Assembly (NCBI GenBank): GCA_031292515.1
Contig: JARLGZ010000278.1
Span: 17,891-81,890 of the forward strand
Direction: 5' to 3'
DNA: 64,000 nt
Origin: Puia sp.
Lineage (GTDB): Bacteria; Bacteroidota; Bacteroidia; Chitinophagales; Chitinophagaceae
The notes beneath the pieces are model-generated. The model searched no databases, was not told the DNA's origin, and saw only the letters and a list, made by a program, of their open reading frames with translations. The position numbers and the translations under genes were made by a program. This document shows, one piece after another, positions 1 through 64,000 of this stretch; the first letter of the stretch is position 1; the number at the start of each line of letters is the position of its first letter.

Positions 1-1089
1 ACCGAATTGAGTACGATAGCTTCCACCGGATTGAACTCCACGATCGCCTCCATTTTTAAGAATCAGGACTTTATCAGTCAGGGTAGCATTGTGAAATGGC
101 AGAAGTATTGTAATTCGTTGCGGATTAAGATGCTGATGCGTGTCTCGGGTACATCCAAGTACAGTTCGAGAGCCAATACGGAAATCGCTTCTATTTTGGC
201 GGATCCTGCGACTTATCCTATATGCAATGGAGGCAGTACGACGGCCGGTGTTTTTGGAAGCGGACCCACCGCTTACACGGATGGCGTCTATCTTAGCCCC
301 CCTTCCAGCAAGACAGCTTTTACGTCCGGTCTGTATAGCGGACTGATAGGATGGGGTTATGCGGATCGGGGAACCAAGGTAATGATCGACACGCTGGTTA
401 ATAACAATGACCCGAGATTGAACCTGTTATTCATGCCAGGTTCGGCAACGACCACACAATTCATCGGGTTGGACGAAAGCCTGGATGCGGGCACCCAAAG
501 CGCTCAACTGACGGGAGGTCAAATAGCCGAATACAGTTTTCGTCTGACAAACAACAGCTTCCTTCCGATGCTCTATATAACCTCTTCGGAAATACAGTTG
601 TTGTTAGCGGATTATTATACGAATATCGCCCCCAATCCCGCGTTGGCGGGTCAGGCATACAATGCAGGTGTTACAAACTCCATCTATTGGTTTGACTGGC
701 TTTATTCAATAAGCGATAATACCAAGCCGATCTACGGTTCGTATACTTATGCGCCGCCTACTGCCGGTGCCATTTCGACCTATCTCACGGCCAGCAATAT
801 GGCCTGGACTACGGCTACGACGACCGCTCAGCAAAACGAGTTGATCGGTTTGCAGAAATGGATCCATTACAATGTATTTGAAACCAATGAGAACTGGGCT
901 GAGCTAAGAAGAACGGGATATCCCATCTTGAACTTTGTACCGGATAATGCCTCGAGTCTTGCCACTCAGCCTTCTGACAGGTTTTACTATCCTGAAAGCG
1001 AGTTGTTGTACAATACGGCGAATTATGACGCGGCAACAAACAACGGTGCTACGAATATACCTACGACCAAAATATTCTGGCAACCTTAA
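1..1089 (+). CDS. SusD/RagB-family nutrient-binding outer-membrane lipoprotein, C-terminal part (5' end cut by window edge)
   Basis: The frame-1 ORF is open from base 1, so the Met at 7 in the ORF track is internal. It has a C-terminal NENWAELRRTGYPIL-type motif and the Y/W/N-rich composition typical of SusD-like proteins. Stop at 1087-1089. Confidence 0.75.
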   Translation, partial: TELSTIASTGLNSTIASIFKNQDFISQGSIVKWQKYCNSLRIKMLMRVSGTSKYSSRANTEIASILADPATYPICNGGSTTAGVFGSGPTAYTDGVYLSPPSSKTAFTSGLYSGLIGWGYADRGTKVMIDTLVNNNDPRLNLLFMPGSATTTQFIGLDESLDAGTQSAQLTGGQIAEYSFRLTNNSFLPMLYITSSEIQLLLADYYTNIAPNPALAGQAYNAGVTNSIYWFDWLYSISDNTKPIYGSYTYAPPTAGAISTYLTASNMAWTTATTTAQQNELIGLQKWIHYNVFETNENWAELRRTGYPILNFVPDNASSLATQPSDRFYYPESELLYNTANYDAATNNGATNIPTTKIFWQP

Positions 1090-1108
1090 AATAAATTAAA
1101 TGCTCAGG

Positions 1109-1142
1109 ATAATAAAGGCTACCCCGGGGTAGCCTTTATTAT
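1109..1142. terminator. Perfect 17-bp-arm palindrome between convergent genes (bidirectional terminator candidate)
   Basis: ATAATAAAGGCTACCCC/GGGGTAGCCTTTATTAT are exact reverse complements. The palindrome sits between the SusD stop (1089) and the GH92 stop (1171) and has A/T-rich flanks on both sides. Confidence 0.6.
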
Positions 1143-1170
1143 TTACCTCCATTCCCCGCAGGGGCACTTC

Positions 1171-3498
1171 CTATTCACCCGGCCGGTCTTCCTTCGCTGC
1201 TCCCCAACGTTTATTCGGTACGGCAGACATTACAAACTCCAATATCCCTCCCTGCATCAGGTCAGCATGATCGATATATGATTTCGGGTAGGGCCGGTTG
1301 TTGAAGCGGACGGCCTTGATATAAGGACGGCCCCTGCCATTGTGAAGGGCACGGATCACCAATTGCTTTTTGCCGGGTAAAGCTAATACGGCCTCATCGA
1401 TGTCCGGGCTACCGAACACATAGCGTCCTCCGACAGGATTGGCCGGGTATAGCCCCAGGATGCTCCAGACGCCCCAGGCGCTGATCTGCCCGCAGTCTTC
1501 ATTGCCTGCATAACCGTCCACTCCGTCATGATACATCGAATCGACGATCAGCCGGACCTTCTCCTGCGTCTTCCAGGGCGCCCCGGCATAACTATAGAGA
1601 TAGGCAATATGATGGCTGGGTTCATTTCCGTGGGCATACTGGCCGATCATGCCGATGACGTCGCTGCCTGCGTCAGGTCCTGTGATCCTTGGGCTTGCCC
1701 CGAAAAGGGCATCGAGGCGGGCAATGAATTTCGAATTGCCGCCGTATAGGGCGATCATTGCTTTTACATCCTGCGGCACAAAGAAGCTATATTGCCAGGC
1801 ATTCCCTTCGCGGTAGTGGATATCACGCCCGTATCCCACCCAAAATGGATCGAAGGGCTCGATCCGCGATCCATCCGAATTCCTGGCCCGCATGAAGCCC
1901 GTGACCGGATCGAAAAGCAGTTTATACCCTTCCGACCGTTTCATATACTCCTCGTAATCCACCCGCTTTCCCAGCTTTTTAGCCACCTGCGCGATGCACC
2001 AATCATCATAACCATACTCCAGGGTGACGGTCACGCTCGAACCCCCTTTGTCCTGGGGCAGATAGCCGTAATGCATATAATCGGGCGTACCCCTGATAGA
2101 CTGGTGCGCGGACTCAGTCATGGCCCTATAGGCACGCTCAGCATCCAGGCCGGGCTCGTTCTTTAAAATAGCATCGGCGAGTACAGGAACGGAATGATAA
2201 CCCGTCATGGTCCCCGTTTCATTGGTACTAAGGTCCCATACCGGCAGGAGCCCGTTTTCATCATGGAACGCCAGCATGCTGTTGAGGATATCGGCCAGTC
2301 GTTCGGTATGCAATACGGTAAACAAAGGATGGAGGGCGCGGAACGTATCCCAAAGGGAATAGACGGTATAACGCTGACCATCGGACATTTTATGCAGGCT
2401 CCCTTTGGCATTCCTATACTCCCCGTCGGCATCCGAATACAGGACCGGCGCCATGCAGGTATGGTAATAAGCCGTATAAAAAATCCGTTCCAAATGTTTG
2501 TCGGAAGTCCTGATCCTTACTTTCCCCAGTTCTTTCTCCCATTTATCCTCCGCCTGACGACGCAAATCCCCAAAATCCCATCCGGGTGCCTCTCCCAGCG
2601 CTTCCAGCGCTTTTTCGGTACCGGTCATCGATAAAGCTACTTTCATTTGAATGGTTCGCCGGAGACCTTGTCCTTTCTGCCCAGTCTGCCGCCCGGTCTG
2701 TGGAGTCTGATCGCCAAAGACCAACTGTGCCCGGATCCATTTGGCGCTGAGGCTGTCCCGTTCCGCCGGGTATACTTGCCCATCTGCCCAGAGCCGCATT
2801 CCGGAAAAAGGTACAGAACAACGGGCGGCGAAATAAACACGCTGGAAACGGGCCCAACCGGTGGAATAGCGATAACCAACGATCGTGCTGTCGTCGATCC
2901 GCCGGATATAATCTTGCTGGTTGCGATCTTTATTAATGGCAAATCCCAGGTCAAAGCGGATCACCGGCAAACCTCCTGCCGGAAATTGATAAGCGTGAAA
3001 GCCGCAACGTTCCGTCGCGGTAAGAGACGCAAGGATCCCATTTTCCAATAGGACCGAATAATATCCCGGAGATGCCGTTTCATTTTGATGCCTGAAGGCG
3101 ATCTTGCAGAACCTTCCGGTATCCGGCAGAAGGCCGTTAGAAGGCAAAACCGAGATATCGCACCAGTCACCCGCACCGGTTCCGCTTAGATGCATATGGC
3201 TGAAGCCGGAGATTATACTATCACTGTAATGATAGCCGCTGCTCCAATCCTCGCCCTCGCTTCCGTTGTCCGGGCTCAACTGCACCATGCCGAAGGGTAC
3301 GGTGGCGCCCGGATAAGTATGTCCATGTCCGCCGGTGCCGATAAAAGGGTCTACAAAATCAATCAGTTTCTGTGTCTTTCCCCCGGTGCCGATGCCCCAG
3401 CAAGCCAGCAGCAGCAATAACCCCCGCCTTTTAAGACCATGCATTTCGAAACCTTTCCTTGTAAACCTTGTCGATGCTTGTTCCTTTCTTTTGTTCAT
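1171..3498 (-). CDS. Glycoside hydrolase family 92 (alpha-mannosidase-type), secreted
   Basis: N-terminal FVDPFIGTGGHGHTYPGATVPFGMVQLSPDN and later HGNEPSHHIAYLYSYAG are hallmark GH92 blocks. A signal-like RRGLLLLLACWG is present. An alternative start at 3444 (MHGLKRRG) is possible. Confidence 0.9.
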   Translation of the reverse strand: MNKRKEQASTRFTRKGFEMHGLKRRGLLLLLACWGIGTGGKTQKLIDFVDPFIGTGGHGHTYPGATVPFGMVQLSPDNGSEGEDWSSGYHYSDSIISGFSHMHLSGTGAGDWCDISVLPSNGLLPDTGRFCKIAFRHQNETASPGYYSVLLENGILASLTATERCGFHAYQFPAGGLPVIRFDLGFAINKDRNQQDYIRRIDDSTIVGYRYSTGWARFQRVYFAARCSVPFSGMRLWADGQVYPAERDSLSAKWIRAQLVFGDQTPQTGRQTGQKGQGLRRTIQMKVALSMTGTEKALEALGEAPGWDFGDLRRQAEDKWEKELGKVRIRTSDKHLERIFYTAYYHTCMAPVLYSDADGEYRNAKGSLHKMSDGQRYTVYSLWDTFRALHPLFTVLHTERLADILNSMLAFHDENGLLPVWDLSTNETGTMTGYHSVPVLADAILKNEPGLDAERAYRAMTESAHQSIRGTPDYMHYGYLPQDKGGSSVTVTLEYGYDDWCIAQVAKKLGKRVDYEEYMKRSEGYKLLFDPVTGFMRARNSDGSRIEPFDPFWVGYGRDIHYREGNAWQYSFFVPQDVKAMIALYGGNSKFIARLDALFGASPRITGPDAGSDVIGMIGQYAHGNEPSHHIAYLYSYAGAPWKTQEKVRLIVDSMYHDGVDGYAGNEDCGQISAWGVWSILGLYPANPVGGRYVFGSPDIDEAVLALPGKKQLVIRALHNGRGRPYIKAVRFNNRPYPKSYIDHADLMQGGILEFVMSAVPNKRWGAAKEDRPGE

Positions 3499-3798
3499 TT
3501 TTCACGCTTTTTCTGCTGCGTCAGTGTCTTTCCACGAACGCCCATATGGCCAAAAATAGCAGAAATTTTCATTAGCCGGCTCTCATAAATACGCTTAAGC
3601 GTATCCTGTAAGTGTATCCTGCCCTGAAGTCTTGTTTCCAGGCTTTACTTAATAAATCTTTCTGACGGCGAATCTGAGCGTGAAGTGTCTTTCCGGTACC
3701 CCTGCCGGGTAGTAGCCTGACATTCGGTTACGGCACCACGCGTTCCCGGGGAACTTCGCAGGGATGAGGGGGCGGGATAATAATTGATTAAATCCTGG

Positions 3799-3822
3799 AC
3801 CCGCGATTTGCGGGTTTTTTGT
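3799..3822 (+). terminator. Intrinsic terminator with no upstream plus-strand CDS (orphan)
   Basis: ACCCGC-GATTT-GCGGGT stem-loop followed by TTTTTTGTATTTTT. It lies 82 nt upstream of the ATG at 3904. The only upstream gene (GH92) is on the opposite strand. Confidence 0.55.
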
Positions 3823-3903
3823 ATTTTTGGGCAGTTCAGATCCATTCACTCCTCTGCGGAACCCCAAAGCATACCTGCCATTGTTCCATTTTCGCACACA
3901 TCT

Positions 3904-5463
3904 ATGACCATGAAACGTATATTGCCTTTTTGGACGCTGTTTTCCGCGATCATCCTGATATTATCCTGCGGGAAAGAGTCCAGCTACGAGAAACCATTGT
4001 CCAGCTCATCGTCAGGCAGTTTGCTATCACCTTTTGGGGATTGCCTTCCCTCCTCGTCGTATGGGGTTTTCAAGACGGGATCGACTCTCACCGCCGCTAA
4101 CTATATCGAAATACAGGTATCTGTGACGAAAACGGGTAAATATCTCATTTCCACGGATACGGTCAACGGGTTTTCTTTCAAAGGCCAGGGAGTGTTTTCA
4201 AGCACGGGCGTGGATACGGTCCGCCTGGCAGGCACCGGGAAGCCGGCCGCCAAAGGAACCAGCACTTTTCATTTTACGTATGATTCCACTACTTGTTCCA
4301 TAGACATCCCGGTAGTGGATTCTGCCACGGCGGGCGCGGCTGTGTTTACACTGGGATCTGATCCGTCGAATGCCTGCACCAGCGTTGTCCTGAGTGGAAA
4401 TTATAAAACGGGTACGCCCCTGGACGGTTCGAATACCGTCACCCTCTCCGTAAATGTGACCACTCCGGGCGCTTATTCGCTGAGCGTATCGGCTGTGAAT
4501 GGGATCACCTTTTCGAAAACGGGTGTTTTTACCGCCACGGGCGCCCAGAATGTAGTCCTTACCGGGTCGGGCACTCCTGCCAATGCCGGTAACTTTACCG
4601 GCTCGCTCAATGGAGCGACCAATAGTTGTTCGTTCGGCATCACCGTAACCGGTTCTACTCCGGCCGCCTTTGCGTTGACGGGGGCACCTGGCGCCTGCAC
4701 GAGCCCGGCGATCAACGGGACGTATCAGGCAGGCGTGGCCTTGGTCCCGGGTAACACCCTGGCGGTAAAATTGGATGTAGCCACCGCGGGAAGCTATAGC
4801 CTGCACACCGATACGGTCGACGGGATCAGTTTCTCGGGGGCAGGCACGCTTGCAGCAGGCGCGGGACAAACGGTGATCCTGAGCGGTACCGGCACCCCCG
4901 CCAACCAGGGAACGTTTACGTTCACTCCCAGATCCGGAGGCTCTTCCTGTACTTTCTCGCTCACGGTAAATGCGGCTCCTCCCGTAGCACCCGGTGTTTT
5001 TACCGCTACCATTGACGGGGTGGCTCTTGCTTTTAATGACCGCGCGACGGCAACGACCTCAGAGACAAATCCCGTTACGAATACACCGAATGGGCTGGGA
5101 CTGACCGGGTATACTGGCCCCCCCAATGGAAATACAGTCCCGGAGCTGCAGATCTTTGTCGCTACCAATAATGGCAACGCGGTACAACCGGGCACCTATA
5201 ATGTAAACGGATTCGCCTATGGAGGACCGTCGGGATATCGCATTGAAATCGATTATACGGCGTTAAATGCCGACAGTTCTGTCACGATCTGGAACACCAG
5301 CAGTACAGTGATTTCGCCGAATCCGCCTTTTACCATTGTCGTTACGAGTGCCACTTCGACACGGGTAAAGGGAACATTCAGCGGCACTCTGACCAATGTC
5401 TTCCAGGGAAGCACCCTCAATAAAGCGGTGACGTCAGGGGTATTCGATTTGCCGGTGCAATAG
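3904..5463 (+). CDS. Surface lipoprotein with three tandem ~107-111-aa Ig-like repeats plus a C-terminal beta-sandwich-like domain (function unknown)
   Basis: Start chosen at MTMKRILPFWTLFSAIILILSCGKE, which has a lipobox LSC. Three repeats each contain a Cys pair exactly 84 residues apart. The ORF-track 5' extension to 3784 runs across the terminator and is unlikely to be coding. Confidence 0.7.
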   Translation: MTMKRILPFWTLFSAIILILSCGKESSYEKPLSSSSSGSLLSPFGDCLPSSSYGVFKTGSTLTAANYIEIQVSVTKTGKYLISTDTVNGFSFKGQGVFSSTGVDTVRLAGTGKPAAKGTSTFHFTYDSTTCSIDIPVVDSATAGAAVFTLGSDPSNACTSVVLSGNYKTGTPLDGSNTVTLSVNVTTPGAYSLSVSAVNGITFSKTGVFTATGAQNVVLTGSGTPANAGNFTGSLNGATNSCSFGITVTGSTPAAFALTGAPGACTSPAINGTYQAGVALVPGNTLAVKLDVATAGSYSLHTDTVDGISFSGAGTLAAGAGQTVILSGTGTPANQGTFTFTPRSGGSSCTFSLTVNAAPPVAPGVFTATIDGVALAFNDRATATTSETNPVTNTPNGLGLTGYTGPPNGNTVPELQIFVATNNGNAVQPGTYNVNGFAYGGPSGYRIEIDYTALNADSSVTIWNTSSTVISPNPPFTIVVTSATSTRVKGTFSGTLTNVFQGSTLNKAVTSGVFDLPVQ

Positions 5464-5729
5464 GCGCAGGGAGCGGAACCCGAAACGAGTTTCGTCCTTG
5501 TCCATTTCAATCCTTCCGATCCATCGGAAGAAAGGTAGTATTGAGGATCGCAAGTTGTTGATAATAAATAAGTTTTGGTCGAATAAGCGAACCGGGAAAC
5601 CGGCCGGTAAAACTACAGCCGGGTCGTTTGTCTATTATACCCGAAAGCGGTATCTTCATCAGGCATTTTTGTTCTGATTGCATGTAACCTGCGAATGGCA
5701 AAACGGCGTCAGAAAAGAAACTGACAATT

Positions 5730-6659
5730 ATGAGCAGAAAACTTGATTTGATTGCTATGGCCACCGTCGTTGTTGCAGCCATCTCCTTGCTTCTATACTA
5801 CGCCAATAGGAGTATAGACTTAACTACCGGCTGTATCGGAGAACAACAACCTCCGGCTTCCGGAGAAAATGCCACAAAGGGACTTAGCGTACTTCAAGTT
5901 TGGGAAATGCCGGATGAACTAACCGAAATATCGGCTAATGTCCTTGTCGATTCCACCCACATGGCTTGTGTGCAGGACAACGATGGTGTAATTTATATCT
6001 ACAATCTGAAAAGCAAATCCGTCGATAAAAAGATCTCCTTCGGGGGTAACGGCGACTATGAGGGATTGTCACTCGTAGGTACGATATTTTATGTTTTACG
6101 CAGCGATGGTTTTTTATATGAGGTTGCCACCGGCAACGCCCAAAAGCCAATCGTTAAAACCTACGACCTGCCCCTGGAAATCGAAAATTATACAGAACCT
6201 ATGTTCTATGATCATGAGCACAATCGTCTTTTGATCGGGACAAAAGACAAAGACTTGACGGAAAATGATAGGAAAGGGGTGTATGCTTTTGACCTTACCA
6301 CAAAGAAAATGAACACACATGCTGTTTTTATGATCGGAGGTCAAAGCATTAGTCAAGAGAATAGCGACGATAAGAAAAGTCGTCGTAACGGTAAGAAGAG
6401 GAAAAAAAGGGCGAAAGATGATATAATGCCATCTGAGATCGCCATCCACCCTCAAACAGGAAGCCTCTATGTCTTGAGCGGGCCGAAGTCTGAACTGTTA
6501 ATTGCGGATCGATCGGGACAGATCCAATCTACGATTCAGTTGGATAAAAAGATATTTCCCCAGCCGGAAGGCATGTGTTTTACGCCATCCGGGGGGCTTT
6601 ATATTTCAAGTGAGGGCGGCAAGAAGGGCAGGGGGGTGATTGCCAAAGTTCAGCTTTGA
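5730..6659 (+). CDS. Membrane-anchored beta-propeller protein, SdiA-regulated/YjiK-like family (tentative)
   Basis: N-terminal TM helix (IAMATVVVAAISLLLYY). The blocks LTEISA, GDYEGLSL and PEGMCFTPSGGLYISSEG resemble SdiA-regulated domain proteins. There is an internal Lys/Arg-rich insert. Confidence 0.5.
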   Translation: MSRKLDLIAMATVVVAAISLLLYYANRSIDLTTGCIGEQQPPASGENATKGLSVLQVWEMPDELTEISANVLVDSTHMACVQDNDGVIYIYNLKSKSVDKKISFGGNGDYEGLSLVGTIFYVLRSDGFLYEVATGNAQKPIVKTYDLPLEIENYTEPMFYDHEHNRLLIGTKDKDLTENDRKGVYAFDLTTKKMNTHAVFMIGGQSISQENSDDKKSRRNGKKRKKRAKDDIMPSEIAIHPQTGSLYVLSGPKSELLIADRSGQIQSTIQLDKKIFPQPEGMCFTPSGGLYISSEGGKKGRGVIAKVQL

Positions 6660-6762
6660 CGGGACAATTTCGGGCATTTTGCCCGGATCCGGCTTGTCAA
6701 AAAGCTCATTTGCAGAACGGTTCCAAAACCCGGTCTTCCCATCGTCTGGCCTGTTCTATAGT

Positions 6763-7716
6763 CTATACGTACTGATTGGCAAATTCCAGGCATTTTTTCA
6801 CTTCAGTCAAGGCGTCGGAATTGGCAGGGATATTATATTCCAATTCTATGCTCATGGGAATCGGGTAATTTTTTTCCTTTACGAGGGTGATGATTTCCCT
6901 GATAGGCGTGTCCCCCTGTCCCCAGGGCATGTTTTCCCCTCCATGCTCTTTTGATAGCCTGTCTTTCAAATGTATGCTGGTGATCCTTTGATGTTTTTGC
7001 TGAATGAATGCAAGCAGCGTTTCCCTGGTATTATTGCCCCCGGCGGCTATATAATGCCCGCAATCCAAATTGATGCTATTGTTGGGGGACTGGCTCAAAG
7101 CCAAATCCCACGCAGTATCCGTCGCCTGCGTATGAGCGTGATACCCGACAAATATCTTATTTTTTTCGGCGAGCCTGCCAAGTCTCAACGAATGATTTGG
7201 ATCCCTGGGCAATTCAACGGTTACGGAGCCCGCTCCCAGGGCTTTCCCGGCTTTATATGCATATTCGATTTCACCGTCGGAATTACTGTCATTCAATGCA
7301 TCCGGCTTAAAGGCATATACCGTGATGCCGCCGTCGGCCAAGCGTTTCCTGCATTCGATAAATTTGTCGAAACTGATCGTTTCTCTCCAGCTCCGGACCC
7401 TGGCTTTGTAGTTTTCCTGTGTCTCTTCTTTGTTCGGAGCGGGTTTGCCGGCAAATTCTTCAGCGGCTCCGCCCATTAATTCAATCGCTTTGATTCCGGT
7501 CTGATTACAATATTTTATGATATTATCGATGCCGTCCGGGAGAGAGCGAAAGGAATAGGTAATCGCCCCGATGACAACAGTATGTTTTTTCGAAGATGCG
7601 CCCAAAGCTTTTTTTGCGAAAAGGGACACTCCGCCAAAAATGCCGAAGCTGCCCAAGGTGGTCATTTGAATGAATTTTCTTCTCGATTGCGTCTTGTTAT
7701 TGTTCTTCCGATCCAT
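6763..7716 (-). CDS. Tat-signal sugar phosphate isomerase/epimerase (xylose isomerase-like TIM barrel)
   Basis: Twin-arginine leader SRRKFIQMTTLGSFGIFGG. The IELMGG...GYHAH...NLDCGHY...IHLKD pattern is typical of AP-endonuclease-2/xylose isomerase-like TIM barrels. Confidence 0.8.
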   Translation of the reverse strand: MDRKNNNKTQSRRKFIQMTTLGSFGIFGGVSLFAKKALGASSKKHTVVIGAITYSFRSLPDGIDNIIKYCNQTGIKAIELMGGAAEEFAGKPAPNKEETQENYKARVRSWRETISFDKFIECRKRLADGGITVYAFKPDALNDSNSDGEIEYAYKAGKALGAGSVTVELPRDPNHSLRLGRLAEKNKIFVGYHAHTQATDTAWDLALSQSPNNSINLDCGHYIAAGGNNTRETLLAFIQQKHQRITSIHLKDRLSKEHGGENMPWGQGDTPIREIITLVKEKNYPIPMSIELEYNIPANSDALTEVKKCLEFANQYV

Positions 7717-7918
7717 AGATTTTTCTTTTAAGTATTATTTATCTCCCAAATTAGCAATATTCTCCAAAAAAAAGTCTGAATTCAATGCTTATTTGCTGAT
7801 GCCATATCAAACCGGCCGTTATACAGGGTCTCCCGAAAGATCATTCGGTAGAAGCGACTGAGGATAAGACTAATTTGTATAAATTCGTGTCCGCCGCTAA
7901 ATTGCTTAACTACTTCCC

Positions 7919-8500
7919 ATGAGTGCGATATTGATTTTTGACTATGACCCGGAATGGGCCTTGCAATTTAAAGAACTGAAAGATATATTTGAAACCCATC
8001 TCGATGGACTGATCCGGGGAATAGAGCATGTTGGGAGTATGTCCGTAGCCGGTTTGGCGGCAAAGCCGATATTGGACATCGATATCATTATCGGGGATAC
8101 CGATCAATTGGATGCAGTCATATCCAAATTATCCGGGATAGGATACCGATACCAGGGTGACTTAGGAATCCCTGATCGTTATGCTTTTTCCGCAACCAAT
8201 GAATACATACCCATTACCCCGACAAAGAGAAGATGGCCTAAGCATCACTTATATTGCTGTGTCTCAGGGTCTGTATCATTAAGGAACCATCTTATACTCA
8301 GGGATACCCTGAGAAACAACCAGGATCTAGCGAATGAGTATGCGGACTTAAAAAGAAAACTCGCCGGCATTTATCCGAGTGATATGGATGCGTATATTGA
8401 AGGCAAAAGCAGTTTTATAGGAAAAATACTGCAAAGAGGGGGAATGTCTCAAGCCGAGGTCGGAGACATCGAAAGGAAAAATAAAGCCAAAGGGGCCTGA
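7919..8500 (+). CDS. GrpB family protein
   Basis: IEHVGSMSVAGLAAKPILDIDIII and the later RDTLRNNQDLANEYADLKRKLA match the GrpB (nucleotidyltransferase-fold) signature. Confidence 0.8.
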   Translation: MSAILIFDYDPEWALQFKELKDIFETHLDGLIRGIEHVGSMSVAGLAAKPILDIDIIIGDTDQLDAVISKLSGIGYRYQGDLGIPDRYAFSATNEYIPITPTKRRWPKHHLYCCVSGSVSLRNHLILRDTLRNNQDLANEYADLKRKLAGIYPSDMDAYIEGKSSFIGKILQRGGMSQAEVGDIERKNKAKGA

Positions 8501-8532
8501 ATCTATAATCATTATTGTTGTAACGGCAATCT

Positions 8533-9753
8533 CTAAACAGCCGCTTTTGCCAGCTCTTCTTTTATTCTTCTTGCCGTGATGTTTATCTGATCGGGCCTCA
8601 TCATCCAGGTCGTGAGGGTCATAAAATCCCTGCCTCCGCCATATGCTTCGATTGAGGGTTCTCCTTTGCGCAGGGCATCCAGCATTTGTTCCCCCGAAAT
8701 CTTGATTTTATCGGTATCCCAACTGATTTTCAGGGTCGGGACATGATCGGCTATAGGGGGAACAAAGGTTTCTGCTCTAACCCCGTTGATCTTTTTTGCC
8801 GCCTCGCCAACCCTGTCGATGCCGGCTTGCCATTCTTTCCACAGTTTGTCCTGGTCAAAGTTTATAAAATGTTCCAATGCCACATACATGGCCAGTATTT
8901 CCTCCTTATTTACTTTCATTCCCCTGCCAATCGTGCCGCTGTGGGGGCTGGCATTCAAACGCGCCGCGGCGACGATTTCCTTTTTTCCCATCAGGATGCC
9001 CGCGCTTTGCGGGCCGCGAATGGCTTTACCTCCTGACAGCGCGACATAACTGAACCCGATATCGTTAAACTTCCAGATATTAGATACGGGTGGCACATTG
9101 GCGGCCATATCGATAGATGCGGGTAAGCGGTGTTTGTTCGCCAGGGCTACCCATTCTTCTTCTTTTATCTTTCCGCTCAGGGAACCGCTCCCCAGGAAAT
9201 GCATGGAAGCCGTTTTCTCATTCACCGCTTTGTCTACGTCGTCGGGCGTCTCAACGTAGACCAGTTTGACCCCGCAGTTGATGAAGGCATGGTTGTAATC
9301 TATCTGGTGGCTTTTCTGGATGATGACTTCCGATTTTATCTCCGTACCTGCCAATTGAGGGATTTGTTTCACTTTCTCGGGATCCATCCCGGTTAGTATG
9401 CCCGCCATGCCGAGCATCAGGGCGGAGAAAGCGCCGGAGGTCACCATGGCCGATTCCGCGTGCGTCAGGGCTGCAATTTTCTCGCCCACCTTGTCCTGCA
9501 ACTCGTCCAGCATGCAGAAGTCTCTGGAACTGTCTTTTATCGTTTCTACGACGTAGTCGTGCATAAGCGAGCCGGACATTGCCGTGATGGTGCCGCGGGC
9601 GTTGATGAATGTGCGCACGCCTAGCTCCTTAAACAAATCCCGTTTGGCGGAGAGCGGAGATGCAGGAGAGGATTCAAAAAACAGTGTCTCTCCTTTTACG
9701 CTTATCGGCAGGCTAAGCAGGCTTAGCCCTTTTATAATATCCCTGCGGTTCAT
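8533..9753 (-). CDS. SelA-like PLP-dependent enzyme with Tat/Sec-type leader
   Basis: The SGGKAIRGPQSAGIL block resembles the PLP-lysine region of L-seryl-tRNA(Sec) selenium transferase-like proteins. The leader is MNRRDIIKGLSLLSLP. The start overlaps the upstream gene's stop (ATGA). Confidence 0.6.
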   Translation of the reverse strand: MNRRDIIKGLSLLSLPISVKGETLFFESSPASPLSAKRDLFKELGVRTFINARGTITAMSGSLMHDYVVETIKDSSRDFCMLDELQDKVGEKIAALTHAESAMVTSGAFSALMLGMAGILTGMDPEKVKQIPQLAGTEIKSEVIIQKSHQIDYNHAFINCGVKLVYVETPDDVDKAVNEKTASMHFLGSGSLSGKIKEEEWVALANKHRLPASIDMAANVPPVSNIWKFNDIGFSYVALSGGKAIRGPQSAGILMGKKEIVAAARLNASPHSGTIGRGMKVNKEEILAMYVALEHFINFDQDKLWKEWQAGIDRVGEAAKKINGVRAETFVPPIADHVPTLKISWDTDKIKISGEQMLDALRKGEPSIEAYGGGRDFMTLTTWMMRPDQINITARRIKEELAKAAV

Positions 9754-11534
9754 TTCGTTTTTTGTTTTGTTTTTTGCGTAGTTGCCGGGTTGTTGTTTTC
9801 GATGGTTTTTCTTACGGCCGCAACGTTCTCAACGGTGACCGGGTCGGCATGGTTGTTAAAATGCTGCCTGATATACGTCAATATCTGCGCAACTTTTGCA
9901 TCGGACAGCATATACATCTTCGGCATGGTATTGTTGTAGGACTTGTTTTTCACCGTGAAGTTCCCCTGCAAACCGTTTAAGACAATACTTATTAACAGGT
10001 TCTTGTCTCCGTTGACCCATTCCGATTCGCTTAGCGGAGGGAACCGTTCGTTACCCAGACCATTTCTCTGGTGGCAGATGGCGCAATAGGTTTTATAGTA
10101 TACGGCTTCGGGCGGCGTAATCTCTTTGTCCAGGTTGTCTTTGACTTCGTCCGGCGTTCTCAGATTCGGGGCCGTTCTTTGGCGTTTTTCCATACCCGCC
10201 AATTGCGCGGTGCTGAAATTTGTTTTATTTCCTGTGTACATGATCCGCCAGATTTTGCCTTTTTCAGAGTCGCATACATACAAGGAGCCGTCGGGACCCA
10301 CGGCCAATCCCATCGGCCGGTATTTCGCGTCACTGGTGTTTACGACGGTGTCGATGCCCGCAAACCCGTCTGCAAAGACCTCCCAGGGGCCGGAAGGCCG
10401 TCCGTCTTTGAAGGGGACAAAGCAAATGCAGTATCCGGCCTGTGGGTAAGGTGCGCTGCTTGTCGAGCCGTGAAAGGCAATAAAAGCGCCATGCTTATAA
10501 CGTTCCGGAAATTGTTCTCCTTCATAAAACAACAGGTCGTTGGGGGCGAAGTGGCCTGGAAAGCCAACCACAGGCTGCAGATAATTTTTCCCGTCTCCTT
10601 CTTTTTTTCCATCGCCGCCATATTCGGGGCTCAGCATCAGCTTACCCTTCATTTGATCGTAATAATAGTAGGGCCAGCCTGCATTCGAGCCGTCTTCCAG
10701 TCTCAGGAACTCTTCGGAAGGGAGTAAGGCGCTCTCCCATTCAGAATAATAGTCAGGCCAGTTGGGATGCAGATAGTCCCTCCCGTGCATGACCGTATAA
10801 AGATGATGATCGTCGTTATTCCAGTCCAATGCGACGATGCTGCGGAGACCGGTTGCAAACTTATGGCCGTCCGTCTGAAACTGGTCTGTTTTGTTGGCAT
10901 CAAAGCGCCAGATGCCTCCTCTCTTTTCCAACAAGGGACAGGAGTCCTGCCCGGGAGACATGGGGGTCCTGTCGCTAACCTGGCAGCAATCGGATGGCGC
11001 ACCGAAAGGAACATACATATTTCCCTGGTCGTCAAAGGCGATAGGTTTTGTATCATGTTGCCTGGGTGGTTGCGTATCGGTCAGCATCAATTCAATCTTG
11101 CTGTCGGGTACTAATTGACCGGGGGTTAGTCTCTGGCGAAAAACCCGTGTAACGGAGCTGAAATACAGGTATCCATTGTGTATCCTCATGCTGGTACCAT
11201 AGCTCGATTTGTCAATATATTCGTCGAAGTATTCGATCCGGTCTGCCCTGCCATCGTTGTCTTCGTCCCTTAGCGCGGCGTTTTGGCCGCCGGGGCCGGG
11301 GAATCTCAGCTTTGCATAGATATCCCCGTTGCTATTGACGGCAAGATGCCGGATGGCCCCCTTGAGGCTGTCAACGACGACAACGACGGCGAAACTATCG
11401 GGGACGAAAAGTCCGCCGTTGCGGGGATCGAATACCGGTGCGCTGTATCTGTGTTTGCACTGGCTAAGACAGCAGAGGACCAGCAATGAAATGACAAAAA
11501 TAGAAGAAATAAAACCCCGTCTTTTGGATCTCAT
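9750..11534 (-). CDS. Beta-propeller sugar dehydrogenase-like protein (PQQ/sorbosone dehydrogenase type) with C-terminal c-type cytochrome domain
   Basis: N-terminal signal anchor. Propeller-like blades are present (e.g. PMGLAVGPDGSLYVCDSEKGKIWRI). The C-terminal CAICH heme-binding motif with downstream NNTMP is typical of class I cytochrome c. Confidence 0.65.
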   Translation of the reverse strand: MRSKRRGFISSIFVISLLVLCCLSQCKHRYSAPVFDPRNGGLFVPDSFAVVVVVDSLKGAIRHLAVNSNGDIYAKLRFPGPGGQNAALRDEDNDGRADRIEYFDEYIDKSSYGTSMRIHNGYLYFSSVTRVFRQRLTPGQLVPDSKIELMLTDTQPPRQHDTKPIAFDDQGNMYVPFGAPSDCCQVSDRTPMSPGQDSCPLLEKRGGIWRFDANKTDQFQTDGHKFATGLRSIVALDWNNDDHHLYTVMHGRDYLHPNWPDYYSEWESALLPSEEFLRLEDGSNAGWPYYYYDQMKGKLMLSPEYGGDGKKEGDGKNYLQPVVGFPGHFAPNDLLFYEGEQFPERYKHGAFIAFHGSTSSAPYPQAGYCICFVPFKDGRPSGPWEVFADGFAGIDTVVNTSDAKYRPMGLAVGPDGSLYVCDSEKGKIWRIMYTGNKTNFSTAQLAGMEKRQRTAPNLRTPDEVKDNLDKEITPPEAVYYKTYCAICHQRNGLGNERFPPLSESEWVNGDKNLLISIVLNGLQGNFTVKNKSYNNTMPKMYMLSDAKVAQILTYIRQHFNNHADPVTVENVAAVRKTIENNNPATTQKTKQKTK

Positions 11535-11693
11535 GGTGCAGCTTGTTTTTTTATTAGTCGTTTGATTGTGGGGAGGATCATCCCCCGCGATTCATAAGGC
11601 GGGCTAATCGTCGGACGATCTGTCCAAATATCCGGGATGTCTTTCATATATGAGTTTGACAACATTACGGGCGGTAAAAAATACGGCATCATC

Positions 11694-11723
11694 GGGGGTA
11701 GGGTAGGGAGCAGGGAGGGAGGG
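11694..11723 (+). other. Canonical G-quadruplex-forming motif
   Basis: GGGGG TA GGG TA GGG AGCA GGG A GGG A GGG: six G3+ tracts with 1-4-nt loops, in the divergent intergenic region. Confidence 0.7.
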
Positions 11724-11774
11724 AAACCCCGGGCGTGGGCTGTCAGGGGCCTCATTTTTTCCAAAATAGACTGT

Positions 11775-11818
11775 CCATCAGATTTGAGGGTGTTTTCCAT
11801 CAGATTTGACGGTGTTTT
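11775..11818 (+). repeat. 22-nt tandem direct repeat (2 copies, 21/22 identical)
   Basis: CCATCAGATTTGAGGGTGTTTT / CCATCAGATTTGACGGTGTTTT, located 71 nt upstream of the ATG at 11889. Confidence 0.85.
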
Positions 11819-11888
11819 TGTTTCCGAAGATTTTTGCGGATATTGTAAGGAATTAATCGATGTCCCAATGGGTATCAGGAGCCGGACA

Positions 11889-12215
11889 ATGAAATGGAAA
11901 ACGACTTTATTATTGACGACACTTGCTTTTGCGGCATGTACTACGCCCGCCATGATCATGAAATCCTGGGTGGGGCATAAAGAAAGCGAGCTTTATCGTC
12001 AATGGGGCCCTCCTTCAAAAGTAATCGACAACGGCGGCAACGGCAAAATTGTGGTGTATATCCCGGATATGAACAATAAAGACGGAATGAAACAAAGATA
12101 CAGGAATGCAGGCCAGCCGGTCGAATACCTCAGCCCCCGAAACAATGAATACAAGAGGATAAAGTCATTTTATATCACTCCACTGGGTAATATCTATGCA
12201 TGGAAATGGGAATAA
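11889..12215 (+). CDS. Small lipoprotein, unknown function
   Basis: Start chosen at MKWKTTLLLTTLAFAACTTP (lipobox FAAC). The ORF-track extension to 11637 covers the G-rich and repeat region and is unlikely to be coding. Confidence 0.5.
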   Translation: MKWKTTLLLTTLAFAACTTPAMIMKSWVGHKESELYRQWGPPSKVIDNGGNGKIVVYIPDMNNKDGMKQRYRNAGQPVEYLSPRNNEYKRIKSFYITPLGNIYAWKWE

Positions 12216-12426
12216 AGTATGCCTGGAGATGGGAGTAATGCCTGATCCCTTTCCCCTGTACTCCTTATCCGTATAATCGAATATGCATTTGCAGAGATCG
12301 GCCGCCCGGCGCATCATTCATTTCAAAATAAATTGCCCCGCCATGAAACGGAATGGGCTTTGAATAGGTCTATTACATAGTTGATTTCTTCCTCGTCTAA
12401 GGAGACGGAATTCTCAAAAACAGTAT

Positions 12427-13614
12427 ATGGCCGCATTTATGAATTTTGCCGCTTCCCCGGGAAGTCATTCCGTGGATAGGGGAGTGGATTGCGTTGAATT
12501 TCAGTCGTTTGATACCAGGACCGGTAAAAATAACCGGTATGCCGGCAGTGGCTTTTTTTACATTGGCAATGAATCGGCGAGCATCGGAAAAATGGTGAGT
12601 GCTTTCAAAAATGGGTATGCCTCCCCGTGTCCTCAGGATGCCAGACAAGAACTGCTTCGTTGCCTCCAAAGAGAAAAAGAGGCAGTTCCGGAGGTGATCT
12701 TCTGCGAGGGAAATTTGGATTTTGTTGCCATCAGAAACTTGTATCGTTTTGTCAGCAGACATCCTGTGCTTGGGTCCGTTCCATTTGTGCTGAATGCCGA
12801 CGGGTTATCCGCGAAAGAGCTGGCTTATCGCCGTAGAAACAGGGTTTCGGACGAGATGGTCTTCCTGGCGAAGCATAGTCCCGAGAGCCTGCTTTCAAAG
12901 ACACGGTTCTACCGAAGGGTCAAGACCCGGAACAGTGAAATGAGCCTGCCGAAAAAAGCGTCGATGCTTTCTTTCGGTTCATTTGACTTTCATCCGGGTT
13001 TATTGCTTAAGAGGATATTCGATATAATTGTGGCGTCCCTCTGCCTGCTTGTCCTTTCGCCTCTATTCCTGGTAATCTCGCTTGCCATCCGTATCGATTC
13101 AAAAGGACCGGTCTTCTATGTTTCGAAGAGAGCGGGAAAAGGATTTCGGATCTTTAATTTCTATAAATTCCGCACGATGCGAACGGGCGCAGATGCCGAG
13201 ATAGCGGTCATCTCCCACCTGAACCAGTATGATGTGGACAATAGCGGACCGGTGTTTGTGAAGATAAAAAATGATCCAAGGGTCACCAAAATCGGGAAGT
13301 TCCTCCGTAATTCAAGCCTCGATGAACTGCCTCAGATATTGAATGTACTGTTCGGGCATATGTCTTTTGTGGGAAATCGTCCTCTTCCGCTTTATGAGGC
13401 TACGACCTTGACAACCGACCATTGGGCGAAACGGTTTATGGCTCCCGCCGGTATTACCGGTCTCTGGCAGATAAAGAAAAGAGGCAAGGAGGACATGTCG
13501 GTGGAAGAGAGGATCAACCTGGACATAGATTATGCCGACAAAGGCAATTTGATGTACGACTTGTGGATTATCGCCAATACTCCTTCGGCTCTTCTGCAAA
13601 AAACCAGTGTCTGA
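12427..13614 (+). CDS. Polyprenyl-phosphate phosphoglycosyl transferase (bacterial sugar transferase family) with N-terminal receiver-like domain
   Basis: The C-terminal half has FDIIVASLCLLVLSPLFLVISLAIRIDSKGPVFY, KFRTM, DELPQILNVLFGHMSFVGNRP and DIDY blocks of the Bac_transf family. The N-terminal ~150 aa shows an alternating beta/alpha receiver-like pattern. A shorter product from the ATG at 12940 cannot be excluded. Confidence 0.85.
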   Translation: MAAFMNFAASPGSHSVDRGVDCVEFQSFDTRTGKNNRYAGSGFFYIGNESASIGKMVSAFKNGYASPCPQDARQELLRCLQREKEAVPEVIFCEGNLDFVAIRNLYRFVSRHPVLGSVPFVLNADGLSAKELAYRRRNRVSDEMVFLAKHSPESLLSKTRFYRRVKTRNSEMSLPKKASMLSFGSFDFHPGLLLKRIFDIIVASLCLLVLSPLFLVISLAIRIDSKGPVFYVSKRAGKGFRIFNFYKFRTMRTGADAEIAVISHLNQYDVDNSGPVFVKIKNDPRVTKIGKFLRNSSLDELPQILNVLFGHMSFVGNRPLPLYEATTLTTDHWAKRFMAPAGITGLWQIKKRGKEDMSVEERINLDIDYADKGNLMYDLWIIANTPSALLQKTSV

Positions 13615-13655
13615 CAAGAATAGGATCAATCTGGTATTTGCAAAGATCAAACCAC

Positions 13656-14897
13656 TCAGGGATATCCAAGTTCCTCGCCGATGGCGTGCAGAAGATACCC
13701 CTTTTTGTCATTGCTGTATTCCCAGAACATCACCCCCGCCAGCCTGTTCTTTTCGACATACCTGCATTTGTCCTTCACGGACTCTTCGTCATCATAGGAG
13801 AGGAGTATCTTTTGATCGGCCTGGAAAATATATGGGGCATGGGCATCCGCATCCCAATACCTGGCAAATCCATTCCGGCCGACGATACTGTCTTTTATCA
13901 GGGTATAGTCGCTTTCCCTGCCAACCTGGTGGAAGAGGGGGCTTTTCGCAGATCTATCCGAAGCCTCGTATAATCCATGACGGTCGGTTGTCTTCACCGT
14001 CCAGCTATGTGCGTAGAAGGCGATCCCCATCACCAGTTTCGAGGAAGGGACGCCTGCGGCCTCGAATAAGCGGACAGCCTTGTCGGCGCAGGGTTTTGCC
14101 GTGTCCGGGTCGAGTTTTGACGGGTACAGGTTGGTATGATGACCGGAGAGATCGTCTCCCCCTTCCCGGAAGTCATAGCTCATGATATTCACGTAGTCCA
14201 GGTAGCGCTGTACTTTGCCCATTTCCGTGTGTTCTATAAATGGCCGGTCCGCGCCGACCGCGGTTGTGGTGAAATAGTGTTTTGCGTTTACCGTGCCCAG
14301 GCTATCGAGCCCTTCCCGGAGCTTTTTAAAGAACAGGGTATAATCTTGTTTGTCCTCCGGCCTGAACTTATTGCCATCCCCGATCTGCCCGGGATATTCC
14401 CAGTCGATATCCACCCCGTCAAGGTCATACCGGGAGACGATGTCGATTGCGCTCGAAGCGAAGACGGCCCTGGTGGAATCCGTCAACACTGCGTCGGAAA
14501 ATAGTTTACTCCACGACCATCCGCCGATCGAGATTAATATTTTCAGGTCGGGGTTTCGCGCTTTCAACCCCACGAGGTAACGGAGGTTGACGGTATCGAC
14601 CGCTTCATGGTGCAGCCAGGCCCGGTCATTCCTGATATCGACAAATGCATAGTTGATGTGTGAAAGACGGCTGACATCGATCGAATCTTTCAGGAGGCCG
14701 CGGTATCCCCCGACATAGCCGATTACCACCCTCCTGTTCCTACCCGGCGGCCCTATTCTCCCTTTTTTCCCGTCCGGGAAAAGCTCCGGCTGTCTTTCCA
14801 AAGCAGGGATGCGCTGATGGCTCGCGCGGTATGAGAAGGCGGCAAGGGCCAGGATGGGCAACGCTGTCAGAAAGAGCGGGGAAAAACGAATTTTCAT
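13656..14897 (-). CDS. Glycoside hydrolase family 18 (chitinase-like), secreted
   Basis: Catalytic DGVDIDWEYP (DxxDxDxE) motif, plus the SIGGW and MSYDF blocks. Start chosen at MKIRFSPLFLTALPILALAA (signal peptide). Confidence 0.9.
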   Translation of the reverse strand: MKIRFSPLFLTALPILALAAFSYRASHQRIPALERQPELFPDGKKGRIGPPGRNRRVVIGYVGGYRGLLKDSIDVSRLSHINYAFVDIRNDRAWLHHEAVDTVNLRYLVGLKARNPDLKILISIGGWSWSKLFSDAVLTDSTRAVFASSAIDIVSRYDLDGVDIDWEYPGQIGDGNKFRPEDKQDYTLFFKKLREGLDSLGTVNAKHYFTTTAVGADRPFIEHTEMGKVQRYLDYVNIMSYDFREGGDDLSGHHTNLYPSKLDPDTAKPCADKAVRLFEAAGVPSSKLVMGIAFYAHSWTVKTTDRHGLYEASDRSAKSPLFHQVGRESDYTLIKDSIVGRNGFARYWDADAHAPYIFQADQKILLSYDDEESVKDKCRYVEKNRLAGVMFWEYSNDKKGYLLHAIGEELGYP

Positions 14898-15008
14898 GAT
14901 AGGAAAGTAGGCGAAAAGCGTGTAATGGCAAAACGCCGGTGGCCGAACCATCCCGAAAACCATCCGCCCATACTATTTCATTCATTTTCCTTATTTTCAG
15001 GATACGAT

Positions 15009-15638
15009 ATGAAATCATCAATAGCTGTCTCCTTTATCATTTTCATGTTTGCCGGGCTCTTCGGTTGCAGGAATCAGTCGATTCCGTTGTTTGACGGGAG
15101 GACTTTCGACGGGTGGGAGGGAGATACGGCAGAGACCTGGCATATTCTGGATGGTGCCCTGGTGGGTGGTTCGCTGACGGATACCGTGCCACACAACTTC
15201 TTTCTTGTCACCACGCGCAGTTTTGGAAACTTCGATCTGCGCCTGAAGTTTAAACTCGTAAGCAAAGAGGGCTTTTCAAACGCAGGCGTGCAATTCCATA
15301 GCCAGCGATTAAAAGATCCGCCTTATGAGATGTCGGGCTACCAGGCCGATCTGGGTAGGGGATACTGGGCCAGCCTCTATGATGAATCCCGCCGCAATAA
15401 GACGCTGGCCGCGCCGGATTCGCTGTTGGTTCAGAAAATACTAAAGCCGGATGATTGGAATGATTACGAGGTGAAGACCTTGAACGGGCATATCACGATT
15501 TTCCTAAACGGCCAACAGACGGTTGACTACACAGAAACCGACAAGACCCTTCCGCAGCAGGGCTTTATCGGGCTCCAGATCCATGGCGGCGGCAAGACAC
15601 AGGCGTCTTACAAGGATATCACGATTGAGGAAAAATAG
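15009..15638 (+). CDS. DUF1080 (3-keto-disaccharide hydrolase-like) lipoprotein
   Basis: IPLFDGRTFDGWEG near the N-terminus, GLQIHGGG and a terminal YKDITIEE are typical of PF06439-type proteins. The lipobox is LFGC. Confidence 0.8.
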   Translation: MKSSIAVSFIIFMFAGLFGCRNQSIPLFDGRTFDGWEGDTAETWHILDGALVGGSLTDTVPHNFFLVTTRSFGNFDLRLKFKLVSKEGFSNAGVQFHSQRLKDPPYEMSGYQADLGRGYWASLYDESRRNKTLAAPDSLLVQKILKPDDWNDYEVKTLNGHITIFLNGQQTVDYTETDKTLPQQGFIGLQIHGGGKTQASYKDITIEEK

Positions 15639-16387
15639 TCATTTTTACAATAGGATCTGCCGCTAGCCGCCTCCTGCGCCATTCTTTCCATCTTCGTCAA
15701 AGTGGTCTCACTGCCGCATCCCTCAAAATAATAATGGGCAGCAATGAATTTCTTTACATGCCCACGGGTCTCGGCCGGCAGATAGGACTGCAAGGCCCAG
15801 AAATTCCGGCTTCCCGATTGACGGATCGCCTGGTATACAGGGCCGGGACCGCTATTATAAGCAGCCAGTACCAGCAACCAATCACCGAATTCACTATACA
15901 AATCCCTGAGGTAGAGAGCGGCGGCCTTCGTGCTTTTATCATATTGGGTGCGTTCATCCCGGGTATTGGTGATCTTCAGACCTAATATTTGAGCGGTTTG
16001 CGGCATCAACTGCCAGGGTCCTGCAGCTCCAACCCTGGAAACGGCCCGTGTCTTTAACTCGGATTCGATGACCGCCAGGTACTTTAACTGAAGGGGCAGC
16101 TTGTATTTCCGGAAAATGGAGTCGATCGTCGAAAAGGGTTGACGGCTTCTTTGACGGATGCTGTATAGTTCCGTTCTGTTTTGCCGGATATAGGTTTTTA
16201 CGAATTGTTTTGCGTGTTTATTCAGAGAGGTCTTCTCTATCGCTGTCATTGAAGAGAAATAATAATGATTCTCCTGTGAAACCCGGTTCTCCTTTCCACC
16301 CGTTTCCAGATGGACAGGAAACGGTGTTATGAGCAGAAAGCAAAGGCTTACCGGGAGACTCCTGATCAAAAATGTTTCTTTCGGCAT
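15608..16387 (-). CDS. Lytic transglycosylase (SLT domain)
   Basis: YLAVIESELKTRAVSRVGAAGPWQLMPQTA contains the catalytic E-S and the GxxQ(L/M)MP motif of family-1 lytic transglycosylases, followed by AYNSG. The 3' end overlaps the convergent DUF1080 gene by 31 nt. Confidence 0.8.
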   Translation of the reverse strand: MPKETFLIRSLPVSLCFLLITPFPVHLETGGKENRVSQENHYYFSSMTAIEKTSLNKHAKQFVKTYIRQNRTELYSIRQRSRQPFSTIDSIFRKYKLPLQLKYLAVIESELKTRAVSRVGAAGPWQLMPQTAQILGLKITNTRDERTQYDKSTKAAALYLRDLYSEFGDWLLVLAAYNSGPGPVYQAIRQSGSRNFWALQSYLPAETRGHVKKFIAAHYYFEGCGSETTLTKMERMAQEAASGRSYCKNDYFSSIVISL

Positions 16388-16664
16388 AGTTTTCAGTTTG
16401 GACCCGGATGGTTGCCGGGGCTCAGGGTAATGCCGGTAGTTTTCAATCGGAATGCCAGCCTGTAAAGCGCTATAAACATGAAGGTTGGAGGAAACTTTTG
16501 AATATGAATATTCCCAAAATGGAGCGGGGATTCCCGTGTATAGAATGCATGTGACGGATCGTAGATTTACGTGGGTTCATTCGTCCTTCAACGCCGCATA
16601 CATTTTGAAGTTGCCGGGTCTTCCCCGCACCGGAACGAGGTTCATGATATTGATACGGGCTAGT

Positions 16665-17585
16665 TTAATGATGTGAAAAGACCGGGCTATTCTGCAGGAA
16701 CAAAAGAAAGTTGTCGGGGTTGTTGATGATGTCGTTGTGTGCACGCGGGCTGTGTATAAAAAGCAGCCTGTCGTTTTTTAACAGCGCCCGTGTTAAAGAA
16801 GTCTCTTCGACGGTGGCATAGGCGAGGGGTTCTTTTGCAAGCGAGGTCATCATGTTCCTTGTCTCTTCATCTGTTCCTCCATGATCCGTATAGATATCGA
16901 TAAAACGATGGCGCGGGCTCTCTTTGATCCAGTTCATGAACTTTTCGGTGTCGGCGTATAACGCGTCGAAAAGAATCGTCTCCTTAACCGGGAGGCCGCC
17001 GTTTTTCAGGATATTCGCCATCACCCGGTAGGCCCCGCTGTGACCCGCCAGCAGGATATTCCCGGGCTTACTCCTTTTTTTGCATATTTTCTCCTCTTTC
17101 AGTTTTTCCAGGACATCCGCCACCAATTCCTTAAAGACACCGGGGTTCTCCAGTCTGCCTCCATAGCTGTCGGGGGCGTCTTTGGCTGTTTCCGCCAGGA
17201 CCAGCACGGCATTCAGACGGGCCGCGGCAAATTGTGCGGCGAGCTGATAGCGGACAACGGCGCTGTCGATATTATTGTTCCATCCATGAAACCAGCATAT
17301 GAGATTTACCTTTTTTCCGATGGCTGCCATTTTCGGGACGATAATCAACACCGAACTATCCATGTAGTGTGTGGGCGCATCGTATAAGACTTTGTTATAC
17401 AGATGGCCATTCGACCGTCCGGTGTCCGGAAACGAAGTATGGCTGGAATAGATACGGAAAATAGAAAGAATGGCGGCAGGCTGCTGTGCGATGCCTGCTG
17501 CCGGTAAAATGGCTGATAACGAGATGAGCAGGTATCGCCTGATGAATGCGAACAGGCATCTTTTCGTGACACGGTCTTTTTTCAT
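16665..17585 (-). CDS. Secreted hypothetical protein, possible alpha/beta hydrolase
   Basis: Signal peptide LISLSAILPAAGIAQQ and a GHSGA nucleophile-elbow-like motif (LLAGHSGAY). No stronger family signature was recognised. Confidence 0.45.
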   Translation of the reverse strand: MKKDRVTKRCLFAFIRRYLLISLSAILPAAGIAQQPAAILSIFRIYSSHTSFPDTGRSNGHLYNKVLYDAPTHYMDSSVLIIVPKMAAIGKKVNLICWFHGWNNNIDSAVVRYQLAAQFAAARLNAVLVLAETAKDAPDSYGGRLENPGVFKELVADVLEKLKEEKICKKRSKPGNILLAGHSGAYRVMANILKNGGLPVKETILFDALYADTEKFMNWIKESPRHRFIDIYTDHGGTDEETRNMMTSLAKEPLAYATVEETSLTRALLKNDRLLFIHSPRAHNDIINNPDNFLLFLQNSPVFSHH

Positions 17586-17664
17586 GACACTAATTTAAAG
17601 GATCATTTGGGGATAACATCGGAGACCTCGCATTTACCTATATTTGCCGGCTAATATTTGCCTT

Positions 17665-18657
17665 ATGCCTCCTGTTTTCCCGGCTTCTTATTCTACCCTC
17701 GATCCTGCGGCCCTTACCGACCTGGTTACCGAAAAATACGGAATAAGCGATGTTCGCTGCCAATTCCTTCTGCGGGGGGTGGGGGACACGTATGTGATAG
17801 AATCGGCTGCGGGCTCCTTTATTTTGCGGGTGTACCGCTCTTCTCAACGAAGCCCGGAACAGGTCGGCGCGGAGATTCAATTGCTGGTGGAGTTGAAACG
17901 CAGAGAGGTTCCGGTAGCCTATCCCATTTCCGATCTTTCCGGCGCTCTTATACAGACCCTGGACGCGATAGAAGGACCGCGACAGGCGGTGCTGTTCAGC
18001 TATGCACCCGGCCAGCCGGCCTTGCGGCTCAATGAGAAACAACTGCGGGAGACGGGCCGCCAGATGGCCCGTTTTCACGAAGTCTCTTCGACGATCCGGC
18101 TGGATGGAAACCGATGGAGTTTCGACCTGGAGACGACGCTTTTCAAGCCCCTGGAAATATTAAAGCCTGCCTTCCGGGAAGATCCCGAAGGCTATGTCTG
18201 GACGCAACAAGCGGCCGCGAGGGTCGTGGAAAAACTGTCTCAGATCGGCACCGCCGGATTTTCGAGCGGTTATTGTCATTTCGACTTCCTCCCGAAGAAT
18301 TTCCATTTCGAAGGGGATTCGGTGACTTTTTTCGACTTTGATTTTCTCGGCTATGGCTGGCTGGTAAACGATATCATGACCTTTTGGTCGCATCTGTGTT
18401 GGGACGTCCATTTTAAAAGGATGTCTCAGGAGGAAGCCGACGAAGCCTATGGCATCTTTCTCGATGCCTACCGGGAAGTCCGGGCACTCAGCGAAAAGGA
18501 ACTGGAAGCCGTACCCTGGCTGGCCCTCGGGTTCTGGCTGTTTTACATGCGTTTTCATACTACCCATGACCAGTTTTATCCGTTTGTACAGCCGGGTCAC
18601 CTGAAACTCCGGGTGGCGATGATGCGGCAATTGATGGAGCGGTATTGGCAGCCCTGA
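17665..18657 (+). CDS. Phosphotransferase enzyme family protein (APH/homoserine kinase II-like)
   Basis: YCHFDFLPKNFHF (Brenner-type HxDxxxxN) and FFDFDFLGYGW (DFD metal-binding motif). ATG at 17665 is preferred over the TTG at 17644. Confidence 0.75.
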   Translation: MPPVFPASYSTLDPAALTDLVTEKYGISDVRCQFLLRGVGDTYVIESAAGSFILRVYRSSQRSPEQVGAEIQLLVELKRREVPVAYPISDLSGALIQTLDAIEGPRQAVLFSYAPGQPALRLNEKQLRETGRQMARFHEVSSTIRLDGNRWSFDLETTLFKPLEILKPAFREDPEGYVWTQQAAARVVEKLSQIGTAGFSSGYCHFDFLPKNFHFEGDSVTFFDFDFLGYGWLVNDIMTFWSHLCWDVHFKRMSQEEADEAYGIFLDAYREVRALSEKELEAVPWLALGFWLFYMRFHTTHDQFYPFVQPGHLKLRVAMMRQLMERYWQP

Positions 18658-18702
18658 AACGACACGTTCGGCAATGATATATTCGCCGCGCTTCCCTTTC
18701 TG

Positions 18703-21700
18703 TTATCTCACCAGGACCACGGTACCCTTGCGGGTAAATACGCCGCCGGATGGGCATTGCATTTGCACGAAGTATACATAGACGCCTGTCGGAGCCGGCC
18801 GGTTGTTAAAAGTCCCGTCCCAACAGGCTGAGAGATCGGAAGCGGCAAAGTGATCCCGTTCAAATACTTTTTCACCCCACCGGTCGTAGATGACCAGGTG
18901 ATCGATTGAAGCGATTCCCTGGATGACGAACCGGTCATTGTGACCATTTCCATCGGGTGTAAACGCGTTGGGGATGGCTACCCTGGCTTGTTCGCAATCG
19001 AGGGTGATGACGACGGTATCCGCAGACGAACAGCCCGCCTCGTTTTTGACCTGTACGATATACACGGTTGACTGGAGCGGGGAGGCAACAGGATCGGCGC
19101 AATTTGAGCAACTAAGGCTGCCGGCTGGCGTCCATTGCCATTGAACCACATCGGTACCGGAGCGGGCAAGGAGCTGAACGGACCTGCCTGCGAGTATCTC
19201 CTGGTCGGCGCCCGCGTCGACCGTCGGCAAAGGCAGTACAGTGAGGATCATGATTGCGGTATCCGTGAAACAGGAGTAGGAATCGGAACCCGTCACCGTG
19301 TACGTCGTGGTAGCCACGGGTCGCGCGATGGGAGAAGGGCTATTGGGGTCGCTGAGACCCACGATGTTGTCGATCCAGCTATATTGGTCGGTCCCACCGG
19401 CTTTAACGAGAAGACTGTCTCCCGGGCAAATAGCCGCTGAGTCTGGCGTCAGTGTCAATTTCTCGGGTTGTATTACCGTCACGCTGACCGAATCCGAATT
19501 CTGACAGCCGATATCATCGGCCGCGGTGACCCGGTAGACGGTATTTACGACAGGCGATACTTCCGGCGTAGCCGTATTGCCCTGGCTCAGGCTTCCGGTG
19601 GATGACCAGGAGTAGGTCGCACCACCCGACGCTTTCAATTCCACGGCGCTCCCCAGGCATACAAATGGCTGAGCCGGTGTAATGGTTATGACAGGGGGGG
19701 CATGGACCTGCAAGGTCAGATCGTTTTCTCCGGACACGGTGCAGCCGGATGTATCTGTGATGACTAATCCGGCAATATAACTGCCGCTTTGCGTGTAGAC
19801 ATGTACGGCGGAGCTGTCCGATGTGGTGCTCACACTGCCATCTCCGAAATCCCAGGTATATTGATACTCTCCATTCGACTTCGCCTGCAGTTGTCCCGCT
19901 TGTCCTACGCAAAACGCAGGCGCGGCTGCCGTCAGGGTGGCAAGGGGGTGGCCGATGACTATTGAATCGATATATTCTCCCGTCAGCCCGTTTGGCCCAT
20001 AGATATCGAGTGTCACCACATATCTTCCCGGCAGGTCGTATACATGGCTTGGGTTGTCTACTCCCGTCACGATAATACCATCGCCGAAATTCCAGCTGAG
20101 ACTGGTGTAATTCACAGAGGTATTTGTAAACCGGACGAGCACGGGCGGGCAAAAGAGCGAGGACAGATAGGTCAGGGATTCCCGGAATCCCGTGTTGAAA
20201 TTCCTGACGATGATGGTCTGTGTGGCCGTGCTGGTGCAGGAGCCCGGGGCATCGGAAGCCGTCAGTGTCACGGTGTAGGTCCCGGGCCGTGTATAGGTAT
20301 GAGCCGGTTCATAGCCGGTCGATGAAGTTCCGTCGCCAAAGTCCCAGGACCAGGAAGGGGTGCTCCCATAGATATTGCTGGTATTGGTAAAGGATACCGT
20401 CGTATTCAGCGGTACATTGTTCCCCGAAGGAGAGAATGCGGCCTGTGGACCATTCACGGATACGTCTGACAGGGCTACCCAACTCGAGGAGGAGCATCCG
20501 GATGCATCCTGGACGGTCAGCTTCACCGGATAACTGCCCGGCGTGGCATAGGTGTGGGATACGGTGCCTCCCTGTGCCAGGGTCTGACCATCCCCGAAAT
20601 CCCATAACCAGGAAACGATCGAATTGCCGCCTTCCGCCCGCGAGGTATCCTGCAAAATTACCGGGGATTGGTAACAGCGGTCGTCCAGGATGATCTCATA
20701 TCCAGCGGCTACGCCTTTTATGGCCAGGGGAATAAAATTGCTGGTGTCGCTGCATCCGAAACCGGATGTCGTAATCACCCGCAGGTCCTTTTTCCCTTTT
20801 GCAAAGGGAGAAAGCGTGGCATAATAGGCACTGTCCATCAACTCGTAGCCCGGGGTGATCTTTCCCTGGAAGGCCGTCGAGTCTCCATATTGAAATTGCA
20901 CGGAATATTCGCCGCCCGCTGTGGCCAGGTACAGGTTGGGGTTGTGGAACTCGTTGGACACTTCAATTGACAGGGTGTCGTCGACGCATACCGAAGCTTT
21001 GTCCGCGGATAAGACCGGAGGGCGTTTGAGCAGGACGGAAACATTGGTGGAAGTCTGGGAGGTACATTGCTGGTCAGTCACGGTCAGCTGTACGGGATAA
21101 ATACCGGTTTTCGTATAGGTATGCGTTAGCCGGGCGATATTGCCGGTAGTCTGGGAGGTCCCGTCTCCGAAACTCCAGACCATGCTGGTAGCTCCCTGAG
21201 TGAGGTCCGTAAAAGTGACGTCGCCGCGGGTGCCTTCACAGGTGTTGGCATAGGAGAGCGAGCTTGTCACGGACGGCAGTACGGTAATGTACTGCGGCTT
21301 AGTAATCACCGCATTGCATCCGCTCGCATCTCCGAGATTCAGGGTGACCGTGTAGGTGCCGGGCGTGGTATAGACGTGGGTCGCGTAGTAGCTGGCTGCA
21401 TAGCTTTCCGTTCCGTCCCCATAGACCCATGTGTAATAGATCATATACGGGTCGGTTGGCGCGGAGGTGAGGGTCACTTCTGTTCCCCCGCATACGGTCG
21501 TGGCGGCCGTACTGAAGTCGATGTTGATGGGTGGCGATATGATCACGCTAAGGCCGTTCGACACGCCGGGGCATCCATTCTGATCGGTAAAATACAGCAG
21601 GATGTCATAGGTTCCGATCTTGCTGAATGTGTGCGTCGGCGCCGGCAGGGTCGATGTGGTCCCATCCCCGAAATCCCAGCGGTAAGATTGCAGGGGGGTC

Positions 21701-23124
21701 CCGCTGATGGTGGCGAAGCTTTGTGTGACCGGATTCCCGCAGGAGGAGGTCGGCCCGGTTCCTGTGAAATAGATGCCCTGTATGGGTGGATAGACATCGA
21801 GGGTTTGAGCCACGGAACTGCTGCATCCGGCGGCGTTGAAAACGGTGAGCGATACCTGGTAAATGCCCTCATCCTGATAGGTATTGCTGGCTTTTTGCGT
21901 GGTCGCGTTGATGATGGGGGGAAGGGCGTAGGGCGAATAGTAGAAGGACCATTGCCAGGCGGTGGCGCCGGGGGTATGGTCGGTGAAATCAATGGTTGCC
22001 GGCGGGCCGCATTTCCCTTCCGGGATGGCGTCAAAGCCGGTGAGGTTTGGCAGCGCGTTTACAAGAACCTGTTTGGACAGGGATTGTGTACAGCCGCCGA
22101 AGGTATTGGTGAGGGTGACCGTATGCGTTCCCGCCGAACTAAACGTATAGGTGAGAGGGCCGTTGGACAAGGCAGTCACGCCGTCGACCTGCCATACCCC
22201 CTTGTCGGGCGTGGGGAAACTGCTGTCTTTAAAGATCATCGTTGTATTCATGCAACCGGAAGCAGGCCCCGCGATATAAGACTGATAATTAGCCACGTGC
22301 AGTGAGTCGGATTGAGTTGCGACGGCCGTACAGCCATTCGAACTTTTGACGGTAAGCTTCACCGCATAATTGCCTTTTGCCGGATAGACGTGGGACGGGC
22401 TGGTCCCGGTGGAACCGGTCCCATCCCCAAAATCCCACAAATAGGTCTGCGTCCCCGGTCCCGTGCTGTTATTTGTAAACTGAACAGGATCCGATACCAG
22501 GCATAATACGCTTTTATCTGTCGAAAAAGTGGCGGAAGGCACAGGCAGCACCTGTATAATGTTCTTCTTTTGCGCAACGTCGCTGCAACCATAATCATTG
22601 GTAGCGGTAAGACTGACAGTGAAAGTTCCGGCTTCCTGGTAGACATGCGGGGAGAGATTGCTGCCAGATGAGGTAGATCCGTCTCCAAAATCCCAGAGGA
22701 ACCCGATCGTCCCACCGTCGCCCCCGGCCGTCGTACCGGTAAAATTCACGGGTGTGGAGAGACAGACGATTTGCTGATCGGCCGAAAAATTCACTGAGGG
22801 CGGTGCGTATACTGAAATCGTCCGGGTGGAGTTGGAAACTTGTGATCCGTCTGTTACCGTTAGGGTAACTGTATAGACGCGGGTATCCTCGTAAACGACC
22901 TCGGGATTCTGCTGAACGGATTCATTCCCGTTGCCAAAGCTCCACTGGTAAACGGCCCGGGCGGAGGCGCCGATGCTGTTGTCGGAAAAATGAACGTGCA
23001 GGGGGGAGCAGCCGGCTGTTTTATCCACGGTGAATCCCGCGCTCAATTGTGCATAGGCAGGGGTGGTGTGGATGCATAAGACAGCAAAAAATACGATACA
23101 AGGCCGGGCGACGCACAGCGGCAT
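18703..23124 (-). CDS. Giant PKD-repeat surface protein with T9SS type-B (gliding motility-associated) C-terminal sorting domain
   Basis: More than 10 repeats carry the W(D/S)FGDG(T/S)...H.Y...G.Y.V.L PKD signature. The C-terminus reads NAFTPDGNGHNDRFVIQGI...IYDRWGEKVFE...WDG...GVYVYFV...G.V.LVR. An N-terminal signal peptide is present. Confidence 0.9.
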   Translation of the reverse strand: MPLCVARPCIVFFAVLCIHTTPAYAQLSAGFTVDKTAGCSPLHVHFSDNSIGASARAVYQWSFGNGNESVQQNPEVVYEDTRVYTVTLTVTDGSQVSNSTRTISVYAPPSVNFSADQQIVCLSTPVNFTGTTAGGDGGTIGFLWDFGDGSTSSGSNLSPHVYQEAGTFTVSLTATNDYGCSDVAQKKNIIQVLPVPSATFSTDKSVLCLVSDPVQFTNNSTGPGTQTYLWDFGDGTGSTGTSPSHVYPAKGNYAVKLTVKSSNGCTAVATQSDSLHVANYQSYIAGPASGCMNTTMIFKDSSFPTPDKGVWQVDGVTALSNGPLTYTFSSAGTHTVTLTNTFGGCTQSLSKQVLVNALPNLTGFDAIPEGKCGPPATIDFTDHTPGATAWQWSFYYSPYALPPIINATTQKASNTYQDEGIYQVSLTVFNAAGCSSSVAQTLDVYPPIQGIYFTGTGPTSSCGNPVTQSFATISGTPLQSYRWDFGDGTTSTLPAPTHTFSKIGTYDILLYFTDQNGCPGVSNGLSVIISPPINIDFSTAATTVCGGTEVTLTSAPTDPYMIYYTWVYGDGTESYAASYYATHVYTTPGTYTVTLNLGDASGCNAVITKPQYITVLPSVTSSLSYANTCEGTRGDVTFTDLTQGATSMVWSFGDGTSQTTGNIARLTHTYTKTGIYPVQLTVTDQQCTSQTSTNVSVLLKRPPVLSADKASVCVDDTLSIEVSNEFHNPNLYLATAGGEYSVQFQYGDSTAFQGKITPGYELMDSAYYATLSPFAKGKKDLRVITTSGFGCSDTSNFIPLAIKGVAAGYEIILDDRCYQSPVILQDTSRAEGGNSIVSWLWDFGDGQTLAQGGTVSHTYATPGSYPVKLTVQDASGCSSSSWVALSDVSVNGPQAAFSPSGNNVPLNTTVSFTNTSNIYGSTPSWSWDFGDGTSSTGYEPAHTYTRPGTYTVTLTASDAPGSCTSTATQTIIVRNFNTGFRESLTYLSSLFCPPVLVRFTNTSVNYTSLSWNFGDGIIVTGVDNPSHVYDLPGRYVVTLDIYGPNGLTGEYIDSIVIGHPLATLTAAAPAFCVGQAGQLQAKSNGEYQYTWDFGDGSVSTTSDSSAVHVYTQSGSYIAGLVITDTSGCTVSGENDLTLQVHAPPVITITPAQPFVCLGSAVELKASGGATYSWSSTGSLSQGNTATPEVSPVVNTVYRVTAADDIGCQNSDSVSVTVIQPEKLTLTPDSAAICPGDSLLVKAGGTDQYSWIDNIVGLSDPNSPSPIARPVATTTYTVTGSDSYSCFTDTAIMILTVLPLPTVDAGADQEILAGRSVQLLARSGTDVVQWQWTPAGSLSCSNCADPVASPLQSTVYIVQVKNEAGCSSADTVVITLDCEQARVAIPNAFTPDGNGHNDRFVIQGIASIDHLVIYDRWGEKVFERDHFAASDLSACWDGTFNNRPAPTGVYVYFVQMQCPSGGVFTRKGTVVLVR

Positions 23125-23149
23125 GGGTCAGGTTTAACAGTCTTTTGAA

Positions 23150-23180
23150 GATCCTGTCCGGTTTATAAACGGACAGGATC
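23150..23180 (-). terminator. 11-bp perfect inverted repeat downstream of the oxidoreductase gene
   Basis: GATCCTGTCCG-9 nt-CGGACAGGATC, about 90 nt after the stop of 23272..24717. No U-tract, so this is a hairpin only. Confidence 0.4.
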
Positions 23181-23271
23181 CTATGCCCTAAATATAGATA
23201 AAGAAATACAGACTGTCAACCTTACCATAAGCTTCCCCGGGGAGTTCCCGGTTGCCTTTGCGGGAGATCGG

Positions 23272-24717
23272 TCATAGGGACACGTTCCATCCCTCGCGGT
23301 ATTCGCGTTTCACGAATTGATTGGCTTCTTCGAAATTGGTGATCCGCATCGCCTTTGCGTCCCACTGGAGCTTCTTTCTTCCCAGGTAACGGTCGTGGCG
23401 ATTCTTAGCGTCTTTGTTCTCGAGGTTCCAGCTGCGGATGGCCAGGTTGCCTATCAAAATGCTTTCCGCAAAAGGGCCTGCGTATTCAAAGGGAGAACTG
23501 GTCGGCAGCTTACCGTATCCTGCGATACAGGCGTTGACCCATTGGATATAATGTCCTTCGGGAACGCGGGGCAGGACGGCCTTGGGCATCTCCGTTTCCG
23601 CCATGAGCTTCGAAGGCAATAACCGGGGGTTCTCGCCATAGCAATCCACGAGCATCTTGCCCTTGGTGCCTTCGAACATCGCGCCGCCGTCATTGCCACC
23701 AAAGGGTTCGCCTGGCAGCAATTCGTCCGGCAGCCTGGGCAGAAGGCCGCCGTCCATCCAAGTCACTTTTATATCGCCTTTTCCGTCTTTGCGCGGGTAA
23801 TTGAGATGGATGATAGACGCCGCGGGGAAGCCATCGGGATATTTTGCTTCTTTGCCGTCGTCGGTCCACGAAGTCGGGACGCTGCATTCCACGGAATCCG
23901 GGAAGTCGATGGGCAGCAGCCGGAAGGCAGGATCCATCATATGACACGCCATATCGCCCAGCGCCCCCGTACCGAAGGCACTCCATCCGCGCCAGCTAAA
24001 GGGCAGATAGGCCGGGTTGTAGTCTATGGTTTTTGCCGGCCCCAGCCACAGATCCCAGTCCAATTCCTTTGGCACTTCGAATTTGCCGGTGGGTGTGGGC
24101 AGTCCCTGCGGCCATACCGGCCGGTTTGTCCAAACATAGACCGTGTGAACATCGCCGATCAGCCCGGCATCATGCATTTCCTTTGCCTTGCGTACACCGT
24201 CGCTGGAACCACCCTGATTGCCCATCTGGGTGACCACCTTATAGCGTTTTGCAGCCTGTGCCAGCAGTCTGGCTTCATAGATATCGTGCGCCAGCGGCTT
24301 TTGGGTATAAACGTGTTTGCCTAGTTGCATAGCCGATAGCGTGGCTATCGCGTGTATATTGTCGGGTGTGGAAATGGAACAGGCATCGATATGTTTTTTC
24401 TCCTTATCCAGCATTTCGCGGAAGTCCTTGTAATATTTTGCCTTCGGGAAGCGCAACCTGGAATTGGCGGCCCTGCGGTCATCGACATCGCATAAGGCTA
24501 CGATATTCACATTGGGGCTTGTCGAAAACTCCTTCAGATCGCCTTCTCCCTTGCCACCGGCGCCTATGCCGGCGATATTCAATTTATCACTCGGCGCCAC
24601 GAATCCGCGCCCAAGCACATGTCTCGGGACGATGACAAAACCGCCTGCGGCGAGCGACGCGCCTCTTACAAAATCCCTGCGGGATACTTTTTTGTTTTCG
24701 TTTTTTTCCATTGACAT
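23272..24717 (-). CDS. Tat-signal Gfo/Idh/MocA family oxidoreductase
   Basis: The leader SRRDFVRGASLAAGGFV is followed by the Rossmann motif LNIAGIGAGGKG and the typical HVYTQKPLA block. Confidence 0.85.
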   Translation of the reverse strand: MSMEKNENKKVSRRDFVRGASLAAGGFVIVPRHVLGRGFVAPSDKLNIAGIGAGGKGEGDLKEFSTSPNVNIVALCDVDDRRAANSRLRFPKAKYYKDFREMLDKEKKHIDACSISTPDNIHAIATLSAMQLGKHVYTQKPLAHDIYEARLLAQAAKRYKVVTQMGNQGGSSDGVRKAKEMHDAGLIGDVHTVYVWTNRPVWPQGLPTPTGKFEVPKELDWDLWLGPAKTIDYNPAYLPFSWRGWSAFGTGALGDMACHMMDPAFRLLPIDFPDSVECSVPTSWTDDGKEAKYPDGFPAASIIHLNYPRKDGKGDIKVTWMDGGLLPRLPDELLPGEPFGGNDGGAMFEGTKGKMLVDCYGENPRLLPSKLMAETEMPKAVLPRVPEGHYIQWVNACIAGYGKLPTSSPFEYAGPFAESILIGNLAIRSWNLENKDAKNRHDRYLGRKKLQWDAKAMRITNFEEANQFVKREYREGWNVSL

Positions 24718-25091
24718 TGTCGTTAGTTTATTGTTTTACGTGTTTTACGGTCGATTTATGATATTTATCTTTTTTGCTATTTTTTACGGTGTATTGAGAA
24801 AGCCGGTAACAGCGATGATAAAGGAGTGACTGCCGGGATATATGAGAGCAGACAGGGAACGGCATACTCAATACGGGCGAAAAAAATTCGAACGCAGAGA
24901 TTGCGAGAACCGGTAAAACCGGGGTTCGGCAGTTAACAAAAAATTGGCAATTATCATTGTAAAGAATTGATAATCTGGTATTTTACGTTGGGGAGACCTG
25001 TTAATAATTGTGAAAAATCATTTCGGGGATTACAAAATTCGCAGACCCCTCTATATCTTTATTCTTACAACCCCCTAAACAAATTGACCGT

Positions 25092-25304
25092 ATGACACAG
25101 AAACCCTCAAACGCGTTTATTGCCGCATCCTGGATCGCTCTTGGCGTAGGCATGGCAGGCTATCTTGTCGGCCTCTGGAGAGCCGAAATGCTTCTCAACG
25201 AAAAAGGTTTCTACGCATTTGCTTTCCTGCTGGCGATGTTCGGCGCGATCACCGTGCAGAAGAATACGCGGGATAGCCAGCAGGCTGGAAAAAAAGATGC
25301 CTGA
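25092..25304 (+). CDS. YiaA/YiaB two-helix inner-membrane protein
   Basis: 70 aa with two hydrophobic helices. AFIAASWIALGVGMAGYLVGLW...EKGFYAFAFLLAMFGAITVQKNTRD matches the YiaAB domain pattern. Confidence 0.6.
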   Translation: MTQKPSNAFIAASWIALGVGMAGYLVGLWRAEMLLNEKGFYAFAFLLAMFGAITVQKNTRDSQQAGKKDA

Positions 25305-25322
25305 TCCATCAGACCAGGCATC
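25296..25322. terminator. Hairpin between convergent genes
   Basis: GATGCCTG-11 nt-CAGGCATC followed by TTTGGGG. It spans the yiaA-like stop codon. Confidence 0.35.
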
Positions 25323-25367
25323 TTTGGGGATTTTCAGGAAAGGAAATGATGCTAAAGTTCACACGAT

Positions 25368-26255
25368 TCAGGAATTCTTATAGGCGATCGCAAATTCCTT
25401 TGCGAAGTCTTCCAGTTTTGTTTTCGACAGGCTGACGGGATGCTTTTTATAATCGGCGATCATTTTTCCGCTCCGCAGCGAGCTGCCCATTTCCACGAAA
25501 TTAGCGGCTACGTCTTCCGGTAAGCCGGCCTGCACAGCCCCTTTCAACGCATCTTCGTCTTTGAATTCCACATAGGCCAGGCCCGGTTTGCCGATGGCAG
25601 CGCCCAATACGGCCGCGATTTCCCGGCTGTCTCTTTCGTCGCTTGCGATATAAAGGATGCTCTTGCCCGTAAAATCCAATGCCAGCAATTCTTTTGCCGC
25701 AGTGCCTGCGATATCATCGGGGTGTGTTAATACGACGGTCGTTTCCGCTCCATAATTATTGCCATAGAAACCGGCCGTTTTTATCAGGCCGATGCTGCTA
25801 TAGAGATTCGTATAAAAGAAAGCGGGGCGAAGGTGCAGGATGTCGACGCCGGCCAAGTTATTCAGTTCCAGCTCCACAAAATGGATACCGGATACAGGCC
25901 CGCATCCTTCGGCGAGCTGCGCCCCGATGCTGCTGAGGTTTACCACTTTTTTTACGCCCGAAGACTGGATGGCAGCCGCATAGATCTTGCCCATTCCCCG
26001 GATATATGCTTTCCAATCGGGGGTGGTGAAGTTGGGTGGTACCATGGTATAAACCGCGTCCGCTCCCTTGAAGGTCCGGCTGAGGAAACCGGCGTCTCCT
26101 ACCGATCCGATGGCGGCTTTGGCGCCAAGCTTCGTGATGGCTGCTTCTCTTTCCGGGTGACTGCTGATGACGGTTACATCATGGCCTGCGGCAACCAGTT
26201 TCTCTGTCAAAGGCTTTGTGATATTTCCGAGGGATCCTGTTAATACGTATTTCAT
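25368..26255 (-). CDS. NmrA-like/NAD(P)H-binding family protein
   Basis: N-terminal MKYVLTGSLGNITKPLTEKLVAAGHDVTVISS Rossmann motif, ~295 aa, divergent from an HxlR regulator. Confidence 0.8.
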   Translation of the reverse strand: MKYVLTGSLGNITKPLTEKLVAAGHDVTVISSHPEREAAITKLGAKAAIGSVGDAGFLSRTFKGADAVYTMVPPNFTTPDWKAYIRGMGKIYAAAIQSSGVKKVVNLSSIGAQLAEGCGPVSGIHFVELELNNLAGVDILHLRPAFFYTNLYSSIGLIKTAGFYGNNYGAETTVVLTHPDDIAGTAAKELLALDFTGKSILYIASDERDSREIAAVLGAAIGKPGLAYVEFKDEDALKGAVQAGLPEDVAANFVEMGSSLRSGKMIADYKKHPVSLSKTKLEDFAKEFAIAYKNS

Positions 26256-26357
26256 ATTTCTTTTTTTTGTTGGATCAAAGGTATATCTTTACTATGTATT
26301 TAGAGGGTACCCACCCGAAAGTAAGTATGAGGAATATTGCGACTAAATAGACCGGCT

Positions 26358-26723
26358 ATGACAGCCATCAAGGAGAATTCCACCATTCAGCAGAACAAAC
26401 AGATCGTGCAGGGCACCTGTCCTGTCTCCTATACGCTTGAAAAGATCGGCGGCAGGTGGAAACCCCTGATCCTTTTCAACCTGCGCAATGGCGCCATTCG
26501 CTACGGTCAGTTGAAGAAATGCATTCCTGGCATCACCGAGAAGATGCTGATTCAGCACCTGCGGGAACTGGAAGCCGATAAACTGGTAAACAGGGACGTG
26601 AAACCGGTAGTTCCTCCGCATGTAGAGTACAGTCTTACGGAATCGGGGCAGACACTCGGTCCTATCCTTGGGGCCATGGCCGAATGGGGTTTGGGGCAGA
26701 CCGGCCGGTTGTCTCAATCATAG
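26358..26723 (+). CDS. HxlR family transcriptional regulator
   Basis: CPVSYTLEKIGGRWKPLILFNL...RYGQLKKCIPGITEKMLIQHLRELEADKLVNR...VEYSLTESG is the HxlR winged-helix signature. ATG at 26358 is preferred over the TTG at 26337. Confidence 0.9.
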   Translation: MTAIKENSTIQQNKQIVQGTCPVSYTLEKIGGRWKPLILFNLRNGAIRYGQLKKCIPGITEKMLIQHLRELEADKLVNRDVKPVVPPHVEYSLTESGQTLGPILGAMAEWGLGQTGRLSQS

Positions 26724-26732
26724 AAATTCACC

Positions 26733-27509
26733 TTATTCCAATCTCTTCAGCCGGAAGTTGCGATACGCGATCTTCATCGGGGGGCCTACATGGACCTGTA
26801 CGCCCAGGAATCCTTTAAATCGCCGGTTAACGGGGTCGTTGTCGGTGACGTCGCTCATGAGGATCCCGTTCACATAGTGTTGCATCCGGTTGCCTCTTAC
26901 GATGATATGATACTCGTTCCAGTCATCGACACGGATATGCGTCTTCAGTGAGTCCGGGTCGCCGAGCGAGCCGGTCACGATCTTTGGCAGCCACTGGTTA
27001 TCGACGATATGTACCTGCAATGAATCGGCGGGGTTATCCAGCGGTGGAATGACGACCCGCTGTCCCTGGGAAGCCAGCGTCGTGCGTCTGCGTTCTTCGT
27101 AGTTGCTGCCGGTATAGGTGTTGGCGCCGTTTAAATCGGCCTGGTACCCTCGCAAGGCAAAGGGAAATCCTTCGATCGGTTCGCTGCGGTAGTTGATCCC
27201 GCTGTTGCCTTCCCGTGAGACCTTATATTCCACCCGGATCTCGAAATTCTCCGGCATCTCACCCTGCCAGATGATGAACGTATTACGCTTCAGGAGCGTC
27301 TCCCGGGTGACGACCCCCACCAGGCAGCCGTCTTCGACCCTCCAGTAAACGGGGTCACCCTTCCATTGATCCAGGCTCTTGCCATCGAAAATCGGAACAA
27401 ACCCTTTTTCGTCCTGCGCGGTACTGCTTTTCGAAGAGTTACAGCTGCCGCAGATAATCGTCAGAAAAAAGAAAAGAATGATATCTGCCTGGGATCGTTT
27501 GAAACTCAT
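26733..27509 (-). CDS. DUF1080 (3-keto-disaccharide hydrolase-like) lipoprotein, second copy
   Basis: FVPIFDGKSLDQWKGD, GFLGVQVH and a terminal YRNFRLKRLE. The lipobox is ICGSC. Confidence 0.8.
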   Translation of the reverse strand: MSFKRSQADIILFFFLTIICGSCNSSKSSTAQDEKGFVPIFDGKSLDQWKGDPVYWRVEDGCLVGVVTRETLLKRNTFIIWQGEMPENFEIRVEYKVSREGNSGINYRSEPIEGFPFALRGYQADLNGANTYTGSNYEERRRTTLASQGQRVVIPPLDNPADSLQVHIVDNQWLPKIVTGSLGDPDSLKTHIRVDDWNEYHIIVRGNRMQHYVNGILMSDVTDNDPVNRRFKGFLGVQVHVGPPMKIAYRNFRLKRLE

Positions 27510-27736
27510 GGCTTGGTTCTGTTTGGCGAAGTTGCTGATAAATCAGGGGGTGTACTCTGCCATTTAAATGTAAGGTGCAAAACAGTATTGTCCATCCCGT
27601 ACTATCCTGTTACCGGCTCGGTTTTGAAGATTAGTGTGCTCAAAGACTGCACCCAATAAAATGCCATATTTATAGGGGGCTATTAATCAACAGATTGAAT
27701 CTTCTTCGAGACAGACAACGTTCGAATTCGATACAC

Positions 27737-27758
27737 GGGTTGTTTCGGGGTTGTTTCG
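27737..27758 (+). repeat. 11-nt perfect tandem repeat
   Basis: GGGTTGTTTCG GGGTTGTTTCG, located 60 nt upstream of the ATG at 27818. Confidence 0.85.
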
Positions 27759-27817
27759 TTTTTCGCACCAAGTCGAATTCAACCCGTATTTTTAATTCCC
27801 TGATTTTTAAACCCTGT

Positions 27818-29803
27818 ATGAGATACCTGCCTGTTTTATTGTTTTTGCTCGCTGGCCATGGGCTGTTGGCCCAGACCTGCACCGGTGGGTTAGGAGATCC
27901 GATCATTGATATCAATTTTGGGGCGGGCCCCAATTTCGGGCCGGCCCTGGCATCCGGTATCACGAATCTGCAGTACGTCACGGATCAATGCCCCGAGGAC
28001 GGATATTATACGATCGCCAGCAGCGTCAACGGCTGTTTTAGCGGGACCTGGCTGAATCTGAATTCCGATCATACGGGTAATCCGAATGGTTATTTCATGC
28101 TGATCAATGCTTCGTACCAACCCAGCCAGTTTTTCGTGCAGACTGTCACCGGTCTTTGTGCAGGCACGACCTATCAGTTTGCGGCCTGGGTGCTAAACCT
28201 CGCTTCCCATACCGGGCAGATACTCCCCAATATCACTTTCAGCATCGAAAGTACGGATGGGACACTCCTGGACAGCGTTCATACCGGAAATATACCGGTG
28301 ACAAACCCGGCAAATTGGACACAGTATGGCTTTTATTTTACCACTCCCCCCAATGTGACAACGGTCATTCTCCGGATGAACAACAATGCTCCCGGCGGAG
28401 TGGGCAACGACCTGGCGCTGGACGATATCACCTTCAGGCCGGCCGGTCCCGCTATGACCCTGGCGGTAAACGGGCAAGCTGTCGACAGCATCACTGTCTG
28501 CGCCAATAGTCCCCAGGCGCTGAATTTCGCGGCCACTGTCGGAAGCTGTTATTCTTCGACCGCCCTGCAATGGCAGGAGAGCACGGACAACGGCGCTACC
28601 TGGGCCGACCTGCCCGGCGCCGTCAATAAGGCCTATTCGGTGCAGCCGGGTACGGCCGGTGTGAATTTATATCGCATCACGGCCGCTCAATCCGGTAATA
28701 TCGGTCTTTCTACCTGCAGGGTCGCTTCCGCGTCGGTGACTGTCGACGTCCTGAGAATTCCCAGCCCATCTGTCACCATCTCCGATTCTTCCGATGCGAT
28801 CTGCGCCAATACGCCGGCTACTTTTACCGCGTTGTCCGTTGACGGAGGCGCCACTCCTTCTTATCAATGGTCGTTGAACGGGTCGCCCGTATCTTCATCC
28901 GGGCCGTCCTATACCGGCGAGGCCTTCGCTGACGGGGATCAGGTCAATGTCGTGATGACCAGCGACGCGGTCTGTGTATTGAATCCCTCGGCCGTTTCGA
29001 ATACCATCACCCTGGCCGTGACCCCCGATATCGTCTCTTCGGTGGAAGTCACCGCCTCCGCTACCACGATCTGCAGCGACAGCGTCGTGCGTTTTGCCGC
29101 CACTCCGTTTAACGGCGGCGCCAATCCGGCTTACCAATGGATGGTGAACAATACCGTCTCCGGCGCCGATGCACCCTACTATTCATCGGGAGGGCTCGAA
29201 GACGGAGATCTGGTCAGCGTGGTGATGACCGGCAGCCTGCGTTGTTCTTTTCCCGTATCTTCCAACATCGTCACGATGACGGTCTATCCCACACCTGCAA
29301 TCGTCCTGACGCCGGATACCGTCGTTGCTCCCAGGAGCAGCTTTCTCCTGGATCCCCTGACCACCGGGCAGATCGCTGAATATGCGTGGAGCCCCGCAGC
29401 GGGATTGGACAACCCGGCTTCTCCCAATCCTGTCGCCTCGCCGGACACCACAACGGTCTATCAACTCCGTGTCGTGACCCCTGATGGATGCGCCGCGTCT
29501 GCAAAAGAGATTGTCGCCGTGTTTTATGATTTTCTCATGCCGAGCGCCTTTACGCCGAACGGGGACGGACGGAACGATTTTTTCAGGGTGCCACCTTCTA
29601 TACCGGTAACCCTCATCCGAATTTCGGTATACAACCGATTGGGGAGGTTGCTTTTTGCCGCCGGAAACGGCGGAGCCGGCTGGGATGGCCGGTTCGAAGG
29701 CAGGCTGCAGCCCCCGGGGACCTATGTATGGGTTGTCGAATATGAAGATCCGCTGACCAAAAAACAGGTGACAAGAAACGGAACGGTCGAATTGATCCGT
29801 TGA
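27818..29803 (+). CDS. T9SS type-B C-terminal-domain cargo protein with N-terminal lectin/CBM-like domain and Ig-like repeats
   Basis: Start at MRYLPVLLFLLAGHGLLAQ (signal peptide). The C-terminus reads SAFTPNGDGRNDFFRV...VYNRLGRLLF...GWDGRF...GTYVWVVEY...GTVELIR. There are internal repeats with P(S/A)YQW..NG. Confidence 0.85.
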   Translation: MRYLPVLLFLLAGHGLLAQTCTGGLGDPIIDINFGAGPNFGPALASGITNLQYVTDQCPEDGYYTIASSVNGCFSGTWLNLNSDHTGNPNGYFMLINASYQPSQFFVQTVTGLCAGTTYQFAAWVLNLASHTGQILPNITFSIESTDGTLLDSVHTGNIPVTNPANWTQYGFYFTTPPNVTTVILRMNNNAPGGVGNDLALDDITFRPAGPAMTLAVNGQAVDSITVCANSPQALNFAATVGSCYSSTALQWQESTDNGATWADLPGAVNKAYSVQPGTAGVNLYRITAAQSGNIGLSTCRVASASVTVDVLRIPSPSVTISDSSDAICANTPATFTALSVDGGATPSYQWSLNGSPVSSSGPSYTGEAFADGDQVNVVMTSDAVCVLNPSAVSNTITLAVTPDIVSSVEVTASATTICSDSVVRFAATPFNGGANPAYQWMVNNTVSGADAPYYSSGGLEDGDLVSVVMTGSLRCSFPVSSNIVTMTVYPTPAIVLTPDTVVAPRSSFLLDPLTTGQIAEYAWSPAAGLDNPASPNPVASPDTTTVYQLRVVTPDGCAASAKEIVAVFYDFLMPSAFTPNGDGRNDFFRVPPSIPVTLIRISVYNRLGRLLFAAGNGGAGWDGRFEGRLQPPGTYVWVVEYEDPLTKKQVTRNGTVELIR

Positions 29804-29836
29804 TCGGCGCTATTTCCGTCGCGCAGGCAGAAATCT

Positions 29837-30241
29837 TTGGATGGATATTTCACGAAGACTATCTTTGTCGCGTTGAAATATATATCGGCCATATTGCTAT
29901 TAGCTGGTATGCTCGGACAAACGTTCAGCAAGAATATCCTCGTCCTGGATTACCAGTGCAATAAGAAGTTCATCGCCGCCAATCTCTGCGAAAACAAGGA
30001 TAAGCCGGATCTGAAGTGCGAAGGCAAATGTTATCTCTGCAAAAAAATCAAGACGGAAGATAAAAAAGAGCAGGAGAACCCCGAAAGAAGGGCAGAAAGC
30101 AAATTCGAATCCGTTCCGTTCGCGCAGGCTTTTTGCATGATCCATCCCGACGGGTCCCTTTTGTCTGTCCGTTATCCTCTCTTACACGAAAGCATTCATA
30201 GCTCCTACACCGTTTCTTTCTTTCATCCCCCTCAGTGTTAA
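29837..30241 (+). CDS. Small Cys-rich membrane protein, unknown function
   Basis: One N-terminal TM helix, then QCNKKFIAANLCENKDKPDLKCEGKCYLCKK (6 Cys in 31 aa) and a C-terminal FFHPPQC. The only upstream in-frame start is TTG at 29837 and the first ATG is codon 25, so the start is uncertain. Confidence 0.5.
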   Translation: MDGYFTKTIFVALKYISAILLLAGMLGQTFSKNILVLDYQCNKKFIAANLCENKDKPDLKCEGKCYLCKKIKTEDKKEQENPERRAESKFESVPFAQAFCMIHPDGSLLSVRYPLLHESIHSSYTVSFFHPPQC

Positions 30242-30392
30242 ATGGGTTGTGCATTTCAGGGAATCATCCTGTATACGTGGTTGTTCTATATACATACGTG
30301 ACCCTTTCGCTTACGCGGGTGTCTGCCGGGTGTCCGGCATTCAATTAATGCTATTCAATAATTTATTTCTTCTCTCATTCAATCGAAAAAAA

Positions 30393-30770
30393 ATGAAAAG
30401 AATCATCTTTTTGATCGGCTCGATCTGCCTGTCCCTTTGCGCGCCGGCGCAACAGCACGCCTGGAAGGAAATGGAGAGCTTCCATGAATTAGTGGGTGCC
30501 GTATTGCATCCGGTTGAAATGGGGAATCTGCGTCCGGTAAAGGAGAAAAGCGCGGCCCTGCTGGCAGGCGCAATGCAGTGGCAGGCTTCGGCGATCCCTC
30601 CCGACTGTAACTATCCGGCATTAAAAACCGACCTGGTGGATTTGGTAAAACATTGTAAAGACCTGGATGAGGCGGTGAGGATGAAAAGGAGTAATGACCA
30701 GTTAAAAAAGCTGGCGATTGGGATACATAACCAATACCACCGGATGGCCGACGCCGTGAAGAAGGCCTGA
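30393..30770 (+). CDS. Small secreted helical protein, unknown function
   Basis: Start chosen at MKRIIFLIGSICLSLCAPAQQ (signal peptide). 125 aa, with predicted helical, His/Cys-containing composition. Confidence 0.5.
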   Translation: MKRIIFLIGSICLSLCAPAQQHAWKEMESFHELVGAVLHPVEMGNLRPVKEKSAALLAGAMQWQASAIPPDCNYPALKTDLVDLVKHCKDLDEAVRMKRSNDQLKKLAIGIHNQYHRMADAVKKA

Positions 30771-30815
30771 CCACGAAACAACTATTATCAGAATCCACCT
30801 GTCAGACATATTTTT

Positions 30816-33194
30816 ATGAGAAATTTTTTTTTGGGAGCTGTTTTTAGCAGGGATGTTTTTATAAGAAATATTTCTACAAGAAAGGCTCGTTTCAGAACTG
30901 CCCCTTGCGTGTTTTGTGTTTCCCTGATGCTCGTATCCTCGCTACCGGCATTTTCCCAGTTGGTGATCAAAGGCAGGGTGATCGATAAAAATACCCGTTT
31001 GCCCATCGAATATGCCGTTGTCAGCATCCCCGTAAAGGGGGCGGCCACTGCTCACAGGACGATCGATGCCATCACCGATCAACAGGGGAATTTCGAACTC
31101 CGGCTAAAGGATGCGGGAACGGGAGAGACGGGTGACTCTCTACGGGTCTCCTTTGTAGGATACCGTTCGACTGCGCTGGCCTGGATGGGATCCCGGGGAA
31201 GACAGGATCATTCCCGGCCGCTGCTTATCGAGATGGAAAGGGGGCCCGTGGACATGAAAGCCGTGACCATCGTACCCTTGTCCAATAATGCCTCTTTTCA
31301 TACGATCAGCGGAATAGATCTCAATCTGCGGCCGGTAAATTCGGCGCAGGACCTGATGCGGCTGGTGCCCGGTCTCTTCCTGATGCAGCACCAGGGCGGG
31401 GGAATTGCCGAGCATATCTTTCTGAGGGGCTTCGATGCGGATCACGGAACCGATGTCAGTGTCTCGGTGGACGACATGCCGTTGAATCTCGTTTCTCATG
31501 TGCATGGACAGGGGTTCTCCGATCTCCACTTTGTGATCCCGGAGCTGGTCAACAACTATGAATATGGGAAGGGTCCTTATTATACCGATCATGGGGATTT
31601 CACCACCGCCGGCTATGTGGCATTTCACACGGCGGATGTCCTGGATAGAAGCGAGGTAAAGGTCGAAGGCGGAGCCTTCAATACGGGACGTGTAATGGCG
31701 ATGGTGAACCTGCTGGGCAGCAAGGCCCGGCATCGGGATGAGAGCGCCTATATCGCCGGCGAAGCGGCCTACACAGACGGGCCTTATGATTACGCCCAGC
31801 ATTTCAACCGCGTCAACCTCTTTGGAAAATACAATGTCGCCCTTTCGCCAAAAGATAAACTGAAAATCACCCTCTCTACTTTTAGCAGCGATTGGCGTTC
31901 CTCCGGGGAAATTCCCGAACGTGCGGTATCCGAAGGACTGATCAGCCGCTGGGGATATATCGACAGCGCCCAGGGAGGATATACCAGCAGGACCACCGCG
32001 ATTGCGAGACTGACCTCTTCGTTGTCGGATCATCTGGCCCTGGAGAACCAGGTCTATTACGCCCGCTATTTCTTCAACCTGCATTATGACGAGACTTTCT
32101 TTGCCGACGATCCCGTCAACGGAGACCAGTTGCGCCAGCGCGAATCGAGGAATCTCTATGGCTATAACGGCAAGCTTACACATCATGCCTATTTTCAGGG
32201 AGACGGCGATCTGACTTCGACTTTTGGTCTGGGATGGCAGTACAACCATATCGACGGCAGTTCCCTCAGCCATACAAAGGACTATAATGACGTGTTGCAA
32301 TACATCCAATATGGAAACGTCCGGGAGACCGCGTTTAATGGTTATCTTGACGAAAGCTACCGGAAAGGCCGGTGGTTGTTCAATGCAGGGGTGAGACTGG
32401 ACTATCTCAATTTTGACTATCTGGACAAGCTAAATCCGCAACAACCTTCCCGGAGCAAGACCATAGCGAGCCCTAAACTGAACGTGGCCTATACAGCCGA
32501 CGAGAACGTGCAACTGTATATCAAAACGGGGAAAGGTTTCCATTCCAACGATGCCAAAGTAGTGGCCGCCAACCGGGGTCTGGACGTCCTGCCGGCAGCC
32601 TATGGCGCCGACCTGGGCATCAACTGGAAACCGGTGCCGCACCTGTTCATCAATACGGCGCTGTGGTATCTGTACCTGCAACAGGAATTCGTATACAACG
32701 GCGACGACGGTACTTTCAGCCCGGGCGACAAGACCCGGCGGGAGGGGATAGATGTCTCCGCGCGATACCAGTTCACCAACTGGCTATTCGCCAATTTCGA
32801 TATCAATATCTGCAGGGCGAGGGATATCCAGGCTGCTAAGGGAGAAAATTATCTGCCGCTCTCGGTACCGCTTTCCAGCACGGGAGGGCTCTATTTCAGG
32901 CTGCCTATGGGGTTGAATGGCGGGATCAGCTATAAATACCTGAAAGACCGGCCGGCAAATGAAGACAACTCGCTCGTTGCAAAGGGCAATTTCCTAACCG
33001 ACCTATCGGCCAACTACACAAAGAAGAAGTATGAGATCGGTCTGGAGATACAGAACCTGTTTAACACGAAATGGGAAGATGCCCAGTATGAAGTGGTGTC
33101 CCGGTTGAAAAACGAACCGCAGCCTGTGGACGATATCAGCTTTACGCCGGGTATGCCTTTTTTTGCAAAGCTGAAGCTGGCCTTATTCTTCTGA
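30816..33194 (+). CDS. TonB-dependent receptor with N-terminal carboxypeptidase-regulatory-like domain
   Basis: VIKGRVIDKNTRLPIEYAVVSI (CarboxypepD_reg), then plug-like LMRLVPGLFLMQHQGGG...IFLRGFD. The long beta-barrel region ends in the terminal aromatic LALFF. Confidence 0.9.
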   Translation: MRNFFLGAVFSRDVFIRNISTRKARFRTAPCVFCVSLMLVSSLPAFSQLVIKGRVIDKNTRLPIEYAVVSIPVKGAATAHRTIDAITDQQGNFELRLKDAGTGETGDSLRVSFVGYRSTALAWMGSRGRQDHSRPLLIEMERGPVDMKAVTIVPLSNNASFHTISGIDLNLRPVNSAQDLMRLVPGLFLMQHQGGGIAEHIFLRGFDADHGTDVSVSVDDMPLNLVSHVHGQGFSDLHFVIPELVNNYEYGKGPYYTDHGDFTTAGYVAFHTADVLDRSEVKVEGGAFNTGRVMAMVNLLGSKARHRDESAYIAGEAAYTDGPYDYAQHFNRVNLFGKYNVALSPKDKLKITLSTFSSDWRSSGEIPERAVSEGLISRWGYIDSAQGGYTSRTTAIARLTSSLSDHLALENQVYYARYFFNLHYDETFFADDPVNGDQLRQRESRNLYGYNGKLTHHAYFQGDGDLTSTFGLGWQYNHIDGSSLSHTKDYNDVLQYIQYGNVRETAFNGYLDESYRKGRWLFNAGVRLDYLNFDYLDKLNPQQPSRSKTIASPKLNVAYTADENVQLYIKTGKGFHSNDAKVVAANRGLDVLPAAYGADLGINWKPVPHLFINTALWYLYLQQEFVYNGDDGTFSPGDKTRREGIDVSARYQFTNWLFANFDINICRARDIQAAKGENYLPLSVPLSSTGGLYFRLPMGLNGGISYKYLKDRPANEDNSLVAKGNFLTDLSANYTKKKYEIGLEIQNLFNTKWEDAQYEVVSRLKNEPQPVDDISFTPGMPFFAKLKLALFF

Positions 33195-33233
33195 TGCCTG
33201 AAAATATATTCAATACAAAAAAACATTTCAACG

Positions 33234-33608
33234 ATGACACCGCCAATTTATTCCCGCATCGCGTTTCTGTTAGCAGGCTTCTTCCTGTTTACATTCCTAT
33301 CCTGTCAGAACGGTCCCGCCGCAACGCCGGCGGCGGCCAAAGACAGCATGCCCGGAGCTATCCCGCCAGCACCGGGCGCCCATGCGGGTGCCGTCTCCGG
33401 GGCGGGAGCCGCTAAGGAGACCAGACAGGATCTGAGGCAGCTGCACCTGAGTTTTGCGATCCCCAAGGATCCATCCTGCGGGATGCCGCTCACGGCTGGC
33501 CTGGAAGACACGCTTCGTTACAAAGGGAAGCTCTACGGGTTTTGCTCAAAAGAGTGCAAGGAGGCTTTTCTAAAAGACCCGGCAGCTGCTCTGGCGGGTG
33601 CAAAATAG
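33234..33608 (+). CDS. YHS/TRASH-like domain lipoprotein
   Basis: The lipobox is FLSC. C-terminal DPSCGMPL...YKGKLYGFCSKECKEAFLKDP resembles the YHS metal-binding domain. Confidence 0.65.
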   Translation: MTPPIYSRIAFLLAGFFLFTFLSCQNGPAATPAAAKDSMPGAIPPAPGAHAGAVSGAGAAKETRQDLRQLHLSFAIPKDPSCGMPLTAGLEDTLRYKGKLYGFCSKECKEAFLKDPAAALAGAK

Positions 33609-33622
33609 GAGGCGCGCTTTCC

Positions 33623-33652
33623 GGTGGACGGGACGTCCGCCTTTTGTTTTTT
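33623..33652 (+). terminator. Intrinsic terminator closing the TonB-receptor operon
   Basis: GGTGGACG-GGA-CGTCCGCC stem (one G-U pair) followed by TTTTGTTTTTTG, 15 nt after the stop at 33608. Confidence 0.7.
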
Positions 33653-33743
33653 GTGAGCGATGCTCAGTATTTGTGCATTGATTATTTACATGCAGCTTCT
33701 CGTAAATGCCGGAGATATACTTGCACACGGTAAAAATGAACGA

Positions 33744-33783
33744 AATAAGCGTCTGTAACCATGAATAAGCGTCTGTACCCATA
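33744..33783 (+). repeat. 20-nt-period tandem direct repeat (2 copies)
   Basis: AATAAGCGTCTGTAACCATG / AATAAGCGTCTGTACCCATA. The 19-nt core has one mismatch. It lies about 220 nt upstream of the hybrid kinase ATG. Confidence 0.85.
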
Positions 33784-34002
33784 ATTTTTCAGCGAGATGG
33801 GCGCTTTCCGCGCTGCTTAAAAAAACAATCTGGTCCACGCTAAGTACATATACTTATTATCTCTAAATACTACTGATAATAAGACCCCTGCAGAAATCGC
33901 CGAAGGATTCCTTCGTTATAATCCAGGATATCGCGGCAATAAGACTGTTTTTCTATTTGGTTACCGGCCACTAATAGAATATGTATAAATATAATATTTA
34001 AT

Positions 34003-36981
34003 ATGTATAGGACCGTACACCGAAAAATCAGTTGGCTTTTTCTGTTTTCGGTATTTTGTCTCTGCCTGGTCGGCAGGCTGATCTTGCTGAACAAACAGGA
34101 TGCGGAGAAGACGGGTTTCCGGATCAATCACACCTGGGAGATTATCGGCGCCCTCGACCAGATAAACGACCTCGTTTCCGAATCCCAGGTGGCCGCCTTT
34201 GGATATATCATCAGCGCCGACGGTGCCTGGAAATCACAGCTTCTCCAGACACGCAAAAATCTGCAACAGGAATTGGGAAGATTGCAGCAAATCACCGGAG
34301 ACAATGCCATTCAACAGAAGAATTGGGAATCGCTGATAAGCCTTCTCGAACAAAAACAACTCATCGAAGACAGCCTATCGGATTCGAAGAATCCTGTATT
34401 CGAAAATGACCGCCGGTTTTCATTTGGTCTGCGGATACAACACACTACGAGAGCTATAAAATCCGCCCTCTATGCGATGAAAGACGAGGAGGCCAATCTT
34501 CTTGCCGAGAGCCAAAGCTTGGGCAGGCTGGTACATACAAAGGCCATGTGGGCCCTGGTGACGGGAAGCCTGCTCACCTTTATGTTTGTCATCGTCATCC
34601 TCGTTCAGCTCAACAAGGACATCACCTTGCGTAAAAAAGCGGAGCAGGGACTTCACCAGAATGAATTGAAATACCGGAACCTGGTTGAAAATGCCGCCGC
34701 GGTCATTTATTCGACGGATAGCCAGGGGCATATCAATTTCTCGAGTGAAAAAGCCACCGAACTGACGGGGTATACCGTTGAAGAGTTGAAGGGCAGACAT
34801 TTCGCCTCGCTCGTCGATCCTTCTTTCCTGGACAGGGTAGTGGCCAACTATGCCAATCAGTTCAAGACGGGGACCGTCGAAACTTCCATGGTTTTTTTGA
34901 TCGTCACAAAAAACGGCGAAAAGAAATGGGTGGAGCAGTCCGCCGTCCTGTTGATGGAAAAAGACATCAGGCTGGGCTTCCAATGTTTCGTCAAGGATAT
35001 CTCAGAAAAGAAGCAAATGCAACTGGAACTCGAAGCCTCCGAATTCAAGCTGAAGGAGAACCAGCTCTGGCTGCAATCGATCCTCGACAACACGACCTCC
35101 CTGATCTTTATCAAAGACCTTTCGGGCAGGTATATTCTGATCAATAAGCGGTTCAAGGAAATTCTTGGTGTGGAAGAGGACCAGGTGATCCACAAAACGG
35201 ACTATGACCTGACCAGCCGGGAACTGGCCGATCATTACAAGATGCTCGATGAAGAGGTGATCCGGACGGGCAGATCCGTGGAAAGAGAAGAGCTGGTCCG
35301 GACGACGGGCGGCGACCGGAACCTGCTCCTGATAAAATTCCCCCTGCTGGACGGAAACAATAAGGTGTTTGGCGTCAGCGGTATCGCCACCGACATCACC
35401 GAGCGAGCGCATTATCAGCAGGAACTGATCAAAGCGACAAAAGAGGCCGAAGAGGCACGGCAGATGCAGGAACAGTTCCTGGCCAATATGAGCCACGAGA
35501 TCAGGACGCCCATGAACGGGATACAGGGAATGACCAATCTCCTGCTCGATACCTCTTTGAGCGAACAACAGGCCGAATTCGCCCATATCATCCGGCGATC
35601 CACCGGCAACCTGCTCGTCATTATCAATGATATACTGGACTTTTCAAAGATCAAGGCCGGCAAGCTGACCATCGAAAAGATAGATTTCAACCTCCAGGAC
35701 GTGCTCAGCAATGCGCAGGCCGTTTTTTCGCATCGCCTGTTAAAAAACAACCTGGATTTCCGGATCGAGCTGGATCCTTCCATACCGGATCTGCTGAGAG
35801 GCGACCCTCACCGGCTAAACCAGGTCCTCATAAACCTGATCGGCAATGCTATCAAATTTACGGAGCACGGATCCATACGGGTAGCCGTCAGCCGGCTCAC
35901 GCAAACCGACACCGGGGTGGTCCTCCGGTTTTCTGTATCGGATACCGGTATCGGCATCAGCGAGGAGGACCTGCCGCATATTTTTGAAAGCTTTTCGCAG
36001 GCGGGTCTCGATATCTCCCGGCGGTATGGCGGAACCGGTCTCGGCCTGGCCATCTGCAACCAGCTGCTGAAATTGCAGAAAGGTGACATCAGCGTTACCA
36101 GCGTCACGGGGCAGGGATCGTCTTTTAATTTCCGTATCCCTTACGAATACAGCAACCGGCAATCGGGTCAACCTGTCCTGGCAAAGGTTTATGACTATGC
36201 CGGCCTATTGGCCGGCAAGCGTTTCCTGGTAGCGGAGGATAATGAAGTCAATCAAAAGCTGATCGAATATGTGTTAAGAAAGGTGGGCGGCATTGTCCGG
36301 CTTGCGGGCAACGGCGAACAAGCTATCCGGGAATTGCAGCAGGATGCCGGTTATGATATCATCATCATGGACCTCCAGATGCCCGTTATGGATGGATATG
36401 CGGCTACCCGGCACATTCGGACGGTGCTGCGCCTGGAAACACCGATCATCGCCATGACGGCTACGGCGCTCAAAGGGGAACAACTGCGCTGCTTCGAAGC
36501 CGGGATGAACGAATACATGACCAAACCGTTTGAATTTACGGAGCTCTATAAATGCATCGGCAGCCTGCTGGGAAAAAAAGAGACTGCCTTATCTCCCGTC
36601 CCGGCGGCGATCCAGGAGAAAACGGCAGAGAAGCCATATGATCTCGCCTTACTCGAAGAAATGGACGATAAGGAATACCTGCTGGACATGCTGAACCTGT
36701 TCCTGACCAATATGCCCGTCCAATTGGAGGAACTGGTGCAGGCGTCTGGGCGGCAGGATTTTGACAAAGTATTCAGCGTTGCCCATAAATTAAAAGGGAC
36801 TGCCGGCATGCTTCGTACGCAGGCATTGATGGATCAGCTCGTCAGGATCGAAACCGGGTCCCGTGAGAGGATGGATACATCCGGGATGGTCCGGAGGGCT
36901 GCGGATCTTTTCACTCAGCTCGAAGGATTGCTGCAGGAAGAAAAATCAAGGGTCGAGGGCATGCTTGGAAAAGTCGTTTAA
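34003..36981 (+). CDS. Hybrid sensor histidine kinase: TM-CHASE3-TM, 2x PAS, HisKA, HATPase_c, REC, Hpt
   Basis: The CHASE3-like periplasmic segment (INHTWEIIGALDQINDLVSESQVAAFGYII...) is bracketed by two TM helices. H-box FLANMSHEIRTPMNGI; G-boxes DTGIGI and GGTGLGLAIC; receiver RFLVAEDNEVNQ...IIIMDLQMPVMDG...IIAMTA; Hpt AHKLKGTAGML. Confidence 0.95.
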   Translation: MYRTVHRKISWLFLFSVFCLCLVGRLILLNKQDAEKTGFRINHTWEIIGALDQINDLVSESQVAAFGYIISADGAWKSQLLQTRKNLQQELGRLQQITGDNAIQQKNWESLISLLEQKQLIEDSLSDSKNPVFENDRRFSFGLRIQHTTRAIKSALYAMKDEEANLLAESQSLGRLVHTKAMWALVTGSLLTFMFVIVILVQLNKDITLRKKAEQGLHQNELKYRNLVENAAAVIYSTDSQGHINFSSEKATELTGYTVEELKGRHFASLVDPSFLDRVVANYANQFKTGTVETSMVFLIVTKNGEKKWVEQSAVLLMEKDIRLGFQCFVKDISEKKQMQLELEASEFKLKENQLWLQSILDNTTSLIFIKDLSGRYILINKRFKEILGVEEDQVIHKTDYDLTSRELADHYKMLDEEVIRTGRSVEREELVRTTGGDRNLLLIKFPLLDGNNKVFGVSGIATDITERAHYQQELIKATKEAEEARQMQEQFLANMSHEIRTPMNGIQGMTNLLLDTSLSEQQAEFAHIIRRSTGNLLVIINDILDFSKIKAGKLTIEKIDFNLQDVLSNAQAVFSHRLLKNNLDFRIELDPSIPDLLRGDPHRLNQVLINLIGNAIKFTEHGSIRVAVSRLTQTDTGVVLRFSVSDTGIGISEEDLPHIFESFSQAGLDISRRYGGTGLGLAICNQLLKLQKGDISVTSVTGQGSSFNFRIPYEYSNRQSGQPVLAKVYDYAGLLAGKRFLVAEDNEVNQKLIEYVLRKVGGIVRLAGNGEQAIRELQQDAGYDIIIMDLQMPVMDGYAATRHIRTVLRLETPIIAMTATALKGEQLRCFEAGMNEYMTKPFEFTELYKCIGSLLGKKETALSPVPAAIQEKTAEKPYDLALLEEMDDKEYLLDMLNLFLTNMPVQLEELVQASGRQDFDKVFSVAHKLKGTAGMLRTQALMDQLVRIETGSRERMDTSGMVRRAADLFTQLEGLLQEEKSRVEGMLGKVV

Positions 36982-37016
36982 TCCCGGTTGATAAATCCCG
37001 TAAACTATATATTCTT

Positions 37017-37385
37017 ATGAAGATCCTGGTGGCAGAAGATGAAACGATCATGTTGAAGACAATTGACTTCCGTTTGAAGAAGGACGGTTATGAGGTCTTT
37101 TTGGCGGAAGACGGACAAAAGGCCCTTGAAAAAATCGAGGAGCTGTCCCCCGATCTGATCATCACCGATATCATGATGCCTTACGCGTCCGGCCTTGAGA
37201 TCGTCGGCTTTGTGAGGAAGAACAAGGAGAAGAGGATCCCCATCATCATCCTGTCCGCCATGGGGCAGGAAGATGTCGTGCTGGAAGCGTTCGGGCTGGG
37301 CGCCGATGACTATATCACCAAGCCTTTCAGCCCCAACGAACTGTCGGTAAGGGTAAAGCGACTGCTATCGGTAACCGGCCGGTGA
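37017..37385 (+). CDS. Stand-alone CheY-like response regulator receiver
   Basis: MKILVAEDE...DLIITDIMMPYASGLE...IIILSA...DDYITKPF; 122 aa with no output domain. Confidence 0.95.
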   Translation: MKILVAEDETIMLKTIDFRLKKDGYEVFLAEDGQKALEKIEELSPDLIITDIMMPYASGLEIVGFVRKNKEKRIPIIILSAMGQEDVVLEAFGLGADDYITKPFSPNELSVRVKRLLSVTGR

Positions 37386-38533
37386 GCACCGGAAAAAATC
37401 ATTTATTATCAATGCCATTTTTAGAAGTCCATCCTATCCAATACCTGAAAACCGGCTACCTGGTCGTTGCCATGTTTGTATTGCTCGGCGTGCTGTTTTC
37501 CGTTGTCCTGTTTATGCTGCTCTATCTGCTCGCCAGGAAGAAACGGGAGAAGCAAAAGGAACGATGGCACCAGCCGGTCGACCTGCTTATCCGGCGGGCT
37601 ATTTTTTTTGAAGAGAGCCCCGACAGGATGCAGATCCCGATAACACCCGGGGTGAGCAGATGGCTGAAAAGGTCTTATTTCCGGCAATTCCTCCTCGACG
37701 AAATGATTACAGCCAAAAAGAGTTTCTCCGGCAATGCCGCCGAAAACCTGGTGAGACTCTATAACCAGCTGCGTCTTGAAAGACTTTCGCTGACGAAGCT
37801 CAGCAGCCTGAAATGGCATATCCGGGCTCGATGCATCCAGGAACTGGCCGCGATGGACCAGAAAGACCAGGTAGGAAAGATTTACCGGCTGACCAATCAT
37901 CCAAACGAATTCATCCGGATGGAGGCGCAATCGGCGATCGTCCATTTCTATGGGTTCGAAGGGCTGCGCTTTCTCGATGTGGTATCCCAGCCCATCTCCG
38001 AATGGCAACAGATCCAGCTGCTGGCGCAACTTCCAAAGACTTTGGGCGCCGGGTTGAAAGGCATGGAAAGCTGGTTAAAATCTTCCAATTCATCTGTCAT
38101 CTCGTTTGCGTTAAAACTCGCCCGGATTCACCGGCGGTTCGAACTGCATGACGCGGTGGCCGGTTGCCTGGATCATCACAATCCCGCGGTGCGCATACAG
38201 GCCCTGAAGTGTTTGCAGGATATTTGTAATGAGACGACGGCCACGCTGATCATCGGCCGCTATGAAAAAAACGACCGTCTTTATCGCATCGCGGCCCTCG
38301 AAACCCTGCAATGTATGGGGCCGGAGAGCGCGGAACAGCAGATCGGTTTCCTGCAAAAAGAATTGCTGAATGAAGACGATACGATCAAGCTGGCAACCGC
38401 CCGCGTTCTGGCGACCGTAAGCGGGCGGGGGACGCAGTCACTGGACGATTTTGAAAAGGCAGGAGAATATCCCTGGAATGAGATCATCCGCCAGGCGAAA
38501 GGTGAACAGACAAAAAGCGGGAAAGCGGCATGA
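37382..38533 (+). CDS. Membrane-anchored HEAT-repeat protein
   Basis: A single TM helix (LVVAMFVLLGVLFSVVLFMLLYLLA) is followed by the RKKREKQKERW stop-transfer. Repeated helical units with HPNEFIRMEAQSAI, HHNPAVRIQALKCL and DDTIKLATARVLA are typical of HEAT/PBS-lyase repeats. The GTG start overlaps the RR stop (GTGA); an alternative ATG is at 37412. Confidence 0.7.
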   Translation: MSTGKNHLLSMPFLEVHPIQYLKTGYLVVAMFVLLGVLFSVVLFMLLYLLARKKREKQKERWHQPVDLLIRRAIFFEESPDRMQIPITPGVSRWLKRSYFRQFLLDEMITAKKSFSGNAAENLVRLYNQLRLERLSLTKLSSLKWHIRARCIQELAAMDQKDQVGKIYRLTNHPNEFIRMEAQSAIVHFYGFEGLRFLDVVSQPISEWQQIQLLAQLPKTLGAGLKGMESWLKSSNSSVISFALKLARIHRRFELHDAVAGCLDHHNPAVRIQALKCLQDICNETTATLIIGRYEKNDRLYRIAALETLQCMGPESAEQQIGFLQKELLNEDDTIKLATARVLATVSGRGTQSLDDFEKAGEYPWNEIIRQAKGEQTKSGKAA

Positions 38534-39957
38534 GCTGGCAGCAAATCATATTTGGCTTTTTCAGCTATGGCATCCTGCTATACTCCCTGGTCTTGCTGGC
38601 ATTCTATCTCTTCATTGCGCTTTTTGCCATCGGGGAGATCCGTCACTATCTTTGGGCAAACCGGTTTACCGACTACCGCGTACTGGCGGTTTCTTCCAAC
38701 GCGCCGGGAATGAGCATTCTGGCGCCGGCCTACAACGAGGCCGCCACCGTGGTAGAAAATGTAAGATCGCTTCTTTCCATTCATTATAACAACCTGGAGG
38801 TCATCATCATCAACGATGGCAGTAAAGACGAGTCGCTGCAGAAGCTGATCGCGGAATATGATCTGCATAAGGTCGACTTTTTCGTTCAGGAGCGGGTCGC
38901 CACAAAAAAAGTGAGAGGGGTGTATAAAAGCGCTAACCCCGTTTTCCACAAGCTCATCGTCGTGGACAAGGAGAATGGCGGGAAAGCCGATGCGCTGAAC
39001 GTGGGGATCAATATCGCAGGCAAACCCTATATCGTATGCATAGATGTGGATTGTATCCTCGAACAGGATGCGCTGCTGAAAATGGCCAAACCCTTCCTGG
39101 AAGAGAAGGGTTATCGGGTCATCGCTTCCGGTGGCGTCGTGCGGATCGCGAATTCCTGCCTGATCAGGAATGGCCGGCTCGAGAAAGTCAATCTCCCTGA
39201 TCGATTTCTGCCGCGTGTGCAGACGCTGGAATATATCCGGGCTTTCCTGCTGGGCCGGATGGCCTGGAGCAGGATGAACGGACTCCTGCTGATCTCGGGG
39301 GCTTTCGGCGCTTTCGAAAAAGAGATCGTCATAGCCTGCGGCGGCTACAACCATAAGACAGTTGGTGAAGACATGGAACTCGTGGTCCGTATGCGCAGGT
39401 ATATGGAGGAGCGGAAAGAACCTTATAAGGTGACGTATATTCCAGACCCGCTCTGCTGGACGGAAGCCCCCGTCTCTTATAAGATCCTCGGAAGGCAAAG
39501 GAACCGCTGGACAAGGGGCACGATCGAAACACTCCGATTTCATAAGATCATGTTCCTCAATCCGCGCTACCGGTTGCTGGGGATGCTGAGTTATCCTTAC
39601 TGGCTGTTCTTTGAGCTGTTGGCTCCGATCGTCGAATTTGCCGGTATCGCCGGTCTGCTTCTGTCGGCTTTATTTGGCTTTCTCAACTGGTCGGTGTTCT
39701 TTGCGTTGCTGGGTTTTATCGTATCCTTTGGGTTCCTGTATTCGATATTTGCCATCCTGATGGAAGTCCTCACCTATAATCAATACAAACAATCGAAGGA
39801 TATCCTGCGATTGGTGCTTACGGCGATACTCGAGCCGGTTCTTTTCCATCCTTTTGTAGTATGGTCCGCCATCCGGGGGAATATAGACCTGTTGAGAAAA
39901 AAGAATAGCTGGGGAGAGATGACCCGCCAGGGGTTTGTCGTCAAAAAGAATCCATAA
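38530..39957 (+). CDS. Processive membrane-embedded family-2 glycosyltransferase (PgaC/IcaA/BcsA/NodC-like polysaccharide synthase)
   Basis: There are N-terminal TM segments. The catalytic motifs are APAYNEA...IIINDGSKD, KADALN, IDVDC (DxD), VGEDMEL (TED-like) and QRNRWTRG (QxxRW). Three to four C-terminal TM helices follow. The ATG overlaps the upstream stop (ATGA). Confidence 0.9.
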   Translation: MSWQQIIFGFFSYGILLYSLVLLAFYLFIALFAIGEIRHYLWANRFTDYRVLAVSSNAPGMSILAPAYNEAATVVENVRSLLSIHYNNLEVIIINDGSKDESLQKLIAEYDLHKVDFFVQERVATKKVRGVYKSANPVFHKLIVVDKENGGKADALNVGINIAGKPYIVCIDVDCILEQDALLKMAKPFLEEKGYRVIASGGVVRIANSCLIRNGRLEKVNLPDRFLPRVQTLEYIRAFLLGRMAWSRMNGLLLISGAFGAFEKEIVIACGGYNHKTVGEDMELVVRMRRYMEERKEPYKVTYIPDPLCWTEAPVSYKILGRQRNRWTRGTIETLRFHKIMFLNPRYRLLGMLSYPYWLFFELLAPIVEFAGIAGLLLSALFGFLNWSVFFALLGFIVSFGFLYSIFAILMEVLTYNQYKQSKDILRLVLTAILEPVLFHPFVVWSAIRGNIDLLRKKNSWGEMTRQGFVVKKNP

Positions 39958-40010
39958 AAAGAATCCATAAAAGAATCCATGAGAGCGAATGCAAAGGGGT
40001 ACGTAAAAAC

Positions 40011-42095
40011 ATGAATCGAAAAGAACCAATATCAATAGATAAGAGTAGTATGAATGATTTGAAAATACATATCCGCCTCTTCGCTGCTTTGTCGCTGGCG
40101 TGGCTGGTGATGATCCTCCTGTTGAGCGGCTATGAATTCCTGTCGAATGGGAGCGCTCCGGGTATCTGGGAGCATGCGGGTTCCCTGTTCCTGTACAAGT
40201 TGTTTAACGAGGGGGTATACTGGCTGGACTCCTGCGGATGGCTGCTGGTTTTTTTCATCGCCTGCTATTTTCTGTCGGCCCGGCTTGCCCGCGGGCTGAC
40301 TATGGTGATCATCGTGCTATTGGTATTGATACAATTCATGCTCGCAAAATATTTTTCCACGGCGTTTGTTCCGCTTGGCGCCGATCTGTATGGATATTCC
40401 TGGAAGGATATAAAACAGACGGTGGGCGCTTCCGGCAGCATGAATGCCGGCACGATCGCCATTTTCGCGGTCCTGGCCGGGATACCGTTTTTATGGCTTC
40501 GCCTTGCCTGCCGGCGGATCCGGATCCCCCTGCTGCCTGCCTTGCTATTGCCCTTGCTATCGGTGATCGCGATGACGGCCGGTCCTTCTCTTCTCCGGCA
40601 TCACGGGGTTTTCCCGTCAGATTTTGCATCGAACCTGGTCCTGAGCAAGCCCGGCTATTTTTTCAGACAGTCCCGGGATCATTTTTTCCCCGAGGAGCAG
40701 GAGACCGATATCTATGCGGACTATTATGCCGGGGAGACAGGCGGCGACGAGGGGCTTGCCGCCAATTTCCTATACCCGGACGAAACCGGCTATCCCTTTT
40801 TTCATGGCGACAGTACGAAGGATGTGCTGTCTCCTTTTTTCGCTTTGCGGGGACAGGACGGCCCGGCCCGCCACACGGAAACTGTCACTCCTCCTCATAT
40901 CGTCATTATCCTGGTCGAAGGATTGGGTCGCGCCTTTACCAACGAAGGCGCCTATCTCGGAAATTTTACGCCTTTTCTGGATTCCCTGGCCGGCCACAGT
41001 TTGTACTGGAAGAATTTCCTGAGTGAAGGAGGGAGGACTTTTGCCGTGCTGCCATCCGTGCTGGGATCGCTGCCCTTTGGCAAGAACGGGTTCCTGGAGA
41101 TGGGAGAGGGGATGCCTTCGCAGCTCTCATTGCTAAACGTGCTTAAGAGAGACGGCTATCACAGCTCTTTCTATTATGGCGGCGACGCTCATTTCGACAA
41201 TATGGATCTTTTTTTGCAGAAGGGCGGGATCGATGAATTAAATGACGGCAGATCCTTTCCGGCCGGTTATACAAAACTTCCTGCCGAAAATGGGTTCTCC
41301 TGGGGATATAACGATAAGGAATTGTTTCGCCGCTATCTGGAGACGCGGGCAGCCGTCCCTGCACAGCCGCAACTCAGCGTGATCCTGACGGTTTCGACGC
41401 ATAGTCCTTTCAAGATCAACGAACCCGATAAATACAGCCGGCTTTTTGAGAACCGGATGAACCAATTGGGTTTTGACGAGGCACAGAAGAAGGAGCACCG
41501 GGTCTTCAAGGATCAATATGTGAGTATCTTGTATATGGATGACGCGCTGCGCAGTTTCTTTGCAGCCTATGCCCACCGGGCCGATTTTCAAAACACGGTC
41601 TTTCTTATCACCGGAGATCACCGGATGCCTGAAATTCCCATGAGGACGAAGATCGACCGCTACCATGTGCCCCTGATCTTCTATTCGCCGCTGTTGAAGA
41701 GAACGGCTGACTTCCTTTCGGTATCGACACATTTCGACATAGCGCCCTCTTTGCTGGCCTTCCTGTCTCATGGTTATGGTATCAGGAGACCCTCCGGGGC
41801 GCAATGGATGGGCGCCGGGCTCGACACGGCCAGGGGCTTCCGCAACATCCATGCTTACCCGATGATACAGACCAAGACCGACCAGGTGGATTTCATCATG
41901 GGTGAATATCATTTGAATGGGACGCAGGTATTCCGGCTGTCCCCGGATATGAATGAAGAAGCTGTCACGGATGAAGACGGAAAAGAGATTGCCGGCCGAC
42001 TCGATAACGCATTTGGCAGGTTCCGTCAACGGAACGGGCGTATTACGCCCCGGGGAAAAATGGTTCCCGATTCGCTGTTGAAGGCCTATCCCTGA
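40011..42095 (+). CDS. LtaS/BcsG/OpgB-like membrane transferase (multi-TM N-domain plus extracytoplasmic alkaline-phosphatase/sulfatase-fold domain)
   Basis: About 5 N-terminal TM helices are followed by IVIILVEGLG, TVSTHSPF and LITGDHRMPE blocks characteristic of the sulfatase/LTA-synthase superfamily. Confidence 0.8.
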   Translation: MNRKEPISIDKSSMNDLKIHIRLFAALSLAWLVMILLLSGYEFLSNGSAPGIWEHAGSLFLYKLFNEGVYWLDSCGWLLVFFIACYFLSARLARGLTMVIIVLLVLIQFMLAKYFSTAFVPLGADLYGYSWKDIKQTVGASGSMNAGTIAIFAVLAGIPFLWLRLACRRIRIPLLPALLLPLLSVIAMTAGPSLLRHHGVFPSDFASNLVLSKPGYFFRQSRDHFFPEEQETDIYADYYAGETGGDEGLAANFLYPDETGYPFFHGDSTKDVLSPFFALRGQDGPARHTETVTPPHIVIILVEGLGRAFTNEGAYLGNFTPFLDSLAGHSLYWKNFLSEGGRTFAVLPSVLGSLPFGKNGFLEMGEGMPSQLSLLNVLKRDGYHSSFYYGGDAHFDNMDLFLQKGGIDELNDGRSFPAGYTKLPAENGFSWGYNDKELFRRYLETRAAVPAQPQLSVILTVSTHSPFKINEPDKYSRLFENRMNQLGFDEAQKKEHRVFKDQYVSILYMDDALRSFFAAYAHRADFQNTVFLITGDHRMPEIPMRTKIDRYHVPLIFYSPLLKRTADFLSVSTHFDIAPSLLAFLSHGYGIRRPSGAQWMGAGLDTARGFRNIHAYPMIQTKTDQVDFIMGEYHLNGTQVFRLSPDMNEEAVTDEDGKEIAGRLDNAFGRFRQRNGRITPRGKMVPDSLLKAYP

Positions 42096-42152
42096 ATCCT
42101 GTTTCCGGGAGCATTTTTCCACTGATAAAGACCGGGCTGATCTCTCCGGAGG

Positions 42153-43409
42153 TCATTTCTTTGGAAGCGTTCGATAATAGTCGTAGAATATCCTGTTCAT
42201 CATCGGCCTGTAGAAATTCCAGAAGAAGCCGACTCGCTGGTTGGGGTCGCTGGTGTCATAAAACAGCCAGCTGAAAAAAGAGATGCCCTTGAAGGGAGAG
42301 CTGCCCAGGCCGATGGGGTTGTCGCAGAAGTCACCGGAAAAATAATAGAAGCGATAATCTTCGCCCTGGTGGAACAATACCGCCGGGAAGCGGAGCGGTA
42401 TCCGGTGCTTTTTCAATTCGGCGGCGCCCGCTGCGTTGGCATGGATGACAAACTCCGCGCCGATCTCATTACGGGCAGAACCGGCAGGAGCCGGGTAGCC
42501 TGCGGAATCCGGTTTGTCTTGTCCGGCCGGTGAAAGCGGGGCCCTCGAAACCGAATCATTCAGGACAGGATTGGGATCGGTGATATCGAACCAGAAGGGA
42601 TACTTTGTCTCTCTCGGAAGGTCGAGGGCTTCCCGCCCGGTTTCCGTGCTCTCAATGACGGGTACCGCGTCGAGCAAGCCGGTGGACGTTTCCAGGACTA
42701 CGATCTGGTCGTCGTTGCTGACGAACGCAATGCCGTCGTGGTGAAAGGGCCACGCGCCCTCATGTTGCAGCCGGTAGTTGCCGACGAGCCAATGCGGCAA
42801 TTCACTGTTGACGGATGTGTCGAGTGAGGAGAAATAACGCGCCGTCCAACCCGTCCAATGCATGCCGAACAGACGTTCGAACCGGGTTCGGACCGCCGTA
42901 GCCGTAGGCGAGCCGATCGTATTGAATTCCGCGATCATCAGCTTGTGCCGGGCTTTCATGTTTTCCAGCAGACCGATATCTTCGGGGCTCATTCCCCCAT
43001 AGACAAGACCGGAGCGCCCGGAGACGGCTGTTTTTTTATACCATTCGTTCTTGTAGATGCCGTAGGTATCCGTGAAATAGACCCCGTCGGCATCGCCAGC
43101 GAGGGTCTTTAGCCGTTCGGAAGAGAATCGTTCGAGGCCCTTTAGTTTGAAATGGTCATCCTGACCGGGGAAAAACCCAAAATAATCGTGGTCAGGCTCG
43201 TACAGATCCTTTTTTGTTTTTGTGAATTTCTCGTGCCGTAATATCCAGTCGAGCGAGATATGTTCCTGTGCAAGGGGCGTGAGGACGGTCTTATCTACGA
43301 TGGCGACCACCATTTTTTTCCGGGGTGTACACACCCAGGCCAGCCACATCCATAACGGCAGGAGGAGCAGTATCACGAGCAGGAAAAGAAACCCCCTGGT
43401 CTTTGTCAT
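42153..43409 (-). CDS. Membrane-anchored protein of unknown function (no family recognised)
   Basis: 418 aa with an N-terminal TM helix FLFLLVILLLLPLWMWLAWV. Its ATG directly abuts the stop of the upstream porin gene (TAAATG). No recognisable catalytic motif. Confidence 0.6.
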   Translation of the reverse strand: MTKTRGFLFLLVILLLLPLWMWLAWVCTPRKKMVVAIVDKTVLTPLAQEHISLDWILRHEKFTKTKKDLYEPDHDYFGFFPGQDDHFKLKGLERFSSERLKTLAGDADGVYFTDTYGIYKNEWYKKTAVSGRSGLVYGGMSPEDIGLLENMKARHKLMIAEFNTIGSPTATAVRTRFERLFGMHWTGWTARYFSSLDTSVNSELPHWLVGNYRLQHEGAWPFHHDGIAFVSNDDQIVVLETSTGLLDAVPVIESTETGREALDLPRETKYPFWFDITDPNPVLNDSVSRAPLSPAGQDKPDSAGYPAPAGSARNEIGAEFVIHANAAGAAELKKHRIPLRFPAVLFHQGEDYRFYYFSGDFCDNPIGLGSSPFKGISFFSWLFYDTSDPNQRVGFFWNFYRPMMNRIFYDYYRTLPKK

Positions 43410-44681
43410 TTAGAATCGCTTTTGATAGCCTATGCCGATATCCACCTGATTTCCCCGCGTTCCCGGCAGGTATTCCTGGTTGATCAGGGTAGCCGTGGCA
43501 AAGACGACATTCAGTTTTTTGATGGCGTGGTTGTAACCTACGGACAGCTTATTCGATTTTAACTCATAATGGGAATTCAGCTGGATATTGTTGCTCAGAT
43601 CGTCGGGTGAAATGCCGGTGCCCAGCGCCAGGCTCAGGTAGTCGTCGGCCCCTCCATAATAGTAGCGGGTGGTGACCGTATAGGACTGGGAAATATTGCT
43701 GTTGCCGGGGGTGAGATAAGTACGGGCATTAAACCAGAAGTTCCTGTAATATTTACCCGCCGACAGGGTATAGATCCAGGTGTCGCTGCTGAAATACAGG
43801 TAGCGGAAGCCGGCTTCGGCCTCGAAGCTTTTTGGCAGGTTGGCATAGAGAGAAAATCCCGCCCGGTATTTGGGGAAAATGCCGACGTCGTGCGAATAGC
43901 CGGCGTTTATATAGCTGTAGAAGGTCCTCGATATCTTCGGGTAGGCATCGCCCTCTACTTGTACTCCGTTGCTGTTAAACCGGTTGGCATAATTGATGCG
44001 GCCGATGACGGCGCCGATTTTTGTCTGTCGTTTATAGTCCACGCTGGCGAGATGCCAGGGGGCGTTGAACTCCTTATCAAAATAGACATAGTCGTAATAG
44101 ACCCCCAATTGATTTTTTGCGGCTTTGAAACGGGTTTGCAGAGCCAAAGCCCGCGCCTCCGCATTTTTTGGATCGGTCCTCAGCAAGGTATCGGTTATCG
44201 CCGCGGACTCTTTGAAGCGGCCCAGATCGTTCAGGATCTTTGCTTTTTTCAGCAGGAGATCCCGGGAAGCGGGATGATAGAACAATCCTTTGTCGCACCA
44301 GGACAGGGCCTGGTCTGAGTGGTCGTTCCAGTATTCGAGATCGGTCATGGCGGCGGCGGCATCTTCGTTGTCCGGATGCCTGTCAAGTACATAACCGAGG
44401 GCCTGCCGGGCGCTATCTAAGTGGTGATTCCAGGCATAAATCCTGCCCAGAAAGACCCTGATGTCCGAATAATCGGGGCTTTTTTCAAGGGCCTTCTTAC
44501 ACCGTTCGATTGCCGCGGGATAGTCGTGGTCGCTAAATGCCGAATGCCTGGCCTGTTGAAATAAGTCATCCGCGGAAAGGGAGACCTGTGCCCGGGTCTG
44601 TAAGGGAAGTGCATTTAGTATCGTAAAAGAGAGGATGACCGTAAGAGGCCCAAAAAGGAGATTTCCAATAGGGTTTTTCAT
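43410..44681 (-). CDS. TPR-repeat plus YaiO-like outer-membrane beta-barrel protein (PgaA/BcsC-like architecture)
   Basis: Signal peptide, then ~180 aa of TPR-like helices (AIERCKKALEKSPDYSDIRVFLGRIYAWNHHLDSA...). These are followed by ~230 aa with alternating-hydrophobic beta-strand periodicity, ending IGIGYQKRF with a terminal Phe. Confidence 0.65.
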   Translation of the reverse strand: MKNPIGNLLFGPLTVILSFTILNALPLQTRAQVSLSADDLFQQARHSAFSDHDYPAAIERCKKALEKSPDYSDIRVFLGRIYAWNHHLDSARQALGYVLDRHPDNEDAAAAMTDLEYWNDHSDQALSWCDKGLFYHPASRDLLLKKAKILNDLGRFKESAAITDTLLRTDPKNAEARALALQTRFKAAKNQLGVYYDYVYFDKEFNAPWHLASVDYKRQTKIGAVIGRINYANRFNSNGVQVEGDAYPKISRTFYSYINAGYSHDVGIFPKYRAGFSLYANLPKSFEAEAGFRYLYFSSDTWIYTLSAGKYYRNFWFNARTYLTPGNSNISQSYTVTTRYYYGGADDYLSLALGTGISPDDLSNNIQLNSHYELKSNKLSVGYNHAIKKLNVVFATATLINQEYLPGTRGNQVDIGIGYQKRF

Positions 44682-44977
44682 GTATTTTTTAAACGTGAAA
44701 AGCGGGCCTCTAGTATGGAAGTACGAATAAACGCGAATGGCCGCCTGTAAGGCGCGGATGGAGGCAAATAAGGCGGCAGCAGCGTTGGATAAGGTAAAGG
44801 ATTGAATGAAAAATATTTAATTCTAGTATATATTACTTACAATAATTTGATGAAATACAACTAGTCGTTGAGTGATATTTGATACTTTAGCCAAAAAAAT
44901 GACAAATTATGGATTGAAATCAAAAACATTGCCGGAAACTGCTTAAATATTTACATCAAAAATTAACTGCATTTAAC

Positions 44978-47053
44978 ATGGTTTTGAACACTACCATCTC
45001 CGGGGGGAAGACGGAGAACAAATTTCGCGTGATGGCCAGGGTGATTCCGGCCGGTATCCTGTTGTTTTTATCGGTTTTGACGAAGACGGAGGCCCAAACC
45101 GGCACTCCCGTCTATCCGCTCGATCCGTTGAGCGCAGACGAGATAAAAAAAACTGTCCGGATCCTGAAGGACAGCCATACGACTACAGGCGGTGACATTT
45201 TCAATGTTATCAATCTGAAAGAGCCTCCCAAAAAAGAGGTATTGGCCTATAAGCCCGGTGATCCTTTCCGGCGTGAGGCATTCGCCAGTTTTTACGATTA
45301 TGCGCAGAGCGGGGTCCGGGAAGCCGTGGTCGATCTGAACAAAGGAACGGTCATTTCCATCCGTACGATCCCAAATGTGATCGGGATGGGGCTGGGAGCA
45401 GATTCGGCGGCGGCGGAGAATATCGTACGCAGAGATCCGGCCTGGATAGCTGCTTTAAAGCGTCGGGGCATCTCGATCGATTCAGTGATCCACAAAAGTA
45501 TTTTTCCTACCGATCTGGGCATCGCCCCGATAGGTCACCGGGAACAACTGGTCATCCCCATCAGAAAAGGCAATAAGATCACCATCGAAGGGCTCCTGGC
45601 TTATACCGATTTCACAACCGGCAAAATACTCAGGATCGTAGATGAGCCGAATCGCTTTAGCGGCATGGCCCCATTGAACTATTTCAATGAGGATTCGATA
45701 AAGGATACGAGACAAGGCCCCAACCCGATCCTGATCACGCAGCCGGAGGGTTCTTCGGTCGGGATCAATGGGCATGAGATCAACTGGCAGAACTGGCATC
45801 TTCGCTATGGTATCGATAACCGCGAAGGCCTGATCATTTATAACGTAAACTATATTGAAGATGGCAGGGAACGCCGGGTGATGTATAAGGGGTCTATGCC
45901 GGAGATGGTAGTGCCCTACGGAGCCCCCTCCCTGCAACAGGCGGCCTATAACTTCTTCGATGCGGGCGAATACAGGCTGGGACAGGGGGTGGCCAGATCT
46001 CTGAGCCCCGGAGCGGATGCGCCTGAGAATGCCGCCTATATGCCGGCTATCCTGCACCGGGAGAGCGGCGCGCCTTATCAATTGGACAGGGCCGTCGCGA
46101 TTTATGAAGAATACGGGGGCACGTTATGGAGGCACGGGACCGTTTCCCGCCGGGCTACCAATCTCGCCATCAAATATTATACGACCATCGAGAACTATGA
46201 TTATGGGTTTACCTGGCGGTTTAAACAGGACGGGACAATCGATGTGGACATCGAACTAACCGGTATCGTGGAAATACAGGGGGTTCACCGGACCAATGCG
46301 ATGAATGCGCCGGATAAGGACGATCTCTCTTACAATGGCATGTCCTTCGGAACCCTGATACATCCGCATGTAGAAGCCATCAACCACCAGCACTTCTTCG
46401 TCTTCAGGCTGGATATGGATATTGATGGAGACCAGCACAACAGCGTCATGGAAATGAACGCCAAATTGGTGCCTCCCGGTAAAGACAATCCTTATAGCAA
46501 TGCCTTTGTCATGGAACACAACCTGTTCAAAACGGAGAAAGAGGCGCAAAGATCGGTCAACTACGAGACGGCCCGGAGCTGGCATTTTGTCAACAATGGA
46601 AAACACAACGCATTGGGCCAGCATGTGGGCTATATGCTGATGCCCGGGACGCAGGCGAAGCCTTTTATGCCGGAGGGTTCCGTCGTGAGGAAGAAAGCCG
46701 GCTTCCTCGATCACCAGTTATGGGTCACCCAATACCAGGAAGGGGAGGAGTACCCCGCCGGTATGTACCCTGCCAGCAATAAGGTCTATGACGGGCTGCC
46801 GCAATGGACCGCGGGGAACAGGGCTATCGATAACAACGATATCGTCGTATGGTATGTAGCGGGTATCACCCATATCGTACGACCCGAAGAGTGGCCGGTC
46901 ATGCCTTGTCATCATATGGGTTTCACGCTGATGCCCTTCGGGTTCTTCTCCGAAAATCCGACCATGGGCCTGCCCAACCCGGGGTTTTTGAAGGATCAGT
47001 TCCCGCCCATCAAGACCAGCCAGCCGGGAGATCCGTCGATCGAACACAATTAA
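44978..47053 (+). CDS. Copper-containing primary amine oxidase (topaquinone enzyme), secreted
   Basis: TPQ precursor motif TTIENYDYGF (N-Y-D/E-Y). Copper ligands in HPHVEAINHQHFF plus a distal H in GITHIVRPEEWP. The length and N2/N3-like N-terminus fit. An alternative start at 45032 (MARVIPAGILLFL) gives a cleaner signal peptide. Confidence 0.9.
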   Translation: MVLNTTISGGKTENKFRVMARVIPAGILLFLSVLTKTEAQTGTPVYPLDPLSADEIKKTVRILKDSHTTTGGDIFNVINLKEPPKKEVLAYKPGDPFRREAFASFYDYAQSGVREAVVDLNKGTVISIRTIPNVIGMGLGADSAAAENIVRRDPAWIAALKRRGISIDSVIHKSIFPTDLGIAPIGHREQLVIPIRKGNKITIEGLLAYTDFTTGKILRIVDEPNRFSGMAPLNYFNEDSIKDTRQGPNPILITQPEGSSVGINGHEINWQNWHLRYGIDNREGLIIYNVNYIEDGRERRVMYKGSMPEMVVPYGAPSLQQAAYNFFDAGEYRLGQGVARSLSPGADAPENAAYMPAILHRESGAPYQLDRAVAIYEEYGGTLWRHGTVSRRATNLAIKYYTTIENYDYGFTWRFKQDGTIDVDIELTGIVEIQGVHRTNAMNAPDKDDLSYNGMSFGTLIHPHVEAINHQHFFVFRLDMDIDGDQHNSVMEMNAKLVPPGKDNPYSNAFVMEHNLFKTEKEAQRSVNYETARSWHFVNNGKHNALGQHVGYMLMPGTQAKPFMPEGSVVRKKAGFLDHQLWVTQYQEGEEYPAGMYPASNKVYDGLPQWTAGNRAIDNNDIVVWYVAGITHIVRPEEWPVMPCHHMGFTLMPFGFFSENPTMGLPNPGFLKDQFPPIKTSQPGDPSIEHN

Positions 47054-47254
47054 CGGGATTTTTCGGCTATCAGACAGTCCTGTTCCGCCGCCGGCGACGA
47101 TATTCCGCTCATTTGGTAAAAAAGGGCAGGCCGGCGGATGGCATTGCTGACAAAAGGAAATCGGCTTTTGCAAAAAAGTCGTACATTCAATCACTGAATA
47201 TTTTCGATATTACTTTTCTTTGTTATTTTCTTTATTATTTTTCACGATAAAACG

Positions 47255-47563
47255 ATGAATATGAAAAAGGTTCTCATGTTGCTTGTGCTGGTCTTTGCAT
47301 TTACCGCCGCTACTTATGCCGACAAAGGTACCTGGACCGGGTATATCAGCGATTCTCATTGCGGCGCCAAAGGGAATAACGATGGTCATTCCGATTGTGC
47401 CAAGAAATGTATCAAAGGAGGCGCGCTGCCCGTTTTTGTAGTGGGAGACAAAGTGTATACGATCAACGATCCCAAAAAAGTCTCAAAATATATCGGCAAA
47501 AAAGTGACTATCACCGGAACCATCACCGGCGACGCGCTCGATATCGAAACCGTCAGCAAATAG
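47255..47563 (+). CDS. Small secreted Cys/His-rich protein, unknown function
   Basis: Signal peptide MNMKKVLMLLVLVFAFTAATYA, then SDSHCGAKGNNDGHSDCAKKC (3 Cys, 2 His in 21 aa) and a beta-rich C-terminal half. Confidence 0.6.
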   Translation: MNMKKVLMLLVLVFAFTAATYADKGTWTGYISDSHCGAKGNNDGHSDCAKKCIKGGALPVFVVGDKVYTINDPKKVSKYIGKKVTITGTITGDALDIETVSK

Positions 47564-47594
47564 CCGACAGCAAAATATAGCCGACAGCAAAATA
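47561..47594 (+). repeat. 17-nt perfect tandem duplication that includes the stop codon
   Basis: TAGCCGACAGCAAAATA x2. The first TAG is the stop of 47255..47563, and the preceding CGTCAGCAAA is a degenerate third copy. Confidence 0.9.
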
Positions 47595-47649
47595 ATTAAT
47601 CAATGGAACAACTGAATCAGGGTCTTCCCCAGAGAGACTTTGCATTCAG

Positions 47650-48834
47650 CTAGTTGCCCAACTGTTTTATGGCCAGCCAGGCCATGAGCCCTGTGCTTTG
47701 CGCCAGGGCTTTTTCGTCTATATCATAGGTAGGGGTATGCAGGGAGGAAGTAATCCCGCGTTCTTTATTCCCGGTTCCCAGGAGATAGAAGCAGGCGTCG
47801 ATCTGCTGGGAATAATAAGCAAAGTCTTCGGCAGCCATCCATATATCGAGGTTTACGACGTTCTCTTTACCGAGGTATTCCTCGGCCAATACCCCGAGGT
47901 TTTTTGTAAGGGCAGGTTCGTTGACCAGGAAGGGGTAGCCCCGAAGGATATCGAGTTCGCAGCGCCCTCCCATACTTTCGGCGATCCCTTCGGCAATCTT
48001 TTTCATTCGTGCATGCGCTTCTGTTCGCCATGCTTCGTCCAGGGTTCGGAAGGTTCCTTCCATAAAGACTTTATCCGGGATCACATTGGTCGCTCCGTTT
48101 GCGATGACTTTGCCGAATGAGAGGACGGTCGGAACCGTCGGCTGGGCCGCCCTGCTGACGATCTGCTGGAGGGCCACCAGGATATAGGCGCTGATCAGCA
48201 CCGGGTCGATGTTTTCCGCCGGTTGTGCGCCGTGTCCGCCCTTCCCGTGAACGGTCATCCTCAATTCGTCCACGGAGGCCATATGCTTCCCGGCGCGGAT
48301 CCCGATCTTTCCGGCTTCGATGGCCGGCATGGTATGCTGGGCGATGATATGGGCGGGCCGGGGGTTGTCCAGGACACCTTCCCTGATCATCAGGCTGGCT
48401 CCTCCCGGCAGCCGTTCCTCTCCGGGTTGAAAGATGAGTTTTATCGTGCCGCCGAACCGGCTTTTGAGCGATTGAAGGATACCGGCGGTGCCCAGCAAAG
48501 AGGCAGTATGGGCATCGTGTCCGCAGGCATGCATTACACCGCTGTTCCGGGAGACATAGTCGACCTTGTTTTCTTCGGTGATCGGCAATGCGTCCATGTC
48601 CGCGCGGAGCGCGATGACGTCCCCGGATGTTTTTTCTCCTTTTATGATTCCGACAACGCCTGTATCGGCCATAGGCTTCCAGGGGATACCGATCTCGTCC
48701 AGACGGCTTTTGACATATTCCGAGGTCTTGTATTCGCGGAACGACAATTCGGGATGGGCGTGCAGGTGTCTCCGGTCCCTGACGACCGCGGCAAACCATT
48801 CATCCGATAATCTCCTGATCTCTTCTTTTAGCAT
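47650..48834 (-). CDS. M20D-family amidohydrolase (N-acyl-L-amino acid amidohydrolase/hippurate hydrolase-like)
   Basis: MHACGHDAHT motif, the LRADMDALP and FQPGEE blocks, and an overall ~390-aa M20D layout. Start chosen at MLKEEIRRL; the ORF-track extension to 48993 reads through a DNA repeat array. Confidence 0.9.
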   Translation of the reverse strand: MLKEEIRRLSDEWFAAVVRDRRHLHAHPELSFREYKTSEYVKSRLDEIGIPWKPMADTGVVGIIKGEKTSGDVIALRADMDALPITEENKVDYVSRNSGVMHACGHDAHTASLLGTAGILQSLKSRFGGTIKLIFQPGEERLPGGASLMIREGVLDNPRPAHIIAQHTMPAIEAGKIGIRAGKHMASVDELRMTVHGKGGHGAQPAENIDPVLISAYILVALQQIVSRAAQPTVPTVLSFGKVIANGATNVIPDKVFMEGTFRTLDEAWRTEAHARMKKIAEGIAESMGGRCELDILRGYPFLVNEPALTKNLGVLAEEYLGKENVVNLDIWMAAEDFAYYSQQIDACFYLLGTGNKERGITSSLHTPTYDIDEKALAQSTGLMAWLAIKQLGN

Positions 48835-48841
48835 AATTCGT

Positions 48842-48974
48842 GTGGTTGTAATGTAATGGTTCTGTATCGTGGTAATGTAATCGTTCTGTAGGGTTGTAAT
48901 CCAACTGTTCGGTACGTTGTAATATAGTTTGGCATCGTTGCAATGTAATACGGGTACTGCAATACGGGTACTGC
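48842..48974. repeat. Degenerate tandem array (5-6 units of ~21-27 nt) built on a GTTGTAAT/ATTACAAC core, ending in a perfect 14-nt tandem
   Basis: The units are GTGGTTGTAATGTAATGGTTCTGTATC, GTGGTAATGTAATCGTTCTGTAG, GGTTGTAATCCAACTGTTCGGTAC, GTTGTAATATAGTTTGGCATC and GTTGCAATGTAATACGGGTACTGC, then AATACGGGTACTGC repeated exactly (48947-48960 and 48961-48974). Confidence 0.8.
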
Positions 48975-49204
48975 AACAGGGAAATATTACCAAAGGAAAA
49001 CCACGCCGTCAGCATTCCGAAAGATAGGAGTGTTTTTTCATTTTTTCTAAAACGGACAGCGGTCGTTCCATAAGCGGACACTTTATAATAATTCATAAAT
49101 ATACCTGGCTGATTTGCAGATCGATGCAGATTTGGCATCTCTTTAGCACAAGTTCTGTAATCATCAATAAATACGCTTGGGACTGATATCAAAAAAAAGC
49201 CGCT

Positions 49205-51592
49205 ATGTTTAAAAGTTACATAAAAATTGCCTGGCGAAATCTCCTGAAAGACCGCCAGTTCACCCTGCTCAATCTGATCGGTCTCTCAACCGGTCTGGCC
49301 TGCGCCCTGCTGATTTTTCTCTGGGTAGGTGATGAGCGGAGTGTAGACAAGTTTCACGGGAAGGACTCCCGGCTCTACCAGGTGATGGTAAACAGTGAAA
49401 ATGCCGGTCTGATCGGAACGACAACCCATACAACCGGTCTCCTGGCGCAAACCCTGGCAAAGGAGATGCCTGAAGTGGAATACGCCTCCGCTACTTCCGA
49501 AACGATCGGGTTGAACAAGACCACCTTGTCGACGGGGGACACCGTTACAAAAGCCGTCGGGCAATACGCGGACAAGGATTATTTCAGGATGTTCTCCTGG
49601 CATCTTCTCCAGGGAAAGGAAGACCAGGTGCTGGCCGATAAGAACTCGATCGTATTGTCAAAGGATCTGGCTCTGAAGCTATTCCATACCACCGATCATG
49701 TCCTGGGCAAAAACGTGATCTATCAGCATGAGAAGCCTTATATGGTTTCCGGGATATTCGAAGACGTGCCGGCCAATTCCTCGGTCCGGTTCGACTATAT
49801 TATACCTTATGAGCAATTCCTCGACGAACGACCCTTTGAAAAGGAATGGACGAATAGCGACCCATCGACTTTTTTGGTCTTAAAAGCAGGCGCCGATCCG
49901 GTACTTTTCGGTAAAAAGATTGCCGGATTTATGAAGGGAAAGGTTCCGAATTCCTCCAATACCCTTTTCCTCCGGCGGTTTTCATCGGGCTACCTGTATG
50001 GCAAATATGAAAATGGTGTGCAGGCGGGCGGACGCATCGAATATGTCAGGCTTTTTTCGATCATAGCGGTCTTTATACTGGTTATCGCCTGTATTAATTT
50101 CATGAACCTCGCTACGGCGAAGGCCTCCGGAAGACTGAAAGAAGTGGGGATCAAAAAGGTGGTCGGAGCGGGACGAGGGACGCTGATCCTGCAGTATCTG
50201 GGAGAATCGATGCTGATGGTATTCCTGGCGCTGGTTGCGGCCCTGGGCCTCGTAGTCTTTTTGCTGGACCCCTTCAATGCCCTTACCGGCAAGCAACTGG
50301 CTCTTCATTTGGACCTGCGGCTGGTGCTGTCCCTGCTTGCAGTCGGCCTGTTCACGGCGTTTGTTGCGGGCAGCTACCCGGCGATTTATCTCTCGGGCTT
50401 CAGGCCGGTGGCCATTTTAAAAGGAAAAATAAAAAGTGCCGCAGGGGAACTATGGATTCGGAAGGGATTGGTCGTGTTTCAGTTTGCCCTGTCGGTCATA
50501 TTTATCGTCTCAGTCATGGTTGTATACCGGCAAATAGCCTTTATACAAAATACGAACCTGGGTTTCAACAAGGATCACGTCCTCAGTTTCGATATGGACG
50601 GCAAGTTCTCCAGCCCGGAGGAGATCAGGGCCTTTGTTTCAGGTATGCAGAACCTGCTGACGGAGGTGAAGAATACGCCCGGCGTTGTCGATGCCTCCAG
50701 CATGGATCACGAGAGCATTCTCAACGACTATGGTACCCTCAACATAGACTGGGAAGGCAGGGATCCGAAAGACAATCCCGCCTTTGGTAATATCGGCTTC
50801 AACTACGGGATGATCGAGACCCTGGGCATGCATATAATTGCGGGTCGCAGCTTCTCCCGGAAACTCAGCTCCGACAGTGCGGAAGTCATCTTTAACCAGG
50901 CCGGCATCGACCGGATGGGACTTAAGAATCCTTTGGGGAAAACGGTGAATGTCTTTGGTGTAAACAGAAAGATCGTAGGGATCGTAGAAGACTTCCACGT
51001 TGAGTCTCTTCATGAAAGCGTGATGCCTTTTCTGCTGAGGCTGGAGCCTGCCTATACGAACACTATCCTGGCAAGGATCCAGACAGGACAGGAGAGCCGC
51101 GTCATCGAGCGAATCCGAACCTTGTTCCAGCAATATGCCCCCGGTTATGTGTTCGATTATAAATTCCTGGACCAGGACTACCAGGTTCAATATGCCGCTG
51201 AAAGAAGGGTATCCATCCTGTCGGGATGGTTTGCAGGGCTGGCCGTACTGATATCCTGTCTGGGGCTCTTCGGTCTGGCTGCCTTTACCGCACAGAAAAG
51301 ACAAAAAGAGATCGGCATCCGGAAAGTGATCGGCGCTACGGCCGGCAATGTCCTGGTGCTGCTTTCTACGGATTTTCTGAAACTGACGGGGATCGCATTA
51401 CTGGTAGCTTTCCCCCTGGCGTGGTGGGCGACGAGCCAATGGCTGAAAGGCTTTGCCTACCGGATCGATATCGGGCCGGATGTCTTCCTGCTTGCGGGGA
51501 TAACGACCTTGCTGATCACCGTTCTTACGATCAGTTTTCAGGCGATAAAAGCGGCCGTTGCCAACCCTGTGGATGCCCTGCGGAGCGAATGA
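49205..51592 (+). CDS. ABC transporter permease, MacB/FtsX-like with duplicated FtsX domains
   Basis: The N-terminal MFKSYIKIAWRNLLKDRQFTLLNLIGLSTGLA is the stereotyped start of Bacteroidota FtsX-family permeases. Two 4-TM FtsX modules flank large periplasmic domains. Confidence 0.9.
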   Translation: MFKSYIKIAWRNLLKDRQFTLLNLIGLSTGLACALLIFLWVGDERSVDKFHGKDSRLYQVMVNSENAGLIGTTTHTTGLLAQTLAKEMPEVEYASATSETIGLNKTTLSTGDTVTKAVGQYADKDYFRMFSWHLLQGKEDQVLADKNSIVLSKDLALKLFHTTDHVLGKNVIYQHEKPYMVSGIFEDVPANSSVRFDYIIPYEQFLDERPFEKEWTNSDPSTFLVLKAGADPVLFGKKIAGFMKGKVPNSSNTLFLRRFSSGYLYGKYENGVQAGGRIEYVRLFSIIAVFILVIACINFMNLATAKASGRLKEVGIKKVVGAGRGTLILQYLGESMLMVFLALVAALGLVVFLLDPFNALTGKQLALHLDLRLVLSLLAVGLFTAFVAGSYPAIYLSGFRPVAILKGKIKSAAGELWIRKGLVVFQFALSVIFIVSVMVVYRQIAFIQNTNLGFNKDHVLSFDMDGKFSSPEEIRAFVSGMQNLLTEVKNTPGVVDASSMDHESILNDYGTLNIDWEGRDPKDNPAFGNIGFNYGMIETLGMHIIAGRSFSRKLSSDSAEVIFNQAGIDRMGLKNPLGKTVNVFGVNRKIVGIVEDFHVESLHESVMPFLLRLEPAYTNTILARIQTGQESRVIERIRTLFQQYAPGYVFDYKFLDQDYQVQYAAERRVSILSGWFAGLAVLISCLGLFGLAAFTAQKRQKEIGIRKVIGATAGNVLVLLSTDFLKLTGIALLVAFPLAWWATSQWLKGFAYRIDIGPDVFLLAGITTLLITVLTISFQAIKAAVANPVDALRSE

Positions 51593-51599
51593 AAACCCG

Positions 51600-53225
51600 C
51601 TAGCCGATTTCTGGCTGAAGGGTGCCGAAGAGATCTTTCCGTTTCTCGGACCCGTCTTTTGCTATCTCTGAAAAGCTGTTGAGAAAGGAGATCGTCAATT
51701 TGGCCCCTTCGAATAGGCAGGTGATCTTGTCTCCGTGAATTGCCTCCACAAACCTGGCATCGAGTTGCAGGGTATTCCCGTCGATCCAGGTAGCGGTACC
51801 CGCCAGTTTGGAAGGAGCTTGCAGGAGATCCCCCTCAGGGAAGGGATACATCGAGCTGTCTTTATTCAGTACCCATTCAGCCCAGCCGAACCGGATGGTC
51901 GTGCTTCCCTTCTCTCCGGTCTTCGTGGTCCATTCGCAGCTGTCTGCCGAAAATTTAAATTGCGTTTGTGTGGCGTTCAGATCGTTTTTGTCGAGATTGA
52001 ATTTTTTGCCATGATATTTTGAAGAGAGATAGGAGTCTGCAGAGACTTTTTTGACCGGGATGGCCAGTTCTTTCAGCTCTTTTTTCAAGGTATCCAACGA
52101 AGCCGGATTTTCCGGCAGGGCGCCCGTCCGGATGGCCGGCAGCAGGTATTCCCAGATGATGTCCAGGGATTTTTGCATATTCCCGCTCTGTTCGGTGACA
52201 GCCAGCACGGCATCCTGGTCGGGCATAACGATACAATATTGTCCAAAGGCGCCGTCACCACGGTAACAGCCGGGTTTGCAACGCCAGAACTGGTACCCGT
52301 ATCCCTGAGACCAATCGGCGTTTCCTTCCTGTGACTTTGTCTGGTAGCTGGTTGCATCCTTGACCCAGCTTTCGGATAGCAATTCCCGGCCCTGCCAGCG
52401 GCCTTTTTGTAGGTATAGCTGTCCGAACCGGGCGATATCTTCCGTTTTTACGCGTAGACCGAAGCCGGCTGTATTCAACCCCTGCGGCGAGGTCTCCCAG
52501 TCATAGCCCCGGATATCCAGCGGCTGGAACAGCCTGGGGGTGAGATATTTTTCGAGAGTCTCGCCGGTGATTTTATAGACGATTGCTCCCAGCATATAGG
52601 TGGCGCCGGTATTATACAGGAAATGCGACCCGGGTTCAAATTTCACCGGTTGTTCCAGGAAGGTTTGCGTCCAGGTTTTGCCGGGAGCGGCCCGCATCTT
52701 CGGGAGTGTATCCGCCTCATGCCCGGTATTCATCGTCAGCAGGTGCTTTATCTTCATTTGCTTCAGGTATTCCTGCGGTGCGGCGGGAGTCTCTTCCGGA
52801 AAAAATGAGAGTACAGGCGCCTCTATTTGCAGTTTGCCTTCCTTTACCAGGCACCCGATGGCCGTGCTGGTAAAACTTTTTGACAGGGAATACAGGGAAT
52901 GTTTAAAAGAAGGCTCAAAAGGCCTCCACCAGCCTTCTGCGACGACGTTGCCGTGTCTCAGCAGCATAAAGCTGTGCCAGCAGATGCCTGACGCGTTCGC
53001 CGCCGTGAGAAAATCGCTGATGCCTTTCGAGGCGATGCCTTGTGATTCAGGGCTTGCACGGGACAACCCGGAAGAGAATGCATGGTCCAAAAGACCTTGT
53101 GGCAGGCCAGCCGCATGGCCCATTCTATCGAAGAACTGCCCGGCATGACCCAGAAGGGGCGAAAATCCGAGACCAAGAGCGCCCGCTCCCCCCGTCCTGA
53201 GGAAATTTCTCCGGCTTGTATTCAC
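51600..53225 (-). CDS. Tat-signal serine hydrolase (beta-lactamase/class C-related family)
   Basis: Leader SRRNFLRTGGAGALGLG, the SxxK motif in YSLSKSFTS, and a downstream YNTGATY-type block. Confidence 0.85.
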   Translation of the reverse strand: MNTSRRNFLRTGGAGALGLGFSPLLGHAGQFFDRMGHAAGLPQGLLDHAFSSGLSRASPESQGIASKGISDFLTAANASGICWHSFMLLRHGNVVAEGWWRPFEPSFKHSLYSLSKSFTSTAIGCLVKEGKLQIEAPVLSFFPEETPAAPQEYLKQMKIKHLLTMNTGHEADTLPKMRAAPGKTWTQTFLEQPVKFEPGSHFLYNTGATYMLGAIVYKITGETLEKYLTPRLFQPLDIRGYDWETSPQGLNTAGFGLRVKTEDIARFGQLYLQKGRWQGRELLSESWVKDATSYQTKSQEGNADWSQGYGYQFWRCKPGCYRGDGAFGQYCIVMPDQDAVLAVTEQSGNMQKSLDIIWEYLLPAIRTGALPENPASLDTLKKELKELAIPVKKVSADSYLSSKYHGKKFNLDKNDLNATQTQFKFSADSCEWTTKTGEKGSTTIRFGWAEWVLNKDSSMYPFPEGDLLQAPSKLAGTATWIDGNTLQLDARFVEAIHGDKITCLFEGAKLTISFLNSFSEIAKDGSEKRKDLFGTLQPEIG

Positions 53226-53348
53226 TGCAATCAGTTAAGAGGTTATGCAATACGGTCAACGCATGCGATGTATATAACCGGCCCGATGGCAGGTCGCATC
53301 ATATAATTTTATATAGATGTGATATCTGATTATATTGATGTCACATCA

Positions 53349-54800
53349 TCAGATCAGCAGCTCCCGAACGGGCTTCCCTTTGCCGTCGGGAGTAGTATAA
53401 AATGGTCTTTTCTCCACTTCATATTGTGTATCTTCGGGGATGCCGAGGGCATGATAAATGGTCTGATGCAGCTGGTCGATCCGGACAGGGTTCTCGATCG
53501 ACTTGCAAGGCCGTTCATCGGCCGTCCGGCCATAAACAAATCCCTTTTTGATGCCGCCGCCCCACATCAGGACGCTGCCTGCGTCCGTAAAATGGCGATG
53601 CATTCCATAAAACTTCAGATCGGTGATGATATCAGGCTGGGTCACCTGTTCCTTGACCTTCGCATCCGGCCGTCCCTCGACCATCATATCCCGGCTGAAT
53701 TCGCTCGCCAGTATTACCAAAGTTCTGTCCAGCCGTCCACTCTTATCGAGGTCTTTTATCAACTGCGCAACGGGGCCATCGATCATTTTTTTCATGTCGA
53801 TCATGCGGGTGTGACCGTTTTCGTGGGTATCGAACCCTTTAAAAGGTTCATATTCAGTTGTGACGCTGATAAAGCGCGCGCCTTGCTCGGTTAGCCGGCG
53901 CGCCATCAGGCAGCCCAATCCAAAACGCCCCGTGTTGTAGATGTCGTAGATCTCTTTGGGCTCCTGGCTTAGGTCGAAAGCTTTTGCTTCCGGCGAATTG
54001 AGCAGCATATAGGCCTGCTCCATCGAACGCTTCAGAGACTCCTTCTGATAGTCACTGCCAAATTCTGCTACCGGGCTTTTGGCGATGAGTTCATTATACA
54101 GCTGATTGCGCCGCTCGAAACGTTTGGCGTCCATGCCTACAGGCGGGCGAACGCTCTCAAGACCCTGGCTGGGATCCGGGATTAAAAACGGGCCAAACTC
54201 GTTGCCCAAAAAACCGGCGGTATGAAAAGCCTTCAGCTCTTCGCCTTCACCCAGTGTAAAACGCTGGCCGATGTCGATAAAGGCAGGGATCACGGGGTTT
54301 TTCGGGCCCAGCAGGTTGGCGATCCAGGCCCCGATATGAGGAGCCGCCACGGTTTGAGGGGGTTCATAGCAGGTATGCCAGTTATATTGATGACGGGAAT
54401 GAAGGATAAATCCCATATCGGCGGCTGTGTAGGACCGGATCAGGGTGCCTTTGTTCATCACGCTGCCGATGGACTGCAGCCCTTCGGAGAACTGTATGCC
54501 GTCGAGCGAAGTCGGTAAAGACTTGAACGTACTCAATACACGGTTGGCCTCCATTCCTTTTTCAAAAGGGGCGTAACGCTTGGGGTCGAAGGTTTCAGTA
54601 TGGGCCATTCCGCCCGCCATCCAGAGCAAAATGACCGAATCCGCCGTCGCGTTCTTCCCTGCTTTCGACCGTGTCTTGCACCCGTTGAGAAGGGTGGCGA
54701 CCGGGGCCCCCGCTGCCAGGGCGGCCAGTGTCGCGGCACTGGATGTCTTGAGAAAATCTCTTCTGTTCCAATTGGTCTTCATCTGAATGTGTTTATACAA
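53349..54800 (-). CDS. DUF1501 domain protein (sulfatase-fold), Tat signal
   Basis: Leader NRRDFLKTSSAATLAALAAG and the LLWMAGGMAHTETFDPK block characteristic of DUF1501. Confidence 0.85.
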   Translation of the reverse strand: MYKHIQMKTNWNRRDFLKTSSAATLAALAAGAPVATLLNGCKTRSKAGKNATADSVILLWMAGGMAHTETFDPKRYAPFEKGMEANRVLSTFKSLPTSLDGIQFSEGLQSIGSVMNKGTLIRSYTAADMGFILHSRHQYNWHTCYEPPQTVAAPHIGAWIANLLGPKNPVIPAFIDIGQRFTLGEGEELKAFHTAGFLGNEFGPFLIPDPSQGLESVRPPVGMDAKRFERRNQLYNELIAKSPVAEFGSDYQKESLKRSMEQAYMLLNSPEAKAFDLSQEPKEIYDIYNTGRFGLGCLMARRLTEQGARFISVTTEYEPFKGFDTHENGHTRMIDMKKMIDGPVAQLIKDLDKSGRLDRTLVILASEFSRDMMVEGRPDAKVKEQVTQPDIITDLKFYGMHRHFTDAGSVLMWGGGIKKGFVYGRTADERPCKSIENPVRIDQLHQTIYHALGIPEDTQYEVEKRPFYTTPDGKGKPVRELLI

Positions 54801-54834
54801 TATACGTTTTTTTTGCCAGCATCTCCGGTGTTCG

Positions 54835-57315
54835 TTAGTAGATCAACTGGAATTCCGGATGAAGGGCCATGGACCACACAAAATCCTGTACATTTTCCAC
54901 GGTGGGCGTCTTTCCCAGCGCTTTTTCTGCGATAGCCGTCTCATCGGACGAAGGCAGACGACCCAGCGTGCTCCGATAGATCTCCCGGACCATCTTGTCG
55001 GGGTCCGTATATCTCGCTTTCCAGCTAAGCGCCGCCCTTCTCATCGCATCGTTGAACAACGAGCCATTCGTCAGTTCCAGTGCCTGTAAAAGATTGGCCT
55101 GCGAAGTGCGGCTGGTCGAGACCGTCTCGCGGTTGGGCCGCCCCAAAGCCGTGAGAAAGGCATCGTTTTTAACGAGGGATGCCCTCGGAAAGGGGATGTC
55201 TGCCTTTATGGAACCCGGCAACAGGTTATACACAATCATGCTATCGGCGTAAATGTTTTGCAGGCTCTCGCTGACCGCGTCAGAAAATTCTTCCGCGGAC
55301 ATCCTGCGGCGTACCATACCCCGGAAAGTATAATTCGGCGCCACGATCGCGGCGGCATCTTCGACGGCGACGGATGGTAACTGGTAGGTCCTCGAGGTCA
55401 GGATGTTGTAGAGCAATTTTTTGATGTCATAGCCGGAAGCCACAAAATCGAAGGCCATCCAGTCGAGCAGGTCCTGGCTCCAGGGGGCATTGTCCATCAC
55501 ATCGACCGGCTCGACGATACCCCGGCCCATGAGCTGTGCCCAGATCCGGTTGACGAGGGTCCGGTATAATCGTCCGTCCTTAGGCTGGACCAGATAATCG
55601 GCCAGCTGCTGCAGCCGGTCGGCCCGTTTAGCAGTCGAATCAATCGTTCCCAGCTCTTTATACAGGATACGGGTGCCGGCAATTCTCCCGGTCGGCTTGT
55701 CGCAGCGATTGATCTCAAGCGCCGAATCGGAGAATATACTGGCAAAGGCATAGGACTCATCGAGCTTCCAGTCGCTTACAAAACTATCGTGACAGGAGGC
55801 GCATTTCAGGTTCAGCCCCAAAAAAACCTGCGAGACATTTTGTGCGGCCTGCATCTCTGTCCGTTGGCTGGCGTTGACCACACCCCGCCACTCGATTCCC
55901 CGGATAAAGCCCATCGAAGAGCTGTCGGGGCTGATCAGCTGTTTTACAAAAAGGTTATAGGGCTTGTTGTCACGGAGTGAAGCATACAGCCATCTGGTGA
56001 TGTCGGAACGGCCGCCGGTGATATAACCGGTACCGGTATAATCGTTACGGAGGGCATCGTTCCAGAACGTCAGCCATTGCTGTGCATAGTCATCGCTGCG
56101 GCTCAGCAACCCGCGAACCAGCCTTTCCCGTTTGTCCGGCTGCGAACCTGCAATAAACGCATCCACGCTGTCCGCAGGCGGGATCAGTCCGATCACGTCA
56201 ATATATACGCGACGAATATAGGTGCGGTCATCGACCGGCTTCTGCCAGGCGATCTTGTTCTTTTCAAAGTATGAGTTTACAAAGCGGTCTATGGGAGCGG
56301 TGAGTTCCCCGCTGACGGGGGGAACCTCGGGCAACCGCGGTTCGAGCGCCGCCACACGGAACAGGCTCTTTAACGGACCTTTTGGCCAGGGAGCTCCCTG
56401 TTTGATCCAGAACTGCAGGACCGCCGTCTCTTTCTCGGAAAGCCCCTTGCCTTTTGACGGCATCGCTTCCTTGTTGTCGCGCGGAAGCAGGATACGCCGG
56501 ATCAGCTCACTCTTCTCGGGATGTCCCGGGATCATGACCGACCCATCCTTGCCGCCCTTCAGGATGAAATCTTTCGAATCGAGCCGCAGATCGCCCTTGG
56601 TTTTCGCCGATCCGTGACAGCTATAACAATTGTGTGCGAGGATCGTCCGGACCTGGAGGTTGAGGTCCTGCACCTGTATATCCGTCAGGGGGCCATTCTG
56701 ACCAGCCAGTTTGAAGCTTGCGTCCAACCCCTCCGATTCTTCTCCCTGTCCGCTGCCTGCCATCTCCTCTTTATTGCCAAAAGGCAATACGCTGCTGAGA
56801 TAATCTTCTCCATGCGTCAGCGACGCCCCATAGTGGCCAGCCACCGTCACACCCAATACGGTCAGGGTCAGCAACGACTTCTGAAGACGGCGCGATCTTT
56901 TCAGATAGGCCCAGGTCGTGATGCCGGCAAGGATCATGGTCGCGATCCCCGTCCATTGATGAAGCGGGAGGACATTGCTGCCGTAGTCATCCGTATTGAT
57001 AAGCAGCAACCCCATCAGGACGGCCAGCACGGATGAAACAGCCCCGGTAACAACGAGCACTTTCACCGATGCCTGCAAGCCGGGGGATCGCCTTCGCCAC
57101 ATGATGAGTTCAAACAACAATGCCGCATATAGGAGGCCGATAGGGAAGTGTACGATCATGGGATGCAGTCTGCCCAAAAAAGCCCAAAGCCAGAAACCGG
57201 TCCCGGCCGTTTTCGCCGGGCCGTTGGCAGATACCAGACAGGGGAGGATCGTTGCCAGGAAAAAGAGGAAGGCTGCAGCGTTGCAGCGGATTTTCAGATG
57301 GGTTGCGACACGCAT
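54835..57315 (-). CDS. PSCyt1 (Planctomycete cytochrome c)-DUF1549-DUF1553 protein with N-terminal DUF2231-like 4-TM domain
   Basis: HPMIVHFPIGLLYAALLFE (DUF2231-like), CYSCHGSAKTKGDLRLD (PSCyt1 CxxCH) and LKCASCHDSF (DUF1549-type). Start chosen at MRVATHLK (57315) rather than the ORF-track 57618. Confidence 0.8.
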   Translation of the reverse strand: MRVATHLKIRCNAAAFLFFLATILPCLVSANGPAKTAGTGFWLWAFLGRLHPMIVHFPIGLLYAALLFELIMWRRRSPGLQASVKVLVVTGAVSSVLAVLMGLLLINTDDYGSNVLPLHQWTGIATMILAGITTWAYLKRSRRLQKSLLTLTVLGVTVAGHYGASLTHGEDYLSSVLPFGNKEEMAGSGQGEESEGLDASFKLAGQNGPLTDIQVQDLNLQVRTILAHNCYSCHGSAKTKGDLRLDSKDFILKGGKDGSVMIPGHPEKSELIRRILLPRDNKEAMPSKGKGLSEKETAVLQFWIKQGAPWPKGPLKSLFRVAALEPRLPEVPPVSGELTAPIDRFVNSYFEKNKIAWQKPVDDRTYIRRVYIDVIGLIPPADSVDAFIAGSQPDKRERLVRGLLSRSDDYAQQWLTFWNDALRNDYTGTGYITGGRSDITRWLYASLRDNKPYNLFVKQLISPDSSSMGFIRGIEWRGVVNASQRTEMQAAQNVSQVFLGLNLKCASCHDSFVSDWKLDESYAFASIFSDSALEINRCDKPTGRIAGTRILYKELGTIDSTAKRADRLQQLADYLVQPKDGRLYRTLVNRIWAQLMGRGIVEPVDVMDNAPWSQDLLDWMAFDFVASGYDIKKLLYNILTSRTYQLPSVAVEDAAAIVAPNYTFRGMVRRRMSAEEFSDAVSESLQNIYADSMIVYNLLPGSIKADIPFPRASLVKNDAFLTALGRPNRETVSTSRTSQANLLQALELTNGSLFNDAMRRAALSWKARYTDPDKMVREIYRSTLGRLPSSDETAIAEKALGKTPTVENVQDFVWSMALHPEFQLIY

Positions 57316-57695
57316 TTTTGTGGATTGCTTACTTCTCAAAGTCTGAATGATTAATAGCTTTGTACGAGCCAATATTAAGGAAAAACCACAGAAATCGGAC
57401 AGCCCGGAATCTTTTTTTAATCTTTTCTGCACGCACCGTTCAGGTACATGATAGTACAGGATAGTTAGCTTGGCGAATATGCTTAAACTTGCGGCGGGTA
57501 GTGTGTAAAGAGGATGGCATTCCGACAGAAAAAATCTATGAACGGGAAGGAGACAGGATGAAAGGATGTAGATCTGTTTAGCGCGCAAATTCAGAAAAGC
57601 GGGCGCCGGGACACGCAAGAACCGGGTCTGTATATTAACGATTGCATAGTATCTTTAACCCGGTAAGACAAGAATCTTATATTTAATATTCCGCC

Positions 57696-60383
57696 ATGTA
57701 TCGAAATTTGCGCTCTGTAAAATTGTTTTTTTCGCTGTCAGCTCTTATTTTATTAGCCGGATCCTGCAAAAACGCGAAAGGACCGGATTTGACCGCGTCC
57801 ACGGATCCCAAGATCTCCCACCTGAGGCTGCCCGCAGGGTTCCACGCCGATCATTTGTACAGCCCCGGCGTGAACGACCAGGGATCCTGGGTCGCGATGA
57901 CCTTCGACAACAAAGGACGTATGATTGCCTGTGACCAGTATGGCAACCTGTATCGCCTGACGATCCCGGCTATCGGATCCGATACCACCCAAACCAAAAT
58001 AAAGGTCGATTCACTCGTTCTCCAGATACCCGGCGATACCTCCCGGTTCGCCCGCCGTATCGGGTATGCGCATGGCCTCCTGTACGCTTTCAACAGCCTG
58101 TATGTAATGGTCAACGATGAAGGCGAGGATTCGACGCGCACCCGTCATAGCGGTCTCTATCGCTTGCAGGATACCGACGGCGACGACCAATATGACAAGA
58201 TCACCCTGATAAAAAGGCTTGAAGGGGACGGAGAGCATGGCCCGCACAGTATCGTGCTGGCCCCCGATGGCAATTCGCTGTATATCATTGCAGGGAACTT
58301 CACCAGGATCCCGAAGATGGATAATTATACCGCGCCTCCCGTCTGGCAGATCGACAATCTCCTGCCGCTCATCCGGGACCCTAACGGTCATGATAATACG
58401 GTGAACACGCATGGCGGATGGATCGCCCGCATCGATTCCACCGGTGGTAATTTCGACCTGATCAGTGCCGGTTTCCGTAATCCTTTCGATCTCACTTTCA
58501 ACGACGCGGGAGAAATGTTCACCTTCGATTCGGACATGGAATGGGATTTCGGCCTTCCCTGGTATCGCCCCATCCGCATCTGTCATGTTCCCAGCGGCGG
58601 CGAATTCGGCTGGCGCCCGGGTACCGACAAATGGTCGCCCATATACCCCGACAATTTACCTCCTCTCCTGAATATCGGTCAGGGCTCGCCAACCAGCGTC
58701 TTCAGCGGATGGAATGCACGGTTCCCCGAAAAATACCGCCGCTCCCTGTATGCTTTCGACTGGAGTTTCGGAATCATCTATGCGTTCCAGCCGAAACCGG
58801 AGGGGGCTACCTATAGCGCTACGGCGGAAGAATTTATTTCCGGTTCGCCGCTGCCGCTGACCGATGGTATGATCGGGCCCGACGGAGCGCTCTATTTCCT
58901 GACAGGCGGCCGCAGGCTGGAGTCCGATCTTTACCGCGTATACTTTGGCGACAATACGGAAAACACCGAAAAGCTGGTTCCGACCGAACTTACGGACCTT
59001 CAAAAGCTTCGCCGGAAACTGGAGACCTATCACGAAGCTCCCAAGTCCGACGCCCTCGATTTCGCATGGCCCTATCTGAAACACGAAGACAGGTTTATCC
59101 GCTACGCGGCCCGCATCGCGGTCGAACATCAGCCCGTCAGCCAGTGGCAGGGCCGCGTGTTGACCGAAAAAGACCCGGTAACCCTCACCCAGGCGGCCAT
59201 TGCGCTTGCCAGACAGGGCAGCGCTGACCAGAAAGACAAATTGCTGACGGCCCTCGCCGGCATCAACTATACACAGCTTTCCGAATCACAGCAGATCGAC
59301 CTGCTGCGTGCCTTTGAGCTGGTATTGGCCAGAATGGGATTGCCTTCCGCCGCGGTCAGGGCACAGATCATCGACGATCTCGATCCTCAGTATCCCGCAA
59401 AGACCAATAACCTGAACAGATCCCTTAGCAAGGTGCTCGTTTACCTGGAAGATCCGAAGGCCGTCGAAAAGACCATGGCTTTGCTGGCGACCGCAAAAGA
59501 CGACACGGCCTATCAGAAGCAGGTCACCCAATCCTCCGATCTGATCCTTCGTAACCTGCAATACGGTATGGATATCGCCGGCATGCTCGCAGACGTCCCG
59601 CCGGCGCAGCAGACCTATTATGCGAATGTGCTGAGTGAAGCCAAAACCGGCTGGACCCCCGAACTGCGGGAGACTTATTTCCGCTGGTTCTACAAGGCTT
59701 TTGGCTATAAAGGCGGACACAGCTTCGTCGGCTTTATCGACCTGGCCCGCAAAAATGCGCTGAAAAATGTCCCCAAAGATAAATATGCCTATTTCAATAC
59801 CATTTCCGGGGACTCCATCGTCGGTCGTTCCGCGATGGGGCTTGCCGGCACCGTCCAGCAGCCCAAAGGACCCGGCAAGGATTGGCAGGTCGATACCGCG
59901 CTGGCTCTTGTAAAAGATGGTTTGTCAGGCCGCGATTTCGACAGAGGGAAAGCCATGTTCACAGCCTCCCTCTGCAGCACCTGTCATACGATGCGCGGCG
60001 AAGGCGGCACGGTCGGACCCGATCTGACCCAGTTGGGAAGCCGGTTCTCTTATAAAGACATGCTGGAATCCATTATTGAGCCCAGCAAGACTATTTCCGA
60101 CCAGTTCGCAGCGACCGTCTTCTACCTGCATGACGGCGGTTCTGTAATGGGAAGGGTAATGAACCAGGATGCCGATAATTACTATGTTTCACAGAACCCG
60201 TTTGCGCCCCAGACATTACGGACCGTTTCAAAAAAAGACGTGGTGCGGACCCGGCTCTCGGAAACTTCGATCATGCTGCCCGGTTTGATAAACCGGCTGA
60301 ATGGAGAAGAATTAAAAGATTTATTGGCGTATCTTAAAGCCGGCGGCAATAAACAGGATACGATCTTTGCTAAAAAGCCATAG
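57696..60383 (+). CDS. Lipoprotein: membrane-bound-dehydrogenase-like beta-propeller plus HEAT-like repeats plus C-terminal heme-binding (CxxCH) domain
   Basis: Lipobox LAGSC, propeller-like N-terminal half, and C-terminal CSTCHTMRGEGGTVGPDLTQLG...LKDLLAYL, typical of the 'putative heme-binding domain' family common in Planctomycetota and Bacteroidota. Confidence 0.75.
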   Translation: MYRNLRSVKLFFSLSALILLAGSCKNAKGPDLTASTDPKISHLRLPAGFHADHLYSPGVNDQGSWVAMTFDNKGRMIACDQYGNLYRLTIPAIGSDTTQTKIKVDSLVLQIPGDTSRFARRIGYAHGLLYAFNSLYVMVNDEGEDSTRTRHSGLYRLQDTDGDDQYDKITLIKRLEGDGEHGPHSIVLAPDGNSLYIIAGNFTRIPKMDNYTAPPVWQIDNLLPLIRDPNGHDNTVNTHGGWIARIDSTGGNFDLISAGFRNPFDLTFNDAGEMFTFDSDMEWDFGLPWYRPIRICHVPSGGEFGWRPGTDKWSPIYPDNLPPLLNIGQGSPTSVFSGWNARFPEKYRRSLYAFDWSFGIIYAFQPKPEGATYSATAEEFISGSPLPLTDGMIGPDGALYFLTGGRRLESDLYRVYFGDNTENTEKLVPTELTDLQKLRRKLETYHEAPKSDALDFAWPYLKHEDRFIRYAARIAVEHQPVSQWQGRVLTEKDPVTLTQAAIALARQGSADQKDKLLTALAGINYTQLSESQQIDLLRAFELVLARMGLPSAAVRAQIIDDLDPQYPAKTNNLNRSLSKVLVYLEDPKAVEKTMALLATAKDDTAYQKQVTQSSDLILRNLQYGMDIAGMLADVPPAQQTYYANVLSEAKTGWTPELRETYFRWFYKAFGYKGGHSFVGFIDLARKNALKNVPKDKYAYFNTISGDSIVGRSAMGLAGTVQQPKGPGKDWQVDTALALVKDGLSGRDFDRGKAMFTASLCSTCHTMRGEGGTVGPDLTQLGSRFSYKDMLESIIEPSKTISDQFAATVFYLHDGGSVMGRVMNQDADNYYVSQNPFAPQTLRTVSKKDVVRTRLSETSIMLPGLINRLNGEELKDLLAYLKAGGNKQDTIFAKKP

Positions 60384-60390
60384 GAAAACG

Positions 60391-61467
60391 ATGCCCGATT
60401 CCAAGAGGCCGGCCTGGGCCGGTAAGATATCCAATCCCGCGCAAATAGGAGGGATTGAAACATCCGTGCTGGACAACGGAGGGGGACGGGGTACCCGCAT
60501 CGCCTGGGTGAATACCGGCGCCGGCCTCCGCTATAAGATCATCATAGACCGCGGCATGGATATCTCCGACGCCTTCTATAACCAATATGGGCTGGCCTGG
60601 CTGAATCATGCCGGTATAACTGCCCCGCAACCGCTCTCCCATAGAGGAACCGACTGGCTGAGAACTTTTGGAGGCGGTCTGCTGACGACCTGTGGTCTCT
60701 CGCATGTGGGCGGCCCGGAGAAAGACTCTCACGGCGAACGTGGGCTTCATGGAGATGTCAGCAATATCGCGGCGGAGATAGAATCCATCATCCAGCCGGA
60801 CCCCGTAAGGGGGAAAATGGATATGAGCATAACGGGTGTTATGAAACAAACGCCCATTTTCGGCCCCTCCCTGGAGTTAAGACGAACCCTCTCCGGGACG
60901 ATCGGACGTTCTTCGATCCGGATCCATGACGAAGTGACTAACCGGGGCAATAGCCCGGCCCCCCATATGATCCTGTACCATTGCAATTTCGGCTGGCCGC
61001 TGGTCGATGAGGGAAGCGAACTCTGCTGGAAGGGGCATTGGAAGCCCCGCTATGCCGATGGCACTGAAAAAATCTTCCGGGAAGGCCATCCATTCCGGAA
61101 GGCGCCCGCCCCCCTGGAAGCACATGCGGGAACCGGCGAAGAAGCCGCCGTGATCGATACGTTTGCCGATTCCTTTGGACATAGTTCCTGCGGTATCTGG
61201 AATGAAGCGATCGGCCTGGCCGTCGTATTGCGTTATCCCAAGAAACAGTTACCCTGGTTAACGAACTGGCAGCACTGGGGGAGGAACGAATATGTGACAG
61301 GACTTGAGCCGGGCACCAACGCTCCCATCGGGCAGGCGAAGGCCCGGGAATTGAAAGAGCTGATACTGCTTGAACCGGGAGAAAGCAGGACCTATGACCT
61401 TGAGATCGAAGTGCTGACGGCACCCGCAGAAATAGCCGCTTTTAAAAAGCTGATGAATACAAACTAG
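60391..61467 (+). CDS. Aldose-1-epimerase-like protein (DUF4432 type)
   Basis: GGGRGTRIAWVNTGAGLRYKIIIDRGMDISDAFYNQYGLAW and HGDVSN resemble the DUF4432/galactose mutarotase-like family. ATG at 60391 is preferred over the TTG at 60367. Confidence 0.55.
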   Translation: MPDSKRPAWAGKISNPAQIGGIETSVLDNGGGRGTRIAWVNTGAGLRYKIIIDRGMDISDAFYNQYGLAWLNHAGITAPQPLSHRGTDWLRTFGGGLLTTCGLSHVGGPEKDSHGERGLHGDVSNIAAEIESIIQPDPVRGKMDMSITGVMKQTPIFGPSLELRRTLSGTIGRSSIRIHDEVTNRGNSPAPHMILYHCNFGWPLVDEGSELCWKGHWKPRYADGTEKIFREGHPFRKAPAPLEAHAGTGEEAAVIDTFADSFGHSSCGIWNEAIGLAVVLRYPKKQLPWLTNWQHWGRNEYVTGLEPGTNAPIGQAKARELKELILLEPGESRTYDLEIEVLTAPAEIAAFKKLMNTN

Positions 61468-61530
61468 CTTGACGAATACAGACTAGTTTGACGATTGCAA
61501 ATTAAAAAATCAACCTTTTAATTACCATCA

Positions 61531-62742
61531 ATGGAAAAACTGAGTTTAGCAGAAAAAGCATTTGACCAGGGAAAAGGGATTTTACGTCTGGCCCCCGCCT
61601 GGGTACCCCGTTCTTTTTGCGTTCCGGGCCGCAGGATCAAATTACACCCCGATGATTACTATGTACTGGGCGGCTTGCGCGGTGGCATCGATGAACGTTG
61701 GCTCTCTTCCACTACCCCTGCAAAGAACGGACCGCTGACCGGCAAAAATGAAGGGTTGAGCGCGGTAGTATTCCGCGATGGCCCGAAGGAGCACCAGGTC
61801 CTTCTGAAGGATGCCATAGACAGCCTCAAAGGCGCCCTGGTGGGAAAAAGGATATGGGATCAGTATGGGGCCTGGCCGATGTACTCAAAATTCTTCGACA
61901 ATATGGGCCCGCTCCCTCATCATGTCCATCACAATGATGAGAAGGCAGCCCTTATCGGCCAGCTGGGAAAACCCGAGGCCTATTATTTCCCGCCGCAATT
62001 GAACAATCACGGCGGCGATTTCCCCTATACGTTTATGGGCATAGCGCCCGGCACCACGCGGGCGCAGATCCGGGAATGTCTCGAAAACTTTACAAAAGGC
62101 GACAATAAGATTACCAATTACTCACAGGCCTATCGTCTTCAGCCGGGTACCGGGTGGGACGTACCTCCCGGTCTGCTGCATGCGCCGGGGAGTCTTTGCA
62201 CCTACGAGCCGCAAAAAGCGTCTGACGTATTTGCCATGTATCAATCCCTGGTCAACGAGGCCATTATCCCCGAAGAGCTGCTTTGGAACGGAACCCCCAG
62301 GGAGAGCATCGGCGACTATGAGGCGTTGCTGGATGTCATCGACTGGGATCTGAACCTCGATCCCCACCTGCATGAACATCGTTATATGCACCCCAAACCC
62401 GTGAAGTCGTCCGAGGCGATGAAGGCGGAAGGGTATCATGAGAACTGGGTCTGTTATAAATCGGATGCCTTTAGCGCCAAGGAACTCACCGTTCTTCCGG
62501 GGGCTACGGTGACTATAAAAGATAGCGGCGCCTATGGGATCATCATGATGCAGGGTCGCGGCAAGATGGGTGTCTGGGAGATCGAGACCCCGGCGTTGAT
62601 CCGGTATGGCCAGCTGACTAATGACGAGTTCTTTATCAGCGAACAGGCGGCTCTCGAAGGCGTCACGATTGTCAATGCCTCCGCCACTGATCCGATCGTG
62701 ATGCTGAAACATTTCGGGCCCGGCAACCCGGACCTTAAATAG
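61531..62742 (+). CDS. Cupin-fold sugar isomerase-like protein (class I mannose-6-phosphate isomerase-like)
   Basis: MYSKFFDNMGPLPHHVHHNDEKA and VPPGLLHAPGSLCTYEPQKASD parallel the QVHPxD and PAGTxHAxG...E.Q..SD blocks of type I PMI. The similarity is judged by eye only. Confidence 0.45.
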   Translation: MEKLSLAEKAFDQGKGILRLAPAWVPRSFCVPGRRIKLHPDDYYVLGGLRGGIDERWLSSTTPAKNGPLTGKNEGLSAVVFRDGPKEHQVLLKDAIDSLKGALVGKRIWDQYGAWPMYSKFFDNMGPLPHHVHHNDEKAALIGQLGKPEAYYFPPQLNNHGGDFPYTFMGIAPGTTRAQIRECLENFTKGDNKITNYSQAYRLQPGTGWDVPPGLLHAPGSLCTYEPQKASDVFAMYQSLVNEAIIPEELLWNGTPRESIGDYEALLDVIDWDLNLDPHLHEHRYMHPKPVKSSEAMKAEGYHENWVCYKSDAFSAKELTVLPGATVTIKDSGAYGIIMMQGRGKMGVWEIETPALIRYGQLTNDEFFISEQAALEGVTIVNASATDPIVMLKHFGPGNPDLK

Positions 62743-62827
62743 ACGGATGCAAATGCGAATCCGAATCCGAATGGTCGACAGACACTGTAACGCCGTTTCT
62801 ATTAATTTGGAATTTTAATCTAACGAT

Positions 62828-63874
62828 ATGCAAACGAATAATTATCCTAAGTTACACAACGCTACCTGGCCCGGCATCGTCGGCAAAGGGGAGGCGTCCG
62901 AACCGGTCATATCCCTGGATACGCTGCTCGAACTGACGGCTGCCGCTTCGGTCGATGGCGTAAAATTCGACGGGATCGATATCGGGCTGTTCGATCCGCA
63001 TTTTCAAATCGACAGCTCGCAGGAAGGCGTAAAAAAACTGGCAGACAGACTGTCCGCTCTCAACCTGGTCATCGGCAGCCTGGTCGCGCCGATCTGGCCC
63101 CCGGCCGGCGGCTCTGCCATGGGCAGCCGCGAAGAACGTACACGGTTTGTCGGGCAGGTTCGCAAGGCCTGTGAGTTCGGAAAGAAACTAAGAGCCGCCG
63201 GCATCCGTCCTTACGGCATCATACGGATCGACTCGGCTGTCAACCCGGAAACCTGGTCGGTCGACCCGGCGAAAAACACCCGGTTGATTGCGGAGACTTT
63301 CCGCGAAGCCTGCGATGTCGCCGCCGGATACGGCGAGAGACTCGCTGCAGAAGGGGAGATCTGCTGGGGCGGCATGCATAGCTGGAAAGCAATGATCGAT
63401 ACTCTGGAAGCGGTCGATCGCCCCAATATCGGTTTCCAGGCGGATATGGCCCATACGCTTTTGTACCTCCTGGGCTATAACAGTCCCCAGGACCGGATCC
63501 TGCCAGCCGGCTTTGACTGGAAAGACCGGGACGTGCTGAAACAAGGGCTGAAGACCCTGACACATGCCCTGCGTCCCTGGACCATCGATTTCCATGTGGC
63601 GCAGAATGACGGTACGGTGCATGGAACCGGTTCTCACGACAAGACCGGTCGCCACTGCCTGGCCACCGATCCCAACGGAAGACTGAACATTACAGAAGAT
63701 GCGGGATACTGGCTTCGTGACGATAACGGGCAGCTTACAAAAGCCTTCGAGCATATCTGCTGGGACGGCTGTATGTTCCCTAACGAAGTCATGTCGCGTC
63801 AAAAAACCTGGAACGATATCCTGGCAGCAATGGTCAAGGTCCGCGAAGCGCATGGCTGGTACCAACCAGAATAA
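62828..63874 (+). CDS. Xylose isomerase-like TIM-barrel protein
   Basis: ~348 aa with the IRIDSA...EGEICWGG...FQADMAHT...DFHVAQNDG pattern of metal-dependent TIM-barrel sugar isomerases/epimerases. Confidence 0.7.
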
Positions 63875-63893
63875 AAGCAAAAAATTGAAAACA

Positions 63894-64000
63894 ATGAAAA
63901 AAAAGAAAGAACTGCGGATAGGTCTCATCGGATGCGGGTTTATGGGCAGGACCCATACAAACGGATACAAACGTGTAGGTGATTTCTTTCCCGCGCTCGA
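63894..64000 (+). CDS. Gfo/Idh/MocA family oxidoreductase, N-terminal fragment (3' end cut by window edge)
   Basis: Translates to [35 protein letters not shown], the typical Rossmann start of this family. It begins 20 nt after the previous stop. Confidence 0.7.

Follow-up and report, generated by a model that had tools for sequence, protein, structure and literature searches.

A gene cluster conserved in Bacteroidota that most likely makes, decorates and exports a surface polysaccharide under phosphorelay control

The Pga, Bcs, Pel, Alg and Nfr systems share a hallmark exit, an outer-membrane protein that joins a TPR domain to a beta-barrel. Synthase systems known so far are c-di-GMP-dependent, and the synthase PgaC requires PgaD (PMC8461298). 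Here we analyzed a 64,000-nt window of Puia sp. (GCA_031292515.1, contig JARLGZ010000278.1, positions 17,891-81,890, forward strand; all coordinates below are those of the window), in which a seven-gene locus spans 34003-44681, with five plus-strand genes (34003-42095) converging on two minus-strand genes (42153-44681). All seven open reading frames proposed in an initial annotation are present, and they carry the domains and motifs assigned to them (ORF check, Pfam, NCBIfam). No description of the module was found in the searched literature; the cluster, which is conserved in many Bacteroidota, has apparently never been described before. Compared with the Pga system, it has a glycosyltransferase (GT2) related to PgaC, whereas homologues of PgaD, PgaB and PgaA are all missing from the locus.

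This GT2 (38530..39957, +) is a membrane-embedded processive enzyme related to PgaC/IcaA, with Glyco_tranf_2_3 and Chitin_synth_2 matches in Pfam. It contains the motifs DGS96, DVD172, QTLEY, GED279 and QRNRW323 together with the C-terminal W-x4-R tail that is common to PgaC and the module GT2, and it is hydrophobic at residues 5-39 and 358-446, with three to four C-terminal TM helices. It also matches CelA, and its NCBIfam matches to PgaC_IcaA and to the XrtG-associated GT are both sub-threshold. Its closest characterized E. coli relative is PgaC (hhalign probability 99.7%, E 4e-27), followed by YaiP (E 3.5e-14), BcsA (2e-6), OpgH (5e-3) and NfrB (3e-2). The GT2 thus groups with membrane-embedded processive synthases, as had been claimed, and it probably polymerizes a glycan and translocates it. 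The E. coli neighborhood invoked as a parallel, yaiS-yaiP-yaiX(IS2)-yaiO, is real, but YaiP is only a distant relative.

If the GT2 were instead non-processive (GtrB, DPM or ArnC type), it would serve lipid-linked sugar transfer or protein glycosylation, and the cluster would modify the envelope, e.g., lipid A/LPS. PcManGT and GtrB are indeed among its top Foldseek matches, and enzymes of the LtaS/EptA fold modify lipid A too. Those two matches, however, span only the GT-A half, with query TM-scores of 0.25-0.33. Hyaluronan synthase, which scores about 0.5, heads the best full-length fold matches of a weak AF2 model (pLDDT 59.6), with Chs1 and BcsA also among them. Moreover, QRNRW, GED, QxxEY, the C-terminal TM helices, the PgaC homology and the Chitin_synth_2 and CelA matches are processive signatures, and we regard a non-processive GT2 as very improbable. 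For the processive synthase, UDP-GlcNAc is the most likely substrate on account of its PgaC/chitin-synthase-type motifs; because sugar-nucleotide and deacetylase genes are absent from the locus, this choice of sugar is a guess drawn solely from how the motifs look.

The comparison set comprised 80 related loci and covered at least five families of Bacteroidota, including Sphingobacteriaceae, Chitinophagaceae, Hymenobacteraceae, Weeksellaceae and Cyclobacteriaceae; the genes flanking these loci are otherwise unrelated. Across the phylum the GT2 family is 57-91% identical. A run of a stand-alone receiver gene, a HEAT-repeat gene and the GT2 gene is unbroken in essentially all 80 loci, and these three genes form the invariant core triplet of the module. 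The receiver is present in 74/75 informative loci and the HEAT gene in 72/75, plus three more by BLASTP; in 65/76 loci the stop codon of the HEAT gene overlaps the start of the GT2 gene (as ATGA in the Puia window). A gene for a TPR plus YaiO-barrel protein occurs in 58 of 64 loci, and the wide co-occurrence expected of these genes was thus borne out. The initial annotation needs correcting for the LtaS-like transferase gene (49/64 loci, about a quarter lacking it) and the gene for a 418-aa protein (24/64 loci), both of which are optional parts.

In the window the two units lie on opposite strands with weak terminator-like hairpins between them, as might be expected if the convergent operons were functionally unrelated and adjacent by coincidence. 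The same gene set, however, recurs in 80 loci with otherwise unrelated flanks, an arrangement far beyond chance. In Niabella, Desertivirga and Cyclobacteriaceae the YaiO gene and the GT2 operon share a strand, and in the first two so do all six structural genes. Gene fusions also join the partners: GT2 and the LtaS-like protein form a single ORF in 25 of the 49 loci with an LtaS-like gene (Pfam-confirmed in Chryseobacterium hispalense), an LtaS-TPR fusion occurs in Cyclobacteriaceae, and a HEAT-LtaS fusion was detected, by BLASTP only, in locus L077. The module genes are genetically linked; coincidental adjacency is refuted by the recurrence of the partners and retains a negligible probability.

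Upstream of the synthase gene, the receiver (37017..37385, +) is an OmpR/PhoB-type REC without an output domain, Response_reg being its sole Pfam domain (5e-29), and its phospho-acceptor set (D8, D51, S80, Y99, K102) is complete. The next gene encodes a single-pass inner-membrane HEAT/ARM protein (37382..38533, +; HEAT_2 6e-12 and HEAT matches in Pfam), the start of which is ambiguous between GTG 37382 and ATG 37412, the latter chosen by the gene caller (373 aa). Its single TM helix spans roughly residues 26-50 and is followed by seven Lys/Arg within 15 residues, an N-out/C-in arrangement, and the HEAT domain is therefore predicted to lie in the cytoplasm, as the receiver does. Residues 145-246 form an invariant patch. 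We propose that the small receiver is a phospho-switch and that the HEAT protein is both a co-subunit of the synthase and the docking site for the phospho-receiver, and would do for the GT2 what PgaD together with c-di-GMP does for PgaC.

A receiver–HEAT contact is argued from gene adjacency only, since no REC-HEAT fusion was seen among the 150 best HEAT-family representatives. The synthase could accordingly be real while the receiver acts indirectly, as a phosphate sink or a relay branch with transcriptional or other output, and the HEAT protein would then be a mere structural co-subunit or chaperone. Single-domain receivers often serve as sinks or connectors, REC-GT2 fusions were likewise not seen in the loci, and in two loci (L047 and L077) the receiver is encoded at the opposite end of the cluster, beside the kinase or YaiO gene. 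Against this, no partner of HEAT-GT2 is as constant as the receiver, while the kinase is freely swapped; the receiver is 42-74% identical between families and its gene precedes the HEAT gene by a few to about 20 nt in most loci, and the module includes no conserved DNA-binding regulator. Indirect action of the receiver is, on balance, somewhat unlikely.

The gene that opens the plus-strand unit (34003..36981, +) encodes a hybrid sensor histidine kinase with CHASE3, two PAS, HisKA, HATPase_c, Response_reg and Hpt domains (Pfam), the CHASE3 periplasmic sensor lying between TM segments at 8-31 and 180-209. While this architecture is as first described, the kinase is not a fixed part of the system. 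It is a variable input module, a swappable accessory that is usually adjacent to the module and differs in type between lineages: a kinase of the same architecture adjoins the module in Pontibacter, an orthodox 402-aa kinase takes its place in Pedobacter, and no kinase is nearby in 7 of 30 loci in which at least about 9 kb was read on each side of the GT2 ORF. Relays that contain Hpt come up repeatedly, in three distinct gene layouts, among them one with a stand-alone Hpt gene (Ferruginibacter), which reinforces the idea of a phosphorelay. Consistent with the initial annotation, domain and motif searches detected no PilZ-like motif pair in the GT2 and no PilZ-like pair, GGDEF or EAL motif in the locus, and GGDEF is absent from all window ORFs of at least 150 aa; c-di-GMP binding of the PgaC/PgaD type has no sequence signature and is hence invisible to such a search.

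Behind the synthase gene lies that of a multi-TM phospho-alcohol transferase of alkaline-phosphatase fold (40011..42095, +; alternative start at about 40050, 681 aa), with TM segments at 17-195 followed by a Sulfatase domain (295-584; Pfam, 1e-30). Aligned with S. aureus LtaS, its catalytic E, T and D-H fall on E255, T300 and D475-H476, and its NCBIfam matches, LtaS and phosphoglycerol transferase I, are both sub-threshold. Of the earlier LtaS/BcsG-like label, the LtaS part stands, joined by OpgB, and the BcsG part does not. We propose that this accessory enzyme works on the outer face of the inner membrane and decorates the polymer. On the minus strand, the outer-membrane protein (43410..44681, -) combines TPR (TPR_19, 7e-18) with a YaiO barrel, for which the strong family scores (PF19413, 2e-77; TIGR04390, 7e-63) support the barrel assignment; it begins with a signal-peptide-like N-terminus and ends in Phe. 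We propose that it is the export porin, with the TPR domain in the periplasm.

The pairing of the GT2 with an LtaS/OpgB-like enzyme resembles that of OpgH with OpgB, and the product might accordingly stay in the envelope as a periplasmic or membrane-anchored phosphoglycerol-substituted glycan, akin to osmoregulated periplasmic glucans or a lipoteichoic-acid-like polymer, with the YaiO-TPR protein as an anchor or sensor and not a pore. The matches and catalytic residues of the transferase fit such a product, YaiO proteins have no established function, and two loci with long flanks (L006 and L028) have no YaiO gene nearby. The GT2 itself, however, is distant from OpgH (7.6% probability in hhalign) and near PgaC, the locus has no OpgG/OpgD-like gene, and the transferase is missing from a sizable share of loci, whereas the hallmark-exit protein is widespread, at times in the same operon, and one lineage fuses TPR to the LtaS-like protein. 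An envelope-retained product is thus unlikely, and export through the barrel is the reading we favor.

The remaining gene (42153..43409, -) encodes a membrane-anchored 418-aa protein of an unnamed family, which, as first noted, matches nothing in Pfam, NCBIfam or a PDB sequence search. Its roughly 1075 homologues, where a source name is given, are all "hypothetical", and its gene always follows the YaiO gene and never occurs without an LtaS-like gene. The AF2 model (pLDDT 80, pTM 0.82) has a ThuA-like protein as its best Foldseek match (E 2e-4, TM 0.32), suggesting a distant ThuA/GATase1-like alpha/beta fold; the protein is an accessory component and may be a scaffold or a modifying enzyme.

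We infer what the polymer is, that it is exported and how the switch works, with direct activation by the phospho-receiver, along the following lines. Phosphate would pass from His of the CHASE3/PAS kinase to the REC Asp, to the Hpt His and on to Asp51 of the small receiver, which would then dock on the cytoplasmic HEAT solenoid and stabilize or activate the synthase complex. The GT2 would polymerize a common UDP-sugar and thread the chain through a TM channel of its own. At the periplasmic face, the LtaS-like enzyme, either docked on the synthase or fused with it, would add a phospho-alcohol, for which phosphoglycerol from phosphatidylglycerol is the best guess, and the product may be a GlcNAc-type polymer decorated with phosphoglycerol. 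The TPR domain would steer the chain towards the YaiO barrel, its proposed route of export, helped by the periplasmic 418-aa protein where present.

The overall interpretation of the locus as a synthase system is supported: of the refuting outcomes named in the initial annotation, those open to computation were all tested and none was observed. Taken as a whole, the locus is likely best explained as a member of a family of synthase-dependent exopolysaccharide machines that occurs across the Bacteroidota and had not been described before; the cluster most likely synthesizes a surface sugar polymer, decorates it chemically and exports it, and would be turned on by a phosphorelay and not by c-di-GMP.

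The open reading frame map of 34003-44681 is exactly as the initial annotation had given it. Five genes run in one direction across 34003-42095, encoding a hybrid kinase (34003-36981, + strand; 992 aa, with CHASE3, two PAS, HisKA, HATPase_c, REC and Hpt domains), a 122-aa protein that is a receiver domain alone (37017-37385, +), a 383-aa HEAT protein with one TM helix and HEAT repeats (37382-38533, +), a 475-aa GT2 (38530-39957, +), and a 694-aa LtaS-like protein with a multi-TM N-terminus and a Sulfatase (alkaline-phosphatase-fold) domain (40011-42095, +). Convergent on this run from the opposite strand are the genes of a 423-aa TPR-YaiO protein (43410-44681, -), whose N-terminus resembles a signal peptide and is followed by TPR repeats and a YaiO barrel, and of a 418-aa protein (42153-43409, -) with no match in Pfam, NCBIfam or a PDB sequence search. 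The two convergent genes abut with a spacer of 0. The stop codon of the HEAT gene overlaps the GT2 start (ATGA), and the HEAT gene has a possible GTG start that overlaps the receiver stop, although the gene caller favors an ATG 27 nt downstream. No curated NCBIfam model is reached at its cutoff by the HEAT protein, the GT2, the LtaS-like protein or the 418-aa protein.

Upstream of both operons, the Bacteroidetes promoter consensus TAnnTTTG has zero exact matches, and a sigma-70 promoter scan is not informative for Bacteroidota. About 220 bp upstream of the kinase start, at 33744-33782, a 20-bp unit, AATAAGCGTCTGTAACCATG, occurs twice in tandem. Its 13-nt core, for which chance alone would give 0.05 matches in the window, has no other copy there, and the repeat may be a candidate regulator-binding site.

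One genome per GTDB species was scanned with the GT2, which returned 80 loci with GT2 identities of 57-91%, the closest relative being that of a Chitinophagaceae MAG from palsa soil. The loci come from Chitinophagaceae (Ferruginibacter, Niabella, Hanamia, Sediminibacterium, Taibaiella), Sphingobacteriaceae (Pedobacter, Mucilaginibacter, Daejeonella, Solitalea, Sphingobacterium), Hymenobacteraceae (Pontibacter, Sabulibacter), Weeksellaceae (Chryseobacterium, Kaistella) and Cyclobacteriaceae. The seven proteins of the window and their sub-domains were then mapped onto these loci. Among the 75 loci with enough upstream sequence, the receiver is present in 74 and the HEAT protein in 72 by tblastn, the other three being detected by BLASTP. 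Among the 64 with enough downstream sequence, the TPR-YaiO protein is present in 58, the LtaS-like protein in 49, and the 418-aa protein in 24, never without the LtaS-like gene. An overlap of HEAT stop and GT2 start is seen in 65 of 76 loci, and in 58 of the 76 it measures 4 or 7 nt. Such recurrence of the partners across the mapped loci refutes the explanation that the genes are adjacent by chance. Receiver, HEAT protein and GT2 are thus genetically coupled to one another, and also to the TPR-YaiO protein and the LtaS-like protein, the latter up to the point of fusion.

The fusions are single open reading frames of about 1140-1210 aa that join GT2 and LtaS-like protein in 25 loci, and both domains are confirmed by Pfam in Chryseobacterium hispalense. 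By locus number, they are found at L072 (9998-13432) and at L002, L008, L014, L016-18, L023, L025, L029, L034, L041, L045, L047, L048, L061 and L064-L076. In Cyclobacteriaceae (L078-L080, e.g., L078 at 11388-13763), the LtaS-like protein has a TPR at its C-terminus, and a TPR-YaiO gene comes next on the same strand, which suggests that the transferase there contacts the periplasmic scaffold directly. A further joined protein, in the MAG locus L077, links a HEAT-like N-terminus to the LtaS-like protein, as detected by BLASTP only. In Niabella and Desertivirga, receiver, HEAT, GT2, LtaS-like, YaiO and 418-aa genes all lie on one strand, so the convergent layout in the window is just one layout of the same unit. 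At locus L006 of a Daejeonella sp., a zinc-dependent phospholipase C gene (16118-17419) occupies the usual YaiO position; this locus is without an LtaS-like gene, and its kinase, encoded downstream of the GT2, is of the GAF-PAS-HK-REC-REC-Hpt type.

At 39943-39980 of the window, three tandem copies of a 13-bp repeat, AAAAAGAATCCAT, cover the stop codon of the GT2 and the spacer that precedes the LtaS-like gene. The junction holding these repeats is the exact point at which GT2 and LtaS-like protein are fused in the 25 other loci.

The flanks of the unit differ from locus to locus, e.g., release factor, Fic, EngA, LacI and DUF4838 genes, and the TonB-dependent receptor, YHS protein and copper amine oxidase that flank it in the window occur in none of the 80 related loci. 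The module boundaries are therefore placed at 34003-44681, the same limits as originally proposed, since the genes outside are unrelated between loci. The upstream TonB-dependent receptor and small YHS-domain (metal-binding) genes, which have a strong terminator-like hairpin at their end (genes and hairpin at 30816-33608 and 33623-33641), were considered as module parts and rejected, as they are not conserved with the module. The gene of a copper-containing primary-amine oxidase (44978-47053; NF008559, 654 bits) is divergent from the YaiO gene; it was considered as a GlxA-like partner, and its absence from all 80 loci puts it outside the system. Elsewhere in the window, two proteins (18703-23124, -, and 27695-29803, +) have a CHU_C signal domain at the C-terminus and are probably cargo of type IX secretion; one of them has 1473 aa and about ten PKD repeats. 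At 53349-57618 (-), a DUF1501 protein has as its partner a PSCyt1/PSCyt2/PSD1 protein, whose cytochrome domains are of the planctomycete type, a combination better known from Planctomycetota and Verrucomicrobiota.

The GT2 contains all the catalytic motifs that had been reported for it (DGS96, DVD172, GED279 and QRNRW323), together with QTLEY231 and a C-terminal WGEMTR461, and it has TM segments at both ends. When the family profile was aligned with E. coli synthases by hhalign, PgaC was the closest (probability 99.7%, E 4e-27, 31% identity over 268 columns), ahead of YaiP (E 3.5e-14), BcsA (E 2e-6, with the match confined to the catalytic core), OpgH (E 5e-3) and NfrB (E 3e-2). The PgaC C-terminus, KKQRARWVSPDRG, parallels the invariant RKKNSWGEMTRQG of the GT2 family, and the W...(T)R tail may resemble the "gating" motifs WGTR and FxVTxK that hyaluronan, chitin and cellulose synthases have. 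The best NCBIfam matches, both below cutoff, are an XrtG-associated GT (134 bits; cutoff 364) and PgaC_IcaA TIGR03937 (131 bits, E 5.5e-38; cutoff 422), and Chitin_synth_2 was also matched in Pfam. The AF2 model of the GT2 is poor (pLDDT 59.6), built on a 44-sequence alignment at 72-91% identity. Its only full-length Foldseek matches (TM ~0.5), which give weak support, are a Chlorella-virus hyaluronan synthase and then Chs1 and BcsA, while GtrB and PcManGT match only the GT-A half. A PDB sequence search with the single sequence or the profile returned mostly soluble GT-A domains, with BcsA just at E 0.003.

The D, DxD, ED and QxxRW motifs and the TM helices are those of processive GT2 enzymes, with a translocation channel that is putative. 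A non-processive GT2 is contradicted by these motifs, by the TM architecture and by the homology to PgaC. The proposal of a processive synthase in the initial annotation has held up: motifs, TM ends and PgaC/BcsA homology all fit, and the full-length fold match of the model, at pLDDT 59.6, is to hyaluronan synthase. From the PgaC homology, the motifs and the full-length fold matches, the GT2 is predicted to be a processive, membrane-embedded synthase of the PgaC branch, related to PgaC and not its equivalog. Sugar-nucleotide genes are absent from the locus, which points to a housekeeping donor; our best guess, of modest confidence, is UDP-GlcNAc.

The LtaS-like protein has TM segments within residues 17-195 and a Sulfatase domain (1e-30). 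Its Glu, Thr and Asp-His align with E255, T300 (the nucleophile) and D475-H476 of LtaS, so that the multi-TM N-terminus, extracytoplasmic sulfatase fold, Thr nucleophile and metal ligands of such transferases are all in place. This architecture and the aligned catalytic residues are shared with LtaS and OpgB; however, the scores are far under the equivalog cutoffs in NCBIfam (45.7 vs. 970 for LtaS and 38.5 vs. 572 for phosphoglycerol transferase I), and the genetic context is a GT2 synthase rather than glycolipid or OPG genes. The LtaS and phosphoglycerol-transferase models are its sole NCBIfam matches, and no similarity to BcsG could be detected. Of the earlier label "LtaS/BcsG-like", the first half is thus supported by residues and models, but the second is not. 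The closest solved structure is the uncharacterized Vibrio VP1736. Judged by these residues and models, the enzyme probably transfers a phospho-alcohol head group, with phosphoglycerol more likely than phosphoethanolamine.

The outer-membrane protein scores far above the cutoffs of both YaiO family models (PF19413, 259 bits, 2e-77, cutoff 23.9; TIGR04390, 213 bits, 7e-63, cutoff 32), as expected if the barrel is an outer-membrane protein. A single protein, with a signal peptide and a Phe at the C-terminus, combines TPR_19 and the YaiO barrel. By eye, its barrel segment at residues 189-423 shows roughly 14-16 amphipathic strands, ending in Phe, and is compatible with a predicted glycan pore. 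A possible alternative is an Opg- or LTA-like glycan that is retained in the envelope. This explanation is weakened by the distance of the GT2 to OpgH, by the conservation of the TPR and barrel protein, and by the absence of the transferase from a quarter of loci. An Opg-like system was also rejected on its own terms (hhalign against OpgH, probability 7.6%; no OpgG/OpgD-like gene).

E. coli YaiO is the only named member of the YaiO family. It is encoded in the yaiS-yaiP-yaiX-yaiO operon, which resembles the module in having a YaiO-family barrel encoded with a membrane GT2. YaiP (8740-9936 of L081, the E. coli K-12 locus) has PAYNE, DGS, DAD and ED motifs, RWRRW replacing QxxRW, and C-terminal TM helices; among E. 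coli GT2s, it ranks second to PgaC in closeness to the module family. This rank, together with the barrel encoded alongside, speaks for YaiO barrels and GT2 enzymes being recurrent partners. The two systems are otherwise different. E. coli YaiO is without a TPR domain, and BLASTP against the module barrel detects nothing; the yai operon, itself uncharacterized, has a deacetylase and an acyltransferase but no receiver, HEAT or LtaS-like genes. The acyltransferase gene, yaiX, lies between yaiP and yaiO and is split by IS2 in K-12. The yaiO/yaiP link that the initial annotation had pointed to is thus a real one as regards the operon and the rank of YaiP, but the relationship is distant.

In the HEAT protein, 7 of the 15 residues following the TM helix are Lys or Arg (Kyte-Doolittle and charge counts), which places the HEAT solenoid in the cytoplasm. 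An invariant patch lies between W145 and L246. An exhaustive profile search with the family gave 1232 cluster representatives at E <=1e-30, a number that includes some giant HEAT-repeat proteins. Variants of 545-631 aa have 200-280 extra N-terminal residues ahead of the TM helix, presumably periplasmic; these representatives include P0440 (Segetibacter aerophilus), P0452 and P0505 (Ferruginibacter), P0388, P0403, P0436, P0462 and P0468, and the few with names are from Chitinophagaceae. LysM was weakly matched in two of the seven long variants scanned (P0452 and P0462), and P0440 is "LysM domain-containing" in UniRef. The HEAT adaptor may therefore also sense or bind something in the periplasm.

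The 418-aa family comprises ~1075 proteins, and each member named in its source is "hypothetical". AF2 gives a confident alpha/beta domain (pLDDT 80, pTM 0.82), whose nearest structures, at low similarity (E 2e-4, TM 0.32), are ThuA-like and class-I-glutamine-amidotransferase-like. Homologs have 3-4 Lys or Arg before a hydrophobic stretch, an N-terminus like a signal anchor, and on this feature the domain is tentatively placed in the periplasm. The window copy has a ~28-residue Pro/Ala/Ser-rich insertion (42477-42560; residues 284-311) with pLDDT <50, which is found in none of 42 aligned homologs.

We turn to the signaling input. The phospho-acceptor set of the receiver is complete (D8, D51, S80, Y99 and K102). 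The kinase is of the CHASE3-PAS-HK-REC-Hpt type in the window and in Pontibacter, and of the GAF-PAS-HK-REC-REC-Hpt type in Chryseobacterium and Sphingobacterium. In Ferruginibacter, the order is a divergent HK-REC-REC gene, a separate 124-aa Hpt gene, and the receiver; in Pedobacter, an orthodox 402-aa kinase adjoins the YaiO gene. In 7 of the 30 loci read for ~9 kb or more on both sides of the GT2, no kinase lies within ~10 kb. As the kinase varies while the receiver stays with HEAT and GT2, the conserved element is a receiver without an output domain, and the sensors are swapped. No conserved DNA-binding regulator was found in the module. The recurrence of Hpt in three gene arrangements supports a His-Asp-His-Asp route ending on the small receiver, and the window kinase and receiver contain the parts of such a multi-step phosphorelay by sequence, i.e., kinase core, internal REC, Hpt, and a terminal receiver with intact pocket and switch residues. 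The phosphorelay that the initial annotation had proposed as the input thus gains from the recurrent Hpt relays and the intact receiver residues, but it is limited by a kinase that changes with lineage and is not nearby in those seven loci.

Signaling through c-di-GMP, which the initial annotation had argued against, has no recognizable module in the locus. Motif and domain scans of the seven proteins agree in finding no PilZ-like motif pair and no PilZ, GGDEF or EAL domain or motif, and no ORF of at least 150 aa in the whole window has a GGDEF motif. Of the known routes to c-di-GMP activation (PilZ, degenerate GGDEF/I-site, MshEN, PgaCD interface), none was recognized; binding of the PgaCD type, which leaves no sequence signature, is possible.

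Comparison with E. coli PgaABCD, which makes PNAG, sets out what is shared and what is not. PgaC is the closest E. coli relative of the GT2, with a common C-terminal KK...W-x4-R-G tail; each synthase has a small-to-medium membrane partner encoded alongside (PgaD there, the HEAT protein here); and both systems have a TPR and beta-barrel outer-membrane protein. In contrast, the module barrel belongs to the YaiO family and not to PgaA (TIGR03939, 36 bits vs. 367; BLASTP not significant), the module GT2 has extra inserts at ~105-140 and ~205-225, an LtaS-like transferase is present, and the regulators are a receiver and relay instead of c-di-GMP (PMC8461298). PgaD/IcaD, the PgaB/IcaB CE4 deacetylase/hydrolase and the PgaA porin are absent from the window locus and the related loci. 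Pga/Ica membership was rejected on these absences and on the TIGR03937 score of 131 bits vs. 422.

The Bcs system for phosphoethanolamine-cellulose in E. coli and Salmonella (BcsA-BcsB-BcsC with BcsG) follows the same logic, a processive GT2 in physical association with a multi-TM alkaline-phosphatase-fold transferase, in which the nascent chain is decorated on the periplasmic face and exits through a TPR and barrel protein. PDB entry 9fmv is, by its title, a BcsA-BcsG3 complex; in the module, synthase-transferase coupling reaches gene fusion. However, BcsA is distant (E 2e-6), the module is without PilZ and BcsB, and its transferase is nearer to LtaS/OpgB than to BcsG. Membership was rejected here too (TIGR03030, 32 bits vs. 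699; no PilZ domain, no BcsB). E. coli NfrA-NfrB, which makes c-di-GMP-activated poly-ManNAc and is the phage N4 receptor, has a similarly minimal design of synthase and TPR/barrel protein and, from annotation, a regulatory input on the cytoplasmic side that is either fused to the synthase or next to it. That input, however, is a c-di-GMP-binding domain, and NfrB is essentially unrelated to the GT2 by profile (probability 1.7%), on which Nfr membership was rejected.

What is familiar in the module is thus the Pga/Bcs/Nfr-like logic of synthase, modifier and TPR-barrel, with membership in each of these systems failing on test. What is new is the regulatory front end, the porin family, the accessory protein and the synthase-transferase fusion. 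In the full-text literature, most subscription journals being outside that coverage, we found no account of the module, of YaiO function or of a synthase controlled by a receiver and a HEAT protein; YaiO is found only in papers on PCR markers for E. coli and in listings of outer-membrane mutants, and TIGR04390 and PF19413 nowhere.

On its gene content, we consider the locus likely to be a receiver-linked, synthase-dependent module of glycan biosynthesis and export. In the mechanism that we propose, the phospho-receiver would activate or stabilize the synthase by binding the HEAT solenoid in the cytoplasm or the interface of HEAT protein and GT2. For PgaC, that role is filled by PgaD plus c-di-GMP (PMC8461298). 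The attached LtaS-like enzyme would phospho-decorate the nascent chain, and the TPR domain would guide this chain out by way of the YaiO barrel. The receiver may instead be a mere phosphate sink, and the HEAT protein a purely structural subunit. Fusion evidence for receiver action is indeed lacking, as no REC-HEAT fusion occurs among the 150 best HEAT-family representatives and the extra N-terminal residues of the long ones carry no REC; on the other hand, the receiver is far more constant than any kinase, which speaks against a sink. Returning to receiver-activated synthesis, the whole chain from phospho-receiver and HEAT protein through synthase activation and a phosphoglycerol-GlcNAc polymer to a YaiO pore is a tentative proposal, one to which we give less than an even chance. 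The same reserve applies to the joint reading, i.e., that of a c-di-GMP-independent class of PgaC-like synthase in Bacteroidota, switched on allosterically by a HEAT-docked phospho-receiver and hard-wired to an LtaS-type transferase with which it is often fused, an anionic, teichoic-acid-like GlcNAc polymer decorated with glycerophosphate, a new YaiO-type class of TPR porin, and a ThuA-fold 418-aa protein as a new periplasmic processing factor, which is possible rather than probable.

In Bacteroidota, c-di-GMP signaling is generally sparse, and little is known of their control of matrix production. The module provides a concrete, testable answer to how matrix is controlled in this phylum, and its carriers include the culturable Pedobacter, Chryseobacterium, Sphingobacterium, Pontibacter and Niabella. 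If the proposal is true, the YaiO outer-membrane family would gain its first function, as would, indirectly, E. coli yaiO/yaiP, and two unnamed families, the HEAT adaptor and the 418-aa protein, would receive names. The synthase-transferase fusion would be a good target for structures of co-synthetic polymer modification. The product would possibly be a new phospho-decorated polysaccharide, with relevance to soil aggregation, biofilms and host colonization.

Follow-up and report, generated by a model that had tools for sequence, protein, structure and literature searches.

Our analysis of a 64,000-nt stretch of DNA from Puia sp. (assembly GCA_031292515.1, contig JARLGZ010000278.1, positions 17,891–81,890 of the forward strand; hereafter the window, to which all coordinates refer) points to a gene cluster that is best explained as encoding a synthase-dependent exopolysaccharide machine in a Bacteroidota-specific variant. 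That a membrane-anchored HEAT-repeat protein would be the obligate partner of the synthase is well supported by gene order, and the analysis suggests that phosphorylation, not c-di-GMP, may turn the synthase on. The module comprises a stand-alone receiver (RR), a transmembrane (TM) HEAT protein, a processive GT2 synthase, an LtaS/OpgB-like transferase, a 418-residue protein termed U418 and a TPR-YaiO outer-membrane barrel. It is conserved in Chitinophagaceae and Sphingobacteriaceae and occurs in at least 187 species; the HEAT family itself is encoded by 187 of 185,579 species genomes, each of its best 80 loci is a cluster from one of these two families, and in the loci examined the family was limited to this cluster context. 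We found the cluster nowhere described in the literature on YaiO, HEAT repeats, synthase-dependent systems, Bacteroidetes or Pedobacter/Mucilaginibacter, and it goes unmentioned in the main text of an RB-TnSeq paper on Mucilaginibacter.

The pairing of HEAT protein and synthase shows at the junction of their genes. The stop codon of the HEAT gene (TGA, 38531–38533) overlaps the start codon of the GT2 gene (ATG, 38530–38532), forming an ATGA string at 38530–38533 of the forward strand exactly where the sequence-only reading had placed it. The two genes are adjacent in all 76 loci that hold both, and their junction is a 4-nt overlap of the NTGA type in 72 cases and a 1-nt overlap in three, with a kinase gene inserted in the remaining one; in loci L082–L084 the same overlap was placed by an independent gene caller. 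The junctions between the GT2 and LtaS-like genes, the yaiO and U418 genes, and the RR and HEAT genes of the same loci, by comparison, are spread over a range of roughly −46 nt to beyond +100 nt. The HEAT/GT2 overlap thus conserved among orthologous loci is real and far beyond chance, it fits a stoichiometric partner, the topology described below is compatible with physical association, and we are rather confident that a HEAT–GT2 complex exists. One might still see in it ordinary operon packing without any functional link between HEAT protein and synthase, given that no class of overlap is more frequent in bacterial operons than the 4-nt ATGA type and that chance could account for the GTGA string between RR and HEAT. 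The overlap has persisted, however, across relatives that are only 36–65% identical while neighbouring junctions drifted, and the HEAT family is limited to one context, so that we regard mere packing as highly improbable; the synteny data bring it close to refuted. A terminator scan revealed a strong terminator 5' of the kinase gene; the intervals separating the kinase, RR, HEAT, GT2 and LtaS-like genes contained none. Matches to sigma-70 promoters in the scan were discarded as not meaningful for Bacteroidota.

From its most likely start codon, the ATG at 37412, the HEAT gene (37412–38533, forward strand) encodes 373 amino acids and is a member of the HEAT-repeat family according to Pfam (HEAT_2, PF13646, 46 bits vs. 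a gathering score of 27.7). Hydropathy and charge analysis places a single TM helix at residues 14–41 (37451–37534), i.e., one hydrophobic segment of 28 residues that is followed by the basic stop-transfer motif RKKREKQKERW (37535–37567), and an AF2 model shows one long helix across residues 9–64. By its position after the helix, the basic motif places the solenoid in the cytoplasm. This N-out/C-in topology, proposed earlier from the same stretch, is confirmed by the charge distribution in the family, with on average 6.1 K/R residues on the C-terminal side of the helix vs. 0.6 on the N-terminal side and a C-terminal excess in 66 of 66 members. The idea of a membrane-tethered alpha-solenoid is likewise borne out by the AF2 model (pLDDT 94.5), for which Foldseek returned only protein-binding scaffolds of the generic HEAT/ARM kind (e.g., alphaRep, importin-alpha, PP2A A subunit). 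Foldseek and PDB sequence searches yielded generic or designed repeat scaffolds and no functional homologue; when the HEAT profile was run against the PDB, only residues ~233–345 matched, namely to designed HEAT-like alphaRep repeats (1e-53). The most conserved part, as judged from the invariant columns of alignment A2, is the polar/aromatic solenoid centre (residues 135–236, 37814–38119), for which no PDB relative was found by sequence. Its invariant positions include W135, R169-x-E171-A-Q173 (RMEAQ), G181/G184-L-x-F-L (GFEGLRFL), W198-Q-Q200 (SEWQQIKLL), W221 and N226, and we infer that this centre is a candidate partner-binding surface.

The synthase (475 aa, 38530–39957, forward strand) matches the Pfam GT2 families and Chitin_synth_2. 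It carries the D, DxD, (T/G)ED and Q(R/Q)xRW motifs that define membrane-bound processive GT2 enzymes, and the corresponding residues D96, D172-x-D174, E280-D281 and Q323-R-N-R-W327 are invariant in 25 orthologues. A regulatory domain was not detected in it by Pfam. In PDB searches generic GT2 enzymes matched over the N-terminal Rossmann segment only, and BcsA matched over no more than the ~50 residues at the start of the GT domain. An assignment as PNAG synthase PgaC/IcaA was considered and rejected, as the score for NCBIfam PgaC_IcaA (TIGR03937; 131 bits) is far below the cut-off of 422.3 and as the PgaB/IcaB deacetylase and PgaD/IcaD are absent from the cluster, in which Pfam found no polysaccharide-deacetylase domain at all. 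For TIGR03111, the score was 134 bits at a cut-off of 364.

Directly upstream of the HEAT gene lies the gene for the receiver (37017–37385, forward strand; 122 aa; Pfam Response_reg, 101 bits). The protein consists of the REC domain only and has everything expected of a stand-alone single-domain response regulator: the acidic pair E7/D8, the phospho-acceptor D51 and the switch residues S80, Y98 and K102 are conserved across 52 sequences, and the alpha4-beta5-alpha5 region, including AFxLGADDYITKPF, is highly conserved in the same set. In NCBIfam it matches receivers of the OmpR/PhoB type best, to which it is closer than to CheY. A receiver gene was found in 77 of the 80 loci, which amounts to essentially all with enough flanking sequence, and it is kept even where a kinase is lacking within 10 kb.

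The junction between the RR and HEAT genes differs markedly from that between HEAT and GT2. The RR stop codon (TGA, 37383–37385) does overlap a GTG (37382–37384), and the resulting GTGA string at 37382–37385 of the forward strand had been read as a second translational coupling. The string is there; the start codon is probably not used, because the in-frame ATG at 37412 serves as the HEAT start in the database gene-called version P0001 (373 aa) and lines up with the first residues of the nearest homologues, P0002, P0004 and L001 (MIPFLQI vs. MPFLEV in the window). The ten extra residues that a GTG start would add (MSTGKNHLLS) are without counterpart in these homologues, and in L001 the RR gene ends in TAA, 57 nt ahead of the HEAT start. 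By our own estimate, made without a tool, an NTG over a TGA stop followed by ten open codons is expected at ~45% of such junctions. A true ATGA overlap (−4 nt) was present in 13 of the 65 loci in which RR is directly upstream, all of them in the Pedobacter clade, outside of which the spacer is mostly 0–60 nt, and in 12 of 80 loci RR is encoded on the opposite strand past the yaiO gene, together with the kinase gene. The proposed stoichiometric coupling would therefore fit HEAT and GT2 and finds no support for RR and HEAT, given an improbable GTG start, a junction that varies among loci and an RR gene that can travel with the kinase gene.

Upstream of the receiver gene, the window encodes a hybrid histidine kinase of the architecture CHASE3-PAS-PAS-HisKA-HATPase-REC-Hpt (34003–36981, forward strand; Pfam), which is likely to provide the phosphorelay input to the receiver. 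Kinase orthologues adjoin RR in Chitinophagaceae loci, in loci of Pedobacter and Mucilaginibacter none occurs within 10 kb, and some loci have a stand-alone Hpt protein and two receivers; the kinase or Hpt input differs between loci. Downstream of the GT2 gene follows the LtaS/OpgB-like membrane transferase of the sulfatase superfamily (40011–42095, forward strand; Pfam Sulfatase, 107 bits; weak NCBIfam LtaS/OpgB matches), which is fused to GT2 in 24 related loci and probably acts in the periplasm to decorate the polymer. On the reverse strand lies the gene for the conserved protein U418 (42153–43409), which is always located beside the yaiO gene. U418 has no Pfam or NCBIfam match, 1075 homologues and many invariant D/E/H residues; its AF2 model (pLDDT 84) showed a weak ThuA/GATase1-like fold match in Foldseek. 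The adjacent gene (43410–44681, reverse strand) encodes the TPR protein with a YaiO-type outer-membrane beta-barrel (Pfam YaiO, 259 bits, and TPR_19; NCBIfam OMP_YaiO_dom, 213 bits), which we presume to be export porin and scaffold. It corresponds to the TPR-plus-barrel exporters of synthase-dependent systems, with a barrel family that differs from PgaA, BcsC and AlgE, and was present in 51 of 80 loci, many of the others being cut by contig ends.

None of the c-di-GMP receptor elements of synthase-dependent systems (PilZ, degenerate GGDEF, MshEN, PgaCD interface) was recognizable at the level of domains: Pfam detected no PilZ, GGDEF, MshEN-type or other c-di-GMP receptor domain in the kinase, RR, HEAT, GT2, LtaS-like, U418 or YaiO proteins. 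GGDEF proteins are rare or absent in Bacteroidetes (PMC7288161). What would control the synthase instead is most plausibly the receiver, and we consider it somewhat probable that it does so post-translationally at the level of the synthase complex. An alternative is that the receiver never touches the synthase and serves as a phosphate sink or shuttle or acts via a partner encoded elsewhere, e.g., a transcription factor, with the HEAT protein responsible for localization, for recruitment of precursor enzymes or for a peptidoglycan-anchored platform. Stand-alone receivers do often work as sinks or connectors, the receiver is transcribed with kinase and export genes rather than with HEAT and GT2 in the 12 loci mentioned above, and the periplasmic LysM-like segment borne by long HEAT variants points to anchoring or localization. 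On the other hand, retention of the receiver in clusters without a nearby kinase or Hpt protein would be odd for a mere sink, and Pfam revealed no gene for a DNA-binding regulator linked to the cluster; we therefore judge this alternative to be quite improbable.

If the receiver acts on the synthase complex, it may dock on the HEAT protein or on GT2 itself. For the HEAT protein as docking site we can argue only tentatively and with some doubt. Neither REC-HEAT nor HEAT-GT2 fusions were found among the top 120 HEAT matches, the long HEAT variants, the top 120 GT2 matches and the top 150 representatives from a profile search of 1.8 billion proteins; in the matches inspected, fusions were of the GT2–LtaS-like and LysM-like–HEAT types only. 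Mirror-tree analysis with partial Mantel statistics on the distance matrices of RR, HEAT, GT2, LtaS-like, U418 and YaiO gave a significant partial r of 0.38–0.43 for RR-HEAT. This signal was matched or exceeded by the implausible pairs RR-LtaS-like (0.49) and GT2-YaiO (0.45–0.57) and is therefore non-specific, and we discarded it as evidence of contact between RR and HEAT. The ~77 RR/HEAT pairs are far too few for residue-level covariation. Alternatively, the HEAT protein may be a structural or assembly co-subunit comparable to PgaD/IcaD or PelE that senses no phosphorylation, and the phosphorylated receiver (RR~P) may bind the GT2 catalytic domain directly and, e.g., promote an active dimer. 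This would agree with a tight, conserved gene coupling that concerns HEAT and GT2 and not RR and HEAT, with the higher conservation of GT2 (72–91% identity among the top 120 matches) and receiver (60–75%) compared to HEAT (36–65%), and with a precedent for direct contact between a response regulator and an enzyme, i.e., the single-domain response regulator EpsW of Myxococcus xanthus, which directly activates the polysaccharide enzyme EpsZ by promoting an active dimer (PMC12802240). It is less easily reconciled with the RR-GT2 partial r, the weakest of all (0.08–0.15; the method being non-specific here), and with the size of the solenoid (~300 cytoplasmic residues with an invariant polar patch), more than one would expect of a TM partner whose role is structural alone. 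Altogether, we consider this alternative rather unlikely. As an observation on docking at the HEAT protein, the variable coupling of the RR and HEAT genes and the lack of fusions in the searches just described speak against it, and the receiver could equally bind GT2, as in EpsW-EpsZ.

The best explanation of the whole, which we offer as a tentative one, is that RR~P docks on the HEAT-GT2 complex and activates the synthase of the exopolysaccharide machine. Receiver, HEAT protein and GT2 would form the cytoplasmic-side core of this machine, in which GT2 would polymerize and translocate the glycan, and the HEAT protein, made together with GT2 via the stop/start overlap, would hold its solenoid beside the catalytic domain by means of its single TM helix. 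A kinase particular to each lineage would phosphorylate the receiver via Hpt, and docking of RR~P, most likely at the conserved solenoid centre, would turn the synthase on and thereby stand in for the c-di-GMP receptors of other systems in this Bacteroidota lineage. The polymer would then be modified and exported by the LtaS-like enzyme, U418 and the TPR-YaiO barrel. The stricter version, a phosphorelay that gates the synthase-dependent machine post-translationally through binding of RR~P to the cytoplasmic solenoid of an obligate HEAT-GT2 complex, is possible but doubtful.

Comparison with known systems places the cluster between several of them. The sequence-only reading had been aware of no characterised polysaccharide synthase controlled in this manner. 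This stands insofar as the target of EpsW is part of a Wzx/Wzy pathway and not a synthase, and needs correction insofar as direct activation of a polysaccharide enzyme by a response regulator is known. In both cases a single-domain response regulator from a dedicated signalling system activates, or is proposed to activate, polysaccharide synthesis post-translationally via a membrane enzyme; EpsZ, however, is a phosphoglycosyl transferase (PGT), no adaptor is involved, and input comes from a chemosensory CheA-type kinase (PMC12802240). Control of the EpsW-EpsZ type has as its target a PGT that is large, monotopic and part of a Wzx/Wzy or ABC pathway; neither a PGT nor Wzx, Wzy or an ABC exporter is encoded in the cluster. 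With PgaABCD/IcaADBC it shares a processive GT2 with D, DxD, GED and QxxRW, PgaC/IcaA being one of the two best named GT2 matches, a partner encoded beside the synthase (the small PgaD/IcaD) and a TPR-plus-beta-barrel exporter (PgaA). It differs in that it lacks a PgaB-type deacetylase, in that the partner is a 373-residue TM protein with a HEAT solenoid and not a two-TM peptide, in its YaiO-type barrel, and in the proposed control by a receiver as opposed to c-di-GMP at the PgaC-PgaD interface. The Bcs cellulose system resembles the cluster in combining a synthase with a periplasmic decorating transferase of the alkaline-phosphatase superfamily (BcsG and LtaS-like, respectively) and a TPR-barrel exporter, and the GT2-transferase fusions in related loci echo the functional coupling of BcsA and BcsG that is said to exist in the cellulose system. 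PilZ, BcsB and BcsE are missing, though, and the transferase is nearer to LtaS/OpgB than to BcsG according to NCBIfam. The inner-membrane Pel complex consists of the c-di-GMP receptor PelD, which binds its ligand via a degenerate GGDEF domain, the helical-repeat protein PelE, the soluble GT4 enzyme PelF, and PelG; there, too, the glycosyltransferase has as companions an all-alpha repeat protein anchored in the membrane and a distinct receptor protein. Pfam and PDB sequence searches detected no relation between Pel proteins and the HEAT family. Finally, the Escherichia coli locus yaiO-yaiX-yaiP-yaiS encodes a YaiO-family barrel next to genes for a membrane GT2 (yaiP) and for polysaccharide modification, but YaiP is only 26% identical over the catalytic core, YaiO is without a TPR part and shows no BLASTP similarity to the cluster barrel, and the locus, itself uncharacterized, is without HEAT, receiver and LtaS-like genes. 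It was dismissed as too distant to be of use.

To our knowledge, every well-studied Gram-negative synthase-dependent system (cellulose, PNAG, alginate, Pel, NfrB) is activated by c-di-GMP. Bacteroidota are largely without c-di-GMP signalling and yet are major matrix producers in soil and rhizosphere. Should our proposal be correct, the system would be an undescribed one with a fused or adjacent LtaS-like decorating enzyme, the conserved enzyme-like protein U418 and a YaiO-type exporter. The gate formed by RR~P and the HEAT protein would then play, in Bacteroidota, the part that falls to c-di-GMP receptors (PilZ, PgaD interface, PelD, Alg44) elsewhere. The HEAT partner, the GT2–LtaS-like fusion, U418 and the TPR-YaiO exporter make up a new set of accessory parts, and the module, present in at least 187 species, is a concrete, testable candidate for post-translational control of matrix production in Bacteroidota.

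Five genes follow one another on the forward strand, encoding a hybrid histidine kinase with CHASE3-PAS-PAS-HisKA-HATPase-REC-Hpt architecture (34003-36981), a receiver-only protein of 122 aa (37017-37385), a HEAT-repeat protein of 373 or 383 aa (ending at 38533), the membrane polysaccharide synthase GT2 of 475 aa (38530-39957) and an LtaS-like membrane protein of the sulfatase superfamily with 694 aa (40011-42095). From the reverse strand, the genes for U418, a protein of 418 aa with no known domain (42153-43409), and for a TPR protein with a YaiO outer-membrane barrel (43410-44681) converge on them. The Hpt domain of the kinase covers residues ~895-973. A terminator scan of the window revealed a strong terminator-like hairpin upstream of the kinase gene and none between any of the five forward-strand genes, and the cluster does not contain a gene for a transcription factor. 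Further upstream, a TonB-dependent receptor is encoded at 30816-33194 and a small YHS-domain lipoprotein-like ORF lies at 33234-33608, followed by a strong terminator-like hairpin at 33623-33641. Both appear to have no relation to the polysaccharide module; a TonB-dependent receptor is also found upstream of the cluster in the closest relative, L001.

HEAT relatives are encoded in 187 of 185,579 species, and we mapped the proteins of the window onto 80 related loci drawn from these one-genome-per-species contigs. The ATGA at 38530-38533, in which the sequence-only reading had seen translational coupling of HEAT and GT2, is present. Of the 76 loci holding both genes, 72 show a 4-nt overlap (NTGA) between the HEAT stop and the start of GT2, and three an overlap of 1 nt; the remaining one, L054 (5505-11339), is the sole locus in which the two genes are apart, separated by a second hybrid-kinase gene (6631-9846). 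The same overlap was placed by an independent gene caller in three metagenome contigs (L082-L084), and it is therefore kept across relatives with HEAT proteins that are 36-65% identical. The junctions from GT2 to the LtaS-like gene, from YaiO to U418 and from receiver to HEAT are scattered across the loci compared.

The string GTGA at 37382-37385, which had been taken as evidence for coupling of receiver and HEAT, is likewise there, yet the coupling it seemed to indicate is not a property of the system. An in-frame ATG at 37412, 30 nt downstream of the GTG, is the start of the gene-called version of the protein (P0001, 373 aa), and in alignments the closest homologues likewise begin at this ATG (MIPFLQIH versus MPFLEVH in the window). 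In L001, the closest genome (65% identity), the receiver gene ends with TAA 57 nt upstream of the HEAT start. The receiver gene is located immediately upstream of HEAT in 65-66 of the 80 loci, a true ATGA overlap is limited to 13 loci, every one of them of the Pedobacter type, and in 12 loci the receiver gene is found on the far side of YaiO, next to the hybrid kinase gene and on the other strand. Receiver and HEAT are thus not coupled as a rule, and translational coupling is probably absent from this window too.

The N-out/C-in topology proposed for HEAT, which places its solenoid in the cytoplasm, is borne out by the family: a single hydrophobic segment is situated close to the N-terminus, and its C-terminal flank is richer in lysine and arginine in 66/66 members (mean 6.1 versus 0.6). 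In a confident AF2 model built on a 66-sequence alignment (pLDDT 94.5, pTM 0.86), residues 9-64 form one long helix that leads into an all-alpha solenoid (residues ~60-373). A Foldseek search of the PDB with this model matched generic protein-binding scaffolds only, namely alphaRep, designed armadillo proteins, importin-alpha, the PP2A A subunit and Integrator subunit 4. Sequence resemblance to HEAT-like repeats is restricted to residues ~233-345. Conservation is strongest in the solenoid centre, residues 135-236 (RMEAQ, GFEGLRFL, SEWQQIKLL, W221, N226), for which no relative was found in the PDB. When 1.8 billion representatives were searched with a profile, the family proved to be compact, at ~340-390 aa, with an additional variant of 545-631 aa (P0270, P0334 and P0346 among the representative proteins; L055, 9158-10828) with an N-terminal extension of 200-280 residues ahead of the TM helix. 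Three of seven long variants give a weak LysM match there (residues ~36-79, 18-21 bits versus a cut-off of 20.9), which fits an extracytoplasmic N-terminus and would also fit its contact with a GlcNAc-containing glycan, be it peptidoglycan or the product.

The motifs that characterise processive synthases (D, DxD, GED and QRNRW) are all invariant in GT2, which has neither a PilZ nor any other regulatory domain. Its best named relatives, the XrtG-associated glycosyltransferase and PgaC/IcaA, each score far under the cut-off, and its conservation (72-91% among the top 120 matches) is well above that of its HEAT partner. UDP-GlcNAc would be the leading candidate for the donor sugar, in view of the resemblance to PgaC and chitin synthase and of the HEAT variants with LysM. 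In 24 related loci, GT2 and the LtaS/OpgB-like transferase form a single protein of ~1200 aa (in L060, 11065-14664, with GT2 at residues 62-333 and Sulfatase at 802-1091; separate genes at 38530-42095 in the window), which argues that the polymer may be decorated while emerging. BcsG decorates cellulose as that polymer emerges. The fusion suggests a phospho-alcohol decoration of the phosphoglycerol or pEtN type. U418 looks like an enzyme: its family (1075 matches) has ~85 invariant positions, many of them D, E or H, no Pfam or NCBIfam match, and a gene that adjoins the YaiO barrel gene in every case; its AF2 model (pLDDT 84) weakly matches a ThuA/GATase1-like fold.

The receiver possesses every catalytic and switch residue and a very conserved alpha4-beta5-alpha5 segment, and among named proteins it is closest to OmpR/PhoB-class receivers, not to CheY. 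Virtually all loci with sufficient flanking sequence contain the receiver, whereas this is not so for the kinase, and the receiver is therefore part of the synthase module. The hybrid kinase adjoins it in Chitinophagaceae, several clusters of this family encode two receivers in tandem after a stand-alone Hpt protein (L048, L062, L064, L071, L072, L075), and in Pedobacter and Mucilaginibacter the clusters retain the receiver and have no kinase within 10 kb (L015, L004-L008, L082-L084). The sensory input is thus interchangeable.

Gene order, conserved overlap, exclusive co-occurrence and compatible topology support a HEAT-GT2 complex. This part of the original interpretation is supported, together with the observed overlap and topology, while receiver-HEAT coupling falls with its non-conserved junction. 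Post-translational control by the receiver is plausible because it lacks an output domain, no regulator is linked, the cluster holds no recognisable c-di-GMP receptor domain, GGDEF proteins are few in Bacteroidetes (PMC7288161) and EpsW-EpsZ provides a precedent for receiver-based control of this kind (PMC12802240). That the receiver acts through HEAT on the synthase, with HEAT, by hypothesis, reading the phosphorylated receiver, is the tentative model that we favour, at somewhat less than even chances; against it, fusions of HEAT to a receiver or to GT2 were not found among the matches inspected. Direct binding of the receiver to GT2, with HEAT as a structural subunit, seems unlikely, and action of the receiver elsewhere more doubtful still. 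Mirror-tree partial correlations (receiver-HEAT 0.38-0.43 versus receiver-GT2 0.08-0.15) were rejected as contact evidence; they are equally high in pairs without plausible contact (receiver-LtaS-like 0.49, GT2-YaiO 0.45-0.57) and hence uninformative.

The module parallels the Pga, Bcs, Pel and alginate machines in having a synthase together with a putative partner in the inner membrane, a probable modifying enzyme in the periplasm and a TPR-barrel exporter, but is without a recognisable counterpart of the c-di-GMP receptor common to them, and it does not qualify as a PgaC/IcaA system. It shares single-domain-receiver logic with EpsW-EpsZ, whose target, however, is a phosphoglycosyl transferase addressed with no adaptor. 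The E. coli K-12 locus yaiO-yaiX(IS2-disrupted)-yaiP-yaiS (L081, 380069-384616), likewise uncharacterised, encodes a membrane GT2 alongside a YaiO barrel; YaiP is only 26% identical to GT2 of the window over the catalytic core. We found no paper describing the cluster. At the level of comparative genomics, the lead is solid: the module is an uncharacterised synthase-dependent system with a distinctive partner, in which a phosphorylation switch is probable.

Follow-up and report, generated by a model that had tools for sequence, protein, structure and literature searches.

An LtaS/OpgB-type membrane phosphotransferase as a probable optional polymer-decorating subunit of a synthase-dependent exopolysaccharide system in Bacteroidota

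Phospho-headgroups alter the properties of the polymers that carry them, as seen with phosphoethanolamine (pEtN)-cellulose in E. coli biofilms and with glycerol-phosphate on streptococcal wall polysaccharides. OpgB, a membrane-anchored periplasmic enzyme, decorates a GT2-made periplasmic glucan, and BcsG accompanies some synthase operons but not others. To our knowledge, the characterised enzymes of the LtaS clade (LtaS, LtaP, GacH and OpgB) all move glycerol-phosphate and none moves pEtN, the known pEtN transferases all fall in the EptA and BcsG clades, and phospho-headgroups are not known from any synthase-dependent exopolysaccharide of Bacteroidota. BcsG is an inner-membrane enzyme in which a linker joins five transmembrane (TM) helices to an alkaline-phosphatase (AP)-fold domain in the periplasm (PMC11470070; bioRxiv 10.64898/2026.09.23.753746), and its recruitment by BcsA leads to pEtN-cellulose on the nascent chain (PMC11470070). 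GacH, which is encoded in a polysaccharide locus, combines a polytopic membrane anchor with an LtaS-related extracytoplasmic domain that has Thr as nucleophile and binds metal via E/D/H residues, and adds lipid-derived glycerol-phosphate to streptococcal polysaccharide via T530 (bioRxiv 10.1101/337519).

The gene described here lies in a window of 64,000 nucleotides from a contig of Puia sp., where an open reading frame on the forward strand (40011..42095), identified by translation and a Pfam Sulfatase match, yields a protein of 694 aa. This frame begins 53 nt after the end of the GT2 frame at 39957; the corresponding entry in the protein database (P0002, 681 aa) starts at Met14 (position 40050) instead, and translation may begin at either codon, the gap being 92 nt if Met14 is right. 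Relatives of the protein numbered 1559 in one search and 6185 in another, which identifies the gene as real and conserved rather than a chance reading frame. The hydropathy profile had five hydrophobic peaks within residues 21-190, and the AlphaFold2 model (pLDDT 93, pTM 0.92) contained five long helices (residues 11-45, 53-86, 90-118, 146-169 and 174-190) that make up a TM domain (aa 11-190, 40041..40580, forward strand). Arg/Lys-rich stretches were noted at the N-terminus and at residues 87-95 and 166-172, to which an N-in, C-out topology would fit. The periplasmic loop between TM3 and TM4 (PLGADLYGYS..DIKQT) was conserved and residues Y114, L122, Y129 and K213 were near-invariant in alignments of relatives. 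A juxtamembrane linker (aa 191-294, 40581..40892, forward strand), defined from invariant columns and dips of pLDDT, was modelled partly with low confidence (residues 230-250 and 280-290) and retained K213 and the motif YPF.H..DVL across relatives. The remainder of the protein (aa 295-694, 40893..42092, forward strand) was identified by Pfam, VIA-align and Foldseek as a periplasmic catalytic domain of the alkaline-phosphatase/sulfatase fold, residues 295-584 of which matched Pfam Sulfatase (PF00884) with an E value of 1e-30 and 107 bits (cut-off 25). Thus, the layout given in a preliminary description of this DNA, about five N-terminal TM helices and a sulfatase-fold domain in a 694-aa frame 53 nt from the GT2 gene, was borne out by the reading frame, hydropathy, model and Pfam apart from the alternative start, and the motifs quoted there (IVIILVEGLG, TVSTHSPF and ITGDHRMPE) were found at residues 297, 460 and 533, respectively.

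The upstream gene (38530..39957, forward strand) encodes, according to Pfam and NCBIfam, a processive GT2 synthase with DxD, GED and QRNRW motifs (invariant residues D172, D281, Q323, R324 and W327) and C-terminal TM helices, and is presumed to make the acceptor polymer. NCBIfam identified this synthase as PgaC/IcaA-like and not BcsA, and the polymer type could be narrowed no further since matches to PDB sequences (e.g., chondroitin synthase) were weak and confined to the N-terminal region. Its C-terminal tail is rich in Lys/Arg, consistent with a cytoplasmic C-terminus that would suit the N-in start of the transferase. Genes for a stand-alone receiver and a HEAT-repeat protein, both recognised by Pfam, occur in the same operon (37017..38533, forward strand), and a convergent pair on the reverse strand (42153..44681) encodes an unnamed 418-aa protein and a TPR/YaiO outer-membrane barrel (Pfam YaiO, E 2e-77), the latter presumably an export porin. 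Among 74 related loci with enough flanking DNA for comparison, the receiver gene was present in 65 and the HEAT-repeat gene in 70, while the 418-aa protein and TPR/YaiO barrel were encoded downstream of the transferase in 66 and 69, respectively.

By sequence, profile and fold, the transferase belongs to the LtaS/LtaP/OpgB/PbgA clade and not to BcsG or EptA; thus, of the LtaS/BcsG-like character first ascribed to it, the LtaS part stands, extended to OpgB, and the BcsG part does not. The hhalign probability was 98.2% against OpgB (E 6e-14, 361 columns) as opposed to 12.8% over 111 columns against BcsG and 11.6% against E. coli EptB. Similarly, VIA-align Z scores of the transferase model were 36.1 for 3lxq, 34.0 for LtaP, 33.8-32.7 for LtaS and about 31-29 for YejM/PbgA, with lower values for sulfatases (24-28) and EptC (24.2), and the structures ranked nearest by Foldseek were likewise those of the LtaS group. 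The AP/sulfatase fold is therefore closest to that of LtaS, LtaP and PbgA, and it is joined to a five-TM bundle with the C-terminal domain outside the cytoplasm, as indicated by hydropathy, the model and the positive-inside pattern; the full-length PbgA structure could be aligned with residues 6 to 682. NCBIfam scores were far below cut-offs for both LtaS (45.7 bits, cut-off 970) and OpgB (38.5 and 23.1 bits, cut-offs 572 and 574), indicating that the protein lies in the same superfamily branch but is an ortholog of neither. Homology to BcsG was rejected from the hhalign score and from the lack of a Pfam BcsG match at E values up to 0.01; in addition, neither BcsG nor GacH chains were found in the sequence search at E values up to 1 or among the best 50 matches listed in each of two fold searches. 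Membership in the EptA/MCR/EptB/EptC group was rejected on the basis of the EptB hhalign score and the EptC Z score (24.2 compared with 33-36 for the LtaS group), and no Ept or MCR chain appeared in the sequence search at E values up to 1. These comparisons of profile and fold leave the transferase only remotely similar to the EptA and BcsG clades.

Alignment to LtaS (2w5q) paired five residues of the transferase with those of the LtaS active site, and their conservation was assessed in 128 diverse relatives (29-73% identity). Thus, Glu303 (codon 40917..40919) corresponds to the metal ligand E255 of LtaS and was Glu in 124 of the relatives; Thr343 (41037..41039), the predicted nucleophile, corresponds to T300 and was Thr in 117, with Ser in the other 11; His464 (41400..41402), the counterpart of the phosphate contact H416, and the metal ligands Asp536 and His537 (41616..41621), counterparts of D475 and H476, were present in all 128 (all codons on the forward strand). 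Arg342, which directly precedes the nucleophile, was also invariant. Alignments against LtaS, OpgB, BcsG and EptB therefore located a Thr nucleophile, Glu/Asp/His metal ligands and a phosphate-binding His, in keeping with the enzyme class first proposed, and the set, as judged from its retention in 124-128 of the relatives (with Thr or Ser at position 343), is intact and under selection. A non-catalytic regulator of the PbgA/YejM/LapC type was rejected since Asp536-His537, replaced by Gly/Arg in the LapC/PbgA pseudoenzyme, is present in the transferase and all 128 relatives. The same findings make it unlikely that the protein is a hydrolase that shortens the chain or sets it free as a phosphodiesterase or sulfatase, or a mainly structural or stabilising synthase subunit, with no head-group transfer to the polymer. 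Many hydrolases have the same fold, but soluble sulfatases depend on formylglycine in place of the Thr or Ser nucleophile found here, and conserved residues facing the periplasm in a multi-TM domain are a usual trait of transferases that use lipids. PbgA/LapC provides the example of a clade member with a structural or signalling role and no catalysis, in contrast with the retention of the catalytic set, nucleophile included, in nearly all relatives of the transferase. Lastly, the gene fusions described below denote proximity and not chemistry, but a core structural role is made less likely by the many synthase modules that work without the transferase.

Pocket residues of LtaS, including those expected to contact the glycerol group, were not retained. 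Thus, H347, W354 and R356 of LtaS are replaced by Tyr, Asp and Met, so that Y389 and M398 occupy the positions of LtaS H347/R356 and GacH H580/R589; 74 of the 128 relatives had Tyr at position 389, and Met, Gln or Glu occurred at position 398. However, Gln and Lys occupy LtaS positions 347 and 356 in OpgB, which is nonetheless a true glycerol-phosphate transferase, so that these residues are a weak read-out of the donor, and the His/Arg feature of the glycerol pocket may define LtaS and GacH rather than the whole clade. PE is the dominant phospholipid of Bacteroidetes (PMC5167729). The host genome encodes PS decarboxylase and a PssA-like enzyme and so makes PE by gene content, while no PgsA scored over the model cut-off. 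The same pattern was noted in all but one of five other carriers, and that one contained a PgsA of 131 bits, which indicates that the model is able to detect PgsA of Bacteroidota. PG may nevertheless occur in the host, which has a CDP-alcohol transferase of 200 aa, possibly a divergent PgsA, together with a Cls-like (cardiolipin-synthase-like) gene that scored 161 bits, under the cut-off of 290. Taken together, replacement of the LtaS His/Arg pair and synthesis of PE alongside an unrecognised PG synthase slightly favour pEtN over glycerol-phosphate. Thus, if the polymer is decorated, the case for pEtN from PE as the head group is about evenly balanced, whereas glycerol-phosphate from PG would be rather improbable, and to a similar extent so would another group such as phosphoinositol.

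These results also bear on a role as an LtaS-like polymerase or primase, which would add a polyglycerol-phosphate chain, or its first unit, to a glycolipid or the GT2 glycan and so form a phosphodiester polymer. Such a role appears quite improbable. It agrees with the identity of the nearest characterised structures (LtaP and LtaS) and with the LtaS-like TM count and catalytic residues, but neither of the glycerol contacts, H347 and R356, is kept, the NCBIfam LtaS score falls far short of its cut-off and the host, like four of the five other carriers, has no recognisable PG synthase. Moreover, the processive motifs of the GT2 protein and its C-terminal TM helices are as usually found in enzymes that translocate polysaccharides, and the system includes a TPR outer-membrane barrel, as glycan exporters do.

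The link between the transferase and the product of the synthase, which had been drawn from adjacency, was strengthened by synteny, distribution and natural gene fusions. Synteny was tight across four orders of Bacteroidota, with the GT2 gene ending within 400 nt upstream of the transferase in 60 of the 74 loci, and in three loci that lacked an adjoining GT2 gene an ortholog was found elsewhere in the same genome. When 30 Bacteroidota genomes that carry the transferase were sampled, 29 proved to have a GT2 ortholog too, mostly within 6 kb, whereas the transferase was present in only 29 of 90 GT2-positive genomes and absent from 61 (scored at E 1e-40); seven loci of the latter kind that were inspected contained only receiver, YaiO, HEAT and GT2 genes. 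The distribution is thus one-sided, in that the transferase needs GT2 but GT2 does not need the transferase, which identifies the latter as an optional part, comparable to BcsG for cellulose. GT2 and transferase were joined as one full-length, uninterrupted reading frame in at least nine cases, namely P0162, P0123, P0182 and six more of 1144-1260 aa from species genomes, and a tree (FastTree) divided the fusions among two or more clades with separate support. P0162 occurred in at least 21 contigs, one of them a complete chromosome. Receiver-transferase and HEAT-transferase fusions were found as well. Some relatives carried C-terminal TPR domains in the same type of operon, and one further fusion included an Acyl_transf_3 domain adjoining MBOAT and GT2; these last two types point to periplasmic glycan handling. 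Modification of another acceptor (lipid A/LPS, periplasmic glucans or protein) by an enzyme placed beside the synthase through shared regulation only, although such molecules are substrates of OpgB and EptA-type enzymes, is the least likely of the alternatives in view of repeated independent fusions to GT2 and other module proteins, TPR fusions within the same operon and the near-constant presence of GT2 in transferase genomes.

At the locus itself, TRF detected three tandem copies of a 13-nt repeat (39943..39980, forward strand) across the GT2 stop codon. Reduction of the repeat to one copy in silico gave an in-frame GT2-transferase fusion of 1179 aa. A two-copy form was present in other assemblies, and the one-copy allele was not seen in assembled contigs, which drop rare variants and thus do not establish its absence. 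RNA contigs from one peat metatranscriptome covered positions 39663-39961 only and hence are silent on transferase expression. In an AlphaFold2 model of fusion P0162 from a mixed alignment, the domains were confident (pLDDT 89.8) but the pTM was 0.58, which leaves placement of the transferase over the synthase undefined; a complex prediction for GT2 and transferase residues 1-290 scored 0.00 in two runs and is evidence neither way. Adjacency, fusions and distribution establish an accessory subunit encoded with a processive GT2, as BcsG is, and contact between the two would follow by analogy.

These findings are probably best explained by an LtaS/OpgB-type inner-membrane phosphotransferase that serves as an optional, polymer-decorating subunit of a synthase-dependent exopolysaccharide machine, the other parts of which are the receiver, HEAT protein, GT2 synthase and TPR/YaiO porin. 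With LtaS, GacH, OpgB and BcsG as models of the mechanism, we infer head-group transfer, its donor and acceptor, and contact with the synthase as follows. The active site in the periplasm would be offered a phospholipid of the inner membrane's outer leaflet by the five-helix membrane domain, and there Thr343, activated by metal bound to Glu303, Asp536 and His537, would attack the phosphodiester. Diacylglycerol would depart to leave a covalent phospho-headgroup-Thr intermediate, the head group would be accepted by a hydroxyl of the glycan leaving the neighbouring GT2 channel, and the decorated polymer would be exported via the TPR/YaiO barrel. More tentatively, and with somewhat less in its favour than against it, an enzyme of the LtaS/OpgB lineage may, separately from BcsG, have been recruited to transfer pEtN or another non-glycerol group such as phosphoinositol from the PE-rich, PG-poor membranes of Bacteroidota onto a PgaC-like exopolysaccharide. 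This would represent a new donor specificity for the LtaS clade, a matrix polymer of a new, zwitterionic or charged class and a case of convergent evolution repeatedly fixed as one synthase-transferase polypeptide.

A literature search found no description of the gene module or of VP1736. If the proposed role of the transferase is true, approximately one third of soil and freshwater Bacteroidota with this GT2 synthase make a polymer decorated with lipid head groups. The natural fusions would provide a single-chain model of glycan modification at the synthase exit, and use of PE as opposed to PG as donor in hosts without a recognisable PG synthase would be a direct test of how specificity evolved in the LtaS clade.

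Comparison with known systems indicates both common features and differences. The best structure and sequence matches were LtaS/LtaP and the uncharacterised VP1736 (PDB 3lxq), which agree with the transferase in layout (five TM helices plus AP fold) and in every residue of the catalytic set at 17-21% identity; VP1736 also has the YGG...FDNM pocket motif common to the transferase family, whereas LtaS and LtaP differ in that the present host is diderm and apparently lacks a canonical PG synthase. By profile, the nearest named Gram-negative relative is OpgB (MdoB), phosphoglycerol transferase I of E. coli. In contrast with OpgB, the transferase presumably acts on a polymer that is exported through an outer-membrane porin of its own, and the gene is tightly linked or fused to the synthase, as opposed to opgB, which sits among unrelated genes. 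GacH and SccH, which act on streptococcal rhamnose polysaccharides, differ from the transferase in their eleven TM segments, Gram-positive wall setting and retention of the glycerol contacts H580/R589; the present enzyme has five TM helices, belongs to a synthase-dependent system of a diderm and has Tyr/Met in place of these two residues. The role and layout appear common to the present enzyme and BcsG of type II cellulose secretion in E. coli and Salmonella, and the transferase would most likely be the BcsG-counterpart of Bacteroidota, tagging the growing chain with a lipid-derived phospho-headgroup. It is nevertheless no family-level homologue of BcsG, its synthase is a PgaC/IcaA-like GT2 rather than BcsA, a phospho-receiver and HEAT protein occur in place of c-di-GMP control parts, and natural synthase-transferase fusions, in contrast with BcsG, are a feature of this module.

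The open reading frame at 40011-42095 (+) translates to 694 residues and begins 53 nt after the end of the GT2 synthase gene at 39957, as the preliminary description had it; the protein-collection entry for the same gene (P0002, 681 aa) starts at Met14, which would give a gap of 92 nt. The three motifs quoted in that description were located at residues 297, 460 and 533, its roughly five N-terminal transmembrane helices were recovered by hydropathy analysis, in which residues 21-190 contain five hydrophobic segments, and its sulfatase-fold domain by a Pfam Sulfatase match over residues 295-584 (E 1e-30). An AlphaFold2 model from an alignment of 128 diverse relatives (pLDDT 93.0, pTM 0.92) contained five long helices (11-45, 53-86, 90-118, 146-169 and 174-190), followed by a linker with some disorder and, starting near residue 295, an alpha/beta domain. 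Lys/Arg-rich stretches read from the sequence at the N-terminus, 87-95 and 166-172 fit a predicted topology with the N-terminus inside and the catalytic domain in the periplasm.

The best solved relative by sequence was VP1736, an uncharacterised Vibrio protein (3lxq; E 6e-19, improving to 4e-22 in a profile search), followed by LtaS/LtaP of S. aureus, B. subtilis and Listeria and then by PbgA/YejM. No EptA, MCR, BcsG or GacH chain matched the transferase in this search of solved structures at E up to 1. Fold comparison, for which Foldseek was run as well as VIA-align, gave the same ranking by VIA-align, with Z scores of 36.1 for 3lxq, 34.0 for LtaP, 33.8-32.7 for LtaS and about 31-29 for YejM/PbgA, as against 24-28 for ordinary sulfatases and 24.2 for EptC. 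In profile comparison with E. coli proteins, OpgB scored 98.2% (E 6e-14), LapC/PbgA 82.9%, BcsG 12.8% and EptB 11.6%. NCBIfam equivalog cut-offs were far from reached (45.7 vs 970 bits for LtaS, 38.5 vs 572 for OpgB), which rules out orthology to either enzyme. Taken together, the sequence, fold, profile and NCBIfam results indicate that the transferase forms its own branch within the LtaS/OpgB lineage. Thus, of the earlier label "LtaS/BcsG-like", the first half holds by sequence and fold while BcsG-like descent is ruled out by the profile result and the lack of a BcsG match at E up to 1 in the sequence search.

Residues E303, T343, H464, D536 and H537 aligned with E255, T300, H416, D475 and H476 of S. 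aureus LtaS, positions that serve there as metal ligands, nucleophile and phosphate contact (bioRxiv 10.1101/337519). Among 128 relatives of 29-73% identity, H464, D536, H537 and R342 were invariant (128/128), E303 was present in 124 and position 343 was Thr in 117 and Ser in 11; the nucleophile and metal ligands, on which the preliminary description had made its assignment depend, were therefore all aligned and conserved. Since this catalytic set is conserved and the pseudoenzyme LapC has Gly-Arg where the transferase has Asp-His, the sequence indicates that the enzyme is very probably active.

The head group was approached from the pocket and from lipid genes. Y389 and M398 of the transferase align with LtaS H347 and R356, which, like GacH H580 and R589, hold the glycerol moiety (bioRxiv 10.1101/337519). 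The family, in common with VP1736, carries the pocket motif YYGGDxxFDNM in place of HGDxxxFWNRD. Such residues are weak evidence on the head group because OpgB, which transfers glycerol-phosphate, also differs at the two glycerol-contact positions (Gln and Lys); lipid genes are better evidence. The host genome (G000, 99% complete) encodes a PS decarboxylase (142 bits), a PssA-like enzyme and a BT1523-type phosphatidylinositol-phosphate synthase (389 bits), its lipid genes lying on contigs C34, C285, C199 and C99 (L090-L092), together with a cardiolipin-synthase-like gene that scored under its cut-off. No PgsA was found in the host over the cut-off of 109, the best score being 40.8 bits and the best candidate a 200-aa CDP-alcohol transferase (40.7 bits scanned as protein). 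PgsA over cut-off was likewise absent in four of five other carriers examined and present in the fifth at 131 bits, so the model is able to detect PgsA of Bacteroidota. In Bacteroidetes, PE is the dominant phospholipid and PG is small or unusual (PMC5167729). Host and carrier lipid genes together with PE dominance therefore slightly favour phosphoethanolamine over glycerol-phosphate; phosphoinositol or another group is possible. The preference for phosphoethanolamine runs counter to the precedent of the clade, in which, to our knowledge, all characterised enzymes move glycerol-phosphate.

The upstream gene (38530-39957, +) contains the processive-synthase motifs DxD, GED and QRNRW. Synteny was compared in species genomes from four orders (Chitinophagales, Sphingobacteriales, Flavobacteriales and Cytophagales), which supplied 80 loci, 74 of them with enough upstream flank. 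In 60 of the 74 a GT2 gene ended at most 400 nt upstream of the transferase on the same strand, in 3 more it abutted or overlapped the transferase match and in 6 it lay elsewhere in the locus. Downstream, where the window has a pair of genes at 42153-44681 (-), the unnamed 418-aa protein was found in 66/74 loci and the TPR/YaiO outer-membrane barrel in 69/74, convergent in most. Three loci had only transferase, unnamed protein and barrel; in each case the genome encodes a GT2 ortholog (58-59% identity) at another site. The C-terminal tail of GT2 is Lys/Arg-rich, consistent with a cytoplasmic C-terminus that would match the predicted cytoplasmic N-terminus of the transferase. In another genome (G193:C138:45073-47031) an ortholog directly after GT2 has one in-frame TAA, a possible sign of a pseudogene or of a sequencing error.

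The GT2 stop codon lies within a tandem array (39943-39980) in which a 13-nt unit, AAAAAGAATCCAT, occurs three times. Read upstream, the transferase frame stays open into the 3' end of the GT2 gene. Collapse of the repeat to one copy would give an in-frame 1179-aa GT2-transferase fusion resembling natural ones; the coincidence of frame is not compelling, since a rough chance estimate, ~0.4 for 18 codons staying open multiplied by 1/3 for the right frame, comes to ~0.14. Contigs of two other assemblies, one from a possible source sample and one from an unrelated study, have a two-copy form, 12 nt shorter with both genes unchanged, so copy number is variable or assembly-dependent. The repeat was absent from the closest relative. 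Two 151-nt peat-metatranscriptome contigs match the GT2 3' end (39663-39961) with zero differences and end inside the repeat, too little for a claim of expression.

GT2 and transferase genuinely occur as single-ORF fusions. P0162 (1141 aa) was found on at least 21 contigs, one a complete chromosome, P0123 (1192 aa) on a 1.9-Mb contig, and another six ORFs, uninterrupted and 1144-1260 aa long, in 5 of 401 sampled species genomes. A transferase-domain tree placed the fusions beside unfused members in two or more clades, each with its own support; an AlphaFold2 model of P0162 had confident domains but a pTM of 0.58, and so gave no defined placement of transferase against synthase. The transferase was also fused with a receiver (P0127) and with a HEAT protein (P0194). 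Many relatives of about 820 aa (P0140, P0163, P0175) carry a C-terminal TPR domain; the co-directional P0140 operon comprises receiver, HEAT, GT2, transferase-TPR and YaiO without the unnamed protein, and with P0163, from a Gemmatimonadaceae MAG, the family extends past Bacteroidota. A Bacteroidales MAG has another kind of polysaccharide locus with multiple modifying enzymes: an N-terminal Acyl_transf_3 domain is fused to the transferase (1205 aa; L088:8001-11618), and neighbouring genes encode an MBOAT, an unnamed protein of 495 aa and a GT2 of 760 aa. The TPR and Acyl_transf_3 fusions are hints of periplasmic glycan handling.

In a survey of 401 Bacteroidota species genomes (transferase threshold E 1e-40), the GT2 ortholog was found in 90 and the transferase in 30, of which 29 also had GT2, in most cases fused to the transferase or no more than 6 kb from it on one contig. 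At 16 GT2 loci inspected in genomes that gave no transferase match, a family HMM detected no transferase gene up to about 9 kb from GT2. Seven of these (L094, L096, L097, L098, L100, L105 and L106) were compact, co-directional operons of receiver, TPR/YaiO, HEAT and GT2, also lacking the unnamed protein and with a shorter HEAT protein (about 235-280 aa in six, 377 aa in L100). The unnamed protein is itself optional, being missing from fused loci, while L107 has it but not the transferase. Thus, from the 29/30 co-occurrence and the GT2 modules without transferase, the transferase depends on the synthase module and the module does not need the transferase, as would be expected if the enzyme were an optional decorating one and as is seen for BcsG among cellulose operons.

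We propose a mechanism in which the transmembrane domain, whose periplasmic loop between TM3 and TM4 is conserved, would present the lipid to the active site, and attack by Thr343 would form a covalent intermediate with release of diacylglycerol. That intermediate would then be resolved by a glycan hydroxyl on the nascent chain, and the product would exit via the TPR/YaiO barrel. No description of a receiver/HEAT/GT2/transferase/YaiO module was found in the literature. The nearest analogy for a putative synthase-transferase assembly is the recruitment of BcsG by BcsA (PMC11470070; bioRxiv 10.64898/2026.09.23.753746). BcsG already exemplifies the decoration of a synthase-dependent polymer by a lipid-headgroup transferase, and GacH and OpgB provide known lipid-headgroup decoration on other glycans; new here are the enzyme lineage, host phylum, synthase type, phosphorelay context and recurrent fusion.
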